Positions 1 to 64,000 of a stretch of DNA of 64,000 bases are shown here, piece after piece. The translations under genes and the position numbers were made by a program. Below the pieces are notes generated by a model. That model was not told the DNA's origin. It worked only from the letters and a program-made list of their open reading frames with translations, and did no database searches. How positions within the stretch are numbered: the first letter of the stretch is position 1; the number at the start of each line of letters is the position of its first letter. This stretch comes from Yuukianura sp. NJ FZ-2021 (lineage: Eukaryota): assembly GCA_046563655.1 (NCBI GenBank), contig CM102286.1:2108001-2172000 (forward strand). Reading direction: 5' to 3'.

Positions 1-1257
1 CAGACCTTTGAACCAACCTTTTTTTGAAAAGCTTTTCAGTCTTCTTGAAAGTCAAATTTCAGTTTCATTTGTTTCACAAATTTCCAGGTATGATTCAACT
101 TTATGTAAAATTTTGTTTAAAATGTAAACTTTTTAGTTGCGCTTGCGCAATAAATTTTCAGGAAATGTATACGAATTTGTATTTAAAAAAATTTAGGGGC
201 TAAGTGAGACAGTTTTAGGCGTTAAAGTGGGTTTCCCTTTGCTTAATTGAGGTGTGATTGATCTCTTAATTAATTAATTAATTAAAGTGTGAAAATCCAC
301 TTTTAATTAAAAAGCAGGGATCCGTGAGTGGGAATCTAGTCAATTCCGGTAGGATTATTAAAAGCGCTGACGACTGGCCAAAAACGGGAAAATTTTGACA
401 AACTTTTTGAAAAAGAAAGTCAAGTTTGCTTTTAATGATCTCAGAGTCATGCATTTAAATAGTCACCTTGTAAGTCAATTAAGTTAAGCTAATTTTTAAG
501 TCAATTAGTCAAAAACCATAACTATTCTTTCTCTACGTCAGAAACGCCGTAAAGCTTATGGTTTAACATTTTACCAACTTCAAACATTCCAAAATCCGAA
601 TTCGGCTATTGTAAATTTCATTGAAATGGATTTAAAAAGTTACGTAATGTTAATGTAACTAACCTAGGGCTTCGATTAAGTCGGCATAGACTAACGTAAC
701 CAAAAAAATGTAGATAAAATTAAAAATTGCTGTTATGTTAAAGTTAACTAGAATTAAATAGTTTTAATGCCTCATACTACCCGAGCGGAGAAATACGAAG
801 CCAAAGCGTGGACGTAAATCTGTAAGGGGAAATGACGGCAATGAAGGTGGAAAAGTGCAGTATTTCATGTACATAAAAACTAATTAAGTTCGACTAATTA
901 ACATTTAATGTTATAAACTGGTTACCACAATTGGATATTACAACATGTTAAAAATTTTAATAAAGTTACTGTAAGTTAAAGTTACTTCTAGTACTTGAAC
1001 TTAGACATTTTTTTTCATGCTATTCAGAAGTTGAAAAGTTGAATTTTTTTTCGAATTTTAATGAGTGATCGAATGCGTTGCTTTGGAAAAACTCCCATTA
1101 CATTAGTATAGCGGATGCAGGCCAACACAAAAGTTGAAAACTTTCAAAAAAAGTTGAAGATTTTAAAACTTGTCAAAATTTTAGGGATTTGCATTCAGCC
1201 ATATTGGAGTACTCTTTAGGAAACCCAAATTACTAAATTAATTTAATTTATAACAGC

Positions 1258-2584
1258 ATGAGTCGAGTGAAGCTTGGGAAATTAGTGGTGACTAAAATTT
1301 TAAATTCGGCCGGCAAAAGCGGACAAGCCGGAAAGGCACAGGGAAATGTCATCATTCTTCATGGAACATGTAATAAGGCAAAAACTGAACAAAAAATTTC
1401 AAGAATATCAATTTTCAAAAAAATCTTCAAAATTTTGATTAACTTATGGCCTAGGTGACAGTGGATCTGGAATGAGAGATTGGCTGAAAAGCATCAGTAA
1501 AACGGAATTTAGATTTCCAAAGTACCAAGTACTCTACCCTTCAGCTCCACCCCAAAAATATACGCTTCACAATGGACAGGTTTTTACAAAATTTGGAAAA
1601 TAATCAAAATTTTCAAGTTTCGATTTTCCAAAACTGTAGGAATCAACTGTGTGGTTTGATCGTCTGTCCATTGGAGCAGACATGCCAGAAGACAAAGAAT
1701 CCTTGGACAAGAGCGCTGCCGAATTAACTTCGTTTCTAAAAGATGAGTCCGAACGCAGTGGAATCTCCTTGGAAAAAACTGTTATCGTAAAAAAAAAAAT
1801 CTGAATTTCGTCCAAAATTACGAACTTTTAAATTCATTTTTTTTTCGAATTCCACTTTCACTTAAATTGCAGGGCGGATTCTCATCGGGAGGAATTATGG
1901 TAACGAACGACGCTATTGGTGTTGAAGTAAAAATATTTGAAATGAGCGCGAAAAAGTTACTCCCGCCATTTTTTTTAAACTATAGGCGTTGCATATGGGC
2001 TTCCGGTTTCATCCTCAACTTGCCGGCGTCTTCACGCTGTCATCCTTTCTTCCTTCAGATTCGTATGTCTATGAGGTGAGTTCACCGACGTTGACCTGGG
2101 ATAAACTTAGTTTGAAATTGTAAACTAAAGCCAATTTCACACAGAACTTAGACAACTACGGTGAAAAAGAGGTTCCAAGCAGTGCAAAATGTCATCAGCC
2201 AAGTCAACAAAGTGTCTCGCGCTCCAAGAAGCCCCGACTTCAGAAGAAACTGCCAAGACTTTTCATGAGTCAAGGCCAAAGAGATCCACTGGTTCACTAC
2301 AACTGGGGAAAAGCAACTCACAAAAAGTTACTCGTAAGTGAAAATAACATTGACTTTGAGATGCTGAGTGTTGTAATTGGTCATACGCTTTAAAGGAATG
2401 TGGAGTTGAAGGTCACTTCTTCACGGTTCCAAGTGCTGAGCATGGAATCGTAAGCAGTCAACTGAATGTCCTCCATGACTGGATTCAAAAAACTTTGGAA
2501 GATGAGCCACAAGGAAAGTCGAAAAATGGCGGTAGAAAGAAACATCATGTGAATGATGAGTGCTGCATTCCAGCATCTGACTGA
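1258..2584 (+). CDS. LYPLAL1: Lysophospholipase-like 1 / acyl-protein thioesterase family alpha/beta hydrolase (7 exons)
   Basis: Spliced by hand: VIILHGT-CDSG..YPSAP..HNGQ / ESTVWFDRLSI / GGFSSGGIM (nucleophile elbow) / ALHMGFRFHPQLAGVFTLSSFL / LFMSQGQRDPLV / AEHGI; GT-AG introns; TGA at 2582-2584. Confidence 0.85.
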
Positions 2585-2671
2585 ACCATAAAACAAAATT
2601 CATTTCCACGATTTGAACAAATTGATGTTGATTTAACGCAAAATTTTTAAAAATAAAAGTAAACTTTATCT

Positions 2672-3801
2672 TCATTCTGATTCTTCATCTTCGTCAATAT
2701 TGTCATTCCATTGTTTCACTGTAGCACTGCCCATCATATAATCGTCGTGGAGTGCTTTGAAGTTGGGCTTCTTGGTTGTAGATTTGGAAGTCCTCGTGGG
2801 TTTACTTTTTCCGTTGACTACTGTGTTTATACTGGCAGTACTTCCAGTAGTTTTGGCTTTGAAGGTAAATGAGCCGGTTGTCGCTGGTCCACCAAACTCC
2901 TCGTCACTTTCGCTACCTTCTTCTTTCACTTCAGTTTCATCTTCATCTGAATCCGAATTGTAGTCTGTTCCTAATCGTTTACTTTTAACCATTGCAGAGT
3001 CGAAGATTTGCTTGGATTGATGCAGCACTTTGTCCTTTTTGAATTCTGACTTGTTTGCTCCACGCAGTTTCTCCTTGAGTGCTTTCTGTTGCAGATTAAC
3101 GGCATTGAACAACTGTACTACTCCTCTAAAATCAAAGGAGAACAGTGAATTAAAACGCATAGAAGTGAAAGTGATAGTTAAAGTTAGGAAACATACTTGG
3201 TAGCAATTTTGACCAACTCCCGTTCTCTGGACTTGTCTGCTGCGGGGTCTGGTTTGGATCGATTAAGATTTTCCCATTCTTGTAACTGCCTCCTTTGCTT
3301 CAGTTCTAACTTTCTTTGGGCTTTGACGGAAATGAAAGGATCTTCTGAACTGTCCAATTTGGCTTTCTTGACGGGCGGAGCATCTTCTGTCCTGACGTCG
3401 ACGATACCGTCTCCATCTTCAGCTAGTTTTACAACTGGAATGGGAGCTGGAGCCGGAGTTGTCGTTTCAACTTTTTTTCTGATCTAAATATAGCACAACA
3501 AATTAGTTCATATTCTTATTTAAACGTTATTCAAACGTTGCACAGCAAAAGCCCATTTAGCTTCGTTAAGCGATTTTTACCTCAAAGTCTTTCTTCGCTC
3601 GGGAAAGAATGAGTGTTTTTTTATGCTTAGGTTTATTGCTTCCTAATATCCTAGCCATGGAGTCGGCCCATCCAGATTTGACCTCTGTCGCTTCATTTTG
3701 AGTAGCCTCATCGACTTCCTATAAGAAATACGAAAAATACTATTTTATAACTCTTCTGCTAATTTTGCCAGCAAAAATAAACTTTATTTATTCCTTACCA
3801 T
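2672..3801 (-). CDS. RRP15: RRP15-like ribosome biogenesis protein
   Basis: Exons give GWADSMARIL..KTLILSRAK and KIAT-RGVVQLFNAVNLQQK and C-terminal ALHDDYMMGSATVKQW; first coding exon is just ATG (3799-3801) followed by GTAAGG. Confidence 0.85.
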
Positions 3802-4575
3802 TTTGTTATTGGTGCAAATCTCTCGCTTCCTCAAATTAATAATCCAACTTAACGTTCTCAATTAACGATTAATTACTATTTACAGTTAATTACTAACCAA
3901 AAACAATTGACAGAAAAACCTTTTCGCTGCAATACAAAACACGTGTTGGTTGTTCAAAACGTTCGACACACACTGTCCGCTCCACCGCTCACCATATATG
4001 GGCATTCAATTTCTAATTTTAAAAACCGCGCCAAATTCATATTGTTTACATCTTCGACTCAAGCAAGCAAACAGCAAAACAAAAATTTCAACTTGAAGTT
4101 GAACAATATGAATGCTGTTGGATTTATCCTTCATCCTCTCCGTTCCCATTTAATTCAACGTTGATTAACTTCGAGACATTAAGTTATACTTTAAATTATA
4201 TTGGTCAATGGAGGCTTAAACTCTTCAACTCCACTTCGTTATCGTCGTTCCTGTATCGTCTGCTAGGTAAAAATAATTCAATTCTAAAGAAGATTACATT
4301 TCATTACCTAATTTAGAGACTGAGAGACAAGACAAGACAACATTGGTCCGCCTCCTTGGAAGACAACACTTAAAATTTCTAGAGTAGTTACCTCGAATAC
4401 TAATTATACAAAATGTTTACAATCCTTTGGAATTTTCTCCCACAGATTTTTGCAACACAGAGACAGAGGCTACTGGGTCAAAGAATACCGTGTATACTTG
4501 GGGCTAACAACTACGCAGACGCAAGACTGCTTCAACGACATTTATACGACTGAAACGTTTGAACCTGGAGAAGGG

Positions 4576-4933
4576 ATGATAAATTATCTGATTGAAACGC
4601 TGACGGGGAAGACTGGCGACAAAACGAACGATGATGGGCAGAGTCCTGGAACATCTAAGGAATGTCTATCTTGTCGAATAATCGCTGGTGCTGGACTTTG
4701 TGGAGGTGGTGCGTACATTGTCAACGAGGCCATGAAACGAAAGTCACCGGTACAGAAGTACGCCATGTTCGGCATCGCTTCAGGTAAGCAACAGTTTTTG
4801 TCCTTTTAGTACTTGTAAGGCTTGTTATGCTTTTGTTAAGTCTCAGATCGATTGTGCTTCTGCAGGATTTCTGGCGCTTGGAGTGGCTAGGACGTTGAAT
4901 CTCCCACCATTTCCATATTCAGCTAAAAATTAA
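4576..4933 (+). CDS. DMAC1: Distal membrane-arm assembly complex protein 1 (TMEM261/DUF4536-like)
   Basis: ECLSCRIIAGAGLCGGGAYI motif followed by second TM exon GFLALGVARTLNLPPF; intron 4783-4865. Confidence 0.7.
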
Positions 4934-5159
4934 CCAGGTTCAAGTCTTAGGTAATTGAGTAATTCCCATGCGTTAGATTTTGTGAGTCGGAATTTATTAA
5001 ACGAAATTTGGATTTTTGGTAAACTTGGTTTAGAATTTAGAAATCAAGGGTATCTTCAGGTACGTAATTTCGATTCAGTCTTCTTGAGATCATGCAGTTT
5101 CGGCATTCTTCGGAATTTAGATTAGCAGTTGCATAATGTTTGAGAGAGGTCAGGTCAGA

Positions 5160-6299
<1,140 letters not shown>

Positions 6300-6878
6300 C
6301 CCCAATTTGGAAAGAAAACTTTAGAAACAAGTGGAATTTTGGAACAGCGCAGAATCAAAAATTTTGAGCAACAAAAAACGGTGGTTGTGGTTCGTTACCG
6401 GGTTTGCTTCGGACTCAATCAGCAGCACTGCGACTGTTTCCCCTGGAAACGAATCTGAAAAGAAAAGAAAAAAAAATTAGAAAATTTTACCGATTTCCCC
6501 AAAACTTCAAATTTTGAAACACTTTTTGGATCAACCGATAGGAACATGATGGAGAACGACTGCAAGCCGCGCATAAACGTTAGAAAGTTGACAATTTAGA
6601 AGTGCCAACTAAAACTTAAGATGCAATTAGTAATTGATTAGTTGAGCTTTACCTTCAGTGAGAACTGAACGTCAGCAGTGTACTTAAGTAGTCGAAATAC
6701 GTCGCTCCCTTCAAGTCATGAAAAATTTTGACAGCAATTTGAAAAAGCCGAGATAAGAGAGCGGCGTGTTGCCTGCTCGAACTCCAAAATTGAACTGACG
6801 AAAATTATTTAGCAGTTGTGAAAACGAAAACAGAGGTCAACAACCTCTACTCTCTTTGATGACGCTAACTGAGTTTGC

Positions 6879-6892
6879 GTTGTCATGGCAAC
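6879..6892. promoter_or_regulatory. RFX X-box upstream of TSSK
   Basis: GTTGTCATGGCAAC matches the GTHNYY-AT-RRNAAC X-box consensus. Confidence 0.6.
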
Positions 6893-6978
6893 TTAACTTA
6901 AGAAAAATTACGTTTTTTCATGCTTCTTCAGAAACCCGCGTGACATTTATTTCTTCTTTTCATTTTCCTGGAGATTTT

Positions 6979-8147
6979 TTACGTTCCGATTTTACCGAGT
7001 CTAGCATCAGTCTTTGGATTGGCTGAAATTGTTTGAATTGCTACAATACACTCGTTGATCTTGGTTTGAAGTTCACGGAGATCGTGGATGTACAGTAGAC
7101 GTAGAATCTAAAATCAAAAATGACATTTGTCACTCTGTTTACTTTACTTGAAAGTACTGGCAAGTATTCTTACTCGGGATGCTTGATTTGTAACGTAATC
7201 TCCCGACTTGAACCCCATATCCGCTTCAGCTTCTTGGATCGGCCAAGGAGCTCCCTAACAAAATATTTTCGAATAAAGTTAGAATTTTGACAAGTTTTGT
7301 TTGAACACTGACGTTGAACTAAACTTACCTTTGTTTTGATATCTTCGAGATTCTTCATGACTTGGACCGACATCCGATTCTTGACCAGCGTTGCAATTGC
7401 TTCCAGAGTGATCAGATGATTGGGATGATCAGCGATACTCAGTAACTTTGCCAAATCCCGAACTCCTTCGATGAACTCTGGAGCGTTAACTAAAGATAAG
7501 ACAAAACGAGTTCATGTGAATCACGATGCTTAAATTGACGAAATAAATGACAGTTTCAATTCAAGTGCTAACAGTCCAAATTGTCGAACGGATTTGCAGT
7601 CTTCATACAGGGTGCATGACGAGATCCCACATCAATTTTTCCGGTATATAAGTCTGGATGCTTTTGTCCTGAAAATATTAAGATCATAATTCGCTTGATA
7701 TCGATTGAGCATAGAAGAAGGCGAAAGTTTTACTGTGTCAGTTACTGTTGTCGTTGTATTTGTGACCCAATGCAAGATTCAGGAACCAGCTGATCACTTC
7801 CACCCGCTGCTCACAATTGATTTGCTTCGGAATCCCGCCGAGGTCATTGCAGTATTGTTGAAATGAATTGTTCCAGTTCGGATCCGTAGCGTTTAGCAAT
7901 CCTCTTCGTTCTGGAGAATCCATGTCATACCGTCTAATGTATTCATTTTCAAGCCAGCCAACCAAAAGCCGTACCTGCGGTTCATCTAAAAATGTATACA
8001 AACGAGGTAACAATTAAACTTAAAGCTATTCAATTTCAGTTTATAGAACTTTGAATAATTAAATCCACTTTTAGTTTTACCGTCAACGTCAAAAGCTTCA
8101 CTCAGTGGATGTGGATACTTCAAGGCCTCCAGCTTCCGGCGGAACAT
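6979..8147 (-). CDS. RTRAF: RNA transcription, translation and transport factor (C14orf166/CGI-99; tRNA-ligase complex subunit)
   Basis: MFRRKLEALKYP start, LVGWLENEYIRRY, C-terminal ILRLLYIHDLRELQTKINECIVAIQTISANPKTDARLGKIG. Confidence 0.9.
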
Positions 8148-8330
8148 TCTACCTTCTTTACGACAGATTCGTGTCAACGAACCTTAGAATTATCGCAAAC
8201 AACTGCTTTAAGTAATTAATTAAACACAATTAACAATTAGTAACTGCCGGAATTAATTTCAGTTTTAGTTTTACAAATTCCTATTCTCAAATTAAAATGT
8301 TTGACGGCTCTCAAAATGTAAACAGAAAAT

Positions 8331-8341
8331 GCGCGGGAAAA
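8331..8341. promoter_or_regulatory. E2F-type site in RTRAF/POLA2 divergent promoter
   Basis: GCGCGGGAAAA (reverse TTTTCCCGCGC) between divergent genes, one a replication gene. Confidence 0.45.
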
Positions 8342-8703
8342 GTGTTTTGGCAAAAACGAAAATGTTGCAAGTAATTATACTAATTTTTGTACAAACATTA
8401 ATTCAATTAATTAAGTTAAACGTGGTGGACGTTCAAAATTAAATATAAGTTAACTCCTTTAACTAAATAACGTTTTAATGCTTCAACGAACACATTTTGA
8501 TTAACTTTTTGTTCGAATCATTACTGCCCATATGCGATTCAAGAGGTGGATTGTGACGGTAACCGTTACTCCAACCGACAAAATTTTTTGGTGGGTTCTT
8601 TTTTGGTTCATTTGCTCATTCGCCGTTCTTTAGCACAGTCGAAACAAAGAAACACATACCAAACAAGGTTAGCAAGAGGAGGCCAAACTAATTACCAGAG
8701 GAA

Positions 8704-11700
8704 ATGGCGTCCACGTTGAATTCAACAGGTCAAGAGGTGAGTCCAAACAATTACATGCATATTCTCAATTAGTTGTTCACTAGCTTTCCTGAAAGGCATG
8801 GCTAATCATAGTAAAGGTCAAGCAGTCGTCTAACGTAATTTAGGCTATGACGTACTGAATACCCTCGAAAATTCCAAAAATTGTTCTCCTAAAGGTGCTT
8901 ATCGACTGTTTCATATCGGCGACCATTTGTAAGTATTTAATTCAATTTTTAATCGTATAATGCATCGGATAGGCGTTGAATCACTGAAGAGATACGGTAG
9001 TTTCCGTTTGAAATGCGCATGCGTGTATGTTCCTTTGGACAAACCGATCAAAAAATCGCTGGGTGATGGTGTGAGCTTTTAGTTTTAGACATGTCAATTA
9101 TTAATTAGCATGACATGAGGACATTGTAGCTAAAGGAGTAAGTGGGTTCATGAGTGTGACGTTAGTATTTGGTCGTGTCGAATGCTGGACACTTGTTGAA
9201 TACATGAGGGGAAAGAGCAGAGTGGAGCCAGAAGAAGGGGGAGACATAACACTTGCTCTTAATTTCCTGCTACCAATGAACTTAACAGTGTCTAACGTTC
9301 GGTTTACTCTCAAGCTCTCCTGATTTAGCTTCAGTTCTAAACTAAAAAAGGGGAGAACTGCTCAAATTCTAAATATTCTAAAAGCTTTCTTCTTTTTCGA
9401 GTGTTCTAGGGTTGTCCCGATAGGATTCCAGCAGCCAGACTAGGGTTCTAGAAGAGGATTGGATTGATAGAGCTCTCTGGGCCTAAATAAATAAGAATTG
9501 AATCAGTGGAGATGAAGTTCGTCAAAGCCAAGTTATCTTTTCATGAGCAGCATCTTTGCAAACCAACCACCCTCTTTTTCATCTCTCTCAAGAGGACATC
9601 ATCTCTGCCACTTACGTGGTCTGTCTGGCTCTCTCCTTGTTATGTCAGTCCTTTCTGAACCCAAGTCAAGCTTCATCTCCACCAAGAAGTGCCTGTTACA
9701 ATGTTCCTAACATCCTCCATGTGTGTTGCGTGAAGGAACTTTTTAAGAAAGTCCAACAAGATAACTAGTACCTTGGGGTCCGCAGTTGGTACACGTATGT
9801 GTGTGTGTGAATGTGTGTGTGATGTGTAAAACTAGCCTCGGGGCAAAAGGTGTCTAGCCTCCTCGACAAGCATTTTTAAGAAGCGAAAAGTGCTTTTGGA
9901 CAATTTGGGTTCCAACAGAGTGAGGTAGAGGTATGTCTCACAGTATTTTTTAGTGTAGTTTGCTGACTGGGGAGGAAGGAGGGGCTTTGGTGGGCTTAAT
10001 TGTTGCTTTTTACCTTGCCAGATCCCAACGAACAAACGTCTCTTTTTCAGCTGCCTTCTTTTATAAAAGCTATGCGGACAATCTGCGTTGAAAGAACAAA
10101 AAAGACAATGGAATTGGTGTATTAAGGGGATGATAGAATAAGATGGGGAGTTCGGAATGACGAAGACGATGAGGGTAAGAAAAAGACGCGTTCGTTGGTA
10201 CCTTGTTTCTATAAATTTAGAGGGTAGGAAACCCAGAAATTTTTGTGTTGTTGCCATAGCCCAGGGTTAAGCTAAACCCCCACACTTCTTGGCCTTACCT
10301 GAACTTTTTTAATAACGTTTTGATACTTGTATGTCTTATGTTTCAGTTTAGTGGCTTCTTCTGAACGCACTCTTGCTTGAGTATCCCTGTGGCGTGGGTG
10401 AGCGTGAAGAGTTCTGCATCTTGTAACCAAAAACTTACTACAAATTTCATCCATTTTCTGGATTCGGGTAACAATCGTACAACTTTTTCATAATTTTGAT
10501 TTTGGAGAATTGGATTCAGTTTGTATATCTGGGAGATGCATGTGTCTAACGTATGTTTCTGTGTATTTTGCTACTAGGGGAGTTGTGTGGTGAATATTTG
10601 TGGAGCAGTATATAAATTTATTCATTGAAGAATAGAGCGAGGACTTCCGCTTTTTAGGATCATTTAGGAGGGTGAGGTTCATTGGAGACAATGAAGAGTT
10701 TAGTACTTTGACAAGATATAAAATACTACAGTGTTGTTCACAAAAAAGTAGACGCCAACAAACTCAAAAGTTCGTTGATTTTGAAAATTATGGGGGGTGA
10801 TGCGTACCAAATTCAAAGAAAATAATACGCACATTGTATTTTTTTTTTTGTATTTAAGCTTTTTTGCCTGCCATCTCCCACCAGAAATTAATAATTTTTG
10901 AAATGTTTTTGCGGTGTCTACTTTTTTGTGAACAACACTGTACATCCACACAAAGAATTTTTTACTACTATATGCTATGTTATGTTAGGTCTGAATTTGA
11001 GATGTGGATAACTTGTTACTCTGACTGTACACTATGAATGTTTCAGTGTTGTACATTTTTCCTTTGTTTCCATTCGAGCGTTTTTGGTTGAAATGTGATG
11101 ACTAACCGAATGATTCAAGATGCCGATAGTTAGGGTAGTAACTACTAAAACCAAAAGAGTCAAGAGTCAGGCACAGATTATAGACATTTATTTCCTAGAG
11201 TTGAATTCATCATTACTCCCAGTTTATACAAAACCAGAGTTCGATCATGGTGGCGTGCTTAGTTGGGAGTGACTGACTGAGAACAGTCATGATTTTCTGC
11301 TTTGTCTTATTCATGTTCTGGTCAAAAGAACTGAGAACTGCATGTTTGCAACAACGTCCAACATTTGTTGAAAAGTTGTGTCGAGTTAGACAAGATTTCT
11401 GAAATTATTTTCCCGATCATCAGTCATCATTATTTATTGGGAGGGAATAAATTTGAAGATCATGATTTCGAACCCAGACTGGCAGGATTGACAAGTATGA
11501 ATGTTGGCAGTTGCTTACTGGTTTTGTCTAAGGGTTGAGGTCATTTACGCTTTGTAATCTGTGAAATGGATCAAACAACAGTGCTTTAGTGCAGAAAATT
11601 ATTAGAATATACATGCATAATGTAGTTTATGTTTTGTGTGTTCATGTACATACTAAATCGTGATGATTTGAGAGGCAGTTGTCAGAAGTTGCATTACATT

Positions 11701-14700
11701 GTTTTCAAAAATAACGTTGGGCTGAGAGATACGATGACCCTGGATAGTTTCATTGTGAATTGAAATTCAAAAGGGAGAGGTCAGGGAGTTGTAAACGAAA
11801 AACCTTGAACTTTTCTTTGTTGTTTGTCGCAAGAAATTTCCATAATGTAAATCTTGTTGGCAGTTGATTTTTCAAAATTTCGAATATTGTATTTGGGGGG
11901 AAATGTGTTCGTTTGACTTCTTTTGTAATATGGCGTACATGGTCATTGTCGGTTTTAGTCTTTTTTTTTTATATGTTTTTGGTACAGTAATACCTCTCAT
12001 TGCGCAACACGTTTTCGCTAAAAAATATGCTAAGAAAAAGGGTTTTACGTTTACTATAAGTTTTGTTAATTTAGCTCAAAAATTTTTGACTAGTTTTTCG
12101 TATTCTTGTTAAGTAAATTTTGATTTATGTTAGGCGGGGTTAGCAACGAAAGGTTTTAATTGAGATTTACGGTGGTTAAAATTTGTGACGAAAAAGACGT
12201 TAATTTTGAAATTTCTGCTCGTGTTTGACGTCACTATTCGCCTCCTTGACACTTCCTATTTCCTGTTTGCAGATGAGTTTCATGGTTAAAGTCAAATTGC
12301 CATCGGATAAGCTAACGTATAGTTCATGCTTTCAAAATTTTTCAAAAGTTACATGTTGTTACAAATGTCGCAATTTTTGTGAGTTCTATTCTATTCTTCT
12401 AGGTTTTTAGTCGAAGTGATTTGAGATTTGGTTCTGAGAATTTTAGACCTCATCCTTCAAAGTTCTATTGCTTGCACAGAGTAATTCTGTTTTATGACTT
12501 TGCATGGAAGGCTATAAGCAATGTGTCTGTAATGCTCGTTTACATTTATGTAACATGACATCGTTAACTTCTTTTTTTTTGTACATGCGAATTGACAAAA
12601 CGACTAGCTTTGCTTTCATCTTCTGTAAAAGTTCTTTTAGATCCTATTCGTAGTTGTGATCGTGTCATCTTCATCGTCAGTGAACTCAAATTCAGTCGTG
12701 TTAGTTTCAATTTCTTGTGAATGTGAATTTTGACACTTCAATTCATTTAGTTTAGCAGTTAAATTCAATTAGTAATTGAAATTGAGGACATCGATGGTAT
12801 ATGGGACTAGACGAAATTGTGTTTTAGTTAACTCGGACTTTGACTTTAGTCGCTTTTAGTACAAAAACTGAAGGAAATTCAAAACGTTAAGATGGGATCA
12901 AAAATTCCCGCCAAAATGTGTCGGTTGGGCCCTTGCGTGCCAGCGTGCCTTCAAGCTTAGGGAGAGGGGAGCCCTTTTTAAGAGATGCGACGCTTCTTTT
13001 GAAATTTTCCCTCCTTTTAGTTTTCATTTGCGAAAGAATGAGGAAATCAGGAAAAAGACCTTCATTTAAGCGTCCAGGGACCCTTAAGGGCCCCCTTCCT
13101 TCCTTTTCTCACAGAGATTCTCTGAATTTCAAAGAGATTTTTTGTGTATTATCCCAAAACACCCTGCTCTATTCAAGTCCTGTTCCACCTTTTCTTCTTG
13201 TTTTGTTCAAATAACGGCCCATTTTGAAAAAATCTTTTCAAAAAAATCTTTGCGGAGGAAGCGGGAAGGTGGGAAAATTTTGATCTTTGGATTTTGAGAA
13301 GCAACGGCTTCACTTTTCACCTGGCTTTTTGGAGGTGCCCTTAAAATCTTCCTTTTTTCAGACGTTAGCGTCCCTCTCCGAAAAGTGGGGCCCTTGAAGT
13401 CTTCTCAGAAATCTCAGTAGGGACTTTTGTGTTTTGTGGGGGCCCCTTAGATCTTTGAGATGTTGAGGGATGCTATTGCTCTGCACAGTTCGATTATTGG
13501 TCCAGAAGGGCCCTCTTGGTCTTAAGTTTTCCCTCTCTTTTGGTATTTCCGTCCCTTGGAAGGCGAAAGGGAGCCCTTCCTTGTACCTTCGAAGTTTTTT
13601 TTAAGTTAACAAACAAGCGCGAAGGACTCGGTCATTCATTTTCTGATCTTACGCCGGAGAGAATCTACGGTGAGGAGCGCGGGAATTTGAAGGACGCTAG
13701 ACTTGAGTTTCTTGAGTATTTTTAAGTTAGCGTTGGCTAAGTTAGGAGATTGCCAATTATTGTAATTTGTTAATTGATTTAGGTTAAGTTAGTTAGTCAC
13801 GTGGCGAACAAAGTTTCGGCGGGAAAATATTCCACGTCGGAGAAGTGAACAAGTGAGTTGTCTGTTTGGTGGGTGTCGACCTAGTGGGCACAGTCCTTAA
13901 GTGACTCTTGTGACTAGATCCACACTCATCAAGGAGGCAATTCAAAATCAGCGGGGTCACGAGGTCAACTGGGATTTCAAAGTCAGCGGAGGTCACGAGG
14001 TCAACTGACCGGAAACCGGCAAACCTAAGCAGAAGTTGGCGGGAAGAAGAGGATATTCATCGGATTTCTCTCGGTGGGTTTGTTTCTAGTGCGTGTTGCT
14101 TTGATGTGCATGACTAGATCCATACTCATCTAAAGAAGTCTTGGTCGCTGCGCCAGACACTTGGAATCAAAATGGCGCCAAAACTCACTTCATGAACTGA
14201 AGAATGCTAAATTTTTAAATTTTGTTCTTAAATTATTTCAATATCGTTCTTTACGTTTAGTTTTTAGCATAACTTGTAATATTGATGTAGGTAGTTTTGT
14301 TTAGTTTTAGCAAAAACATGTTAAGCTTAGAATTAGGAATTTTTGTAAGTTTTTAGTTTATAATTTGAATTTTGAATTGCAGAAAGCTTGAATCTGTGAA
14401 AATTTTAAAGAATTTTTCAAATTCGTCGGGGTGGGATTGGCAAAATTTGTGTGAAAGTGGCTTAAGATGATTGAGGAAAATGAGGGATGATGATGATTGG
14501 ATTGACAATGATGTGGAATAATTATGAGTAAGTTGAATGTTATGTTATGTTTTACGTTGTGTTTGGTATGCATGGGAAACGCTTGAGCATTTCTGTGAGA
14601 TTCTGACATGGACATACTAGGGAAGATGCCGGTCGTCGGTCGTTGAAAATTTGTTGGCTTGTCTACCTGTGGGTCTCTTCATTTTTTCGTTATGTTGGAG

Positions 14701-17700
14701 GAGTGAGTGATCTGATGGGGATTTTTGCCTTAGGTCAAACTATTCCCCTCTCAAATGGAAGTTCAACTGGCTTCAAGGCCACTCAACCTACCTTATACTA
14801 CGCTATTTCATGTCTACTTGCCATACCTGGTATGGAAGGACAATGAAAAAACTTTAGTCTGCGTGCCTCCCTTTCCCACTTCTTTCTTCAAAATCTTGTT
14901 TTTTTTCATTGTCTGAACCACTAAAGGAATCGGTTGGGAAGGAAGAGCGTTGATGTTTGAATCGTACTGGGAAGATGCTGGTCGTTTAGGCTTAAGCTTA
15001 AGGTTAGACATCGCATCTTACGCATTGTCAGAGATGAAGGTCTAGATGCTGGTTGGACTTTGTGAGGGAGGTATACTTAGTAGTGACGCTGGACGCTTCT
15101 GAAGAGATGTTATCCCGAAGGCATTTATTTGTTGCAAGATGAGGTACTTTTTGGCATTCCTTCCTCTTCCCTATCCCAATACTTGGAGAATAGAATAAGG
15201 AAGAGGGTTGGATATCCCTAACCTAAACTATATACAAGCTCAAGGACTCATCTTTCGAGTCCTTAAGGCTAGCAAAAGAAAAAAAGAACGAGAGATCCAA
15301 TGGTAACAATAGGGAGATTGCGTTATAAATAAATTATAGGGTTCCATGTAATATGGTCAAAAACAATTTGGTCAAATATTGAAAAGGTCAAAACGTGAGA
15401 AGATCGAATATAAGAAAACCTAGCCTACTATTTGTAACGGTTGACATTTTCAGCTTTTGAGCTGTTCACTTTTTGATCCAATTATTTTGACCTTTTCACC
15501 TACAACGAATTATAGAATTTATGAATTTCACTTTTTAGGATTCACCGTCTATAATTTGCATACCTGAAACAAGTTTGGAAAGTGACGTCATTTAAAAATT
15601 GACCAATCGCTGGAGCTGTAACATAAGTTGTAGCAGCAGCGGGCAGCAGAATTTTCCGAAATTCCATAATGCTTAAAGCGCAAACTCCCTATTAAGATGA
15701 AAATGAAAACTCAAAGTGTAAAATGGGAGACCTTACAGAGCATAAATGAATGGCCGATGGAAATTGCAGTTATTGCAAAAATGAATAAAATGGAATCAAT
15801 TAACTTTTTTTTAACTTTAACTGTTATGGTTTATCACACTTAAGTTTGTTCTTGTGACTTTTAGGACTTGGAGACGCCTGGTACTTCAGACACTGCTGGA
15901 GACGATGGACGGAAAGACGAAGACAACATGGAGAATGGCTATGATAAGCCGGTCTTTACATCCTCATCCGCCACAACTGCCGTTGATGGTGGTCTTCTGC
16001 ATGCGAAAACGACAGAGTCACTCGAAATGGCTTTCCCAGAAACAATCAATTTCTCAGCACAACCGATTAAGATGGAAACGGACACCAAGTATGAACAAAT
16101 CATTTCGTTTTCGGCGGCATTTTGTGCCATAGCGCCAAAGAACATGAAATGCGAAACTTGATTTATGATTTTGAACTATAATTTGAAAATGTGTTTGTTT
16201 TAGTGCCATTTTGTCCCAATCGGTAACGTATGAAAATGGATCCAAATCTGGAGATGTAATTCTGCGCTACAATTGCACCGACTCGAGTGGCTGGGACAAG
16301 CGGAAAAATTCAAAAGTCAAATGGACGATTGACAAGAATCCGCTCAATGCACGCATTGTCACGACAGATACAAAAGTAAAACGGAACTAATTGCAGTTAA
16401 TGATAATTAATAACTTCTACAATTACTTACTTAATTCATGCAATTTATGCTTGATACTTGCAGTACATGTTTCAACAAACATCGGAAGTGGCTCAGTTGC
16501 TAAACGACGTTGTGTACGACCTGGGTTCAAGCATAACTGAGTCATACTCCCTTGGTTCACCTGCCGATTTACGAGAGGCCAGCACGGTATGACTCAAAAT
16601 TGAAACTCTTCTGTTTGTAAAGAATAAGTTTTCAAAAAACTTTGTGTGCAAGGTGCAATGTGTTTGAATTTGAAATTATGCTTTGTCTTTATGTTAACAG
16701 GCGGATGTGTACGTTGGGCGAATAAGAAGCGGGAGTGGGAAGCTCAGCGCCGGTGCAGTTCTGCTGGAGGGAACAATGGAAACCAGTGGAGGACATATCA
16801 TCTCACTCGACCTGTCTCATCTAGAAGAGTACTTTATCTTCCCTGGACAGGTTAGACATTACATCCACTTTTAGGATGCACTTGCTACAGTAACATTACT
16901 TAAACAAAGGAAGTAACTACTGACTCGTAAGGGGAGAAGAACAATAAGATGACATGTTAGGGGTAATTTTTTGTGTATACCGTAAAACTTCTAATACAAG
17001 CCCGTGCCCGGACTTATATTTATTTTTCGCTCCTCGCGCCTCGCCTCGCCTCAATAACCGGCTTTTGTTGGAGGTCTGAACTTCTATTTAAAAAGTTTAC
17101 TGTCTGAATGTGAACCCGTCATGTATGAGAGATCCAGTTTTTATTTTTGACCGACTTTTATTTTAGACCGACTTTTACTTTTGTAACGACTTTTATTTTA
17201 GACCGACTTTTACTTTTGGAACGACTTTTATTTTACAAGGACTTTTATTTTAAAGTGGCTTTTATTAGAAGTTTTACGGTAGTTGTATTGAACCGACAGG
17301 TGGTAGGCCTAAGTGGAATGAACCTGCATGGCAGATGTATACAAGTATCGAAAGTCTACATCCCGCGTCCACTTCCGCTCCACGAGGGCAGAATTAGCAT
17401 AAACACGGTAACAGGTGAGTGGCGTTGAATAACATTAAAACTCAACAAACACGCTCAATGTTTTAGCAATTAACGTAAAAATCCAATTGTATAATTCTTT
17501 TTTCTCTTTTGTTTTCTAGGGCCGTTGAGTGTTCTCATTGCAGTGGGTCCATTTACTCCAAGAAATTCGTTAGACTTTGAACCATTGTGTGACTTGCTAA
17601 ACGTTATTGACAACACGCGGCCTGATGTTTGTATTCTGATTGGTCCATTTCTGGATTGTTCACATCCGATGATTTGTGATGAAAAGAAGCCATTGAAAGA

Positions 17701-18500
17701 ATCTTATCCGAAGATGTTTACGAAGCGACTCACAGATTTGGTCAAGGTGGTAGATAACTTTGACAGGCCGACGAAGATAGTGCTTGTGTCCAGTTGGAAA
17801 GATGCGCATCATCATCCTGTGTATCCTACTATTCCTTACTTGACTGAAGAGTTAGTAAAATTAACTTTTGATTTAAAAAAATCGATAATTAGTAAAAATA
17901 TTTTGACTCAACTGGAGTTTCAATTTTTAGGTTCCCAAGTATCGTGTCAATTTCGGATCCTGGAACGATCTCCATTGGCGGAATTCTGTTCAGCATCACA
18001 TCTACCGATATTCTGATGCACTTGAGCAAGAATGAGTTAGCACAGTAAGAATAACAAACTTTTTGGATTTTGGAATGCTTGAATTCGTTAGTTTTAAAAC
18101 CGAAGCACATGAAAAATTTTGAATTTTTTTTTTGCTATGTAGTTCGTCAACTGGCAGTGACAGAATGGGACGCTTAGCAAAACATATTCTTTCCCAGCGA
18201 AACTTCTACCCGCTTTATCCACAGGATGAATCTGTTCCTCTGGACGCCGAACTCTGGGGCAGCTATGCACATTTACAAGCAACTCCGCATGTACTAATTC
18301 TGCCTTCAGATCTGCGACATTTCATCAAGGACGTGGAGGGGACGCTAGTCGTTAATCCTGAACGTATCTCAAAAGGGAACTCCGGCGGAACCTATGCTAG
18401 ACTCCTTATTGACCTTCCGAATAATCCTGAAGATAGCACAGGAGTCGGAGATGGATCTCCTATCACGGAATTTGTAGCCGGAGAAATTGTTAAGATTTAA
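8704..18500 (+). CDS. POLA2: DNA polymerase alpha subunit B (5' exons tentative; conserved core 16204-18500)
   Basis: YMFQ, VGRI..GKL..VLLEG..LDLSHLEEYFIFPGQVV, IAVGPFT, PDVCILIGPFLD, DAHHHPVYP, HILSQRNFYPLYP, PHVLILPSDLRHFIK, VVNPERISKG..GGTYARL; putative exon 1 MASTLNSTGQE (8704-8736) splices in phase to exon at 15865. Confidence 0.85.
10729..10940. mobile_element. Tc1/mariner-type MITE
   Basis: Perfect 25-bp TIRs CAGTGTTGTTCACAAAAAAGTAGAC / GTCTACTTTTTTGTGAACAACACTG flanked by TA on both sides. Confidence 0.85.
11985..12162. mobile_element. Degenerate MITE, same TIR family as 26704-26882
   Basis: Left end TA-CAGTAATACCTCTCATTGCGCAACA shares ACCTCTCATTGCGCAACA with 26711; degenerate inverted right end near 12139-12162. 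Confidence 0.5.
15350..15497. repeat. Foldback/MITE-like inverted repeat with GGTCAAA subrepeats
   Basis: GAAAAGGTCAAAA (~15381) and its exact reverse complement TTTTGACCTTTTC (~15485), periodic ggtcaaa / tttga units. Confidence 0.5.
16980..17279. mobile_element. TA-flanked MITE in POLA2 intron carrying an internal 17-18 bp minisatellite
   Basis: TIRs CCGTAAAACTTCTAATACAAGCC / GGCTTTTATTAGAAGTTTTACGG (1 mismatch), TA at both ends; CGACTTTTATTTTAGAC-type tandem repeats 17140-17250. Confidence 0.85.
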
Positions 18501-19133
18501 TTAAAGGTTAACGTCTTAGTGTGATTACCAGATTAAGAAATGAGATTTCAGCCTAATATTTTTGTCAAAAGCTACCGGTAAACCATACCGACGTTTAAAA
18601 TAAAATATTTGCAGTGTATAATCCTCTTGCTTCGTTGGCTTTACGATAGTCTAAGCCCAGTATTGGAAACCACGCTATTATTATCACTGTTCGAAAATAT
18701 AAAATGCTAGTACTAGGTCAATTGAGGTCAATCAAAAAAAAAATTCCAAACGTATAGCGGTGAAAAACAAAGTCAGAGTTTCGAGTTTGTGGTTTTCGCC
18801 AATGTAAGGTATGCTTAAAAATATTTTGACTTCCGTCAAAAGTGTATTCGTTTGTTAATTATTTAGTTAACTAAAATTTATACTTTGATTAGTTGCCCAA
18901 TGCCCATGAGGGTTTGCCCAGGCGGTATGACGGCGTGTAGGTATCTACGTGTCAGATTCTCATTTGAAATTCGGATGCCTGGGAAACCGGTGAAATCAGC
19001 TGATACTGAACCATTAGGTAAATTATTGAATTTACTACTGTCACTACTGTGACAAAGAGAGGTCACGAGAGGTCATTCTTTGTTGAGCTTATTCGGAGAA
19101 AAGTGTCAGAGGAGTTGCGGGTGGAAGGTTCTA

Positions 19134-22100
19134 ATGCGAAGAGGATTAGGAAGGCTAGGTCAGCTATTTAGTGTAGCCAATTCCGGTGTAGTTGAAACTT
19201 ATCAAGCTCCTCCAAGGACTTGTTTTTCGAAGCTCTTGTTGAAAAACACTACCAAGCGCAGCCTTGATATACGACAACAACGGTAAGCTATCAGTTGACA
19301 TTGTCAACTTGACAAGGTCATCACTTGTTGCGTGGTGTGTTTTGTGGTGGGTGGATGCTTATTTAGTGGTCGCGGTGTAGATGATTGTTACATAGCAAGT
19401 GGTGGGCTTATCTTCCAGTATATTACTCCAGCTAGTAAAGCTAACCACGAAATTTAATTAAACCAAAACCGACTTGTTACATCAATTCTTTCTGCATTGT
19501 AGGTTTGTGTCCACAACTGGAGTACTTTGCAGTTCAACTCTTGCTAATTCACAACCTCAGCCGGAGATTCACTTTCAGAAGACAGGAACAATGGCATCTA
19601 CCAAGACGAATGACGAGGATGTTAGCAGATACGTGTTGCCGTTGACCCAGCCTGTCGTGTCCCTCGATTGCGATGTTGCCTTCAATGGGTTGACGAGCAA
19701 AGAGAAACTGTATGCTCACTATCTGAGCCAGGCTGCTTGGTATGGAGGACTCGTCGTCCCTGTCCAGGTAAAAAATGGCTACGAAATGTTTGAAAGCAAC
19801 CTATACAATTACGTTTAATTGTCTTCTCCAGACATCTCCAGAAGCTCCAGCCATCTTCGCCATCTTGTTGGATCTGTTCAAGTCGAACGGCGTTGAAGGA
19901 CTGAAGGAGATTGCGCTGAACCAATGTGGTTTCGCCGAGAATGACTGGAAGGTAAATTTTGTTAATCGCTAAGTATACAAAGAGGTGATGACGTCAACAT
20001 TTCTTGAAAAATTTCTCTTCGATTACAGGCACTTCTTGTTTACACAACCGGAATCTTCTCCAATGCTGGAAACTACAAGAGTTTTGGAGATATTAAGATC
20101 ATTCCCGGAGTTTCCGTTGACTTGGTCGATGCTCTCATCTCAAAGGCCAAGTTCCTGGGAATGTCCGCTGATGAAGTCAAAGAAAAGTGGGAAGCTGTCA
20201 AGGGTAGAATGTACTCTCTGTCGGACCGCGAAAAGCAACTTGGACTTGGGGACAAGGTAAGGTACACAACTTCTATTGATTCTGAGATTTCACTGAGATT
20301 TTATACCTAATTATTTCACTGTTTCTGTTCACAGGGAATCACAACTTATTTCTCAGCGAATTGTACTCAAGAGGACTCTGACCTGGTCAATCGCTTCATG
20401 AAAGACAGAAACATGGAGGGATGGATGACCCGTGTCTTCAAAACCTCCAACGGTGCAACAAATTCTTATGAGGCAAGTTTTTAAACGTTAATGGTACATG
20501 AAGTTCATGGTCCGGTTTCATACTTTCTTCAGGGCATAACTTAACGATTACTTTTATTTTGTGTGGATAGATTCGTACCGCTGCAGTCAACACTGGAAAT
20601 CCTAGCGGCCAGGTTTATGATTTTGAAAATGCAACTTTCACTCTAACCACCGGTGATTATTCGCATCTTATGGAAGAAGTTTGCAAATATCTGGGGAAAG
20701 CGAAGGTAAGATACCAAATAACATTATCGTTCTTCCACTTCGAAAATTTTTATCTTCACTTTGTAATAATATTAATGCTGAACTTTCCAGGAATATGCTG
20801 CTAACGATACTGAAGTCCAAATGCTGGACTGTTACATCAAAAGCTTCAAGGAAGGATCATTGGAAGAGCACAAGAACGGATCCAGATTCTGGATTGCCGA
20901 CAAAGGACCAGCTATTGAGACGTAATTTCTAAATTCAATTGAATCAAGTATTAAGTAAATGACCTTAAAAAGGCGAGGATTTTAAACTTTGTTTCTGTTC
21001 TTCAGCTACATTGGTTTCATTGAAAACTACCGTGATCCCAGTGGCATCCGATCCGAATTTGAAGGCTTTGTGTCCGTTGTGAATCGACCAATGTCAGAAA
21101 CCTTCCAAGTGTTGGTGGACAATGCTATGCATTTTCTGACTCTGCTTCCCTGGCCAAAGGAATTTGAGAAGGACACGTTTCTCAAGCCAGACTTTACCTC
21201 ATTGGACGTCCTTACGTTTGCAGGCAGTGGTATTCCAGCAGGAATCAACATTCCAAACTGTAAGAACTACTCATGAATTAATTGCGTACTGATTGATTAA
21301 TCGGAAAGCGAGCTTAACATTTACTATGTTTTTCTCTGAATATTAGATGACGAAATCCGCCAACACGAAGGATTCAAGAACGTCTCTCTGGGAAATGTGA
21401 TTCCAGCAAGCTACAAAGACACTCCACTTCCATTTCTCTCTGAATCAGACAAAGCTCTGTTCAACAAGCACCGAATGATTGCGTTTGAGGTAAGTTCTAC
21501 ACAAAAATAACTTAACTACATTGCAATATTTTGAACTGTTGCATGATTTTTTTTAACTCAGGTACAAGTTGGGCTCCACGAACTCCTGGGACACGGATCG
21601 GGTAAATTGTTCAGCCGAGATGAGAACGGAGTCACCAACTTCCCTGACGGCTTAATTAACCCCGTTACCAACCAACCAGTAAGTGATAAAAAAATTGCTG
21701 AAACATACCATGCACTTCAGTTTGGCATTTTTTGGTTTGTTCCGATTTTCAGGTGACAGGAACCTATGGACCGGGAGAAACTTACAGTTCCATTTTTACG
21801 TCTCTCTCTTCTGCCTACGAAGAATGTCGAGCAGAGGCAGTGGGAATCTACTTGTCTCTCTTTGACGAAGTACTCAAGTAAGTGTGCAACACCTTAAATG
21901 GAACACTAAACTCAGTTTTAAAACTTTTAACTATTAACTTTGTTTTTGAAATTCAGAATCTTTGAACTGGAAGGTGAGAAGGCCGAAGAAGTGAAATACG
22001 TCAACTGGGTGGCTATGGTTTACTCTGGAGCGAAGTCCCTGGAAATGTACCAACCAGAGTCAAGTGCCTGGATGCAAGCTCATTCCAAAGCTCGCTTTGT

Positions 22101-22721
22101 CATTTTGCAAGTTCTTATTGAGGCTGGGGAAGGACTGGTCACCGTCGTGGAAACTGTGGGAGAAGATGGAAAGCCGGATTTGCTCATTTCTGTTGACAGA
22201 TCCAAGATCGACACGGTCGGAAAGGAAGCCATGCGAGTCTTCCTCCAGAAGCTCAATGTAAACACAATTTTTCAAGTCAAAACGTTGTTTTTGAAAAAAA
22301 TTGAATAACCAAGTCCTAATTTTTAAAACTTAGGTGTACAAGGCCACAGCTGATATCAAAGATGCTTCGACCATGTTCGAAACTTATGCTGCTGTGCACG
22401 ATGATGGACCACACCCTTGGGCTAAATGGCGCAGCATCATCATGGACAAGAAACAACCACGAAAGGCTTTCGTGCAACACAACACTGTCGTGGATGGTAA
22501 TAATTTTCATAAAGTTCGACTAATTTTAAGAAACTTCCACTATTCCACTAAGTTTAATAATTTGAAATTAACTTTGATATTGTTTAGGGGAATCCGTTGT
22601 GCTCAAAACGTATGAATCTTCGCATGAGGGCCTTATCCAATCCTGGATCGAACGTTTTGAGGGCAATTCGGTCTACAAAGGACTGGATGCTTGTTGGCTC
22701 AAGGACAAACCATACTTCTAA
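19134..22721 (+). CDS. DPP3: Dipeptidyl peptidase 3 (peptidase M49); long isoform ATG 19134, short isoform ATG 19591
   Basis: [47 protein letters not shown], catalytic [13 protein letters not shown] (~21564-21602) and [15 protein letters not shown]; stop TAA 22719-22721. Confidence 0.95.
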
Positions 22722-23207
22722 ATACTTCGTCAATCAGTCACTAAAGTTCGTAACTCGAACTATACTTTTCCAAATTCATTTCTTTTGCTGCATAAATTGA
22801 ATACTTATATTATACAAAACAAAATGAAAAATAAACAGAAATAATCTCACATTCGTTCCACGACGTGTAATTTATTAACAATCGAAGCAAACATCGGCTT
22901 CATTGTCAGTTTTTTAAAATGTAGCTTAACAAAAAGTCGAAAGTGGGTAATTTATGAAGTGTACCGGAAACTGACGATTCACCGATTTTGAATTAATTGG
23001 TAATTCAATTTCCCTTGAAACTTTATATGAACTATTAACAGTATAGCAAAATACTAAAGTAGAGCTTCAGTTTAACTAACTTTTGGACATTTGTGAAACA
23101 AAATTGATCGAGTTGTAACAATAATAGAGCTTAAGCCTTGCGATATTTAACGAAACTTACGGAACTAATGGAAGGTAGTAAGGAATTGTTCACTGCAGTT
23201 TTGCTTC

Positions 23208-24883
<1,676 letters not shown>

Positions 24884-25528
24884 GTTTAATTTGAGGTGTT
24901 ACCAGTCACTGATACTGAAAATACAAAAAAAAAAAACAATTTAAAACTGATTGAAGACTGAAGAGTCAAGGAACCGTTATGTCCAACTCCAAGGTCAAAG
25001 ACTTTCATTCAAACGCTACTTAGCATTCGTTTTAAGTTACCTCTTTTTCTTAGCCCGACTCTAAGCAAAATGGAGGACAAGCGAGAGCGAGAATATGATT
25101 CTCCACACAGTTTCACCGACTTTCCTGATCACTGGATTTTACCAAAATAAAACGGAAAGACGTTTCTGGAAGAACTGAGCAAAAAAATATCAGGCGGCAG
25201 GGCGGCACAAATGACAAACGGAGAAAAACAGACAACCAAGACCAACAGAAACAGACAGGACTAATCTCCCGCTCAATAATTTGAAAATTTTCAAGAGGGA
25301 AACCTTGTCTCACCTTTAGAAAAAACATTCAAGAAAAGAGCACGCAAAATTTTGGAGCAATAAAATTCTCATAACAATACATCCTAAAGTAATTCGTTAA
25401 TTCTCTAATTAGACATTGTATTTGTATTTTATAGTTTTTATTCCGATATAAAGCTTATTTCCTCACCAATGACAGCTATTTAAACTAAATTTAATCAATT
25501 AACAGCTAACAATTAAAATTACAAGGCT

Positions 25529-28017
25529 TCATAAGAATAACTGATCCTCCGACAGTACTTTCGACTGACCATGGTGTTCTTTTCCCTTATTCCTTCGATA
25601 CTTCCCGTTACCATGGACAAGGTGGATGTGTCTCCGGAGTGAACTGATGTTGCAACACCGTTCGTTACATAATTTACAAACGCTGAGAACCCGGCTAGAA
25701 TCATGAAACCGGCGATTATGTTTTGCCAAAGCCCGGTTATTGGGTTCTTCCTTTCCACACTCCGGACAGTGGACTCTGTCTGCGTCTTTGTCTGCAAGGT
25801 AAAACCGTCGTCGATGTTTCCTTAAGTTGTCTACTGTAAAGAACTTCTTGTCACAGTGTCCCTTACAGGCATATTTCGGTTCAGCAGAAGGATGGTGCAG
25901 CAGTTCAAAGTGACGATCAAGTCTTTCTTGACTTTTGCATCGAGTTCTACATAACTTGCATGGGAACCACTCCTGCGGTACAATGGGTTTTCCATGTTCA
26001 GTTTCCATGTGTGTCGCAAGTTCGTTTGTAGAAACACAACTGAATCCGCAATCGGAGCAAATTAGTCTCATCGTGTCTACTGTGTTTTCCTTAACAAACT
26101 CTTGGGGATGAACGGCCTTCATATGGACCCGTAGAGCAAAGAACCGCGAAAATGAATCGGAACAGAACTTGCAAAAGTAAGAATTCGGTGTACCCTTAGA
26201 GGTATACGCTCTGCCGGAGCTTTGGACGTCCATGCCCGACTGTTTCATTTTGAGTACAGCTTCTCTTTGCCAGGAGCCTGGAACGTCGTCCATTAAATCC
26301 GAAGGAGTAAGTATTGCTGGACTGACATCCTTGACATCTTCCGATTCTTGACAGACTTCGGGTTTGACTTCGGTCTTAACTTTTCCAGTAGCTGCGTCGA
26401 CGGCAATTCGTTTCGGAGAGTGTACCGACGGTGCCAAATCCAAAACGTTCTTAGTAGCACCTGAATACAGGATTCGTTCCACCCGATGTGTCCCGCGCCT
26501 ATACGTAGCTCTCGAGTAGTCCCCATTGTCTGCGTGAACCCGTAAGTGGTGACGACGTACAGCTTCTAGTCGAGTAAATTTCTTCCCACAAAATTGACAT
26601 TCAAGCTTCTCGTTCTCAGTCTCAAAATGTAATGCGAGGTGACGTTGCAAATGATACCTGTTAAGAAAGTTGGAGAATTAAAACCCAGAGAAAACTTGAG
26701 GAACACTGGAACCTCTCATTGCGCAACATTTTCGTATTGGCTGGTTTAAATAAAACTTAGTTCTGAGATATTGGACCCCCACGAAACACAAGTTGTTTAC
26801 ACAACTAGAATTCCTGGAATAAGTTTTACACTATCGCTTCAGGAGTCGGAACTAAAATGTTTCGCAATAAGAGGTTCTACTGTATAAGTATTTTGAACAC
26901 TCACTTCCTAGTTGTTTGCAACCCGCATATTTTGCAACGAAAAGGATTGTTATCTATGTGCTTCGTGAAATGTTGTATAAGATTCTCCTTGTGAACAAAC
27001 CGGGCATGGCATACGTTGCATTCAAGTGTTTTCAGTTTTCGCCTCTCCTCCACTGCTTTATGGAGTTCCATATGCTTGGCAGTATGCTCTTCTCCATGTA
27101 ACTTCTTCCGACATATCTTGCACCTAGTGAAGGTATGCATCGCTAAATGGCCCGGCATTCTCCTTAAACCGGATACACGAATCCCGCAGGTAGGGCAAAC
27201 ACATTTTGCAGTTGAACTTGGTTTCCGCTTATATACAGATTCCCTTTTAATTACTCTCAGGAGCCTCCTCTGTTGATTCTTGATCAATCGTTTTAAATCT
27301 GGTTCTACTACTTCGTTGGTGCCGGACTCAGCAGCGTTACTCCTATTCCCTTTAGACGTTGAAGAGTTCGTTCTTTGTGTTAAACGTGATCGAAGCTGCC
27401 TTATATAAGATAGATCTGTCTTGATGGATTCTATCTCTTCATGGCTTAGTCGTATTAACGTAACATTTAGTGCAGGAAAAACGAATAGAGCAGCGTCACA
27501 AGTGTCCTCGAATGGCTTCATAGTTATCTTTGGAACGAAAAGTTGCGGTGATCCAACCTGGTTAATCGTCACTCCACACCTATTCTGACAAATAAATTAT
27601 TGTTAAACTGGCTCACTCAACATGCAAATTGTAAACTGTAACTTGAGTATAGTACTAACTTGTCATTGACGTAAAACAGTTGCGTATCTTCCTGCAATTG
27701 ACGGTGATATTTGTCAACGTGCAGTAGATATTTAACTTTCGACGAAAGGAAAACGGTGCAGCTGGAGCACTTATACCATAGGCCCATGTTTGAGCAGATG
27801 CTGTCGGTAATGCTGAAACCATGAAAAACGATTGTATTACGACTTTATAAACGTTACCTCTCCATAGTTAATTACCGCACCGATTTGTGCAATACCGCAA
27901 AAGAGGCACCGCCGTGCCTCCTTTGTCGTCGAGCTCCGTTACATGCAGATTCGTCACGGTCACAGCATGTTCGATTACCGTTTCGCCTTCCAGACTTTTG
28001 TGTGTTTTAGTTTTCAT
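25529..28017 (-). CDS. Multi-C2H2 zinc-finger transcription factor
   Basis: About 10 CxxC..H...H fingers across ORFs 26901-27572 and 25529-26650 plus upstream exons; start at MKTKTHK is tentative. Confidence 0.8.
26704..26882. mobile_element. pogo/Tc1-like MITE in zinc-finger gene intron
   Basis: Left CACTGGAACCTCTCATTGCGCAACATTTT vs reverse complement of right end CAGTAGAACCTCTTATTGCGAAACATTTT; TA after right end. Confidence 0.7.
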
Positions 28018-28326
28018 ATTTGCAGCACAACCGTAGCTAAACTGACGATCTGACTTTACATTAAATTTATAAACTACGAAAGCGAACTCGAAAACGGAAA
28101 ATATTTCTGCTTGTTTACATTCCCTGCTGATCATAAGATTTTACTTTCACCACGCTTGAGGCTTGACTAATCCTCAGAATAGTCGGACATTCTTTATCGT
28201 CCGTCGTCGCCCAAGCGTCGGCTGTTGCCTAAAATACTGTAAGTCCTCCAATAAGTTTTGTTCTGCTTCTTCTGCATGCCTCCGAGTACAAAAAATGTTT
28301 GTATTTGAACACCATTTCAACGCCAA

Positions 28327-30845
28327 TTATTGGTCAACATGTTCAAAATGTCTAAAACGTACTGGAGCTAAAACCAGTTTCCATGCATTCTTGGAACCAG
28401 CCGGCTTTGCGGCCGGGATTTCGTTCAGTGCAGGCTCACTGGCACACTCACTGTCATTGGAATCGAAGACCTTGGCCTCATCAGTAGTTGGCATTTTTGG
28501 GTCACCACCAGAACGTTTTACGGAACGTTTTTCAACTTTGTAAAAACCTATCTCTGCCAGGGCACAAAACCATGCAACTGGTATACACATCAAGTACACC
28601 AGAAATACCACTCTAGTCTTTGTTTTCAAACTAAGCCGCTTGACTGGTGGTGACGATTTTGGTGAATTTTGGTAAATTTTATGAGTTTCATTGGTCATGT
28701 ACACTGAATGTAAATGTTCATAAACTCCAGACTCCACAAAAGCTCTGGCTGGTCGCTGGAAAATGTTGATGAGGGCATGGATAAAGTAAATGTTAAATCC
28801 TTTCAGAAATCCTGGAACAATATGCTGTAAATCATTGTCCGGCAACTTGTAAATTCTTCGGTAAGTTTCTGGATCCAACCGAGCCTTTAACAGCAGTTTG
28901 TTAATTTCGTCTTTTGTATGGATGTAGGCACTCTTTTCACATTGGAGGACTCGTGAAATGGCAGTTTCCTGAACAACCCGGCCATTTACGTCGGTTACTG
29001 GACATGGCGGTGGTTCCAGAAGTTTTACAAGTTGGAGAAGTCCATCGGCCCATTTGGTTGAATTCGTTCCAAAAACAGCTGAATAATTGATACGCTGGAT
29101 GTCGCCATCGACCTCTCCCAGACTCTCTAGAAACTCCATTCGTCTCACGCCATTGAACATTCCCATGGCAATAAATGGGAACGAATAGCTGTTGGCCGTC
29201 ACGGCATCCACCACGATATCATTCTTACAGTCATTTCTTGTTCTGCAACATTCCTCTACGACGTAATTTCCCGAGTAGTCCTGAACCGGTTCAAAGTAAA
29301 AGCGGAACTTATCCCGAATGACTTCGTCGAGAGTGTCGATTCCAAACATGTCAAATGGTTTGATGATATTTGTGGTGACGAAGCCCTTGTATGCATTCGT
29401 CAAAACAAGGGCCACGAGCAGGAACATACTGAATCCGGCTCTGAACCACATGAAAGATTTTAAACGGTTGGAAACTCTTAGCGGATGTTCCAACAAATAT
29501 GACACGGTGACCAAAATGGCGGTATCGGAGAACCGTGACTTGAGTAGCAAATAGTCCGTTACAGCAGCTAGCGTTCCGAAAACGAAAATACCGATAGCCC
29601 AAACAGTTCCTGTATATGGTTCCGAGTATTTGTAGAATCCTAGCTTCCGATGCAGGCCGTCACAAGTGATGACGGAGTGGATGAGACTTTTCACAGGAAT
29701 GAATACTTGGAGTGAACTGGCAACATACATTTTGTTAACAACGTTGTACTTGATGTGCACTCCGTAATAAGGACGCCGACGTCGTTGTATGGTTTCCCTG
29801 TTGACGATGATATAGCTTCTATTGAACGACCTAGTTAAAAACTGAGCCAAAACTACTCTTTGTTTCAATTCTTTCGAGTCGTGTGGCCGATTATGGACGG
29901 AAACGAGTAGCATAACTCTCGTTTTAAAAGATTCCATACCGATCTTCTCCAACTTCGTTTTGGACACACCTAGCATACAGTGATGATTACAACAACGAAC
30001 AATCTTATTTTGATGGTAACCTTCTTTTACCTGTAAAATTTGTATCAACTTCAATTGGAACTTGGGGAAGTTTTCCAATTAGAGGAGTAGTCCAATCGAA
30101 GAAGATCTTCTTTGGTATCAGTTCGGAATGTAGTGCCTTCCAGAGAGTGTAGACAATTACCGGATGAAAGCCAAAATAGCCCTCCGTCATCCTCATCATA
30201 GTAGAAATCTCATTGGTCCTGGGTAAAGTTTTTTCTGGAAAAAAAGAAGAAAATATGTATACGTTTTTGTTTTTACAGTATTTAGTATTCATGTCAATGT
30301 TTACCGCAACACTTACTCCACTTATTCAAATTTGGCGACGCAAGGGCAAGAATGAAGATTTTGACGGGAAATAGTTCCATCGGCAGTGCATCTATCTGGT
30401 TCTGTTTGATCTTAGGACTTGGGCGTCTGTTGACCAGTTCTGTATCCTGGTAGTATATGTTGCTCCAGCGAGTGGCTAGGTAATACTGGGCGTCTCTAAC
30501 TTGCGAAGGTTTCCTGGTGTACAACAGTACCACATTGACACAGCGCAGTTGCTTCATGAAAAAGTTTTGTAGAACTCTGTCGCAAACTCCAGTCTTGGAA
30601 TTGTTCACAGTCCCAACGTAGTTTGGATTCGGTTCACATGAAGGGGGCATTCCCTTTGTATACACGTATTCTCTATCTGAAAAAGCGACTGGATACGTAC
30701 TTGCCACCATGTTCAGTCCCCGCTTGTAAACTATCATGTGGGTGTAGCAGTTCTCGGCATGAGTCAAGAAAACATCCAGATTAATCAGTAAACAGCTAGA
30801 TTCAATTAATATGCACATAAAAAAAATGAACGGCATGAGCAACAT
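28327..30845 (-). CDS. Divergent ionotropic-receptor-like multi-pass membrane protein
   Basis: Signal peptide, long ectodomain, EPYTGTVW+TM1, LVLTNAYKGFVTT (degenerate M3), FVESGVY (S2 end) and final TM VVFLVYLMCIPVAWFCALAE in iGluR/IR order. Confidence 0.6.
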
Positions 30846-30907
30846 GGCTGCTATGCTACTGCAGAAAAGTTCTCGAACTGTCCGAAAATCTACCGAGAAT
30901 TTAGAAC

Positions 30908-30998
30908 AAACGTTGACGAAACGCTACTAAAGGTAGAGTAAACGTTACTAAACGTTGAATAAACGTTGTTAAACGCTACTAAAATGTTAAATAAACGT
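30908..30998. repeat. Degenerate ~11-bp tandem repeat (TAAACGTTG / AAACGCTAC units)
   Basis: About 7 copies of aaacg(t/c)t directly upstream of the IR-like ATG. Confidence 0.6.
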
Positions 30999-31653
30999 TG
31001 AAGGTAATGAACTAACCAATTGGACTGAATAATTATGTATTACTATGTTGCTAAGGTTAAAAACTCTTCCACAGTATTCATTTCTTACAATCATGTTCGT
31101 GTTATTGACGAGTTCCTCAACGCGCTGAAGAGTGATCCCTTAAGCGTGAGCTCTTTACCGAAAAATATCTCCCCAGGGTTGAAAATGAGTTAAACTTTTA
31201 ACTCTGGGGAGTGGGCACGAAAGTTAATCAAAAAATTGGGAGTTGTTTTCCGATTCGATTGAAGAGGCATGTTCAAGGTCGCTTGAATCACGATATTCAT
31301 TTAAACTCCTTACAAGTTTATTGGATTGCAAATGGTTAATTTCAAACCGTTGAAAATAGCATTAGGTAACATAAAAGTATACCCTAAAATCGAAAAATAC
31401 TTACCTAATATCACTGGCTTATGAAGTATATTATTGGTACGGTCGTCACACGTACGTCAATAGCCAATTGGTATTGACAACGTTATGCTAAAAGTGTGAG
31501 ACTTTTCCAGCAAATAGTAAAATACTCAAACGTTTAAAAAAATATATCCGACAGATCGAAAGACAAGGGCCATATGCTGGAATCGAGCTCGCAGCTGCTT
31601 GGACAGATATGACTTGGCGTAACTGACCTTAGGCTTATCGAGAGTGTCAATTA

Positions 31654-33341
31654 TTAATCGTCTTTCCGTTTCCGGACATAATCCTGAAAGCAAAATTCAG
31701 AGTTCGTTTAATAAAGAAGCTGATTGGTTAGAATCTACAGCATTCTTATTTCTTACCAGTATAATTCTCTTGGAATGAACAAAATATGGCTCCGTAGCTA
31801 CCGAAGCTTTGTTGAATTCCGTCGCGTTGAACATTTGCATCGAAAGTTCCAGAATATCTTCTTCAATTTCTGCTGATGATGAAGCCCCGTCGTTCCGTCG
31901 ATTTCCAAACTTCTTATTGTAGGCACGTACTTCTTCGTAGAAATTTTCAACACTTTTCTTGGACTTTCCAAACACAAACGAGAACACGGCTATCCAATGC
32001 AACAAGATGCATTTGAGGCCTGTTTCTAGTGTCCAGGGAGGAGAGATCTTCAGGCACTGCAGCCAGTTGTCCCCAAAGTCTTCCTTCATTTGAAATTCAA
32101 TGATCTAGAACAAACAGAAATTTTAGCGGTTTTGCTCATGTGGCCAGAAGCGAATCGTTAGTTAAAAATTTTTTTTTGAGAAACATTTTTCTTACGTAAG
32201 CAACTGTATTACGCAGGATTTTCATAGCATCGGCAAAACTTTCACACTTGAGGTCGGAAGAAACATTTTTGGGTGTGCGTTTTCTGATAGGTGTAAATGA
32301 TGCCTCCGGAATGATGTCAGAGTGAGGTTTAGTAGGAGAACGACCGCGTTTCCTGGACGTATCTTTTACTTCTTTGATTGGTGAAAAGTCAGTAGAAAGT
32401 TTACGTTGGATGAGTTGTCGTTTTGGTCTGGACGATGACGGCACTATGCTTCTGCTGGGATTTGATTTATATGTTGTACTTTTTCCATTGTCGACATTCT
32501 TCTTTCCACAGAGAGGTTGAGCAACATCGCTCCTATTTGTATACTCCAAGGTCAGTCGTTTGATTTCCTTCAATGCAGAATCTCCATCACAGACAATCAG
32601 ATTGTCGTTGTTCACAGCCATGGCTTTGTTTCGTAAATTCTTATCGTTAGTCATGAACACCTATGTGTAAAAAAATCAATCTGCGCGATGGGAATTATCT
32701 GGAATAAATGTAAAAGTTAAACTTACAACGTGAGCTTGAGACCATTTTCGACACCAATGAAGAGCACATTGTAAAATACTGTCATCCTCGTTAGATCCCG
32801 GGAACTCTTCCTTTGACTCTGCAAGTTCCGACGGTCGTTGAGGCCGCAAACGAGGATGCTTCTTGAGCAGTAGCTCATTTATGTAGTTGATGGCAAGCTG
32901 TGCACCTCGATTCTTTTTGCGAAGTCCATCGAGCTCCTGAAGAACCATCCAAGGAAGTATCAACAATCTAGGAAAAGTAGGAGAAGAATCATCCGTGTCT
33001 TCCCCAATCAGTACTCGGACCCGGTGTAGCGAGTCTACAGATTCAATCACATTTAGTTTCCTTACTTCCAGCATTTTTACGCAATGGTTGCTTACGAATG
33101 AATATGTTGGTATCTGGAACAACAATAACTTCTTGACCTCGGAGTAAGACCGTGTCGTCGACACTGTGCATTTCTACGTCCATCATTATGATATCCATAA
33201 CGTTCTGGGCAGTAACAGCATTGGACCAGCCATCGTTGTCTCCTCCAGTCGTCTACATTATTAAAAAAACGACGGCCATCTTCTATTATCGAATTTTGAA
33301 CGAATTTGAGTTTTCAAAAAAAATCCTACCTCCCATTCCAT
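31654..33341 (-). CDS. SWT1: SWT1-like PIN-domain endoribonuclease
   Basis: Spliced IVVPDTNIFI, ILPWMVLQELDGLRK, NEDDSILQCAL, FMTNDKNLRNKA (PIN acidic residues present) plus C-terminal PPWTLETGLKCILLHWIAVF. Confidence 0.8.
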
Positions 33342-33878
33342 TGTCTCGGTCGCCATCCCTGCTCGATCACGACAGCCTTGCGCCGATCTGCCACTACCTT
33401 AACTTTAATTAATAGTTAGCAACCAATACTAACTGTTTCTGCCTGCTCTCATTTAAAATGAAACTGATTTGATTTTCATAAACACACAAAAAAGAACAAA
33501 CCAAAAGCGAAAAAAATTCAAGCAAAATAATTTTTTTTTAACTTTAGTAGCTTCCCGCGCGTCAGTTTTCAAATGCAAAATTTTACCAACAGATGACGCG
33601 CTTTCATAATTAAAAACAACAAAACGACGCCATGTTATAATGTTGAAAAGGAGAAAGGCCAAAACTCTATCAAAAGTATTGTTGCGTTGCGTTGGTGGTA
33701 ATCCAATGAAACGTGGGGTTAAGATCGATTTGGGGTTTGGGGATCATATCATTTTTCTGAATTTCTGCATTGCAAAGTTTAGATGAACAAAATTCAAAGA
33801 AACAAAAAGTTAGTTGGTGTTTATTTTGTAGAGAAAGTTAGCGTAACTTTTGTAAAAAAAAGTGTTAAAATTTTTTTT

Positions 33879-36800
33879 TCAAGCGTTTTCCACGGACGAT
33901 GCTGAGGATCTACTGCTACTATGCTCATGTTCCAACGATCGACCAGATTTTAGTCCATCCAACCCTAAAGGTTTATTGTTGTTTGGCTCCAATTCCAGTG
34001 GCAATTCAGCGTCAATTTTTTGAAAGCCGTGTTTTCTTCGTCCTTGTTTTGTAATTCGTGCAATGTCCAATGCCGTTTCGTTCCTAAATCCGGCTTGGCC
34101 CAGTGCCCTCTGGATTTCCGATTCTGTCAAGCTGAGTCCACTGCTTTTTGAACTCGGCGGAGTAGAAACGTCGGAGTCTCTATTCGGAACTTCCTGGTCG
34201 TGTACATAGTCAATTCGGTTTATCAACACATGCTTACTGGGAAGCAATTCATCGGCGACACTTTCATCATTGACGACACTGACACTGCAAGACGACACTT
34301 TGCTACTTTCGTCACCTGAATTCAAGTCATCCCGCTCTCTCCATTGACCACGGTGAATTTGACGCAGGCTCACATCCGATGTCGGTCCAGGAGCAGAAAC
34401 TGACCGTGCGTTTCTGACGGGTTTGTCGGTATCGGTGTTTCGGATATCGAACTCTACGGTATTCTGGGCTTCGGCTGTGTTCGGTGAAGTATATTTCGGA
34501 AAAAACGATGTCGTAGAGTACTTGATCGATCCGTACCCAAATTCCATGTGATCCAAGGCATCGTCCTTGGGAATTCCAACGTCCATTCGCAGCTTATCCA
34601 GCATTCCCATCATCCGCTCCTAACAACCAAAAACTTTGAATTTCAAAATTCAAAATTTTTTCCCGCGTAAATTTCCTTACACCTGAACACATACCAGTTC
34701 CAGATCTTTGTTTGCTTCAACATGAGTCATGAAGAGACTTTTCAGTCCTTTGTTCGTAAAAACTTCGCGTTTGATTATGTCATCGGTCACGGCCGTGATG
34801 AAGTTTATGTATTTGTCATTCGACGCAGAATTTGGACAATTCCCGAAAACTCTACAAAAAATTTCGAAAAAAAGAAGTTATTTTTGATTTTTGAAATTTT
34901 TGTGTGATGAGATAGGCTTACTTCTGTCTTGGTTGGATTTTTTTTTTACTTTTAACAATTTGAGTCTAAACAATTTCGATTTCCAAAAATCAAAAATTTC
35001 TAAAATGTGCAAAGTCTTACGGTTTCAGAATTCTTGTGTTACTTGTCGTTGCTCCTCCCTTTATGGACGATCCAGAAGTTCCTTTTGGATTACTTATTTG
35101 TACAGATTCGGATTGACTCAACTCTTGATTAATTGATGAAGCTACGGTAGACAGATTCGATTTGTATTTGGTCAATCCCATTGATTTAGACTTGGACTCC
35201 ACATGAACTTTCTTGTTCATCATGCTTTTCCTCTTTTCTGGAGTGGACTCCCGAGTTGTAATTTTACTTTCACCACTTGAAAATCCATAGGCAGAGTCTC
35301 TACTTGAGTCTTTATTGACATATCCAGGAACTACGGAAGATGATGATACCATCGGAGAACCAATTTTAGATCGACCAATTACGGTATTGATTGAATTTGA
35401 ATTTCCCGCAATGCTATTTCTTGATGTGGCCAACCAATCAGGTAGGACAGAACCGCTCAGAAGCATTTGATCCAAAACTGCCGACGATCTTGCGTTACTT
35501 GGACTCTTGGATTTGGTTTTTCGTTGTTTTGAATTTTTTGAATTTGATTCTGAAACTAACGAAGTCATGAATCGCTTTTCTGTCAAGTAATCGCTTCCAG
35601 CGATGGACCCCTGGAATACAAAAAAAAAATTGAAAAATACTGATTTCTGGAGAAAATTTTTTCTTCTCCTGAACTGAAATTTTGACTTTTTCTTCGCCTG
35701 GTATGCTAAAGTTTGGATTTTTAGTTTACTTACAATGGAACCTGAATTTGGACTTGAAAAATTTCGCGCGTTTTTCACTTTCGGCTGTTTGGATTTGAGC
35801 GTAGACAGTTTTTCATCTTTTTTGAAAAGTTTTGTGGGTGGCGTCGAAGTAGATTCTTTAGGTTTCGGAAGATTTGAGTTTCCGACGGCCATTTTCTTTG
35901 GTTTTGGTGTCAAATTTGACTTGATTGTCATTGACGTTTTGCTTGGAGGTTTTTGTCTTGGTGGTTTTTCTGCCTGGACATGCGGCATGAAGCATCTAGA
36001 ATGTCTTCCGAGTCCCACCTTGGACCCACCACTGTTCTTGGAAGCCACGCGGAAGTGGCTGACTGAAGACCGGAGTGATTGGTTGTCATCGATTAGTGGA
36101 TCTTGTAGTTGGTCCAAGTACAAATTGATTTTTTCAGAAATTGGCATTTGGTGGTGACAACTAGGTTCATCCTCACCATCAGTATCGGACATCACGGCTA
36201 CGAAAGTATCGCAAAAAAAAATTTGAGGTCAAAGGTCACTCTATTTAAAACTCTGTATCTTAAGAAATTGAAGCCTAATTTTAAATTTAGTATGTACCTT
36301 CCGATAGATTGTTAAGCTCTGACTGATCGAACAGGATTTGGTACGAGCTGACTTTTGCAACTGGACCAGGAACAGAACGCACTGCTCGAAGCGCCGTTCT
36401 GCTTAGAGCTGTAGGTGAGTCACGACCTTTGACCTTCCCCGCACTACTTGTGGCACTGCTTAGCTTCTTCACAAGCTTCATTGTAGAAGCCTACAAAGTG
36501 GCAGATTAATTGATTAACTAATTACTTTGGAAGTTAAGTTTAGACTTTACCTGGAGAGCAAGGGTACTGGAAGATGGTTTCCTTGGAGCATTGGTTTGAA
36601 CACGGGGTTTAACATTGAGCAATCTTCGATAATGGTTTGCCATATGTGAGTAGGTCAGCCATTGCCCAGACACGGTTGTAGGAACCGTGGGAATGGCCAC
36701 AAAAGCTATTCAAAAAATTGAAAAACACAAGTTTTTAAAAAAGTTTATTTTTATTTTTTAATAGTTAGGATTTTAATAACTTACGATTTGATTTCCTCAT
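33879..36800 (-). CDS. SPATA7: Spermatogenesis-associated protein 7 (HSD3) homolog, ciliary
   Basis: N-terminal GQWLTYSHMANHYRRLLNVKPRVQTNAP and C-terminal KYINFITAVTDDIIKREVFTNKGLKSLFMTHVEANKDLE..MMGMLDKLRMDVG resemble the two conserved SPATA7 blocks. Confidence 0.7.
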
Positions 36801-38493
36801 TCCGGAAGTTTTGCAGGAACAACTTGTTGTAAAGAAACGATCTAGAGAAACGTTTCTGAATTTGAACTTTGGCACAGTTCAGTGATGAATACAAAGAAAA
36901 ACATGTCAGCAGTGACCAAAATGCAAGTGAAAAAAGAAAAGTTTTAGTAAACTTCGAGAAACAAAAGAGCTAGAAAACTCTGGTTGTCAGATCGATATTT
37001 TTGAAAATTTTTTAAATTGAGAACAAAATCACCATCACCAACCTATATGCTTATTCACGAGATTTACATTCTAATGTACCGTGGCGCTGGCACACACCTA
37101 TTCTGCTTTCTAGTGAAAACTTGAAGTACGAATATAACTTTCTGTTTAGTCGAAATGACTTATAGGAGTATTGAATTAACGATTAATCACTCCAAGACTC
37201 AGTCAATTTCCGGAAGTACATTATGAAATAACCATTTGAATAATTACACACAAGAGCCTCAAACTATTGATTTCCTTTTCCCTCCAAAGTGAAAGTGGGA
37301 GTGAAAGACTTTTCTGAAAACTTTCTACTTCTCTGAATATCGCATTAGCAAAAAAAACCCTGCAGCAGGAGAGACCAATAATATCAAAATCCAGGAACCA
37401 AAAAAGTTCTACCCATCGTGAAAAAAAAATTTCACAACAAACATTTCCTGACATCGATCCAATTTCCCTTTTATACACACTAAAAAATTAAAAGGAAAAC
37501 GAAATTGGAAAAAAAAATTTGAAACTGATGCAAACACTTTAAATCCCTGCTTCAAAAATTTAAAATTAAGTCCATCTCGTTTCTAATTTTTTTTTGTTGG
37601 CAAGGGTCAACAGCCGACTTCCATTCTTTTACTAATGAAATTTCGCAAGTTCAAACTCAGTCGAAAGCCAAAAAGCAGGCTGCTATTTACCAAATGCGAT
37701 GTACAAGAGTTGAACATTTGATGTAATTCAAATTCCAAACGATAAAGAAAAACTTCCATTAAGTGTACATTTTTATTTTACTGAAATTCAAAAAGCAACA
37801 AAAATTAATTTACACACACAATTTAATAATTCTTGTATTCTAGATTCAGTAATGATCATCATGCATGCAGATGCAATACATATTACAATACGAAATCCGA
37901 CCATCATTTTGCCAGCCTGCGCTTTATGAGTCACTTACTTTTTTTTTACTCATTTCGTCACAAATTAACATTTTGATGCGAATTTGTCATAAAAATTATT
38001 CCGCGAATATATTGCCATTTCTTGCGACGGATAAATGTAGGTGTCGCTTCGCTATTTTAAGAAAACCTTCTAATGTTCTAATATTACGGCTTGCATGTTG
38101 CCTCTAGAGTAAATGCACGAATTACAATTAGTGCATTTTCCCTACTGTTTCTGCTTACAACTCGGATTTTTTTTTGCACAGTTTTTGGCATCCGACGCCT
38201 GAACAGCGCTATTTAAAACTCAAGGCAATAATAACAAGTCGCCGTTTTAGATTATTTGGCAATATGAACATAAATAGCCAGCCAGTTCCGCCAGCAACGT
38301 CATGCAAAAACAAGCCAAAAGTTTTGTTTAAAGTCGGATCTGTTCGCGAAATCCCTCAAAGACTTTTCTAAGATTTGGTGGAGTGGAGGAGGTGAGTAGA
38401 TTTCTGAAACAGTCGAATCAGCTCAAAACTTCACTTTTCAAAAACGAAAAACTTGTTTTTTAAAGTTTTTTTTACAGTTTAAAAAGAGTAACA

Positions 38494-39209
38494 ATGGGTG
38501 CAGATTACTCATCCCTTGAGACTCCGCTTGTGCCGCAACAAGTTCCGATTTGTGCCGTGGAACCGCGATTTTGCCTTTCAAAATCCGTACAACTCCGAAT
38601 TCGGGAAAAAATTTCTTCCTTTTCAGGAGATGACTTTAAAATTTCTGACGCCATGGATGGCACTGTGTACTTCCGATGTGATGGCAGAGCATTTAGCCTT
38701 AGAGAGAAGAAGACGCTGCTGGACAGCATGGGCGTTCCAGTGCTCAACATGAAAAACTCACTCACGAGCTGGACAGACAAGTACACAGTTTACGCTGGAG
38801 ATAGTTCAGTCAGGGTAAAACAAAAATTAGAATACTGCGCCGCCTAAGCCAATCCCGCCCGTTTCTTATTAAATGAAAACTTTTTTTTCAATTTTTTGTT
38901 TAGAAAATTTGCAAATTTGAAACACAGTGGAACTTTGTCAAGGCCAAAATGTATGCCCCATTTAGGGACGTTGTTACTGGAAAACCACGGTGCGTTGTAC
39001 TCAAAGGTGACTGGAGATCAAAAGTAGCCTTGATATATCTCGGAGAACCGAAACAAGGTGGAATTCCGATTGGAAAAGTATATCGACCTTTGACCGGAAG
39101 ATCATTATTCTTTGGAGTTGACGACTACTTTATTGAAATTGCACCGGGCGTTGACATTGCACTGCTTGTCATCATGTGCATTGCCCTCGACGAACACAAA
39201 AGAGACTGA
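38494..39209 (+). CDS. LURP-one-related (LOR / Tubby-C-like scramblase fold) protein, copy 1
   Basis: SFSGDDFKISD..GTVYFRCDGRAFSLREKKTLLD..GVPVLNMK and DDYFIEIAPGVDIALLVIMCIALDE; phase-0 intron 38815-38903. Confidence 0.85.
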
Positions 39210-40233
39210 CTCAAGGAAATTACCAACAATAGTTAATTTAAATTCAATTCATATATCAAAAAAGTGCAATGCAAAAAACAAGCTGTGAATATAATCTATA
39301 AAAGTCTTTTAAGTCTTTGCCGCCGTCAGTGTAACTAACAATAAGTTTTTTGTTAAAAAAAATAAAGCTTCACATCAAATGAGATTATGAAGCAAAGTAC
39401 TGCCAGTTTTTTTAATGTACGCCATACCGGCATTTGGGTTGAAGTAAACTTGGGCTGCCAGAGTGTGCCCACTCATTCAAATTTTCAAATTTTTTACATT
39501 AACTTGCATCTGCGCGTAATAAAAGCTATTTCGCAAGTACAACTGATTTCTTCGGAAGGCAAAATTCTGAAATTTGGAAATTTGAAACGTTAAAAACACT
39601 AGGGAAAGAAAATGTACTGTAAAAGAAAAAAAGTTCTTTAAACAGAGTTTTCAAAAAAAATAAATGCAATACATATTAGAAAACAAAATCCGACCATCAT
39701 TTCGCCAACCTGCGTTTTATGAGTCACTTACTTTTTTTTTTACTCATTTCGTCACAAATTAACATTTTGATGCGAATTTGTCATAAAAATTATTCCGCGA
39801 ATATATTGCCATTTCTTGCGACGGATAAATATAAGTGTCGCTTCGCTATTTTAAGAAAACCATTCTAATGTTCTAACGGCTTGCATGTTGCCTCTACAGT
39901 AAATGCACGAATTACAATCAGTGCACTTTCCCTATTGTTTCTCTGCTTACAATTTGGATTTTTTTGCGCAGCTTTTGGCATTTGACGCCTGAACAGTGCT
40001 ATTTAAAACTCAAGGCAATAACAACACGCCGTTTTAGATTAGTCTTCCGCCGGCATCGTCATGCAAAAGCGAGCCAAACGTTTTGTTTACAGTCGGATCT
40101 GTTCGCGAAATCCCTCAAAGACTTTTCTAAGATTTGGGGGAGTGGAGAGATTTCTGAATCAGCTGAAAACTTCACTTTTCAAAACTAAAAACTTGTTTTT
40201 TAAAATTTTTTTTCACAGTTTAAAAAAGTAACA

Positions 40234-40948
40234 ATGGGTGCAGATTACTCAGCCCTTGAGGTTCCGCTTGTGCCGCAAAAAGTTCCAATTTGTGCCGTAG
40301 ACCCTCGGTTTTGCCTTCCGCGATCTGTGCAACTCCGAATTCGGGAAAAAATATTTTCAGTATCAGGAGATGACTTTAAAATTTCTGATCCGACGGACGG
40401 AACTGTGTACTTCCGATGTGATGGCAGAGCAAATAGCCTTAGACAGAAGAAGACGCTGTTGGACAGCATGGGCCATCCAGTGCTCAACATGAAAGATGCA
40501 ATCTGGCGATTCTGGAGCTGGACAGACAAATACACAATTTACGCTGGAGATAATTCAGACAGGGTAAAAAAAAATTAGAATAGCACCGCCTAAGCCAAAC
40601 TAACCCATTTCAGAATAACTTTTTTCTTCCTCAAATTTTTAGAAGATTTGCGAATTTAAAACACAGTTGAACTCTGTCAAGACCAAAATGTATGCCCCGT
40701 TTACTGATGTCGTCACTGGACAACAACGATGTGTTGTACTCAAAGGTGACTGGAGAGCTAAAGTAGCCTTGATGTATTTTGGGGAACCGAAACAAGGTGG
40801 AATTCCAATTGGAAAAGTATATCGACCTTTGACGGGAAGATCATTTTGCTTTGGAGTTGACGACTACTTTATTGAAATTGCACCGGGCGTTGACATTGCA
40901 CTTCTTGTCATCATGTGCATTGCCCTCGACGAACACAAAAGAGACTGA
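40234..40948 (+). CDS. LURP-one-related protein, copy 2
   Basis: Same motifs; intron 40564-40642 at the same position; frame intact. Confidence 0.85.
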
Positions 40949-42140
40949 CGATGAGTGAAGGAAATTACGAACAATAATTAAAATTCAATTCATAAATCAA
41001 AAAAGTGCCATGCAAAGAACAAGCTGTGAATTTAATCTGTAAAGGTCTTTTAAGTCTTTGCCGCCTTCTGTTCTTCAACATTGGCCTTCGTTGTAAATAT
41101 TGTGTCAATCTTGTTTTTAAAGAAAAAGAACGTTGTGAAAATGATAATAACTTTGGTGTCCACAATAACATATTTATTTGTAGTGAAATTAAGAAGAAGA
41201 CAATTTGAAACAGCAAAAAAAGTTGTTATCGGTAAAACAGCTTTTAATTTGCTTTCACTTGAACACTTATGTTCCATATCATAATTTCAGCAGGCGTCGA
41301 TTAAGTTTAAATACCGCGCTACCGTGTTGGGTGAACTTTAAATTTTTCATTGAGAAGTTCTACTAAAAATTGTTCGTGTGCACTCCAATTAATTGAAAGT
41401 TGTAAGATTTCACTATTTTTGTAAACAGTCTAAATACTTTAAAATTTTGAGGGCTCCAGGACCAACTAAATTTTGTTTTGAAACTACGGATGTCCCTTTC
41501 AATTTCTCAATTTTATGGCAACAGTAAAATTTGCATGCACCCATCACCCATCCAGTTTTTTTTTCCAGAAAATGAACTCATCTTTTCGGAGTTTAGAAAC
41601 TCCCACACTTCCCATTTTTGCAAAAGCTCAACTCTAATGCAGCTTTGGTTAGCAGCACATTTTGGCCAACATTTTGATGCGCCTGTGTCATAAAAACTTA
41701 CTATTTTCCAAATACATAGCTATTTCTTGCGAAGGAAAAAAATAGTAAGTAGCTGTCGCTTCGCTATTCGCAGAACCTTCTCCATGTCTAGCATGTTGCT
41801 TCTTCTAATTCATTCATTTACTCTTGTGTGTGTAGAATCCTCACTTTTTTGCACAGTTTTTGCAAACGACGCCAAAACATAGCCTTTTCAACTCAAGGCT
41901 ATAACAACACGCCTACTTTTAGATTTATTTCCAATTTGAACATAGTAGCTCTACAGACAGCAAACATCACACGCAAAAACAAGCCCAAAGTTCTGTCTAA
42001 AGTCGGATGTGTTCGCAAAATATTTGCACAGTTTTCTAAGATTCGTGGAGGTGAGTTGATTTCTTCTCAAATAATAGAATCAGATTAGACTTACTTTTCT
42101 AATTTTGTTTTTTAGGTTTTCAATTTTTAAGAACCTTACA

Positions 42141-42851
42141 ATGGGTGCAGATCACTCAGCTCTTCAGATTCCGCTTGTGCCTCAACAAGTCCCGATTTGT
42201 GCCGTAGAACCGCGATTTTGCCTCCCGCGATCCGTGCAACTCCGAATCCGCGAAAAAATGTTTTCAATGTCGGGAGATGACTTTAAAATTACGGACTCCA
42301 CAGACGGAACAGTCTATTTCCGATGTGCTGGCAGAGCATTTAGCCTTAGGGAGAAGAAGACGCTGCTGGACAACATGGGCGTTCCAGTGCTCAACATGAA
42401 AGAGGCATTCATGACCTTCTCAGACAAGTTCACAATTTACGCTGGAGATTCTTCAGACAGGGTAAAAAAAATAGAATACTGCGCCGCTTAATTCAAACTC
42501 GCCAGTTTCTGAGTAAATGAAAACTTTTTGTTTCAATTTTTTTAGATGATTTGCAAATTTCGTACACAGTGGAACTTTGTCAAGGCCAAAATGTATGCGG
42601 AGTTTACCGACGTCGTTACTGGACAACCTCGATGTGTTGTACTCAAAGGTGACTGGAGTTCCAAAGTGGCCTTGGCGTATCTCGGAGAACCGAAACAAGG
42701 TGGAATTCCAATTGGAAAAGTATATCGACCTTTGACCGGAAGATCATTCTTTGGAGCTGACGAATACATCATTGAAATTGCTCCGGGCGTTGACATTTCG
42801 CTGCTTGTCATCATGTGCATTGCCCTCGACGAACACAAAAAGGATGACTGA
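42141..42851 (+). CDS. LURP-one-related protein, copy 3
   Basis: Same motifs; intron 42462-42545; frame intact. Confidence 0.85.
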
Positions 42852-43653
42852 AGGAAATTACGGACAATTGCAATTTAGATTTATGCATAATTCAGAAAAA
42901 AAGTGCAATGCAAAAAAGCTGTGACTAATCTAAAAGTCATAGCATTTCGCCTTCTCTGTTTTTTTTTCAAGAAAGTCGTACAACAAATGAGATTATAACC
43001 AAAATACTGCCAGTATTTTTTGAAATGTGCGCCATATCGACATTTGTTGTAAACTTTGAAAAATGCCCTGTTATTACTGCTTATAAAATCATGTAGTAAT
43101 TAGAATTAGTTACAAAAATGCCAAAAAAAATAGATTGTCAGTGTGAAAATATGAATTCTACAACATAACATAAAGCTATATTATTGAAGTCCGTGTTTTG
43201 AAATTGATGGTTGAGCTACATTGTCGTTTTTAATTAATTAATTAACAGTTAATAAATAACAGTCGTATTTAATAACAATTAATTGATAACAGTCGTATTG
43301 AAATTGATAAGATGTTCATACAATAACATTCTGCAGCTTTATTATTGTTTTAAATAAAATTTCTTGCTTTTGACTTATTCGGAGAAAGTGCGACTTTCGT
43401 GTTTTGTAAAAGTGATGTGGCTACGCGGTACATTTAAAAGTCTCATTTCAATTTTTTGACTTTTCGCTTTTCGGTTTCTTTTGCACAAAGTTACACATTT
43501 TGAGTGTTAATTTTCATTTTTCTGTGTTCATTTATCATTTTCAGTAAGCATTTTTGAATTGGGAAGTGCCAACTCACTAATTACTTAGCCATAAACGGTT
43601 GGTGGATAGTGTAAACCTGTTTTGAGTATTGAGTTTAGTGTATTTTGTAATCA

Positions 43654-44546
43654 ATGATGACCTCTCAGAGTACAATGGCGGTAAGTGTCCTTCTGGGACT
43701 CCTTTTCTGTGGTCTCACGGATTCACTCATGTTTCATCTTCAACCATCCGGTCAAAAATGTCTCCGAGAAGAAATACACAAAGATGTTCTCGTGTCTGGC
43801 GACTTTGAAATTACTGAAATCCCTGGGCAGACTGTCGACCTTCATGTAAGCATTCGCAAAAATCCTTTGTACCATATGTCAAGTAAACTGAATAACTTCA
43901 TGTTAATTGATTATGTTTTGGTAACAGGTCATTGACTCCAAAGGGGGTACTCTGTGGAAGAAAGATCATGCCGAGAAGGGCAGATTCACATTTACTACGG
44001 ATGAATATGAAGTGTACGAAATCTGCTTTTCTTCAAAAGTTCCACACGGTATGAACACAGCTGATGTTGATAAAGAGCATACTTGATACTGCCAGTATCT
44101 AGAATACTGGATAAATTCAACCTAACATTTGACATTTTGAATGACAGGTACACGCGGATTCCCACAAGAAGTTTACCTCAATACGAAACATGGTGTAGAG
44201 GCCAAGAGCTACGAAGGGGTAAGGAATCAAACGTATGATTAGTAGAAGTTCAGCTAAACTTTCTGGACATAAATCGTTTATTTTTTATTCTAACTAGCTG
44301 GATGAAGCTGCGAAGCTGAAACCACTGGAAGTGGAACTCAAACGACTGGAAGATCTATCGGAATCAATTGTCAAAGACTTCAGTTTCATGCGTCTGCGTG
44401 AAGAGGAGATGCGAGATACGAATGAGTCTACCAATTCACGCGTACTGTACTTTTCAATATTTTCCATGCTATGCTTGCTAGGACTCGCAACTTGGCAAAT
44501 CATCTATCTACGCTCGTTTTTCAAGTCAAAGAAGCTCATTGAATAA
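43654..44546 (+). CDS. TMED10: Transmembrane emp24 domain protein 10 (p24 delta / baiser)
   Basis: Signal peptide, [70 protein letters not shown]. Confidence 0.95.
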
Positions 44547-45183
44547 GTCATGGAAATCTGAATGAAATTGGTGCAGACGTTTGTAAATTCTTAAAAGATT
44601 GGCATTGCTAATTTGAAAAAAAAAACTGTTTACTTATTTTAGTTAACTTTCAATAGAGAATTCTCAGTTAATCAAATTCAGGATTAATCAAAAGTTAAGA
44701 CTCCATTAATAAAAGATTTGTATTTATTTTTTTCTTCCCAAATAATACTACTTTGTAATATCACAACACTCGACGCTTTTCAAAAACAAAAAATGTTCGA
44801 GTAAATCAGCTTTTTGCGAGCAAGATAAGAGGGAAACCGAACGTTAGAGCTCAGGGAAACGCGGGGTTATTACTGATTTGAAACGTTTTATAACTGGAAT
44901 GCCCACATTATTGCTCACTAAATTAAAAAAAAACGTTAAAACTCTTGTTCTTTACGAACTAAAATAGCACCAATGACTGACTGACCACCACTAACGATAA
45001 GTTCTACCGATTTGGAATGATTCGTCACACGTCCAGAAGGCTTGATCGATTTAAAAATACCGCGAACAAGACTTGCCAGTCCCAACTGCAAAACAAACCC
45101 AAACGTTATGTTAACGTTTCACTTTCCTGTACTTCGTACAATTGCAATTAGTAATTCAGTTCGTAATTTACCAGTCCATTGTT

Positions 45184-47218
45184 TTAATAGTTTGGATGCC
45201 TAGGAAAGACGAGTGTTTTGGCCAACATGTAGGATAAATCTGGAAGCTGCTCCAGGATACGAATGGCTTCTTTGTTCATTGGCGGAGTGGAGGAAACTGA
45301 AGCGACTTCTTCTATTGGAGACACGTCAGCATCAGGACTACAGTCATCTAGAAACAAAAACCACAAATGAAAATTCAGCGTTCATCGATATCACTTATCA
45401 CCAGCACGCCGAGAATTTTATATGTGATAAGCATGAAAAACTCACCGAGCCGCTCAATTCGCATACCCTCGTCTGTTTCCGGAGGATAATCGAAGCTGCG
45501 ACGTGCTGGCACAACAGATTCTGGTAGCAACGGAGAATCTACCAGACTCGACGCAAATTTTGGAACTTGTATTGTCCCATATTTTGCACTGTACACCTAT
45601 TTAAAAGACATACAAAATAGTCAGTCTATCATTCATAAAATGGTGATGATGATGATGCTGATGTGATGATGATGATGATGATGATGAATTGAAACTTACG
45701 ATATTGGAGTAGTCAATGTTTAGACTATTGAGAAGGAGATGATGGACACCGCTGCGTGGCCACTTGTGCAGTAAGCAATTGCTGTCTTCGAATTCCTGGA
45801 CATGCGTCCACGTGGAATTGGAATTAGAGGCACGATTTCCCAATTGTTTGTCAATTGATTCCAACGGATTTAGCTGCACTTCGTCTGATAGACTGAAGGG
45901 AGGAGATGGCTGGTTGAATACTGATTTGATAAGGGCATCTAGCCTTCCTTCTAACTGTACTGACTCTCTTCGGATTATTGGTGCAACTGGAGGCGTTGGA
46001 GCAGGCATGGAAGGCATCACTGAACATGACGGTGTAGAAACAGTCTGGAACGAGTCTAATAGTCAACAAACGATTAAGATTAATTAGAAAATGTCAATGA
46101 AATATGTACTGATTCTACTTTTACAATTCCACCTTTCGCTTCGGAAGAAGCAAAATCCCCGAAATCGTCCTCTTCGTCTTCTTGTTCTGCAAAATCTGGC
46201 ACTGGGGAGGGTGACCTCGGTTTGACATCTAAGGGATACGTTTGGGCTACTTCCACTTCTGGCTTTGAATCATCAAAACTTGGAAATGAAGGCTGGAAAT
46301 CTGGCACTGACTCATCGCAAGGAATTGTTGCCGAAGATGCTGTAAATGATTAACAGGATTACAATCGATACTTTCTATTTTTATTCAAGAAGTGTGGAAA
46401 TATTGTACCAATTGCCTCGGATGCTGTGAAATCGCCAAAATCACCGAAATCATCATCTTCGTTAACTTCGGGAACATCATTTTCTATTGGTTTCGCTATA
46501 TTGACTTCGGCGTGTTGAAAATTCCATTGTTCTTCGTCATCATCGTCAGAAAGCTTGAACTCTGGACACTCCAACGGTTCATCATCAGACTTTGAGCAAG
46601 TTCCGTTAACTAAGGAGGGAATCTCGTACGTGTCAGGAAGTCCTTCTGTAGCAGCAATTTCTTCTATTGGTGAGTCTCTATTAGACTGTAAACCTTGAAA
46701 CGCAAAGTTAAGCTAAGATGAATGTCCGTCCAGTCATTCCCAAGACTTTATACTGATTCCGACATACCTGTACAAGTTTCAGCGAAATCACCAGTATCCT
46801 CGGCTACTCCTATTGCTTCAGCTACGGAAGAGGTATTCGAATCCTCATCTTCCCTTGAATCCACTCCATTATTAGTTGACGACGATGAAACAACCGATTC
46901 GACTTGTGGCGTGGGAACAGCTAACGGTGATACTTTGTAATTATTGGAATTTGAGGCTGAGGCAAGTGGTGGCTTCCTCGGTGAGCTCATTGGAGATGGA
47001 TCTAAGAACAATCAAAAAGTAAGTCGTTTTCCAGTTAACATGAAAACAGAACTGTTGAAGCAACTCTTAAATCGAAGTCGTCATGTCTTGTTCTTACCCG
47101 CTGAAACGTCCAGATGGAGTCCATTTGACCTAAATTCATCGTCGAACTCTTCTCCATCCTCTTCATCGGAATCAATTGGAGGAGGTTCGTTCGATATCAT
47201 TGCCGGAAAGGCAGACAT
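45184..47218 (-). CDS. AFTPH: Aftiphilin (AP-1/clathrin accessory protein)
   Basis: PPP + acidic N-terminus, repeated DDDFGDF gamma-ear motifs, WTHVQEFEDSNCLLHKWPRSGVHHLLLNSLNID block, C-terminal ILEQLPDLSYMLAKTLVFP; in-frame upstream ATG at 47266 also possible. Confidence 0.85.
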
Positions 47219-48007
47219 TTTGTTCGTCGTCCTTCCTCCTTCCCTTATTATCTCAGTCTTGAGCATGCAAGCAACCTTGAAGACAAAGAACAAAAACACT
47301 TATTTACGAAACATGATTTATAATTCTGAGTCAACTACTTCTGTTGAGGTCCTCAACTTGAGGACGACAGAAATTCCTAGCAATTTCTTCTGCTTCCTGA
47401 ATATTCCGTCTTTAGTACGAAAAAAAACCTATGTTTTGCTTACCTACATTGACCATTGATATCCTATCTACGGAGTTTTCACAATGGACAATTAAAATCC
47501 AGCGGAAGAACACTTACTACTGCATGAAGATAAGATAAACAATAAACACCAGCTTTCACTTTTTACACATTCATAAATCAATTAAAATTCACCTGATTAT
47601 TCTTATTCTCCCCTTTGAAATTCGTGGGGTAATGCCAAGTACTTCTAACAGATGGCAATTCAACCTGTGCTTCCCCAATGGTGCTGTATACACTGAAATC
47701 CCTGTAATCTGTAAGTTTAATCGATTGAATTAACTGAATTACTAATTACAGTGGTGCCTAACTTGAACAACTTTCGAATTCAAATATCCAAACAACGATA
47801 AAATACTGGACGACTGGCCTGCTTCTTTCAGATTGTCGGTTGGTTCCAGCGTTCAGCAGCGATGTTGAAGTAGTACGCACCGGTACTGGTGCTTCGGCTA
47901 CAAAATGCAGAGGCTTTGTATGGACTTATTGATCGATCAATATACTTCGACACCCTCCAGGTTCAAAGATTTAACGGTTCAAGCTTCAATAGCAACATTG
48001 GAATTAG

Positions 48008-48020
48008 GTAACCTAGCAAC
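48008..48020. promoter_or_regulatory. RFX X-box upstream of ARL16
   Basis: GTAACCTAGCAAC (GTNRCC-N-RGYAAC), 160 bp upstream of the ATG. Confidence 0.6.
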
Positions 48021-48179
48021 AGAAGCCAAAACATCGCATGACAAAGACATCACTTGAACATTGAATGCGACGCTTTTGAAGGGAACAAAAGCATTGGAAT
48101 AAAACTGACATCAAAATACACATGTAGACCATTAGATTGACAGCAGTTTCCTTGTTTGAATTGAAATTGAATTAAAAAA

Positions 48180-48839
48180 ATGTCGGTTCTGTGCTTGGGT
48201 CCTCCGGGATCCGGCAAAAGTTTGCTTCTGAAACGACTTCAAAATCACAGCGTAACGAAAATTACTGTTCCAATTGAAACTGTTGGAACGAACCTTGTCA
48301 TAATTCCAAAAACTTCTGGGTCAATCGACGACAAAACGAAAAAACGGAAGCAGGATAAGGAAGATGGCCTGGAAGTTCGGGAAGTTGGTGGGTCAATGGC
48401 TCCCTTGTGGCCGTCTTACTACGGCCCATCAATTAGATCTGTAAAGTCACAAAAAATCTATCAAATAAGATAAAATATATTATTAACAATATAAATATAA
48501 TAAATGTTTTACCTCTTCTAGATCCTGTTTGTCATCGATGCTAGCAATCTCTTCCAAGTATCAATTTCCACTGTGATGCTGATGGAGATCTTGTCACATT
48601 CGAAGTTGACCCAGGCAAAAGTACTTATAGTCTTGACTAAAGTAGATGTCACGGTACGTAAAAAAATCAATTACCTAAAGTTCATGATTCGACTTCCAAG
48701 TATTTTACAAGAGTTAGGCCCTAGAGTTGCTGCGGAAGAAGTGAGTGCTCTAACTGGAGATGGAATCGAAAACGTTAGATCATGGATTTTCAAAAATTCT
48801 TTACCGCCAAAAGTTGCTACTTCAACTGTTCGACACTGA
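48180..48839 (+). CDS. ARL16: ADP-ribosylation factor-like protein 16
   Basis: LCLGPPGSGKSLLLKRLQ, TVGTNL, REVGGSMAPLWPSYY (ARL16-type G3 variant), VLTKVD, VSALTGDG. Confidence 0.85.
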
Positions 48840-48958
48840 TGAATGTTAATTTGAAATATGTAAATTGTAATCCATACTGTAACTGTGTTAACTATACCGT
48901 TAAAAACAAGTCCAGAAATGGTGGAAATAAATACAGCATGTTCCGAATGTCATGTGAT

Positions 48959-51154
48959 CTACATGAGGCGGGGCTTCTTTTCCGGTGGTGGCTTCATTCG
49001 TGGTTGTTGTTGTGGGTTCGGTTGCTGCTGCGACTGAGAGATGCCCGGTTCTTGCTTGATTCTTACGTTTTGGTTTTCTTTTCCCTCCGTCTTGACAGCA
49101 GTGTCTTCAATTGCTTCAAAACAATTTTTGAAAATTCATTTCACATCTCATGAATTTTTGAATTTTGTAAAGAGGCCTGGTTACCTGGTACTGGCTTTGG
49201 AGGTTCTGGTGGCCGCTGCTGTTGTGTCACGACGCGCGGAGCAAACTTTTTGGAAAGTTCGCCCAACAAAATATCGACTCGAACGCGTTGAAACACCGAA
49301 CTCGGTTCATCTTTGACCTTGTCCACTTTCTTCTTGGTCTTATCATCCACGACATCCTTCGTATTGAATTCCCACGAGTATCCTTTAGAAGGATGATATC
49401 GAGCATAGGACACGCATTCAGTAAAGGCTGACTGGAGGTGGTTGATTGTGTTCATCTAAGGAATTAAGAAACGTTACCGTAAAACTTCTAATAAACGACG
49501 GAGGTAAAAGTTCGGATTTTGAATAAACGTCCGGGTATTTATGAGAAGTTTTACGGTATAACTTTTAAGAAAGAGTTGGAAGGGAACGAACCAATCGCGA
49601 GTTGACAATTGAGCTCAGATCTGGTGCTTGGTAAACAACTCCAGCGATGCAGTAATAGTCAGCAATGGGTGTCACTTGTCCGCCAGCTGATGCATGTCGA
49701 TGCTGTTTCCGGATAACGTAGAGAATCGGCTCCTGGACATGCAGCAGTATGTACTCCATTCCATCCATGCTACTGCAAATTTCAAACAATTTATATTAAT
49801 AAATCAATCGATTAAGTTTTTTGGTTAAAAATGTTTCAATTTTGAATCTTACTTGAGATGACTGGGACTGAGCCGTTGCATTTTGATAATTTCATTGTTG
49901 CAAGTCTTGTCATAAAATGGATTGGAACGTTCAGAGAAATAGTCGAGAATATTGGCAGCATTTAGAATCGGAATCCATTGGGTATCATGCCATGAAATCC
50001 CTAATAAACCTCCGGCTCCTACAACCAAATGATTAATCGATTAACGGCTTTATACCAGAAGTGGCGGACTTGAGTTTATTCTACTGAAAATAAAAATAAC
50101 ACGAATTATAACAATTCTAAGCTTCTTATGCAGTTTCTTGGTTTTGCTGCTGTTGTTGTTGCTGCTGCTGTTCCAGTATTCGTTGTGCTTTGAGCAAATC
50201 AGCAATTTCCCATTCCCTCTCGTTGACATCGTAGTTCTTCATCTTTTCTATTCCAATCCACCACCGATTTCCAAATCCAATGTCAATTAGACGTTCGTTA
50301 AATTCTCGGAGGCGGGGCTTGAGGTAAGTACACGTAGCACTGATAGCTCCTACTTCCGGTGAGTTGTCGTGTCGCCATACGACAGAAAAGAATCCCAAAC
50401 TTTGGTAACGTAATTGGCCCTTGAGGCGCAGTTTTTCAATCGTGGTGCAATGCTCTACTGAAGCTGGGTTTCTAATAGGAATTCCGACGAGAGCCAGTTT
50501 AGTACGATTTTGAAAACATTCTTCATCGAAATCGGCTTCTGTAGGATTTGTCCACAGGAGGTACCCCATTGCTCCGAAAATGGCAGAGTAGAGTACTGTT
50601 TTCCATGGTTTTTGCTTTCCTTCAGTGTAAGCATCCTTGAACACTTCTCGGTAGTCTCTCCACATGTTGGAGTAGAAAATTATGATTTGTTCTTTCATTG
50701 ACTTCTTTGGAGGCGGAGGAGTTTCTGGTTGAGCAGACTGCGGTACGACGGGTGGCTGGATCTGGACGGGATCTACCGTCGGTGACATTGGAGATGCAGC
50801 AGGAGTAGTAAGTTCATGGCCTGCAGTTTTAGTACCGGGTTTTGATTTGACTATAAACTGAGATGTAGCGGTGAGTGAGAAACATCGTCCAGGGTAATGC
50901 AAATGATGACGAGGATAAAGAATCCGGAGAGATGAAATCCCCCTTGCGATTAACATTCTAAAGTTGACTGCAGTTAACGCCTGAAGAAATTACCACCAGG
51001 AGACCGTGAGCGTTGCGCAAGAGTGAACCAATCGATGATAGATGAAGAGAACCAATCAATTTGAGATCCCTGGTGTTCTTCCCTACCTACGTTGTTGTTT
51101 TTATAAGTAAGGCACGTCTAAATGATTACCTTTCATACTATCGTGTGAGTTCAT
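48959..51154 (-). CDS. MED6: Mediator subunit 6
   Basis: [80 protein letters not shown]; start exon 51154-51130 joins acceptor at 50018 in phase. Confidence 0.92.
49477..49556. mobile_element. 80-bp MITE in MED6 intron, same family as 16980-17279
   Basis: TA-CCGTAAAACTTCTAATAAA ... TTTATGAGAAGTTTTACGG-TA. Confidence 0.8.
50126..50956 (-). CDS. TIMM29: Mitochondrial import inner membrane translocase subunit Tim29 (single coding exon, nested in MED6 intron 1)
   Basis: Arg/Ser-rich presequence, [15 protein letters not shown]+[43 protein letters not shown]. Confidence 0.85.
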   Translation of the reverse strand: MLIARGISSLRILYPRHHLHYPGRCFSLTATSQFIVKSKPGTKTAGHELTTPAASPMSPTVDPVQIQPPVVPQSAQPETPPPPKKSMKEQIIIFYSNMWRDYREVFKDAYTEGKQKPWKTVLYSAIFGAMGYLLWTNPTEADFDEECFQNRTKLALVGIPIRNPASVEHCTTIEKLRLKGQLRYQSLGFFSVVWRHDNSPEVGAISATCTYLKPRLREFNERLIDIGFGNRWWIGIEKMKNYDVNEREWEIADLLKAQRILEQQQQQQQQQNQETA

Positions 51155-52415
51155 TTACTTGAAAGTTAGTTTGGTTGACCTCTCGCGTATCGATTTCTCC
51201 AGATGACCGGAACTAAAAATAGTCCGCACAAATTAGGGAACCAACCAAGAACAAACCAACATTGACATAATGAGTGACAGTAGACGTTTGTTTTGAAAAA
51301 TCCTTACCTGGATTAATAGCTCCAGTAACGTTGACGAGAACTACAGTTTTCAACTGCTATAAAATGCTAATTTAAATACATATTTGTATACCTATTTTAT
51401 TTTCAATCGTTTTTTAAATCACATGTTTCTTTTACCAATTCAAGTGTTTTCCATCCATTGTCGATGTCCTGCAATCAAAAACTGTGTTTCATTTTCAAAA
51501 AAACTGATTTCCCGCACGCAAGATTCAAACGTGCGCGAGATTTTGAACTTAAAATTCTAAAAACTAGTCCACCGAATTGAGGTCACGTTTATCCATACTC
51601 ATTGTACCCACACATTTTTTCTATTTTTATAATTTCAAATTTGAAAGAACTAAATCAATATAAAGTGAAGATATGTTAATAAATGAAGAAAATTCATTGG
51701 CACAATCGTTGCCAAACGGAAGTTAGCAATAAGTGCATGAGCGGTTTGATTTCCGGCCAATGTATGGCGTTGAGAACTCATTTAGTGGGGTAAGCTGTAC
51801 TTCAACCAAGAACTAAAAAACAGGAATTCATAAAAATTAAACTAATTTTTAGTAGTGCGCATGAATTTGAGTTGAAAAGTTAGCAATTCACGGAGATTTC
51901 TTGAGAGTTTGAGATTTTCTTATCTTTCGAGAATGAGAGAGTTTATTTGTTTACCATTCATATACCCCTATCAATCATATTCCTGCTTTTAATTCCACCA
52001 GGCATCTGGGGTGGCGGTGGCAGTTGGTGGGGACAAGTGCTGAATGACAGAGTTTACTGGTTTTCAGTCCATTTCAAATTCAAACCAGAAGGTCAGTCCA
52101 TAGGTTATTACTACCTTTACTTTAGTTTAATCGGTTCGCTCAGGACTTGGGCAGTACGGTGGCAGCCCTAACATCAGAATTTCTGGTTAGTCACATGTTT
52201 GTATTTACGTGAAAATTAATGCATTTGTGTATGTACACAGGGCGGGCCGGGCGGAGTGAAGTGGAAAGTTTTGCAGAAGTGGAATAACTTAGCGCTCAAG
52301 GTCATCTTACACAAAACTTCACTGGAAAGTCGAGGAACTACTGTTTGTGCCAAACACCAAGTTTACACTACCTGTTGCTTTCAAAGTTACGAAGTTACCA
52401 CAAGAAGGCACAGAA

Positions 52416-53501
52416 ATGGATTCATCAAAACGAATTTTACGACCGCCTATAAAAATTTCAATTCTTGAAAAACATGAGAGTGAAGTTTCGTATGGCTGGA
52501 AAGCATGGATGATCTTCAGCTACACAATTATTCTAATCAGTGGTATCGCGACAAGTTTAGCTATTGGCAGTATAATCAAAATGTTTGGAAACGAATGCAT
52601 TTTGTACTCGTCACCGAAAGACGTGAAAGTTACTGCGAACAACACGATTAGTATAGCAACAACTGGAAACAACTGGGGGTCCATGAGCTACTGTAACTTC
52701 TGCCAGTTTTGTCCAGTAGCTTCTGTTATCTTCGCTGGAGTCTGGGGCGTGCTGTTCGTCATGTGTGGACGTGGTGGAAATCCAGATTCCAAGTCAGTAA
52801 CAATTGATTTTCTTCAACGTATTTGATTACAAATACTGTTTTTTTTTGTCTTTTTAGTCTTCCACAGCCCTGGAGAATCGTACCACCAGCGATTGTTTTC
52901 AGTTTCGTCTTTGTTGTACTCTCCTGTGTTAGTGTCGCGCTTACATTTGGTGGATTCGCGTCGTTTTGTGATGCAATAATGGCAACTGTCACGGTGCCCA
53001 GGTAAGAATTTTGACCAACGAGATGGTTAATTGTAATGTACTGTCACTGTCTCCTGGATAACTTTTCACCTTTTGTTTGCTTTTGCAGTTGTGAAGATCT
53101 GGATGAGTACACTTGGCCAGCTTATCCGAAGGCGCAGTTCTTCTACGACGATGTGATTATCGCCGAGGCAAGAATTTTAAACTTGGCAATATCATACTGA
53201 CGGTCGGAATTAGCCAAATGTTTCGTTTCAGGTCGGATCTGCAATCACATTGGTAGCCTGGCTGATGGGATTCCTTATTCTTACAATCCGGTGCATACGA
53301 CACGCCGACTTCCATATCGTAACCAGAGCTTTGGACCAACCAGCATCACCCAGTGACGAAACTGCCATTACCTCTGTGAGTAACAACAGTTCTTCAGTGG
53401 TAAGCCCTAAGTCATCACCAACAGATAATGAGCCACTCATTCTTGTCAATTCCACCCAAAGTGATACACCGTCAAGTTCGACTAAGTTAAGGAAAATGTA
53501 A
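52416..53501 (+). CDS. TMEM179: TMEM179-like four-TM protein
   Basis: F-G-N-E-C-I-L-Y and WGSMSYCNF cysteine motifs, four hydrophobic segments, GFASFC; 4 coding exons incl. GC-AG intron 53168-53231. Confidence 0.65.
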
Positions 53502-54413
53502 CCGTTTGGAGTTCAAGCAGTCCAGTCAGTGACTTTAAGCCTAAAGTGCATGTTACAGCATCGGCAGTTCCTTTGGAAGCTCTTCCACCAAAAGTTGTTT
53601 TAGATGCTTAGGAGTTTTTCTAAATGTAAACGTTAACTTAGCGTATCCTTTCTCTATTTCGAGGTTTAGCAGTTCCAGAACTGTTTTCTCAAAGGGGAGT
53701 GTACACCAATAATCCAACCCAGTTTCCATTGCTCAACTTGTTAAGTTGACATTTGTACCAGTACTAACTAAACTAACATTAAACTTATTTTCTAAAGAAA
53801 GAAACTTATTCTGAAATTTGGAAATGTGCTTAGGCACATGGGGCGACAATAATCAAAAATCAAACTTTGTATAGGCTAGTTTAAGGTGAAGTCGTTTGTT
53901 ATCTGTTCAAAATACTTCCGGTTTTCCAAAATACTGCCGAGAATTCAAAATGTCAAACCCTATCCTTCTCCCAACCATAACATTTTCTTGACCTTAACGA
54001 TTCCACTACATACCGAAGGGACCTATTTGTTGTATCATTCGTTACGAAAACCAAAATGTGACGTAAACTTTAAAAACTAAATCCTGGATTTCTGGTTAAT
54101 CGTAATGCAACTTTACGAAAACAAAATGTTGTTAACTTTGCCATGAACATTTTTGTCTTTAAATCATAAGAAGTGTAGAACATGAAGTGAAGGAGTACGA
54201 ATTTAGAATTTAGCAGTGGAGTTAAAATTAAAGTCGTAGTCAGTTCTTACTTTGAACAAATGCTTTTGAATAATTTTTCAATGGAATGAGCACAAAGGCT
54301 GAGAATACAATGCAAAAGTGTAACTTATTCAAGACCAACAACGGATCCATTGAAGTGTGATGTTGAATTAAACAGGATTTAGATAAGAGTTAACTAATGT
54401 CAATTCGGGAACA

Positions 54414-57023
54414 ATGGTAAATCGGGAAGCTTACTATTTTTAGCTGTGTTAAGGTTATGTACCTGTAGTATTTATATGCAACCGAAAACTTGACCTCTTC
54501 AGTCTCAGCACGAGAGGTGTTTGCAATTAAATTTTTAGTTAATCCACTCTACTCTTAGGTATAATTAATTAAATACGTTAAGTAACGCTAAGGTGTACGA
54601 AGAACGAATAAGTCTACTACGGTTTCGGGTCAATCAGCCCTAAAGCAATAAAACATTACATATCAAATACTAGTCACCAAATGCCTAAATTAATTCAAAG
54701 CAACTAATTACCTGTAATTCATCAATAATTACGACTACCTTAACTTAATTACTGCAATTACTGTATGTAATTATCTGAGGAATGTAATTGCATGCCCATG
54801 TACTAGGGTGATGGTGATTCGGTACATGAGGTAGGAGCCGATACACTAACAGAAAAAATTAATTTGACAAGCGAAAGTGAAGTGGGGTGAGTAATTGAGT
54901 AATAAAATAAGTTAATTGATTAAGTTTAGAAGATTAGACTTTGTTATTTTTCAATTAACTTAACAATGAATAGCTCAATTCTTAACTCACCTCCACCATC
55001 GATATCACGGACGTCAGAACCGTCAATTGCTGGAGCCAATGTTATCGTCAACGAAGATGGGACGACCAGAGTTCAGCAACGCCCTTCAAGACGACCCCGG
55101 AATATAGACAGGCCACGAGCGACATCAGCACCAGCAGCGGAGTCTTCCCCAGCGCCATCCCGGCCGTCGACTACTGCAGAAGAAGAAGAAGAGGAATTCG
55201 AGCTCAAATATGGAGCCAAACATGTCATCAAATTGTTTGCTCCAGTTAGCCTCTGCATGCTTGTCGTCGTTGCAACGATTTCGTCAGTGACATACTACAC
55301 TAGGAAGGATGGATATCTGTAAGAAAACGTTTACATTCTCTCGTGCAAATAGTACTATCTATGCTACCTATACTACAAGTGTTAATTCACAATTGTTTGA
55401 TTTCTTACAGGCTGTATACTCCGTTCCATGAAGAAAGTCCGGACACAGGAACGAAAGTTTGGAATGCGGTGGCCAATTCGCTCATTCTGATATGTGTAAT
55501 CATTGTGATGACGATCATCTTAATTATTTTGTACAAGAAAAGATTTTACAAGGTTTGTTACACGTTGTCTTATGCATATTGGTTGATTTGTATCTTCTTG
55601 AAGATAATTTTGGTACGATTTGTTTTCAGGTAATCCATGGCTGGCTGATTCTTTCCTCCTTGATGTTGCTCTTCCTGTTTTCTTACTTGTATCTCAAGTA
55701 AGTACTTCGTCAGCTCTCAGTTAAAACTTTAAAATCCATTTGTAAGTTTAACAAAATGCAAAATGGTTTTGTTTTCAGGGAGGTACTGGAAGCGTATAAT
55801 GTGCCAATGGACTACATAACAGTTGCCATTGCGATGTGGAACTTTGGAGTCGTTGGGATGATCTCAATTCATTGGCAAGGACCCCTCATTCTACAACAGG
55901 CGTACTTGATATTCATATCCGCCCTTATGGCTCTTGTATTCATCAAATACTTGCCGGAATGGACAACCTGGGCTGTGCTTGCTGTCATTTCCATTTGGGG
56001 TAGGTTTGAACATGGGGTACTTTGCGATATTGGCACTCGTAGTGAATCTGAAATTAATTTCCTGTTATTCTTGCAGATTTGGTCGCTGTTCTGACACCGC
56101 GTGGCCCGTTGAGGATTCTTGTAGAAACAGCACAGGAAAGAAACGAACAGATCTTTCCAGCACTCATTTATTCCTGTAAGCATTTTCGATTTTTTCAACA
56201 CAACAGTGCCGTAATCATATTGCTATTTCGTCTGATATTTTAGCAACTGTGATGTACGGTGTCGTAACAACTACTACCACGGTCGCGGCCGCCGATGAGA
56301 ACAACGATACACCAACTAAACCCATTCGAAAACGAAACTCGGGAGTACCGGAAAACAGCGGAACAAATAACTCACAACAATCTTCAACACGCCCAGTGTC
56401 ACAAAATCCTGCAGATTCAACTGGTGGGTTTACTCAAGAATGGCGTGAAGAAATGGAACCCCGGGCAGCACGAAGAGCTCAGCAAGTGTCTGCCACAGCG
56501 TCACAAAATCCATCGACAGCTCGTCGTGTTGAAGAACCATCACAACCCCGTCCAGAAGAGGAAGAAGAACGTACGCACCAGTTACATCAATTCTGTCTTA
56601 TATGAAGTTAATTAACAAATCTTGAGTTAACTAACGATTGATAACGTATTGCTTCCAGGCGGTGTGAAATTGGGATTAGGAGACTTCATCTTCTACAGTG
56701 TTCTAGTGGGTAAAGCGTCATCATACGGAGACTGGAATACAACTCTGGCATGTTTCGTCGCCATCTTGATTGTAAGTTAATTACTAACATTAATTAAATT
56801 AACTTAAGTAACATTATCATTCAATTTACAACAACTTACATTTCAACTAACATCTGTTTCCATTTAGGGACTCTGTCTGACACTCTTGCTACTGGCAATA
56901 TTCAAGAAAGCACTTCCAGCACTCCCAATCTCCATTGCATTCGGACTAACTTTCTACTTTACAACTAGAAGTATCGTCACACCATTCACAGACTTACTGG
57001 CAAGTGAGCAAGTATTTATATGA
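54414..57023 (+). CDS. PSEN: Presenilin (gamma-secretase catalytic subunit)
   Basis: [40 protein letters not shown] and [19 protein letters not shown] aspartates, PALP; start exon (ATG 54414 then GT) tentative. Confidence 0.97.
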
Positions 57024-57264
57024 TGAACAGTTATACTTGATTCTATTCTAACTGAAAACTGTAAGGACTTTCCCATTTGTTATTTTTATGATTAATTTAT
57101 TAATTTGTACCACTAACTCATCAATTACTAAGCAAACTTAATGACAACTATAATTCAGATCGTATAAAAATTAGCCTAAGATGAAGTAATATATGTTTAC
57201 ACTCGCTTTTTCTCATTTGTAAAAAAAGTAAATTTTTAACTTACCGGTTTAACTTTCAATCACT

Positions 57265-59607
57265 TCACCAAGAGAATCCAGGCATCGGCAACTGCTTGAA
57301 ACTGGAAACTCTTGGTGCCTTTTTGACCATGTTGTTAAATTGCTTCTGGCGCAAAACTCGTCTCAAGCCAGGAATACTAAAGTCGTACTGGACCAGTTTC
57401 TGTTTTCAAAGTACAAATACGTAGCTTATCAATCTTAAAGTTTTTTTAAGCCAGTTTTGTAGCCTTTTACCTTTTTCTGTTTTTCAATGTCTTCCGAGTC
57501 TTCTGGAAAGTACTGCAGAAGGAATTGAAGGAACAGGTCAGCCAAAACTCCATTGTGAAAATGCTTGTCACAAATTTTGAGAAACGTAGTTTTTGCTGCT
57601 TCTTTGCCAAAGAGTGAAATAGTGAGGTCAATCATCGGTTCAATAAATATGGTCGAATCATTTTCAAAAGCATCTCCTCTCGCCTCCAGCATTTGAAAAA
57701 ATGTGAGCACAAACTTCCCATGTTCATAAAGCTCAGTCATGTCTCCCTCTGTAAAAATTTAAAAATATGATGCATTTTTAATTACTTGCTTCATTTTATT
57801 TCAGAAACATTTCCACAATCTTAATTTTAGAGAGTTACCGAACTCATTTGCTGTGTACAGCCGACAGTTGTACTTGTAAGTTGCGTACTCCTTGACGGCA
57901 GTAAAAAGTTCCGAAACAAACTTGATTGCGCTCATTCGCTGATTGGAGGGTGTGGTATATCTTTCAGACATCCAAGGATTGGCAGTATTCAGTCGTTCCT
58001 CCATCCCCTGTCAAGCATAATTTCAGCGTTAACGCTTCACTTCATTCAGCACATAACTTGACAACACAAATTGTTGAATGTTGAGTAAAAAAGTACGTGA
58101 AGAATGTTGACTCCTTCCAAGAAAGCACCTTTCTGCGTAAACCACGTCGCCAGGTCAATCCCAATTCTGCTCGGATGTGCCCCCAACGTGTTCCTTGCCA
58201 TTCTAAAAACCAAGTCACAATTTGTCCAGAAAGTTCAAGAAATGTGTAATGTGTGGCAGTATTCGTAACATAACCGCTGATCAGTTAACTTACGTGACAA
58301 ACGTTTTCAGGATGCTGAGGTCATCCTTGTAAATATTCGCAAGTGTCAATAGTCCACTCTAAAACAAAATACCAATATGTGAAAGTATGATGTTTTATCG
58401 TTTAGCAGAACTTTGTTAGACTTGATTACATTCCAGAACGACAGTTTACTAATAGTTGAGTAATTGAAGTGATACTGCCTGTGGTCCATGATCAATTCAC
58501 AAGCTTTGGCAGCCAGAGCCCAGTCATGAGTAAAAATTGCACGACGGAGAGTAACGCAGGAAACTTTGTACATCGAAGCCTTGCTATCCGATCTTTCTGA
58601 AATTACAAACAAAATGTTGCTGCGGTTTAAGCAATATTATGTTAGTTCATCGTTGATTTCTTTACTTCGCTGGTCGAACTCTGCCATTCGCATGTTGATT
58701 ATGACCTCGTAAAATTCTGGAGAGAAAGCCATCTCTTTGATTCTCCTCTACAAAAATGAAAAAAAATCGATCAAAAAAGAACTTTTGATGTTTCAAAATT
58801 CAGTTCTGTACTTTTAGGAAACTTACTTTCATCGCTCTTTCTGGAGGTAGTTTCACTTCTTTTGACTCAATACACCACGCATTCTCACGTCTTTCCACGA
58901 TCGCTTCTCCCAGCTTTCTATGGTATTGCTGAAAATGTTTCATGGTTACGTGTCTGCAGCGATTCTTTTTATGTGCCGCTTCATACGGAGTCTCAAATGG
59001 AGCCTTGATACCCGCTTCTGTATTCAGCACACTAAAATTCAAAAATACCCGCCATTTTTAGATCAAATAGAAAAACAAAACAAAACTTTTGTGTTAAAAA
59101 CTCATACTCTGTCAGATCTCCTGGATCAGTGAAAATCATTGCGTCTGGGTACAGTTTTTTCCTCTTATTTTCAAAATTTTGGCGCTGTTCTTCTTCAGTC
59201 GGAAACTCGTCGTTGACAATTAGACGTGGCAGTTCTTCCAGAATTCCTTCCTTTGGTATGACAAGTGGTGGCGGAGGGATAGACGCTGGAAACTTTTGTT
59301 TCAACGTAGGAATTCCAGCAGCATCTTTCAGTTTCTGAATTTCTCTGAACCAGCTACACTCAGAACTGCCTGGCAGTCCTTTTCTTTTTGCTTGTCTCGA
59401 CAGGTAGCTCAGATTCAACAGTTTTCGAATTTGAATTTTTCGTCTCATGTGATCCAAGTTTGGAATTTTTGTATGAACAAATCTACGGGTTCCATCAGAT
59501 TCAGTACCGACGAAGTCCCCAACGTAGTTGTACTTGTGCCGAAGGTCAGATGCTGGCTCAGCATTTCCCCAGAAACGCAGTTTTTCTTTCTCAACCAACG
59601 CTCTCAT
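57265..59607 (-). CDS. Uncharacterized multi-exon helical protein, weakly TAF1A (TAFI48)-like
   Basis: Consistent exon chain of ORFs 59032-59607, 58800-59042, 58346-58612, 57801-58004, 57435-57740; LRRAIFTHDWALAA loosely recalls the TAF1A N-terminal helix; identity uncertain. Confidence 0.5.
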
Positions 59608-59690
59608 GTTGTATTCCGCTTCATCCTCGTCTTTTTGTCTGAAAATATAACAAGAAAAATTAATAAGTATTAATTAATTAATAAATTTTA

Positions 59691-59704
59691 GTTGTTATGG
59701 CGAC
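59691..59704. promoter_or_regulatory. RFX X-box upstream of Flattop
   Basis: GTTGTTATGGCGAC fits GYTRYY-N2-RRHRAC, ~200 bp upstream of the ATG. Confidence 0.55.
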
Positions 59705-59901
59705 TCTAAATGGATGTTGATTCTATCTATTGACTTTGTTTTTTGAAATTGTTCTGCACTTCGAGTTCGATCGTCGTCAGTCACTCTTTGGAGCAAGGCC
59801 AGGCAGCATCCCTGTTTTTGTAGTTTCGATTTCTTCGGTTACTTTTCGATTTCTAGCTTTTTGTAAGGATTAATCGACCTTGAATTTTGTAATACACCGC
59901 C

Positions 59902-60426
59902 ATGTCTTCATACTACCACGCAGGACAAGTAAGTTAACCGCCCGTGACCAAATACTTGCAAGTATCGAAAAGTACTGACAACATTTTTTGTGTTTCCAGT
60001 ACAACGAACCTTTCAAGCCAACGAATTTGCGGAACTGGCGCTTTGGAGCTCAGTCTTACCCTGGTCGGATTGCCCAGTTTTCATGCAAGCCACGCTGCCC
60101 AACTCGGTTCATTGCCTGTGACAATGGTCACATGTACCACAACATTCCTCGGAACGCATGGTAAGGTCACTTAACTTACAGCAGTACAAAAATACTTGCC
60201 AAGTATCACTTAAAAATTGTACTTTTGAATTTGTAGCTCCTCCCCTTGGGGTGACTACCGCGCTTGGGTCTGGGAAGAAAAGATTCCGTGTGCCTGCGTC
60301 GACCGTCTGCGCAACCCACAACTCTACACGAAACCACGTAACTCCATCTTTGTCACCACTGAAATGCCTTGTCCAGAAGCAGAAGCTCGCTACGTCTGCG
60401 ATATCTTCAATGCTCCAGGAAACTAA
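59902..60426 (+). CDS. CFAP126: Protein Flattop (cilia- and flagella-associated protein 126)
   Basis: Exons 59902-59928, 60000-60160, 60237-60426 give MSSYYHAGQYNEPFKPTNLRNW..TRFIACDNGHMYHNIPRNACSSPWGDY.. matching the Flattop Q-Y..F...L-NW / ND-GH / SPWG pattern; not in the ORF track. Confidence 0.85.
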
Positions 60427-60881
60427 ATCTCAAAAAGTCTAAAAACTATCACACCAAACCCATTTTTTGTCAAATTCCGTCAAAATTCAAAATTAATTGA
60501 AAATTAGTCAGGCAATACCAAAATTCACTGTTTCTTTTACCTTGAACTGAAATAAAATCCTGGAGCATTGAAGACTGGCGATGTGCGTAAACTTATTTAA
60601 AATGGAACTAACTTTTTAAATTAATTGATTAATTAATTATTTTTAAATTAATTTTTAACAATTTCGGGTCAAAGTAGGGATTAACGGCTGTTGTTGTAGC
60701 CGCACAGTGTTGCCACTCCCGAAATCTTTGGTTACATCTGGTAGCAACGTTCGTGGCTACACCTGGGTGGCAACGTTTGTAGCCACTTTACGGCTATGGT
60801 TACAATGACGGTCGTTAAACCTTACTCCAACCCAAAATTTTAAATCTGAAGTTATTTTAACTTTCTGGCTTAAAATTTTAG

Positions 60882-63104
60882 AAAAGAAAACGATACTGCC
60901 AAGATTTTTTAAGAAGAAACGCAAGAAGGATCCATCCGCAGCATCACTCTCACCCAATCGAATTCCAGACAAAAAATGCGACCACATTTTGGAATTTCTC
61001 AAAAAATTGAAGCTACCGATCATTTGGGTCCTGGGCTTCCCAACAACAAAAATCGAAGACCTTCGATCCACATTCTGTCGCAGCTTTGCTGAAGAGCACA
61101 AATACGCCTACATTGACCTGGATGACTTCATTCCACGGTGGAAGGAACGTCAAGCGCCAAAATTCAAAAATACTGGCAAAATACCACCTGAAATTGACGT
61201 TTCCGTTGAGCCGTCAATTCCAATACCGTATTCAACGCCAACCGATCCTCACCATCAAGAAACCGAAGTGCCAGCGCCACCTCCTCAACTTCTACCAGAA
61301 GATTACCCTCGGATCGCCTTTAATCCCGAAGAGAAACTCACCTTGACACAAATTCTAGACCTTCTGAAATTTGCCATGGTCGAGAGTCTTCCAGCCAAGG
61401 GGTTCGTCATAGCCGACTTCCCACTGGACATTGCCGATGCATCGGAGTTTGACAAAACCTTTTACCCAGCAACACTGGGACTATGTTTCACCGAATCTTT
61501 TAGCCGCAACCTAGAAACTGGAAGGCCAATGGGACCACTGCGGCGAAACGTTTGCTTACCCAACAATTACCGAAGAAAAAAGAGCTACAGTTACGCCAGA
61601 GGTCAAATGGTCGTTGAAGTCAATGGAAACAGAATCATTTCTATTATGAACACTGAAACGATTACCAATACGACCCTGAATTTACTCAACACCTTACTGG
61701 ATTCTCATATGGCCCAGTATCGTCGAAATACTGCCAGTACAGCAGTATCTCTTCAACGTGATCTGGAGAACATCATTCGACAGAGCTCGTCAAGACCAAT
61801 TGGATCTCGCGGGATTATCCGCATCGGGACACCAAATGAATTTCTGGAATCACGAAGAGCCACTACACCTTGCTACAGCAGTAGTTTTGGAGTAGGGTAC
61901 ACCACGGCCAAAACGTATTCGACATTTGATGACTATTCAAGCACACCGAGACATACTACGAAATACACACCATTTGGAACTACAACGGACGTTCCAAGCA
62001 CGTTTTACACCCAGGAATCAGAATCAGCCTGCTCAGATGACGAGGATACTGGAAGAATTGTTGTCATGGATACGGACGAATTACCGGAGAGTGAGATCGG
62101 TACATCGGAGAATGAAACGCGGGAAACCGAAACACCTTCGGCTTTTAGCGGTGAACAGGGAGAACTGGTACCAAGAATCAAAAAACGTCGCACTCGTAAG
62201 CAGAAAAGAGTCAAAAGCTATTGGGAGTTAATGTGATGACTAAAATTTTCAAATTTTCAACTGAAATTTTCAAAATTTTAGGATTTACGAAACTACATGA
62301 CGTGGAACTCAAAACGGAAGATGAGGATATGGCCGGTGGGGACGAAAATGTGTCAACGGCGACATCACTTCTGGTTGATGACGAACGACGTGCTACCGTC
62401 AGTAGCGACACTATGGTAGATCATGTCAGTTTTGAAGAACTGTTGGATTCTGAGGACGATACAAGTCAAAAAATTGCAACTGACTCTGATTGGTCCGTTC
62501 CGTCGGAGTGCCTTAACTACTACTCAGATGACTGGGAAGATGAAGACTCTGAATCTGACATTGAAGTTGTACCAAGTTCGGAAGAATCAGACATGGAAAA
62601 CAAAAGTACTTCTGATCATAACGTGATCATAACTGAACTGGACGTTCCAGTATTAACGGATGACAGTGGAACTGAAACGGACAACTTTGAGGGAGGAGCA
62701 GACGACGAATCGAGCAGTACTGACGATCGATGTTACAGCCCGGATCCTCGTCTGGAAAAATTGATGACCGCGGCAAAAAGTAAGCAACTTGGGCTTCATG
62801 TGAGATGTTTCGATGTGATTTTACGTTTTCGTTTCCAGTAAGTGTCCAGTCGTCGTCAAATGAAAGCATGGGCCTAGCCCGCAGGAACAGCCGTGGACGG
62901 AGTCGAATTCGTAGGAAAATTGTGACATGTCCAGCAACAAGTTTATCGCAGACGGTTCTTCCCATTTCAACCGAGCAAGTGGCAGCGTCTAAATCGCTTG
63001 AAATATGCAAGAATCTCCAGAATCTGAATCCCGACAACGTCAAGCAAGTTCAGTCTTCAATGGGATCTGGAGACGTTGTCCGGACTTGCTTAGATTCCAA
63101 TTAA
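60882..63104 (+). CDS. Adenylate-kinase-like protein with degenerate P-loop and long acidic C-terminal tail (start exon not identified)
   Basis: LKLPIIWVLG.P, YAYIDLDDFI, ILDLLKFAMVESLPAKGFVIADFP..ASEFDKTFYPATLGL follow the AK1 motif order; open frame from acceptor at 60881; later exons 62282-62778 and 62840-63104 tentative. Confidence 0.6.
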
Positions 63105-63261
63105 TCAACGTTATCATTGTTTTACAGCAACTTCAAAAATAGCAAACCAAGTATGAAAAGGTGACATAGAGCTAAATTGTGGTATTATCTGCTATGAATT
63201 ACAAAGAATGCTTGTAATATGTCATGGAAAACTATTTTGTAAGAAATACGACTCTACTCAC

Positions 63262-63437
63262 CTGCATAAACGTTTTTTACGACCTTCTTTCTTTTGTGCC
63301 TTTCGTTTAACAAAACGTTCCTCCATGATATGATACTCCGATCGAACTTTCTGTTGGTGGGTATAAGGTCGGCCGGCCTTCAAGGCTTCAACGTTCCTCT
63401 CAATAGCAATTATCGTTGTTGAGTTCCCTTCCGCCAT
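63262..63437 (-). CDS. Possible first coding exon of a small orphan gene
   Basis: AAAATGGCG start context, 58 open codons MAEGNSTTIIAIERNVEALKAGRP.. then CAG|GTGAGT donor; downstream exon unclear. Confidence 0.3.
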
Positions 63438-64000
63438 TTTATACTGTTGATCCTGATTTTCAGTCGCTCTTTGATCTAGTCAGTTATTGCTTCACTTCTT
63501 AGATTGATTCTGGAAGTTCAGAAAATACATGAATTAACATTGACAAACTTACGGGAAAAAAAACAACGCTGACTTTGAAAATTGGAATACAATTTTTAGA
63601 CAACAATGCGTTTGGACAGTAAAATTAAGTTCATTTCACGATTTTATGTGTTCTATGGCCGCTTTCCTCCTCATGTGCCTTCGTTCTGACGTCTGCTAAG
63701 CCTAAAGTCAAAGTTGAACTGTTAGGACATCTTTACTTCGTAACCCTGTTCGTTCGTTTTTCGTTTGTTCCAGAATTTGACGAAATTGAAATTCAGATTT
63801 CGAAAAGCAAAAAAGGAAAAACAAATGAAATGACAAAACAAACTTTTCAAAAAACACATGTTCGTGTTCGCGCAATTTCTTCCCGCTCCTTGTTTTCATT
63901 GAGTTGCACTTTTCTCAGAGCATCTTTTAAAACATCTTGTAACAATAGCGGTGCCAAATTTTTAAATCACGTGACATCTTTCTAAAAGCATCTGAAATTG

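Follow-up and report, generated by a model that had tools for sequence, protein, structure and literature searches.

A tandem triplet of intron-containing LURP-one-related genes in an animal genome: a domesticated candidate for horizontal acquisition

Introduction

In plants, LURP1 takes part in the defence against downy mildew, and LURP-one-related (LOR) proteins have been linked to oomycete resistance; to our knowledge, the mechanism of a LOR protein has been established in no organism. Arabidopsis At5g01750 (LOR15; PDB 1zxu/2q4m) and the plant LURP1/LOR proteins share with the proteins described here the family Pfam PF04525, the fold of a barrel built round a helix and a length of approximately 210 aa, but At5g01750 shows 23% identity in structural alignment to the model of our stand-in protein P0001, plant LOR proteins were absent among the organism-named rows of the matches listed, and the genes described here come from an animal. 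Of the named non-animal proteins, the closest are DUF567 or 'tubby C-terminal-like' proteins of the same length from zoosporic and early-diverging fungi (Gaertneriomyces, Rhizophlyctis, Fimicolochytrium, Lobulomyces, Sorochytrium, Basidiobolus) and from Pythium. Most of these have the same MGxxxS start (those of Lobulomyces and Basidiobolus lack it), whereas the arthropod LORs form a supported clade of their own, lie on animal chromosomes and carry spliceosomal introns at lineage-specific sites.

Tubby, scramblase and LOR-type proteins have been described as one superfamily (Bateman et al. 2009, PMC2639001). Tubby/TULP C-terminal domains and phospholipid scramblases have the same overall architecture and are the source of the idea of lipid-anchored tethering taken up below, but with ~10% identity to Tubby/TULP, and without the tubby N-terminal region in the LOR proteins studied, the likeness is at superfamily level only. 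LOR genes of Panagrolaimus nematodes have been listed among candidates for horizontal gene transfer (HGT), a precedent for LOR domains in an animal by this route, though in a different phylum (PMC6889759). A further precedent, in a different gene family, is provided by the canonical terpene synthases of Sciaridae: Chen et al. 2024 (PMC11665903) describe them as acquired from soil micro-arthropods, place this foreign-type family in springtails, mites and sciarid flies only, and propose oribatid mites, not springtails, as donors.

Here, a stretch of 64,000 nucleotides from Yuukianura sp. NJ FZ-2021, hereafter the window, was analysed in follow-up of a preliminary description of its LOR genes. 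From these genes' relatives, the host is an arthropod and most likely a springtail; a housekeeping-gene search gave, as its one named match, an ant protein with 36% identity.

Results and discussion

Gene models and fold

Three intact LOR genes, encoding 208, 211 and 208 aa, were found in tandem on the + strand at positions 38494–42851 (Table 1); a fourth copy was not found in the 64-kb window by tblastn. Exon 1 of all three copies matches Pfam LOR (PF04525, LURP-one-related/DUF567) with 45.8–53.6 bits at a cut-off of 24.5 bits; exon 2 alone scored below this threshold in two copies and gave no match in one. An uninterrupted relative on contig L001 reaches 76.3 bits over profile positions 4–183 of 187. 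The intron is located at the homologous codon in all copies, in phase 0 with GT–AG borders, following ...S(D/V)R, and the splice junction is spanned without a break by three contiguous homologues, P0001–P0003 (208–213 aa). The N-termini read MGADYSS, MGADYSA and MGADHSA (copies 1, 2 and 3), and the leader PLVPQ..PICAV.PRFC is found in the LOR proteins of the window. The preliminary description, which had named three intact genes of ~205 aa, a common phase-0 spliceosomal intron and MGxxxS N-termini, is borne out in these points.

Table 1 Features of the LOR locus and its neighbours, in window coordinates
Feature	Position	Strand	Remarks
Weak SPATA7/HSD3-like exon, upstream neighbour	36518..36709	-	Pfam HSD3 E 0.015, 15.3 bits, cut-off 27 bits
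Upstream flank, copy 1	37871..38493	+	Duplicated in copy 2, more diverged in copy 3
LOR copy 1, coding exon 1	38494..38814	+	107 codons; Pfam LOR E 3.9e-14, 53.1 bits
Copy 1 intron	38815..38903	+	89 nt, GT..AG, phase 0, GC 0.33; junction confirmed by contiguous homologues
LOR copy 1, coding exon 2	38904..39209	+	101 codons plus stop; terminal hydrophobic core helix ...LLVIMCIALDEH
Upstream flank, copy 2	39664..40233	+	Indels relative to copy 1 flank
LOR copy 2, coding exon 1	40234..40563	+	110 codons, 3-residue insertion WRF; Pfam LOR E 7.1e-12
Copy 2 intron	40564..40642	+	79 nt, GT..AG, phase 0
LOR copy 2, coding exon 2	40643..40948	+	
Diverged upstream flank, copy 3	41668..42102	+	
LOR copy 3, coding exon 1	42141..42461	+	Pfam LOR E 2.8e-14; collinear with L007
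Copy 3 intron	42462..42545	+	84 nt, GT..AG, phase 0; L007 intron at the same codon is 80 nt
LOR copy 3, coding exon 2	42546..42851	+	
TMED10-type p24 cargo-receptor gene, multi-exon, host neighbour downstream	43651..44549	+	Pfam EMP24_GP25L (two exons); PDB 5azx; exons collinear with L007

Searched against PDB, profile A1 aligned end-to-end with At5g01750 (1zxu; query 20–208 on chain 26–213, E 8.6e-28). The AlphaFold model of P0001, a stand-in with 74–79% identity to the window proteins, comprises 12 strands and a helix at 191–207 (pLDDT 88.3, pTM 0.86). Foldseek returned 1zxu as top match of this model (E 4.7e-9, TM by target 0.83), followed by the C-terminal domains of TULP1 and Tubby (E 4.7e-4 to 5e-3, TM ~0.5); at E <= 1, Pfam Tub (PF01167) and Scramblase (PF03803) gave no match and LOR alone was reported. 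The window LOR proteins (~23 kDa) are predicted to adopt a tubby-like fold, a closed β-barrel round a C-terminal hydrophobic helix.

Duplication and selection

The duplicated unit measures ~1.74–1.9 kb and includes the upstream flank, of which ~620 nt are 85% identical between copies 1 and 2 (BLAST) and ~470 nt of copy 3 are 68% identical to copy 1. A TATA-like TATTTAAAA is present in the copy 1 flank, together with a candidate 5'-UTR intron that runs from GGTGAGT to a T-run-AG directly before the ATG; the GGTGAGT motif, present in copies 1 and 3, is removed from the copy 2 flank by a 9-nt deletion. A function as promoter and UTR intron is putative; of the duplicated promoters claimed before, the duplication of the flanks stands.

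Identity among the three LOR copies amounts to 82–84%, and they form one clade that leaves out L007, an independent metagenome contig, and P0001 (support 98/92; 92/98 in a second tree). The triplication alone is lineage-specific, the tandem triplet beside TMED10 being particular to the window's lineage, in which a TMED10-adjacent LOR copy would have been duplicated twice. Copy 3 is the one retaining the ancestral place beside TMED10. Between window copies, dN/dS was 0.31–0.35 (dS 0.26–0.34); it was 0.04–0.10 in the four comparisons of copies 1 and 2 with L007 and L004 for which dS was computable, dS of copy 3 being saturated. The copies are under purifying selection, which stands beside introns and host base composition as a sign of domestication.

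Distribution in arthropods and intron positions

In a tree of 67 rows, the arthropod LORs form a clade (support 99/94) containing the springtails Folsomia candida and Orchesella dallaii and the fungus gnat Bradysia coprophila. Their annotated proteins ('protein LURP-one-related 15' in F. candida and O. dallaii, 'LURP-one-related 9-like' in B. coprophila) are 60–68% identical to P0001 and belong to other paralogue subclades than the window triplet. Members from O. dallaii occur in two further clusters, and the Bradysia-type clade is placed among the springtail paralogues instead of beside them as a sister group. The named orthologues and paralogues in F. candida and O. dallaii rule out an acquisition that is private or recent. 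A literature search found no paper on the LOR genes of Folsomia, Orchesella or Bradysia.

Organism names were attached to 48 of the 120 matches listed, comprising three animal rows (Folsomia twice, Bradysia once), 43 fungal rows, one oomycete and one EukProt transcript; the animal count rests on named rows, and about a quarter of the database proteins carry names. Judged by these named rows, the family appears patchy in animals, in line with the earlier statement that it is not a standard metazoan one.

In the window-type clade the coding sequence is interrupted after codon 107, and 16 Bradysia-type genomic fragments end ~14 codons before this split. Uninterrupted LOR genes are present on L001 (two genes) and L006, and as several full-length ORFs on contigs of 2.6–6.6 kb. 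Because introns sit at different places in different subclades and are missing from some copies, the sequences point to an intronless ancestor of the arthropod clade.

Host linkage and origin

Downstream of the triplet, the neighbouring gene has TMED10 (5azx, E 1.9e-8) as its best solved-structure match, and aftiphilin-like, Tim29 and C2H2 zinc-finger genes lie on the same window. On L007, LOR, TMED10 and aftiphilin follow in the same order, with the LOR intron at the same codon. Integration among animal genes, as claimed before, is therefore confirmed; of the two neighbours then named, the TMED10-type gene is found directly downstream, whereas SPATA7 is hinted at by one 63-aa ORF that falls below the Pfam HSD3 cut-off. 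A false join of a fungal or oomycete fragment to an animal scaffold came into consideration solely because a LOR family is unusual in animals; nothing else speaks for such an artefact, and we regard it as extremely improbable. The gene order common to an independent metagenome contig argues that the locus is not contamination, TMED10 follows within 1 kb, the LOR introns are short, AT-rich and arthropod-style, and the GC3 of the LOR genes (0.42–0.48) lies inside the range of neighbouring exons (0.36–0.57). The divergence of the three tandem copies, the duplication of their flanks and the location of annotated relatives on scaffolds of 1.5–28 Mb in Folsomia, Orchesella and Bradysia likewise stand against it.

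Among named proteins outside the arthropods, those of chytrids, Basidiobolus and Pythium come closest, with 38–46% identity and 167–214 bits against the profile, compared with 100 bits for At5g01750. Since these relatives are not plant proteins, and given the apparently patchy animal distribution, horizontal acquisition with subsequent local amplification offers the best reading, as had been proposed; of the oomycete/plant likeness seen earlier, the plant part is remote, and the oomycete part holds in that Pythium is among the nearest named relatives. We consider it probable that the triplet arose when a domesticated LOR gene was triplicated in tandem in this lineage, and that the ancestor of this gene was captured once, without introns, from a eukaryotic microbe and then diversified. 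The donor would have possessed a LOR of the zoosporic-fungus, Basidiobolus or oomycete type, and the capture would date back at least to the common ancestor of the LOR-carrying springtails. The captured gene would then have given rise to several paralogue subfamilies, with independent intron gains in different subfamilies, and assumed host base composition. The acquisition would be old and common to springtails.

Vertical inheritance, with LOR present in the opisthokont ancestor, retained by a few arthropod lineages such as springtails and sciarid flies but lost by almost every other animal, is unlikely. Fungi are the sister kingdom of animals, both being opisthokonts, the genes look fully host-like in introns, composition and synteny, and in the 67-row tree the arthropod clade joins a polytomy of fungal, oomycete and further lineages, nested in no named donor group, all of which would suit vertical descent; yet very many independent losses would be needed to leave animals in 3 of 48 organism-named rows among the matches listed. 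Mean identity between arthropod and chytrid LORs (0.42) is about that among chytrids (0.43) and higher than that between chytrids and Dikarya (0.33), which is unexpected for an outgroup to all fungi; the intron positions varying by subclade, with intronless copies besides, fit a young intronless founder, and a position of the Bradysia-type clade inside the springtail paralogues also disagrees with vertical descent. Within horizontal acquisition, an oomycete (Pythium-like) donor instead of a fungus would be nearest to the wording of the preliminary description, and Pythium brassicae P0127 (193 bits) and Pythium oligandrum P0132 (167 bits), both with MGxxxS starts, are indeed among the best non-arthropod representatives, the oomycete and chytrid/Basidiobolus LORs forming one supported clade (96/95). 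We judge such a donor quite unlikely: by mean identity, Pythium (0.38) and Saprolegnia (0.35) are further from the arthropod LORs than are chytrids and Basidiobolus/Sorochytrium (0.41), the pair P0024/P0025 is the closest of all (0.47), and no topology unites arthropods specifically with oomycetes. The distances thus appear to favour zoosporic fungi as relatives of the arthropod LORs.

N-terminus and possible function

The PROSITE-type pattern for N-myristoylation consists of Met, Gly2, a small uncharged residue 3 and Ser/Thr at position 6. It is fitted by the N-termini of all three window copies and, with an MG start, by 16 of the 33 arthropod and 20 of the 34 outgroup rows, chytrids, Sorochytrium, Pythium and Saprolegnia included; the two Orchesella-type subclades no longer have the MG start, which was lost there. 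With so many outgroup rows having it, the MGxxxS start is ruled out as an animal innovation and seems to have arrived with the captured gene. The first 10 residues are flexible in the P0001 model (block pLDDT 68). Arthropod LOR N-termini have no nearby cysteine or basic patch, with a net charge of −1 to 0 over the first 30 residues, and myristate alone would confer only weak membrane binding on them. Co-translational N-myristoylation may provide a weak, reversible tether of the LOR barrel to the cytosolic face of a membrane, and the tethered barrel could serve as an adaptor that senses ligands or lipids, a role suggested for the tubby/scramblase superfamily. The window genes possibly have a role in defence or lipid handling, as the preliminary description suggested. 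Retention, expansion and local amplification of the family under purifying selection imply a real function in the animal.

Conclusions

Since the Bradysia-type clade is nested in the springtail radiation, there is a hint of a second transfer, from arthropod to arthropod. Tentatively, a two-step relay can be envisaged, in which an early springtail captured a myristoyl-tethered tubby-fold protein of the fungus or oomycete type that diversified into at least four subfamilies, one of which passed from a springtail-like soil arthropod to sciarid fungus gnats, radiated anew there and gained its own intron. If true, LOR would join terpene synthases and the suspected P450s as a family that traces the movement of genes from soil micro-arthropods to Sciaridae.

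Many foreign genes are already known from springtails, and to these is added a non-enzymatic family, retained, enlarged and amplified locally. With three states within one clade, it offers a tractable case for intron gain in a foreign intronless gene, as well as for gene transfer between arthropods of a common soil or fungal habitat. It is equally a tractable case for what LOR proteins do, the inherited N-myristoylation signal being a direct experimental handle on them.

LOR gene models and repeat unit

Three intact LOR genes (LURP-one-related/DUF567, Pfam PF04525) of the same architecture throughout were modelled on one strand of the window. They had been described beforehand as sharing a phase-0 intron, and the models agree: the AT-rich introns (GC 0.30–0.33) lie in phase 0 at a homologous codon (...S-D/V-R / K/M-I-C-K/E-F), and the splice junction is more than inferred because P0001–P0003, database proteins of 208–213 aa, run unbroken over it. 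The products of copies 1, 2 and 3 comprise 208, 211 and 208 aa, respectively, with pairwise identities of 82–84%. A fourth copy or pseudogene was not found by tblastn across the 64-kb window. The only Rfam match in a scan of 36500–43700, RAGATH-25 (27 bits vs a threshold of 49, within coding sequence), was rejected as a chance match.

Features modelled in the window, with motif regions upstream of the start codons
Feature	Position	Strand	Remark
LOR copy 1, exon 1	38494–38814	+	starts with ATG
LOR copy 1, intron	between 38814 and 38904	+	89 nt, GT..AG
LOR copy 1, exon 2	38904–39209	+	
LOR copy 2, exon 1	40234–40563	+	
LOR copy 2, intron	between 40563 and 40643	+	79 nt
LOR copy 2, exon 2	40643–40948	+	
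LOR copy 3, exon 1	42141–42461	+	
LOR copy 3, intron	between 42461 and 42546	+	84 nt
LOR copy 3, exon 2	42546–42851	+	
Motif regions upstream of ATG	38380–38480, 40130–40225, 42045–42115; L007 ~800–880		
Long open frame, 583 codons	28327–30078	-	only sub-threshold DUF764 (E 0.045, 13.9 bits)
Long open frame, 403 codons	35017–36228	-	no Pfam match
Long open frame, 475 codons	60809–62236	+	no Pfam match

The repeat unit spans ~1.74–1.9 kb and includes, for copies 1 and 2, an upstream flank of ~620 nt. The seeming excess identity of this flank between copies 1 and 2 (88–100% in ungapped windows) was dismissed as no anomaly, the value being 85% with indels counted; the flank of copy 3 is 68% identical. 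Of the duplicated promoters in the preliminary description, the duplicated flank stands, as a putative promoter. Copies 1 and 3, like the metagenome contig L007, have a donor-like GGTGAGT motif and then a T-run and AG shortly before the ATG, which suggests a candidate 5′-UTR intron with a non-coding first exon; in copy 2 the motif is removed by a 9-nt deletion. Copy 2 also carries a three-residue insertion, W-R-F (40495–40512), in the loop preceding the strand that closes exon 1, and this insertion is absent from every other sequence in the LOR alignment compared.

Host context

The window is animal DNA: besides C2H2 zinc fingers and an aftiphilin-like clathrin-binding box, it encodes Tim29, DMAC1 and a protein kinase, and it holds an exon of DNA polymerase epsilon subunit B. 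The LOR genes had been placed between SPATA7 and TMED10; a p24 cargo receptor gene with TMED10 as best solved-structure match does follow 0.8 kb downstream of copy 3, and SPATA7 comes down to a single 63-aa ORF with a sub-threshold HSD3 match. LOR coding GC (0.45–0.47) and GC3 (0.42–0.48) are within the range of neighbouring host exons. L007, an independent contig of 7.9 kb, is collinear with window positions 42093–47221 and carries, in order, a copy-3-like LOR gene (80-nt intron at the same codon), TMED10 and the aftiphilin-like gene. For practical purposes this collinearity excludes contamination or mis-joining, which the preliminary description had considered. The nearest named LORs are those of Folsomia and Orchesella, indirect evidence of a springtail-like host.

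Elsewhere in the window, Tim29 is encoded by a single-exon gene (50126–50989, minus strand; Pfam E 6e-47), whose product is fast-evolving, since the closest named relative in a protein search, from an ant, is only 36% identical, and so offers little help in placing the host. Exons at 31697–33173 (minus strand) encode PIN_4 (E 2.4e-10) and match the SWT1 C-terminal domain weakly (E 0.026); they are probably part of a gene for an SWT1-like endoribonuclease that lies upstream of the putative SPATA7-like one.

Family, fold and N-terminus

Pfam LOR was matched above the curated cut-off by exon 1 of all three copies; exon 2 by itself gave a sub-threshold match in two copies and none in the third. 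Searches of the ESM Atlas added nothing beyond the family-level assignments of LOR and Tim29. A profile built from the window exons and P0001–P0003 aligned end to end with At5g01750, the solved Arabidopsis LOR protein (1zxu, E 8.6e-28). For structure prediction P0001, 74–79% identical to the window proteins, was folded with a 69-sequence alignment as input, giving a model (pLDDT 88.3, pTM 0.86) of 12 strands and a C-terminal helix at residues 191–207, for which Foldseek returned 1zxu first (E 4.7e-9), followed by the C-terminal domains of TULP1 and Tubby. On this model and ranking, the hydrophobic C-terminal stretch is predicted to be the buried core helix of a tubby-like fold and no membrane span; Bateman et al. 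(PMC2639001) argued likewise for the superfamily.

The first 10 residues of the model have the lowest confidence (block pLDDT 68), and residues 11–30, with the PICAVEPRFC leader, are confidently packed (95–96). The N-termini had been noted as an MGxxxS myristoylation consensus, and all three window proteins indeed begin Met-Gly-Ala-Asp-Tyr/His-Ser, which fits a PROSITE-type N-myristoylation pattern, the modification itself being predicted. The pattern recurs in 16 of 33 arthropod rows and in 70 of the 185 full-length family members compared; in the outgroup it is found in 20 of 34 rows, with chytrid, blastoclad, oomycete and basidiomycete proteins represented. Its presence on both sides argues that the signal is ancestral to this LOR subfamily and came along with the gene. 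The two Orchesella-type subclades have a different N-terminal extension in place of the MG signal. In some oomycete and protist relatives residue 3 or 4 is a cysteine, so that dual acylation would be possible; the arthropod proteins lack it, and over their first 30 residues there is no net positive charge. The LOR proteins are predicted, with as good a chance of being wrong as right, to be cytosolic barrels tethered reversibly to membranes, which would serve as lipid- or ligand-responsive adaptors, as proposed for tubby and scramblase proteins.

Relatives and origin

A profile search of a 5.8-billion-protein set gave 186 matches, 120 of them listed and 48 of these with an organism name. Among these organism-named matches listed were two from Folsomia candida (66–68% identical to P0001), one from Bradysia coprophila (60%), one from Saprolegnia, one EukProt transcript and 43 from fungi, led by Gaertneriomyces (43%), Basidiobolus (42%), Sorochytrium (41%), Lobulomyces (39%) and Anaeromyces (37%), with many Dikarya following at 25–35%. 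No plant protein was among them. Cluster look-ups placed Orchesella dallaii in two further subclades. An exhaustive HMMER search yielded 1173 proteins at E≤1e-3; the look-ups put names to four of its top representatives, namely Pythium brassicae, Pythium oligandrum, Rhizophlyctis rosea and Fimicolochytrium jonesii. Pattern scans with A3, the alignment centred on arthropod sequences, in which only close relatives are detectable, gave 42 matches in 185,579 prokaryote species genomes and 44 in viral contigs, none confirmed, which is weak evidence against recent acquisition from bacteria or viruses. The 25-kb metagenome contig L001 carries at its end (9983–11732) a tandem pair of uninterrupted LOR paralogues (217 and 243 codons; Pfam LOR 76 and 60 bits), the second highly diverged and starting MCGDG rather than MGAD; the rest of the contig is ORF-poor and eukaryote-like.

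In a 67-row IQ-TREE analysis (LG+C20+F+G4; paired values are branch supports), 33 arthropod rows formed one clade (99/94), also recovered in an earlier quick tree of 106 rows (SH-aLRT 93); mites or other taxa could be among these rows. Within it, copies 1–3 formed a clade (98/92) with P0001 as sister (98/89) and the database protein P0017 next out, the two Orchesella-type subclades grouped together (97/96), and the Folsomia group joined the Bradysia-type group (98/98). The outgroup was a polytomy, one clade of which united chytrids, Basidiobolus, Pythium and Saprolegnia (96/95) and another Dikarya and Neocallimastigomycota. The grouping of the oomycete LORs (P0127, P0132, P0133, P0134, P0100) with those of chytrids and Basidiobolus hints at a separate fungus–oomycete exchange of the subfamily.

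Vertical descent across opisthokonts and horizontal capture were weighed on mean identities. Arthropod LORs are 0.42 identical to chytrid, 0.38 to Pythium and 0.32 to Dikarya sequences, nearest to the database pair P0024/P0025 (0.47); chytrids are 0.43 identical to one another and 0.33 to Dikarya. Arthropod LORs therefore behave like one more zoosporic-fungus-grade lineage rather than as an outgroup of the fungi as a whole, a pattern that makes horizontal capture likelier than vertical descent throughout the opisthokonts. Of the earlier proposal, horizontal acquisition is thereby retained as the likelier reading; an oomycete donor is less probable and plant forms are remote, and tree and identities, with the outgroup a polytomy and Pythium below chytrids, single out no donor.

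Age, duplication and introns

The named rows of Folsomia and Orchesella place the gene in at least two springtail families, in several paralogue subclades, so its acquisition is old. The triplication is specific to the lineage of the window, because copies 1–3 remained a single clade (92/98) after L007 was added and dS between them is 0.26–0.34, vs saturation in comparisons with L007 and L004, a further LOR relative. Copy 3, 86% identical to L007 (copies 1 and 2, 76–77%), has stayed in the ancestral position and is the most conservative in sequence. Values of dN/dS (0.31–0.35 between copies, 0.04–0.10 between orthologues) show purifying selection on the copies, relaxed relative to the orthologue comparisons.

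Three intron states occur in one clade. The window-type clade (copies 1–3, L007, fragment P0033) has its intron after codon 107; 16 genomic exon fragments (e.g. P0055, P0056, P0058, P0066, P0076) stop ~14 codons earlier, at ...N-M-K-x-x-x-F, all within an 18-row clade with the Bradysia protein P0011 and the database protein P0013 (SH-aLRT 95, quick tree); and uninterrupted genes are found on the gene-poor metagenome contig L001 (two in tandem) and in L006, with further full-length ORFs of the Orchesella-b-type subclade on contigs of 2.6–6.6 kb. The simplest explanation of these states is an intronless founder with independent gains later. The sequence L005 ends in a run of 12 A soon after an AATAAA signal and so looks like a polyadenylated transcript; LOR relatives are thus probably expressed in nature, a suggestive indication only.

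A possible sciarid link, and significance

The Bradysia-type clade lies inside the springtail paralogues, beside the Folsomia group (98/98). Forcing it outside the other arthropod rows cost 23.3 log-likelihood units (AU p 0.039), a suggestive result and no more, since the constrained group was chosen after the tree was seen. Bradysia-type LORs (P0011, P0013 and the 16 fragments) are a diverse radiation with an intron of their own, and may reflect arthropod-to-arthropod transfer. Chen et al. 2024 (PMC11665903) propose that terpene synthases passed from oribatid mites into Sciaridae, and refer to an earlier idea that springtails or mites were the source of some P450s of Bradysia; LOR may offer a parallel.

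Public records for Folsomia, Orchesella and Bradysia already include such animal LOR genes as named annotations. A search of one literature library found no paper linking LURP/DUF567 with Collembola, springtails, Folsomia, Bradysia or arthropod genes, the matches concerning plants or Panagrolaimus nematodes only, and LURP, DUF567, PF04525 and IPR007612 are absent from the three text supplements of the Folsomia genome paper. For Panagrolaimus, LOR domains are among the HGT candidates listed in PMC6889759. The locus is genuine and would be somewhat unexpected to specialists in animal HGT: a gene family probably of foreign origin, domesticated in springtails, with a less certain arthropod-to-arthropod twist.

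Follow-up and report, generated by a model that had tools for sequence, protein, structure and literature searches.

How are two unrelated proteins obtained from one short piece of DNA when the gene for one lies inside the gene for the other? The stretch analysed here (the window; 64,000 nt) raises this question in a springtail, where the whole TIM29 gene is nested within the first coding intron of MED6, in the same direction (minus strand, on which all features below lie unless stated otherwise).

TIM29 and MED6 in the window

The TIM29 coding sequence (50126..50956) is a single uninterrupted, intronless frame of 276 aa beginning at ATG 50956. It matches Pfam family PF10171 over profile positions 7–169 of 169 (E 5.5e-47; 159.8 bits against a cut-off of 25), and the Tim29 domain also exceeds the Pfam cut-off in the further sequences L001–L005. 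TIM29 (C19orf52) is a metazoan TIM22 subunit (PMC5016092). Residues 1–45 contain seven Arg/Lys and no Asp/Glu, and the N-terminus is predicted to resemble a mitochondrial targeting leader. In the window protein the leader is long and rich in Pro and the tail is rich in Gln, whereas human TIM29 has a predicted presequence (residues 1–16) described as staying uncleaved on import (PMC5016092).

MED6 begins with a short start exon (51130..51212) consisting of a 58-nt leader, ATG 51154 and eight codons plus one base; these 25 coding bases are followed by the donor AAG/GTAATC, with the first intron base at 51129 in phase 1. No other ATG-bearing phase-1 exon with a good donor (here 51154–51130) occurs upstream of TIM29 in the window. 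The exon places 15 residues ahead of the ISW motif. Of 120 homologues examined, the motif was located in 107, and 87 of these have 8–19 residues in front of it. An earlier note on this DNA had placed the exon at 51213–51130; its end and the ATG are right, but the true beginning is 51212, since 51213 is the G of an AG. This AG (51214–51213) also reads TTAGTT, an initiator-like word, and therefore may be a start site instead of an acceptor.

The remaining exons lie downstream of TIM29. Exon 2 (49853..50018) and exon 3 (49592..49772) are delimited by the Med6 profile and an open spliced frame, and the PF04934 domain spans both (E 5.8e-14), in agreement with the reported acceptor that opens the exon at 50018. 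Exon 4 (49185..49455) has an ambiguous 3′ end, 49185 or 49192, and the acceptor of the last exon (48959..49113) may be 49113, 49104 or 49090; the complete protein is consequently 255–265 aa long. It is 52–70% identical to its best 15 homologues. By Pfam, the TIM29 and MED6 of the window are ordinary members of their families.

The gap between TIM29 and MED6 exon 2 is 107 nt long and holds no ATG in the window, so MED6 has to splice across TIM29, over an intron of 1,111 nt. A MED6 start downstream of TIM29 is thereby ruled out for the window; a start through a donor inside TIM29 was also rejected, the phase-1 GT sites there being poor matches by eye. TIM29 takes up almost the whole of this 1.1-kb intron.

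The layout in relatives

The nesting and every feature named for it in the earlier note were found in place, and the layout recurs in a relative, L001, which repeats the start exon, the intronless TIM29, the AATAAA and the far acceptor that opens MED6 exon 2. The two sequences differ at 45 of 66 four-fold sites in TIM29, 9 of 15 in MED6 exon 2 and 25 of 42 in a neighbouring gene; by this measure L001 is near-saturated at synonymous sites relative to the window. Because the nesting recurs in L001, the layout is more than chance. The L001 start exon has nine codons plus one base and shares 13 identical bases with the window across the donor. The L001 gap between TIM29 and MED6 contains ATGs; the case for a MED6 start upstream of TIM29 stands on the ATG-free gap of the window and this conserved exon.

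L002 is a more distant relative (TIM29 44% identical to that of the window). It has one matching start exon, of five ATG-led codons in phase 1 ending in Lys plus G/GTTAGT, 365 nt ahead of TIM29. Within 128 kb of window strand this pattern occurs twice, both times at in-frame ATGs of MED6 itself. The L002 sequence stops 44 nt past the TIM29 stop, so that nesting there is putative; no AATAAA is visible in those 44 nt. L003, which also belongs to this TIM29 clade, lacks a TTCAG in the 113 bases upstream of TIM29 and a MED6 exon within 184 bases past its stop. Beside the TIM29 of other relatives (contigs of 1727, 2282, 2367, 3145, 3649, 4706 and 8046 bp), no MED6 fragment was among the 16 short and 120 listed long matches, while a control (5184 bp) was recovered; fragments may be uncalled or the contigs too short. 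L006 was discarded as a relative, its similarity being a chance 16-residue match.

Ahead of the TIM29 domain, 87–112 codons are open in L001, L002 and L003, and the window frame is continuous; two outgroup loci have only 14 open codons and an acceptor-like site there. Probably TIM29 was inserted, as a retroposed copy free of introns, into an intron that MED6 already had. No TIM29–MED6 fusion occurs among 136 MED6 and 170 TIM29 proteins, and no counterpart was found in viral and prokaryote sequence collections.

Behind TIM29, the intronic AATAAA (50080–50075) lies between the TIM29 stop and the MED6 acceptor, as the earlier note had it, within a 9-nt block (50075..50083) identical in L001. The signal stands 56 nt before the intron end in the window and 47 nt in L001. 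The hexamer alone is weak evidence, appearing in ~12% (window gap) and ~16% (L001 gap) of 2000 shuffles. The far acceptor TTTGGTTGTAG (50019..50029) is G/U-rich and identical in L001 over 11 bases, against 2, 2 and 2 bases in three orthologous acceptors of a neighbouring gene compared between the same two sequences. With this composition it may also serve the TIM29 poly(A) site as its downstream element.

Routes to two messages

We consider MED6 and TIM29 likely to form one transcription unit (probability about 0.6). A transcript from one promoter would splice over 1,111 nt to MED6 exon 2; alternatively, it would join a TTCAG acceptor just ahead of TIM29 and end at the intronic AATAAA. That both messages have a common promoter, and that the near acceptor and poly(A) site are used, is inferred from sequence. 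That probability is divided unevenly over three forms of the TIM29 message: the greater part goes to an ATG-free leader, a smaller part to a leader with a uORF and a small remainder to an in-frame join.

The near acceptor region (50957..50995) includes TTCTTCAG, whose exon starts at 50980, ahead of the TIM29 ATG. This acceptor is present as reported, but the 24 nt before the ATG hold three AGs in all, with exon starts at 50980 (TTCAG, the best), 50967 and 50957. By pyrimidine content alone it is ordinary, 33% of 3075 YAG sites being equally rich. Among patterns picked only after the sites had been viewed, a TTCAG that has a pyrimidine tract and is separated from the TIM29 ATG by no more than 60 bases, none of them holding an ATG, is found in all three loci with a MED6-type start exon (at −24, −10 and −57), compared with 69 of 2131 window ATGs (3%). 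Its presence in three of three loci favours one promoter with an alternative last exon.

Within the shared unit, we tentatively prefer a TIM29 message that lacks the MED6 start codon; its ATG-free leader would come from an upstream donor at 51158 or 51307. The candidate alternative donor CAA/GTAAAT (51153..51158; 7/9 consensus matches) lies directly before the MED6 ATG, and its use would give a TIM29 message without an upstream ATG. A donor-like GT 3–6 nt ahead of the MED6 ATG, likewise chosen after viewing, occurs in 3/3 loci versus 293 of 2131 window ATGs, that of L002 being poor (4/9). The other donor, CAG/GTAAGG at 51307 (8/9), would end a candidate non-coding exon (51308..51360; the 5′ end is a guess), which joined to 50980 makes a 77-nt leader with no ATG. 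L001 has an upstream candidate exon of its own, at best a putative counterpart of 51308..51360; it ends in ATG, so skipping from there yields no ATG-free leader.

The earlier note had proposed another form, in which donor 51129 is joined to acceptor 50980, the MED6 ATG opens a 15-codon uORF, and TIM29 is reached by leaky scanning or reinitiation. In the window this splice would be canonical and the layout matches the first description: the TAG (50960–50958) ends one base ahead of ATG 50956. Start contexts lend some help, with T at −3 of the first MED6 ATG (window), a weak context, and A at −3 of the TIM29 ATG (window, L001). The stop adjoining the TIM29 start is, however, confined to the window (−1) and absent in L001 and L002. 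The three near AGs of L001 give ORFs of 92, 48 and 89 codons that overlap TIM29 out of frame and end at +241, +113 and +241, and the TTCAG acceptor of L002 gives a 43-codon overlapping ORF ending at +59; fixed reinitiation is therefore unlikely. In addition, scanning ribosomes would be trapped by a second in-frame MED6 ATG of the window (51136), whose −3 base is A, and a one-base spacing is ill suited to ordinary reinitiation. By the Kozak rule, A at −3 and G at +4 make a favourable start context; the L002 MED6 ATG has both, which also weighs against fixed reinitiation. We thus regard the uORF form as unlikely. Of the proposal, the same-strand nesting, the MED6 start ahead of TIM29, the near acceptor in 3/3 loci and the AATAAA in window and L001 find support; the TAG-A-ATG uORF as its mechanism does not.

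The acceptor at 50967 would allow a third form, with 51129 joined in frame so that TIM29 starts with the eight residues of MED6 and four more (288 aa). The extended leader would still be net basic, and the AG used is aligned with one in L001. Yet in L001 all three near AGs would join out of frame, and the pyrimidine tract at 50967 is poor (51% of YAG sites are equally rich), with another AG 13 nt upstream; this form is very improbable.

If donor 51129 were left unused, a composite last exon could arise by read-through into the intron and cleavage at the AATAAA, with TIM29 translated by reinitiation after a short uORF. Without splicing, the frame opened by the MED6 ATG runs for only 17 codons in the window, 14 in L001 and 6 in L002, stopping 144, 111 and 344 nt before TIM29, respectively, and the window has no ATG between that stop and TIM29. 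Early stops are, however, expected within any intron, the corresponding interval contains a single ATG in L001 and three of them in L002, and the TTCAG acceptors would remain unexplained; we judge this route improbable.

The strongest competitor to a shared promoter is a promoter of TIM29 within the MED6 intron, with MED6 transcripts passing through and splicing TIM29 out, and the near AG serving as an initiator or as part of a TIM29-only leader intron. The block truly aligned between window and L001 before the TIM29 ATG is CAGTCA at 50967, not 50980, and it reads as an initiator too. CCAAT boxes at 51026 and 51050 (51026..51058, no strand assigned) lie 24 nt apart, with an initiator-like word (50968) following 60–90 nt downstream. 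Of the 12 CCAAT boxes in the window, no other two stand close together (Poisson P ~5e-4 for two in 173 nt, with 8 motifs tried); these two fall in one 22-nt direct repeat and may thus be a single duplication. The TATA word TATAAAAA (51093..51105; 14 in the window) overlaps an A/C-rich block, of which the ACAACAA part is common to L001. Exact TCAKTY occurs twice before the TIM29 ATG in L001 and L002, one L002 word having CAT instead of CAG, and is found within 20 nt of the ATG in both versus 64 of 2134 window ATGs. The 180 bases before TIM29 hold no ATG (5.8% of ATG gaps are equally long), and with an internal promoter none of the three loci would face a uORF problem. Against it, the TATA word and CCAAT boxes are both missing from the L001 intron, and the promoter-like words differ among window, L001 and L002. 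A start at the initiator-like word would leave a leader of only 8–14 nt, TTCAG acceptors stand in 3/3 loci, and the promoter consensus motifs, known from flies and mammals, may not be those of this animal. An internal promoter is a serious possibility, though less likely than the shared unit.

Under the shared unit, the choice between messages might be set by an RNA latch, in which an A/C-rich block of the start exon (51170..51177, common to L001; the proposed 5′ arm) pairs over 1.1 kb with the complementary G/U-rich intron end, the TTTGGTTGTAG acceptor tract (the proposed 3′ arm). Messages keeping the block would loop out TIM29 and conceal its poly(A) site, giving MED6; those without it would be cut at the intronic site, giving uORF-free TIM29. 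Splicing elements near the 5′ end of C. elegans unc-17 are reportedly complementary pairs. The complementarity here is 8 and 10 bp, found post hoc in two sequences. Position-matched, it is equalled in 37 and 9 of 1500 shuffles, but a wide search gives 570 and 92 of 1500, which is not significant, and the pairing probability is 0.0 in whole-region folds. A second nested helix could form between the ACAACA block and the gap (−6.7 and −9.6 kcal/mol). Its 3′ arm falls at different positions in the two species, and the block by itself does no better than chance, 76% of shuffles being as good. No conserved hairpin was found at the near acceptor (z −0.8 to +0.6 for the 5′ parts of the intron, at best −1.48 for the L001 gap), and in whole-region pairing of the intron 5′ part with the gap, shuffles were equally good in 73% and 61%. 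The latch is an unlikely reading; if true, it would be a testable device setting the MED6/TIM29 ratio.

MED6 and TIM29 are housekeeping proteins, both presumably needed by the same cell. Most simply, the outcome would be a fixed ratio of two housekeeping messages, not the possible nuclear/mitochondrial expression switch suggested earlier.

Known nested loci and significance

The nearest likeness is the cholinergic locus. In ticks, VAChT lies inside the first intron of ChAT with a shared exon described as confirmed by RT-PCR (PMC7524744), and at C. elegans unc-17/cha-1 the shared exon is given as untranslated (PMC3875643), with splicing elements reported near the unc-17 5′ end (PMC13299628). 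Both arrangements place a same-strand one-exon ORF in the first intron of a host, with an acceptor before it and a poly(A) signal after it, read here from the genome only. The cholinergic locus has a shared upstream exon, an alternative 3′ splice site, a separate 3′ end and two products needed in one cell. Its two proteins act in one pathway, whereas MED6 and TIM29 are functionally unrelated; moreover, the MED6 start exon carries the host ATG, and exon sharing here is putative.

The favoured reading belongs to a class known from Drosophila, in which 130 genes are listed as sharing a promoter and 5′ non-coding exons (FlyBase 'Rule-Benders', PMC4528330); these too are unrelated neighbours with one promoter and common leader exons. 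The fly cases are described as resting on cDNA and RNA-seq, whereas the present pair is known from its DNA. MED6 and TIM29, searched by CG number, are absent from 11 of the 12 supplementary files of that article. The same source lists 'genes with CDS overlap', namely Rpb4/Ada2a (21 shared residues), Su(var)3-9/eIF-2gamma (80) and mRpL13/CG10602 (49) (PMC4528330). As presented there, these resemble MED6/TIM29 in that one gene has a short first exon with an ATG and a second, unrelated gene, probably inserted in the intron, follows downstream; among them are a gene of the Pol II machinery and a mitochondrial one. They differ in that residues are shared in frame, which at MED6/TIM29 could happen only in the window, through 50967; L001 offers no such join. 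Mammalian same-strand nests are reported to favour 5′ introns, commonly in the same orientation, with intronic polyadenylation interacting with host splicing (PMC11694760); they are treated there as separate transcription units in long introns, in contrast to the 1.1-kb, nearly filled MED6 intron.

The type of layout is thus already known, and this case adds a pair of unrelated housekeeping genes. Among the open literature listed by the searches, no paper describes the MED6–TIM29 pair, or nested or shared-promoter genes in springtails. Gene predictors are likely to merge the two genes or overlook the MED6 start exon. The layout is probably present across springtail lineages, and it is a compact, apparently old example in which 1.3 kb of DNA must yield two unrelated housekeeping genes. 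Since a poly(A) signal stands ~50 nt before the host acceptor, it raises the general question of how host transcripts pass a nested poly(A) site, and here that question comes down to a conserved word of 11 bases and the 8-base block that would partner it.

TIM29 within the first coding intron of MED6

TIM29, encoding a TIM22 subunit, is an uninterrupted frame of 276 codons (50956-50126, minus strand; Pfam Tim29, 159.8 bits) lying in the first coding intron of MED6, a Mediator subunit gene on the same strand. The MED6 start exon (51212-51130, minus strand; ATG at 51154) carries eight codons and one base before its donor AAG/GTAATC; exon 2, which needs a phase-1 partner, begins at 50018 on the same strand, 107 nt past TIM29 across a gap that in the window contains no ATG, and is followed by three further exons ending at 48959. 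The start exon places 15 residues ahead of the MED6 ISW motif, which is found in 107 of 120 homologues examined and preceded by 8-19 residues in 87 of those 107. The coordinates of an earlier note all check, apart from the exon start, given there as 51213, and the single near acceptor, in place of which three AGs lie within 24 nt of the TIM29 ATG. Phylogenetically, MED6 groups with Orchesella dallaii (support 92/89) and TIM29 falls in a clade with Allacma fusca (100/98), which makes a springtail the probable source. Because MED6 readings in gene-caller fragments from other animals run into an intron at roughly the same point, the intron seems to be the older feature and TIM29 a later arrival.

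A single scan of metagenome contigs yielded five further TIM29 loci (L001-L005). L001 repeats the full layout, down to the AATAAA, the far acceptor, exon 2 of MED6 and the neighboring gene upstream; its start exon has nine codons and an additional base, and its intronless TIM29 encodes 274 residues. Divergence at four-fold sites between window and L001 is near saturation (45/66, 9/15 and 25/42 positions differing in three genes), so non-coding words common to both are informative. The contig of L002 (TIM29 domain 44% identical; outside the Allacma-plus-window subclade, 87/85) stops 44 nt past the TIM29 stop; 365 nt upstream of TIM29 it holds one ATG-led phase-1 exon with a Lys end and a good donor. 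Across 128 kb of window strand, that pattern is confined to the start exon of MED6 itself. TIM29 is likely nested in MED6 in L002 as well. L003, whose 113 ATG-free bases upstream of TIM29 hold no TTCAG and whose 184 downstream bases hold no MED6 exon, is uninformative or contrary. In the outgroups L004 and L005, no MED6 lies within 470 and 3,870 bases past the TIM29 stop, and an intron apparently precedes the TIM29 domain, whereas springtail-clade frames are continuous, which would fit an intronless copy having landed in the MED6 intron. At its end (2790-2937), the L004 frame contains a stretch of roughly 90 nt duplicated in tandem. The same-strand nest is real and conserved.

Production and translation of the TIM29 message

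On sequence grounds, we favor a transcription unit shared by TIM29 and MED6, with a probability of about 0.6. All three loci with a start exon have a TTCAG acceptor and pyrimidine tract within 60 ATG-free bases of the TIM29 start (-24, -10 and -57), against 69 of 2,131 window ATGs for a pattern chosen after the sites were seen; judged by pyrimidine content alone, the window site is ordinary. AATAAA stands 56 nt (window) and 47 nt (L001) before the intron end, inside an identical 9-nt block that by itself does not exceed chance expectation (12.6% of shuffles). An internal promoter driving TIM29 from within the intron is a less probable alternative. In its favor, the window intron carries TATAAAAA at 51105 and the sole close pair among 12 CCAAT boxes, neither of them kept in L001, and exact initiator-type words occur just ahead of the TIM29 ATG in L001 and L002 (background 64/2,134). 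Window and L001 align there at CAGTCA (50967 in the window), which can be read either as an acceptor or as an initiator. That an unspliced composite exon carries TIM29 seems highly improbable. In L002, a very strong acceptor at 1237 (pyrimidine fraction 0.93), 100 nt past the candidate start exon, suggests extra leader exons.

Within the shared unit, the start exon had been read as a uORF ending TAG-A-ATG at TIM29. This arrangement is present in the window and is not kept in L001 or L002, so that among these three loci the adjacency defining the termination-reinitiation class occurs in the window only. The three near AGs of L001 would create ORFs of 92, 48 and 89 codons overlapping TIM29 out of frame, and the TTCAG acceptor of L002 a 43-codon ORF ending at +59; reinitiation cannot serve there. 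The L002 MED6 ATG has a strong context, and little leaky scanning would be expected at that locus. The placement of a stop one base ahead of the TIM29 ATG is apparently incidental, and there is no sign of the regulated nuclear/mitochondrial switch once suggested. Since the uORF form fails in relatives and donors exist upstream of the MED6 ATG, a TIM29 message with an ATG-free leader is favored. A donor-like GT lies 3-6 nt upstream of that ATG in 3/3 loci (293/2,131 window ATGs as background; 7, 6 and 4 of nine consensus matches), and its use would leave no upstream ATG in window and L001, as would a strong donor at 51307 in the window. In L001, though, the upstream candidate exon ends in an ATG.

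The AG at 50967 would extend TIM29 in frame by 12 residues in the window only, and an AAG at 1415 of L002 would link the candidate start exon in frame to TIM29. Both a start-stop ATG TAA directly overlapping the MED6 start (3885-3892) and a three-codon ORF in the start exon are found in L001 and absent from the window.

The far acceptor and a possible RNA latch

The MED6 far acceptor is G/U-rich, with its last 11 bases identical in L001; three orthologous neighbor-gene acceptors share 2, 2 and 2 bases. Poly(A) sites have a G/U-rich downstream element, and because the acceptor sits where this element would lie, it may serve both roles. The longest word common to both start-exon leaders is complementary to this acceptor, over 8 bp in the window (51177-51170 with 50029-50022; matched by 37/1,500 shuffles) and 10 bp in L001 (9/1,500), compared with at most 6 bp in 11 other introns (never fewer than 503/1,500); in 69/20,000 shuffles, chance produced a 7-mer that was both shared and complementary. 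Such pairing could act as a latch steering the MED6/TIM29 choice, although we consider this unlikely: it was found post hoc in two sequences, its core has no compensatory change between them, it loses significance once the search extends to the entire 5' region (570 and 92 of 1,500 shuffles), and its pairing probability is 0.0 in equilibrium folds of 1.2-1.3 kb regions. A search for a local hairpin found none. Three of nine DRE-like WATCGATW sites of the window sit in the MED6 locus (51188-51195, 50035-50042 and 49806-49813), two near branch-point regions; L001 has none.

Flanking genes and known counterparts

Head-to-head with MED6, in the same place in both loci, lies a four-exon membrane-protein gene (52416-53501, plus strand; L001 2657-1465), without a Pfam match and with an Atlas best match, as a lead only, to TMEM179/179B-like proteins (0.88). 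Its third intron (53168-53231, plus strand) starts with GC (GAG/GCAAGA) in the window but with GT in L001, a difference that marks the gain or loss of a GC-AG intron between the two. Tail-to-tail lies a small Arf-family GTPase gene (48171-48839, plus strand; Pfam Arf, E 2.7e-7); because only 119 nt separate the two stops and the 458 nt past the MED6 stop hold neither AATAAA nor ATTAAA, the 3' UTRs probably overlap. An acidic gene of several exons in which FGDF words recur (45600-47300, minus strand), and which we take to be aftiphilin-like, has no convincing Pfam match.

In layout the nest parallels the cholinergic locus and has the anatomy of that shared-exon class, the 5' exon common to both messages being predicted from sequence. 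In ticks, the VAChT ORF is one exon within the first ChAT intron, with the shared exon confirmed by RT-PCR (PMC7524744), and C. elegans unc-17/cha-1 is arranged likewise (PMC3875643). In FlyBase, 130 genes are recorded as having a promoter and non-coding exons in common, N-terminal residues are shared in 10 pairs and one triplet, and nesting on the same strand is considered too commonplace to be flagged (PMC4528330); MED6 and TIM29 are absent from the 11 of 12 supplementary files searched. Literature listings gave no paper on the TIM29/MED6 pair or on springtail nests. The layout is of a known kind, the pair being a further case. What lifts the locus above the ordinary is the age of the nest, a poly(A) signal crowded against the host acceptor, and a possible latch that is open to a cheap test.
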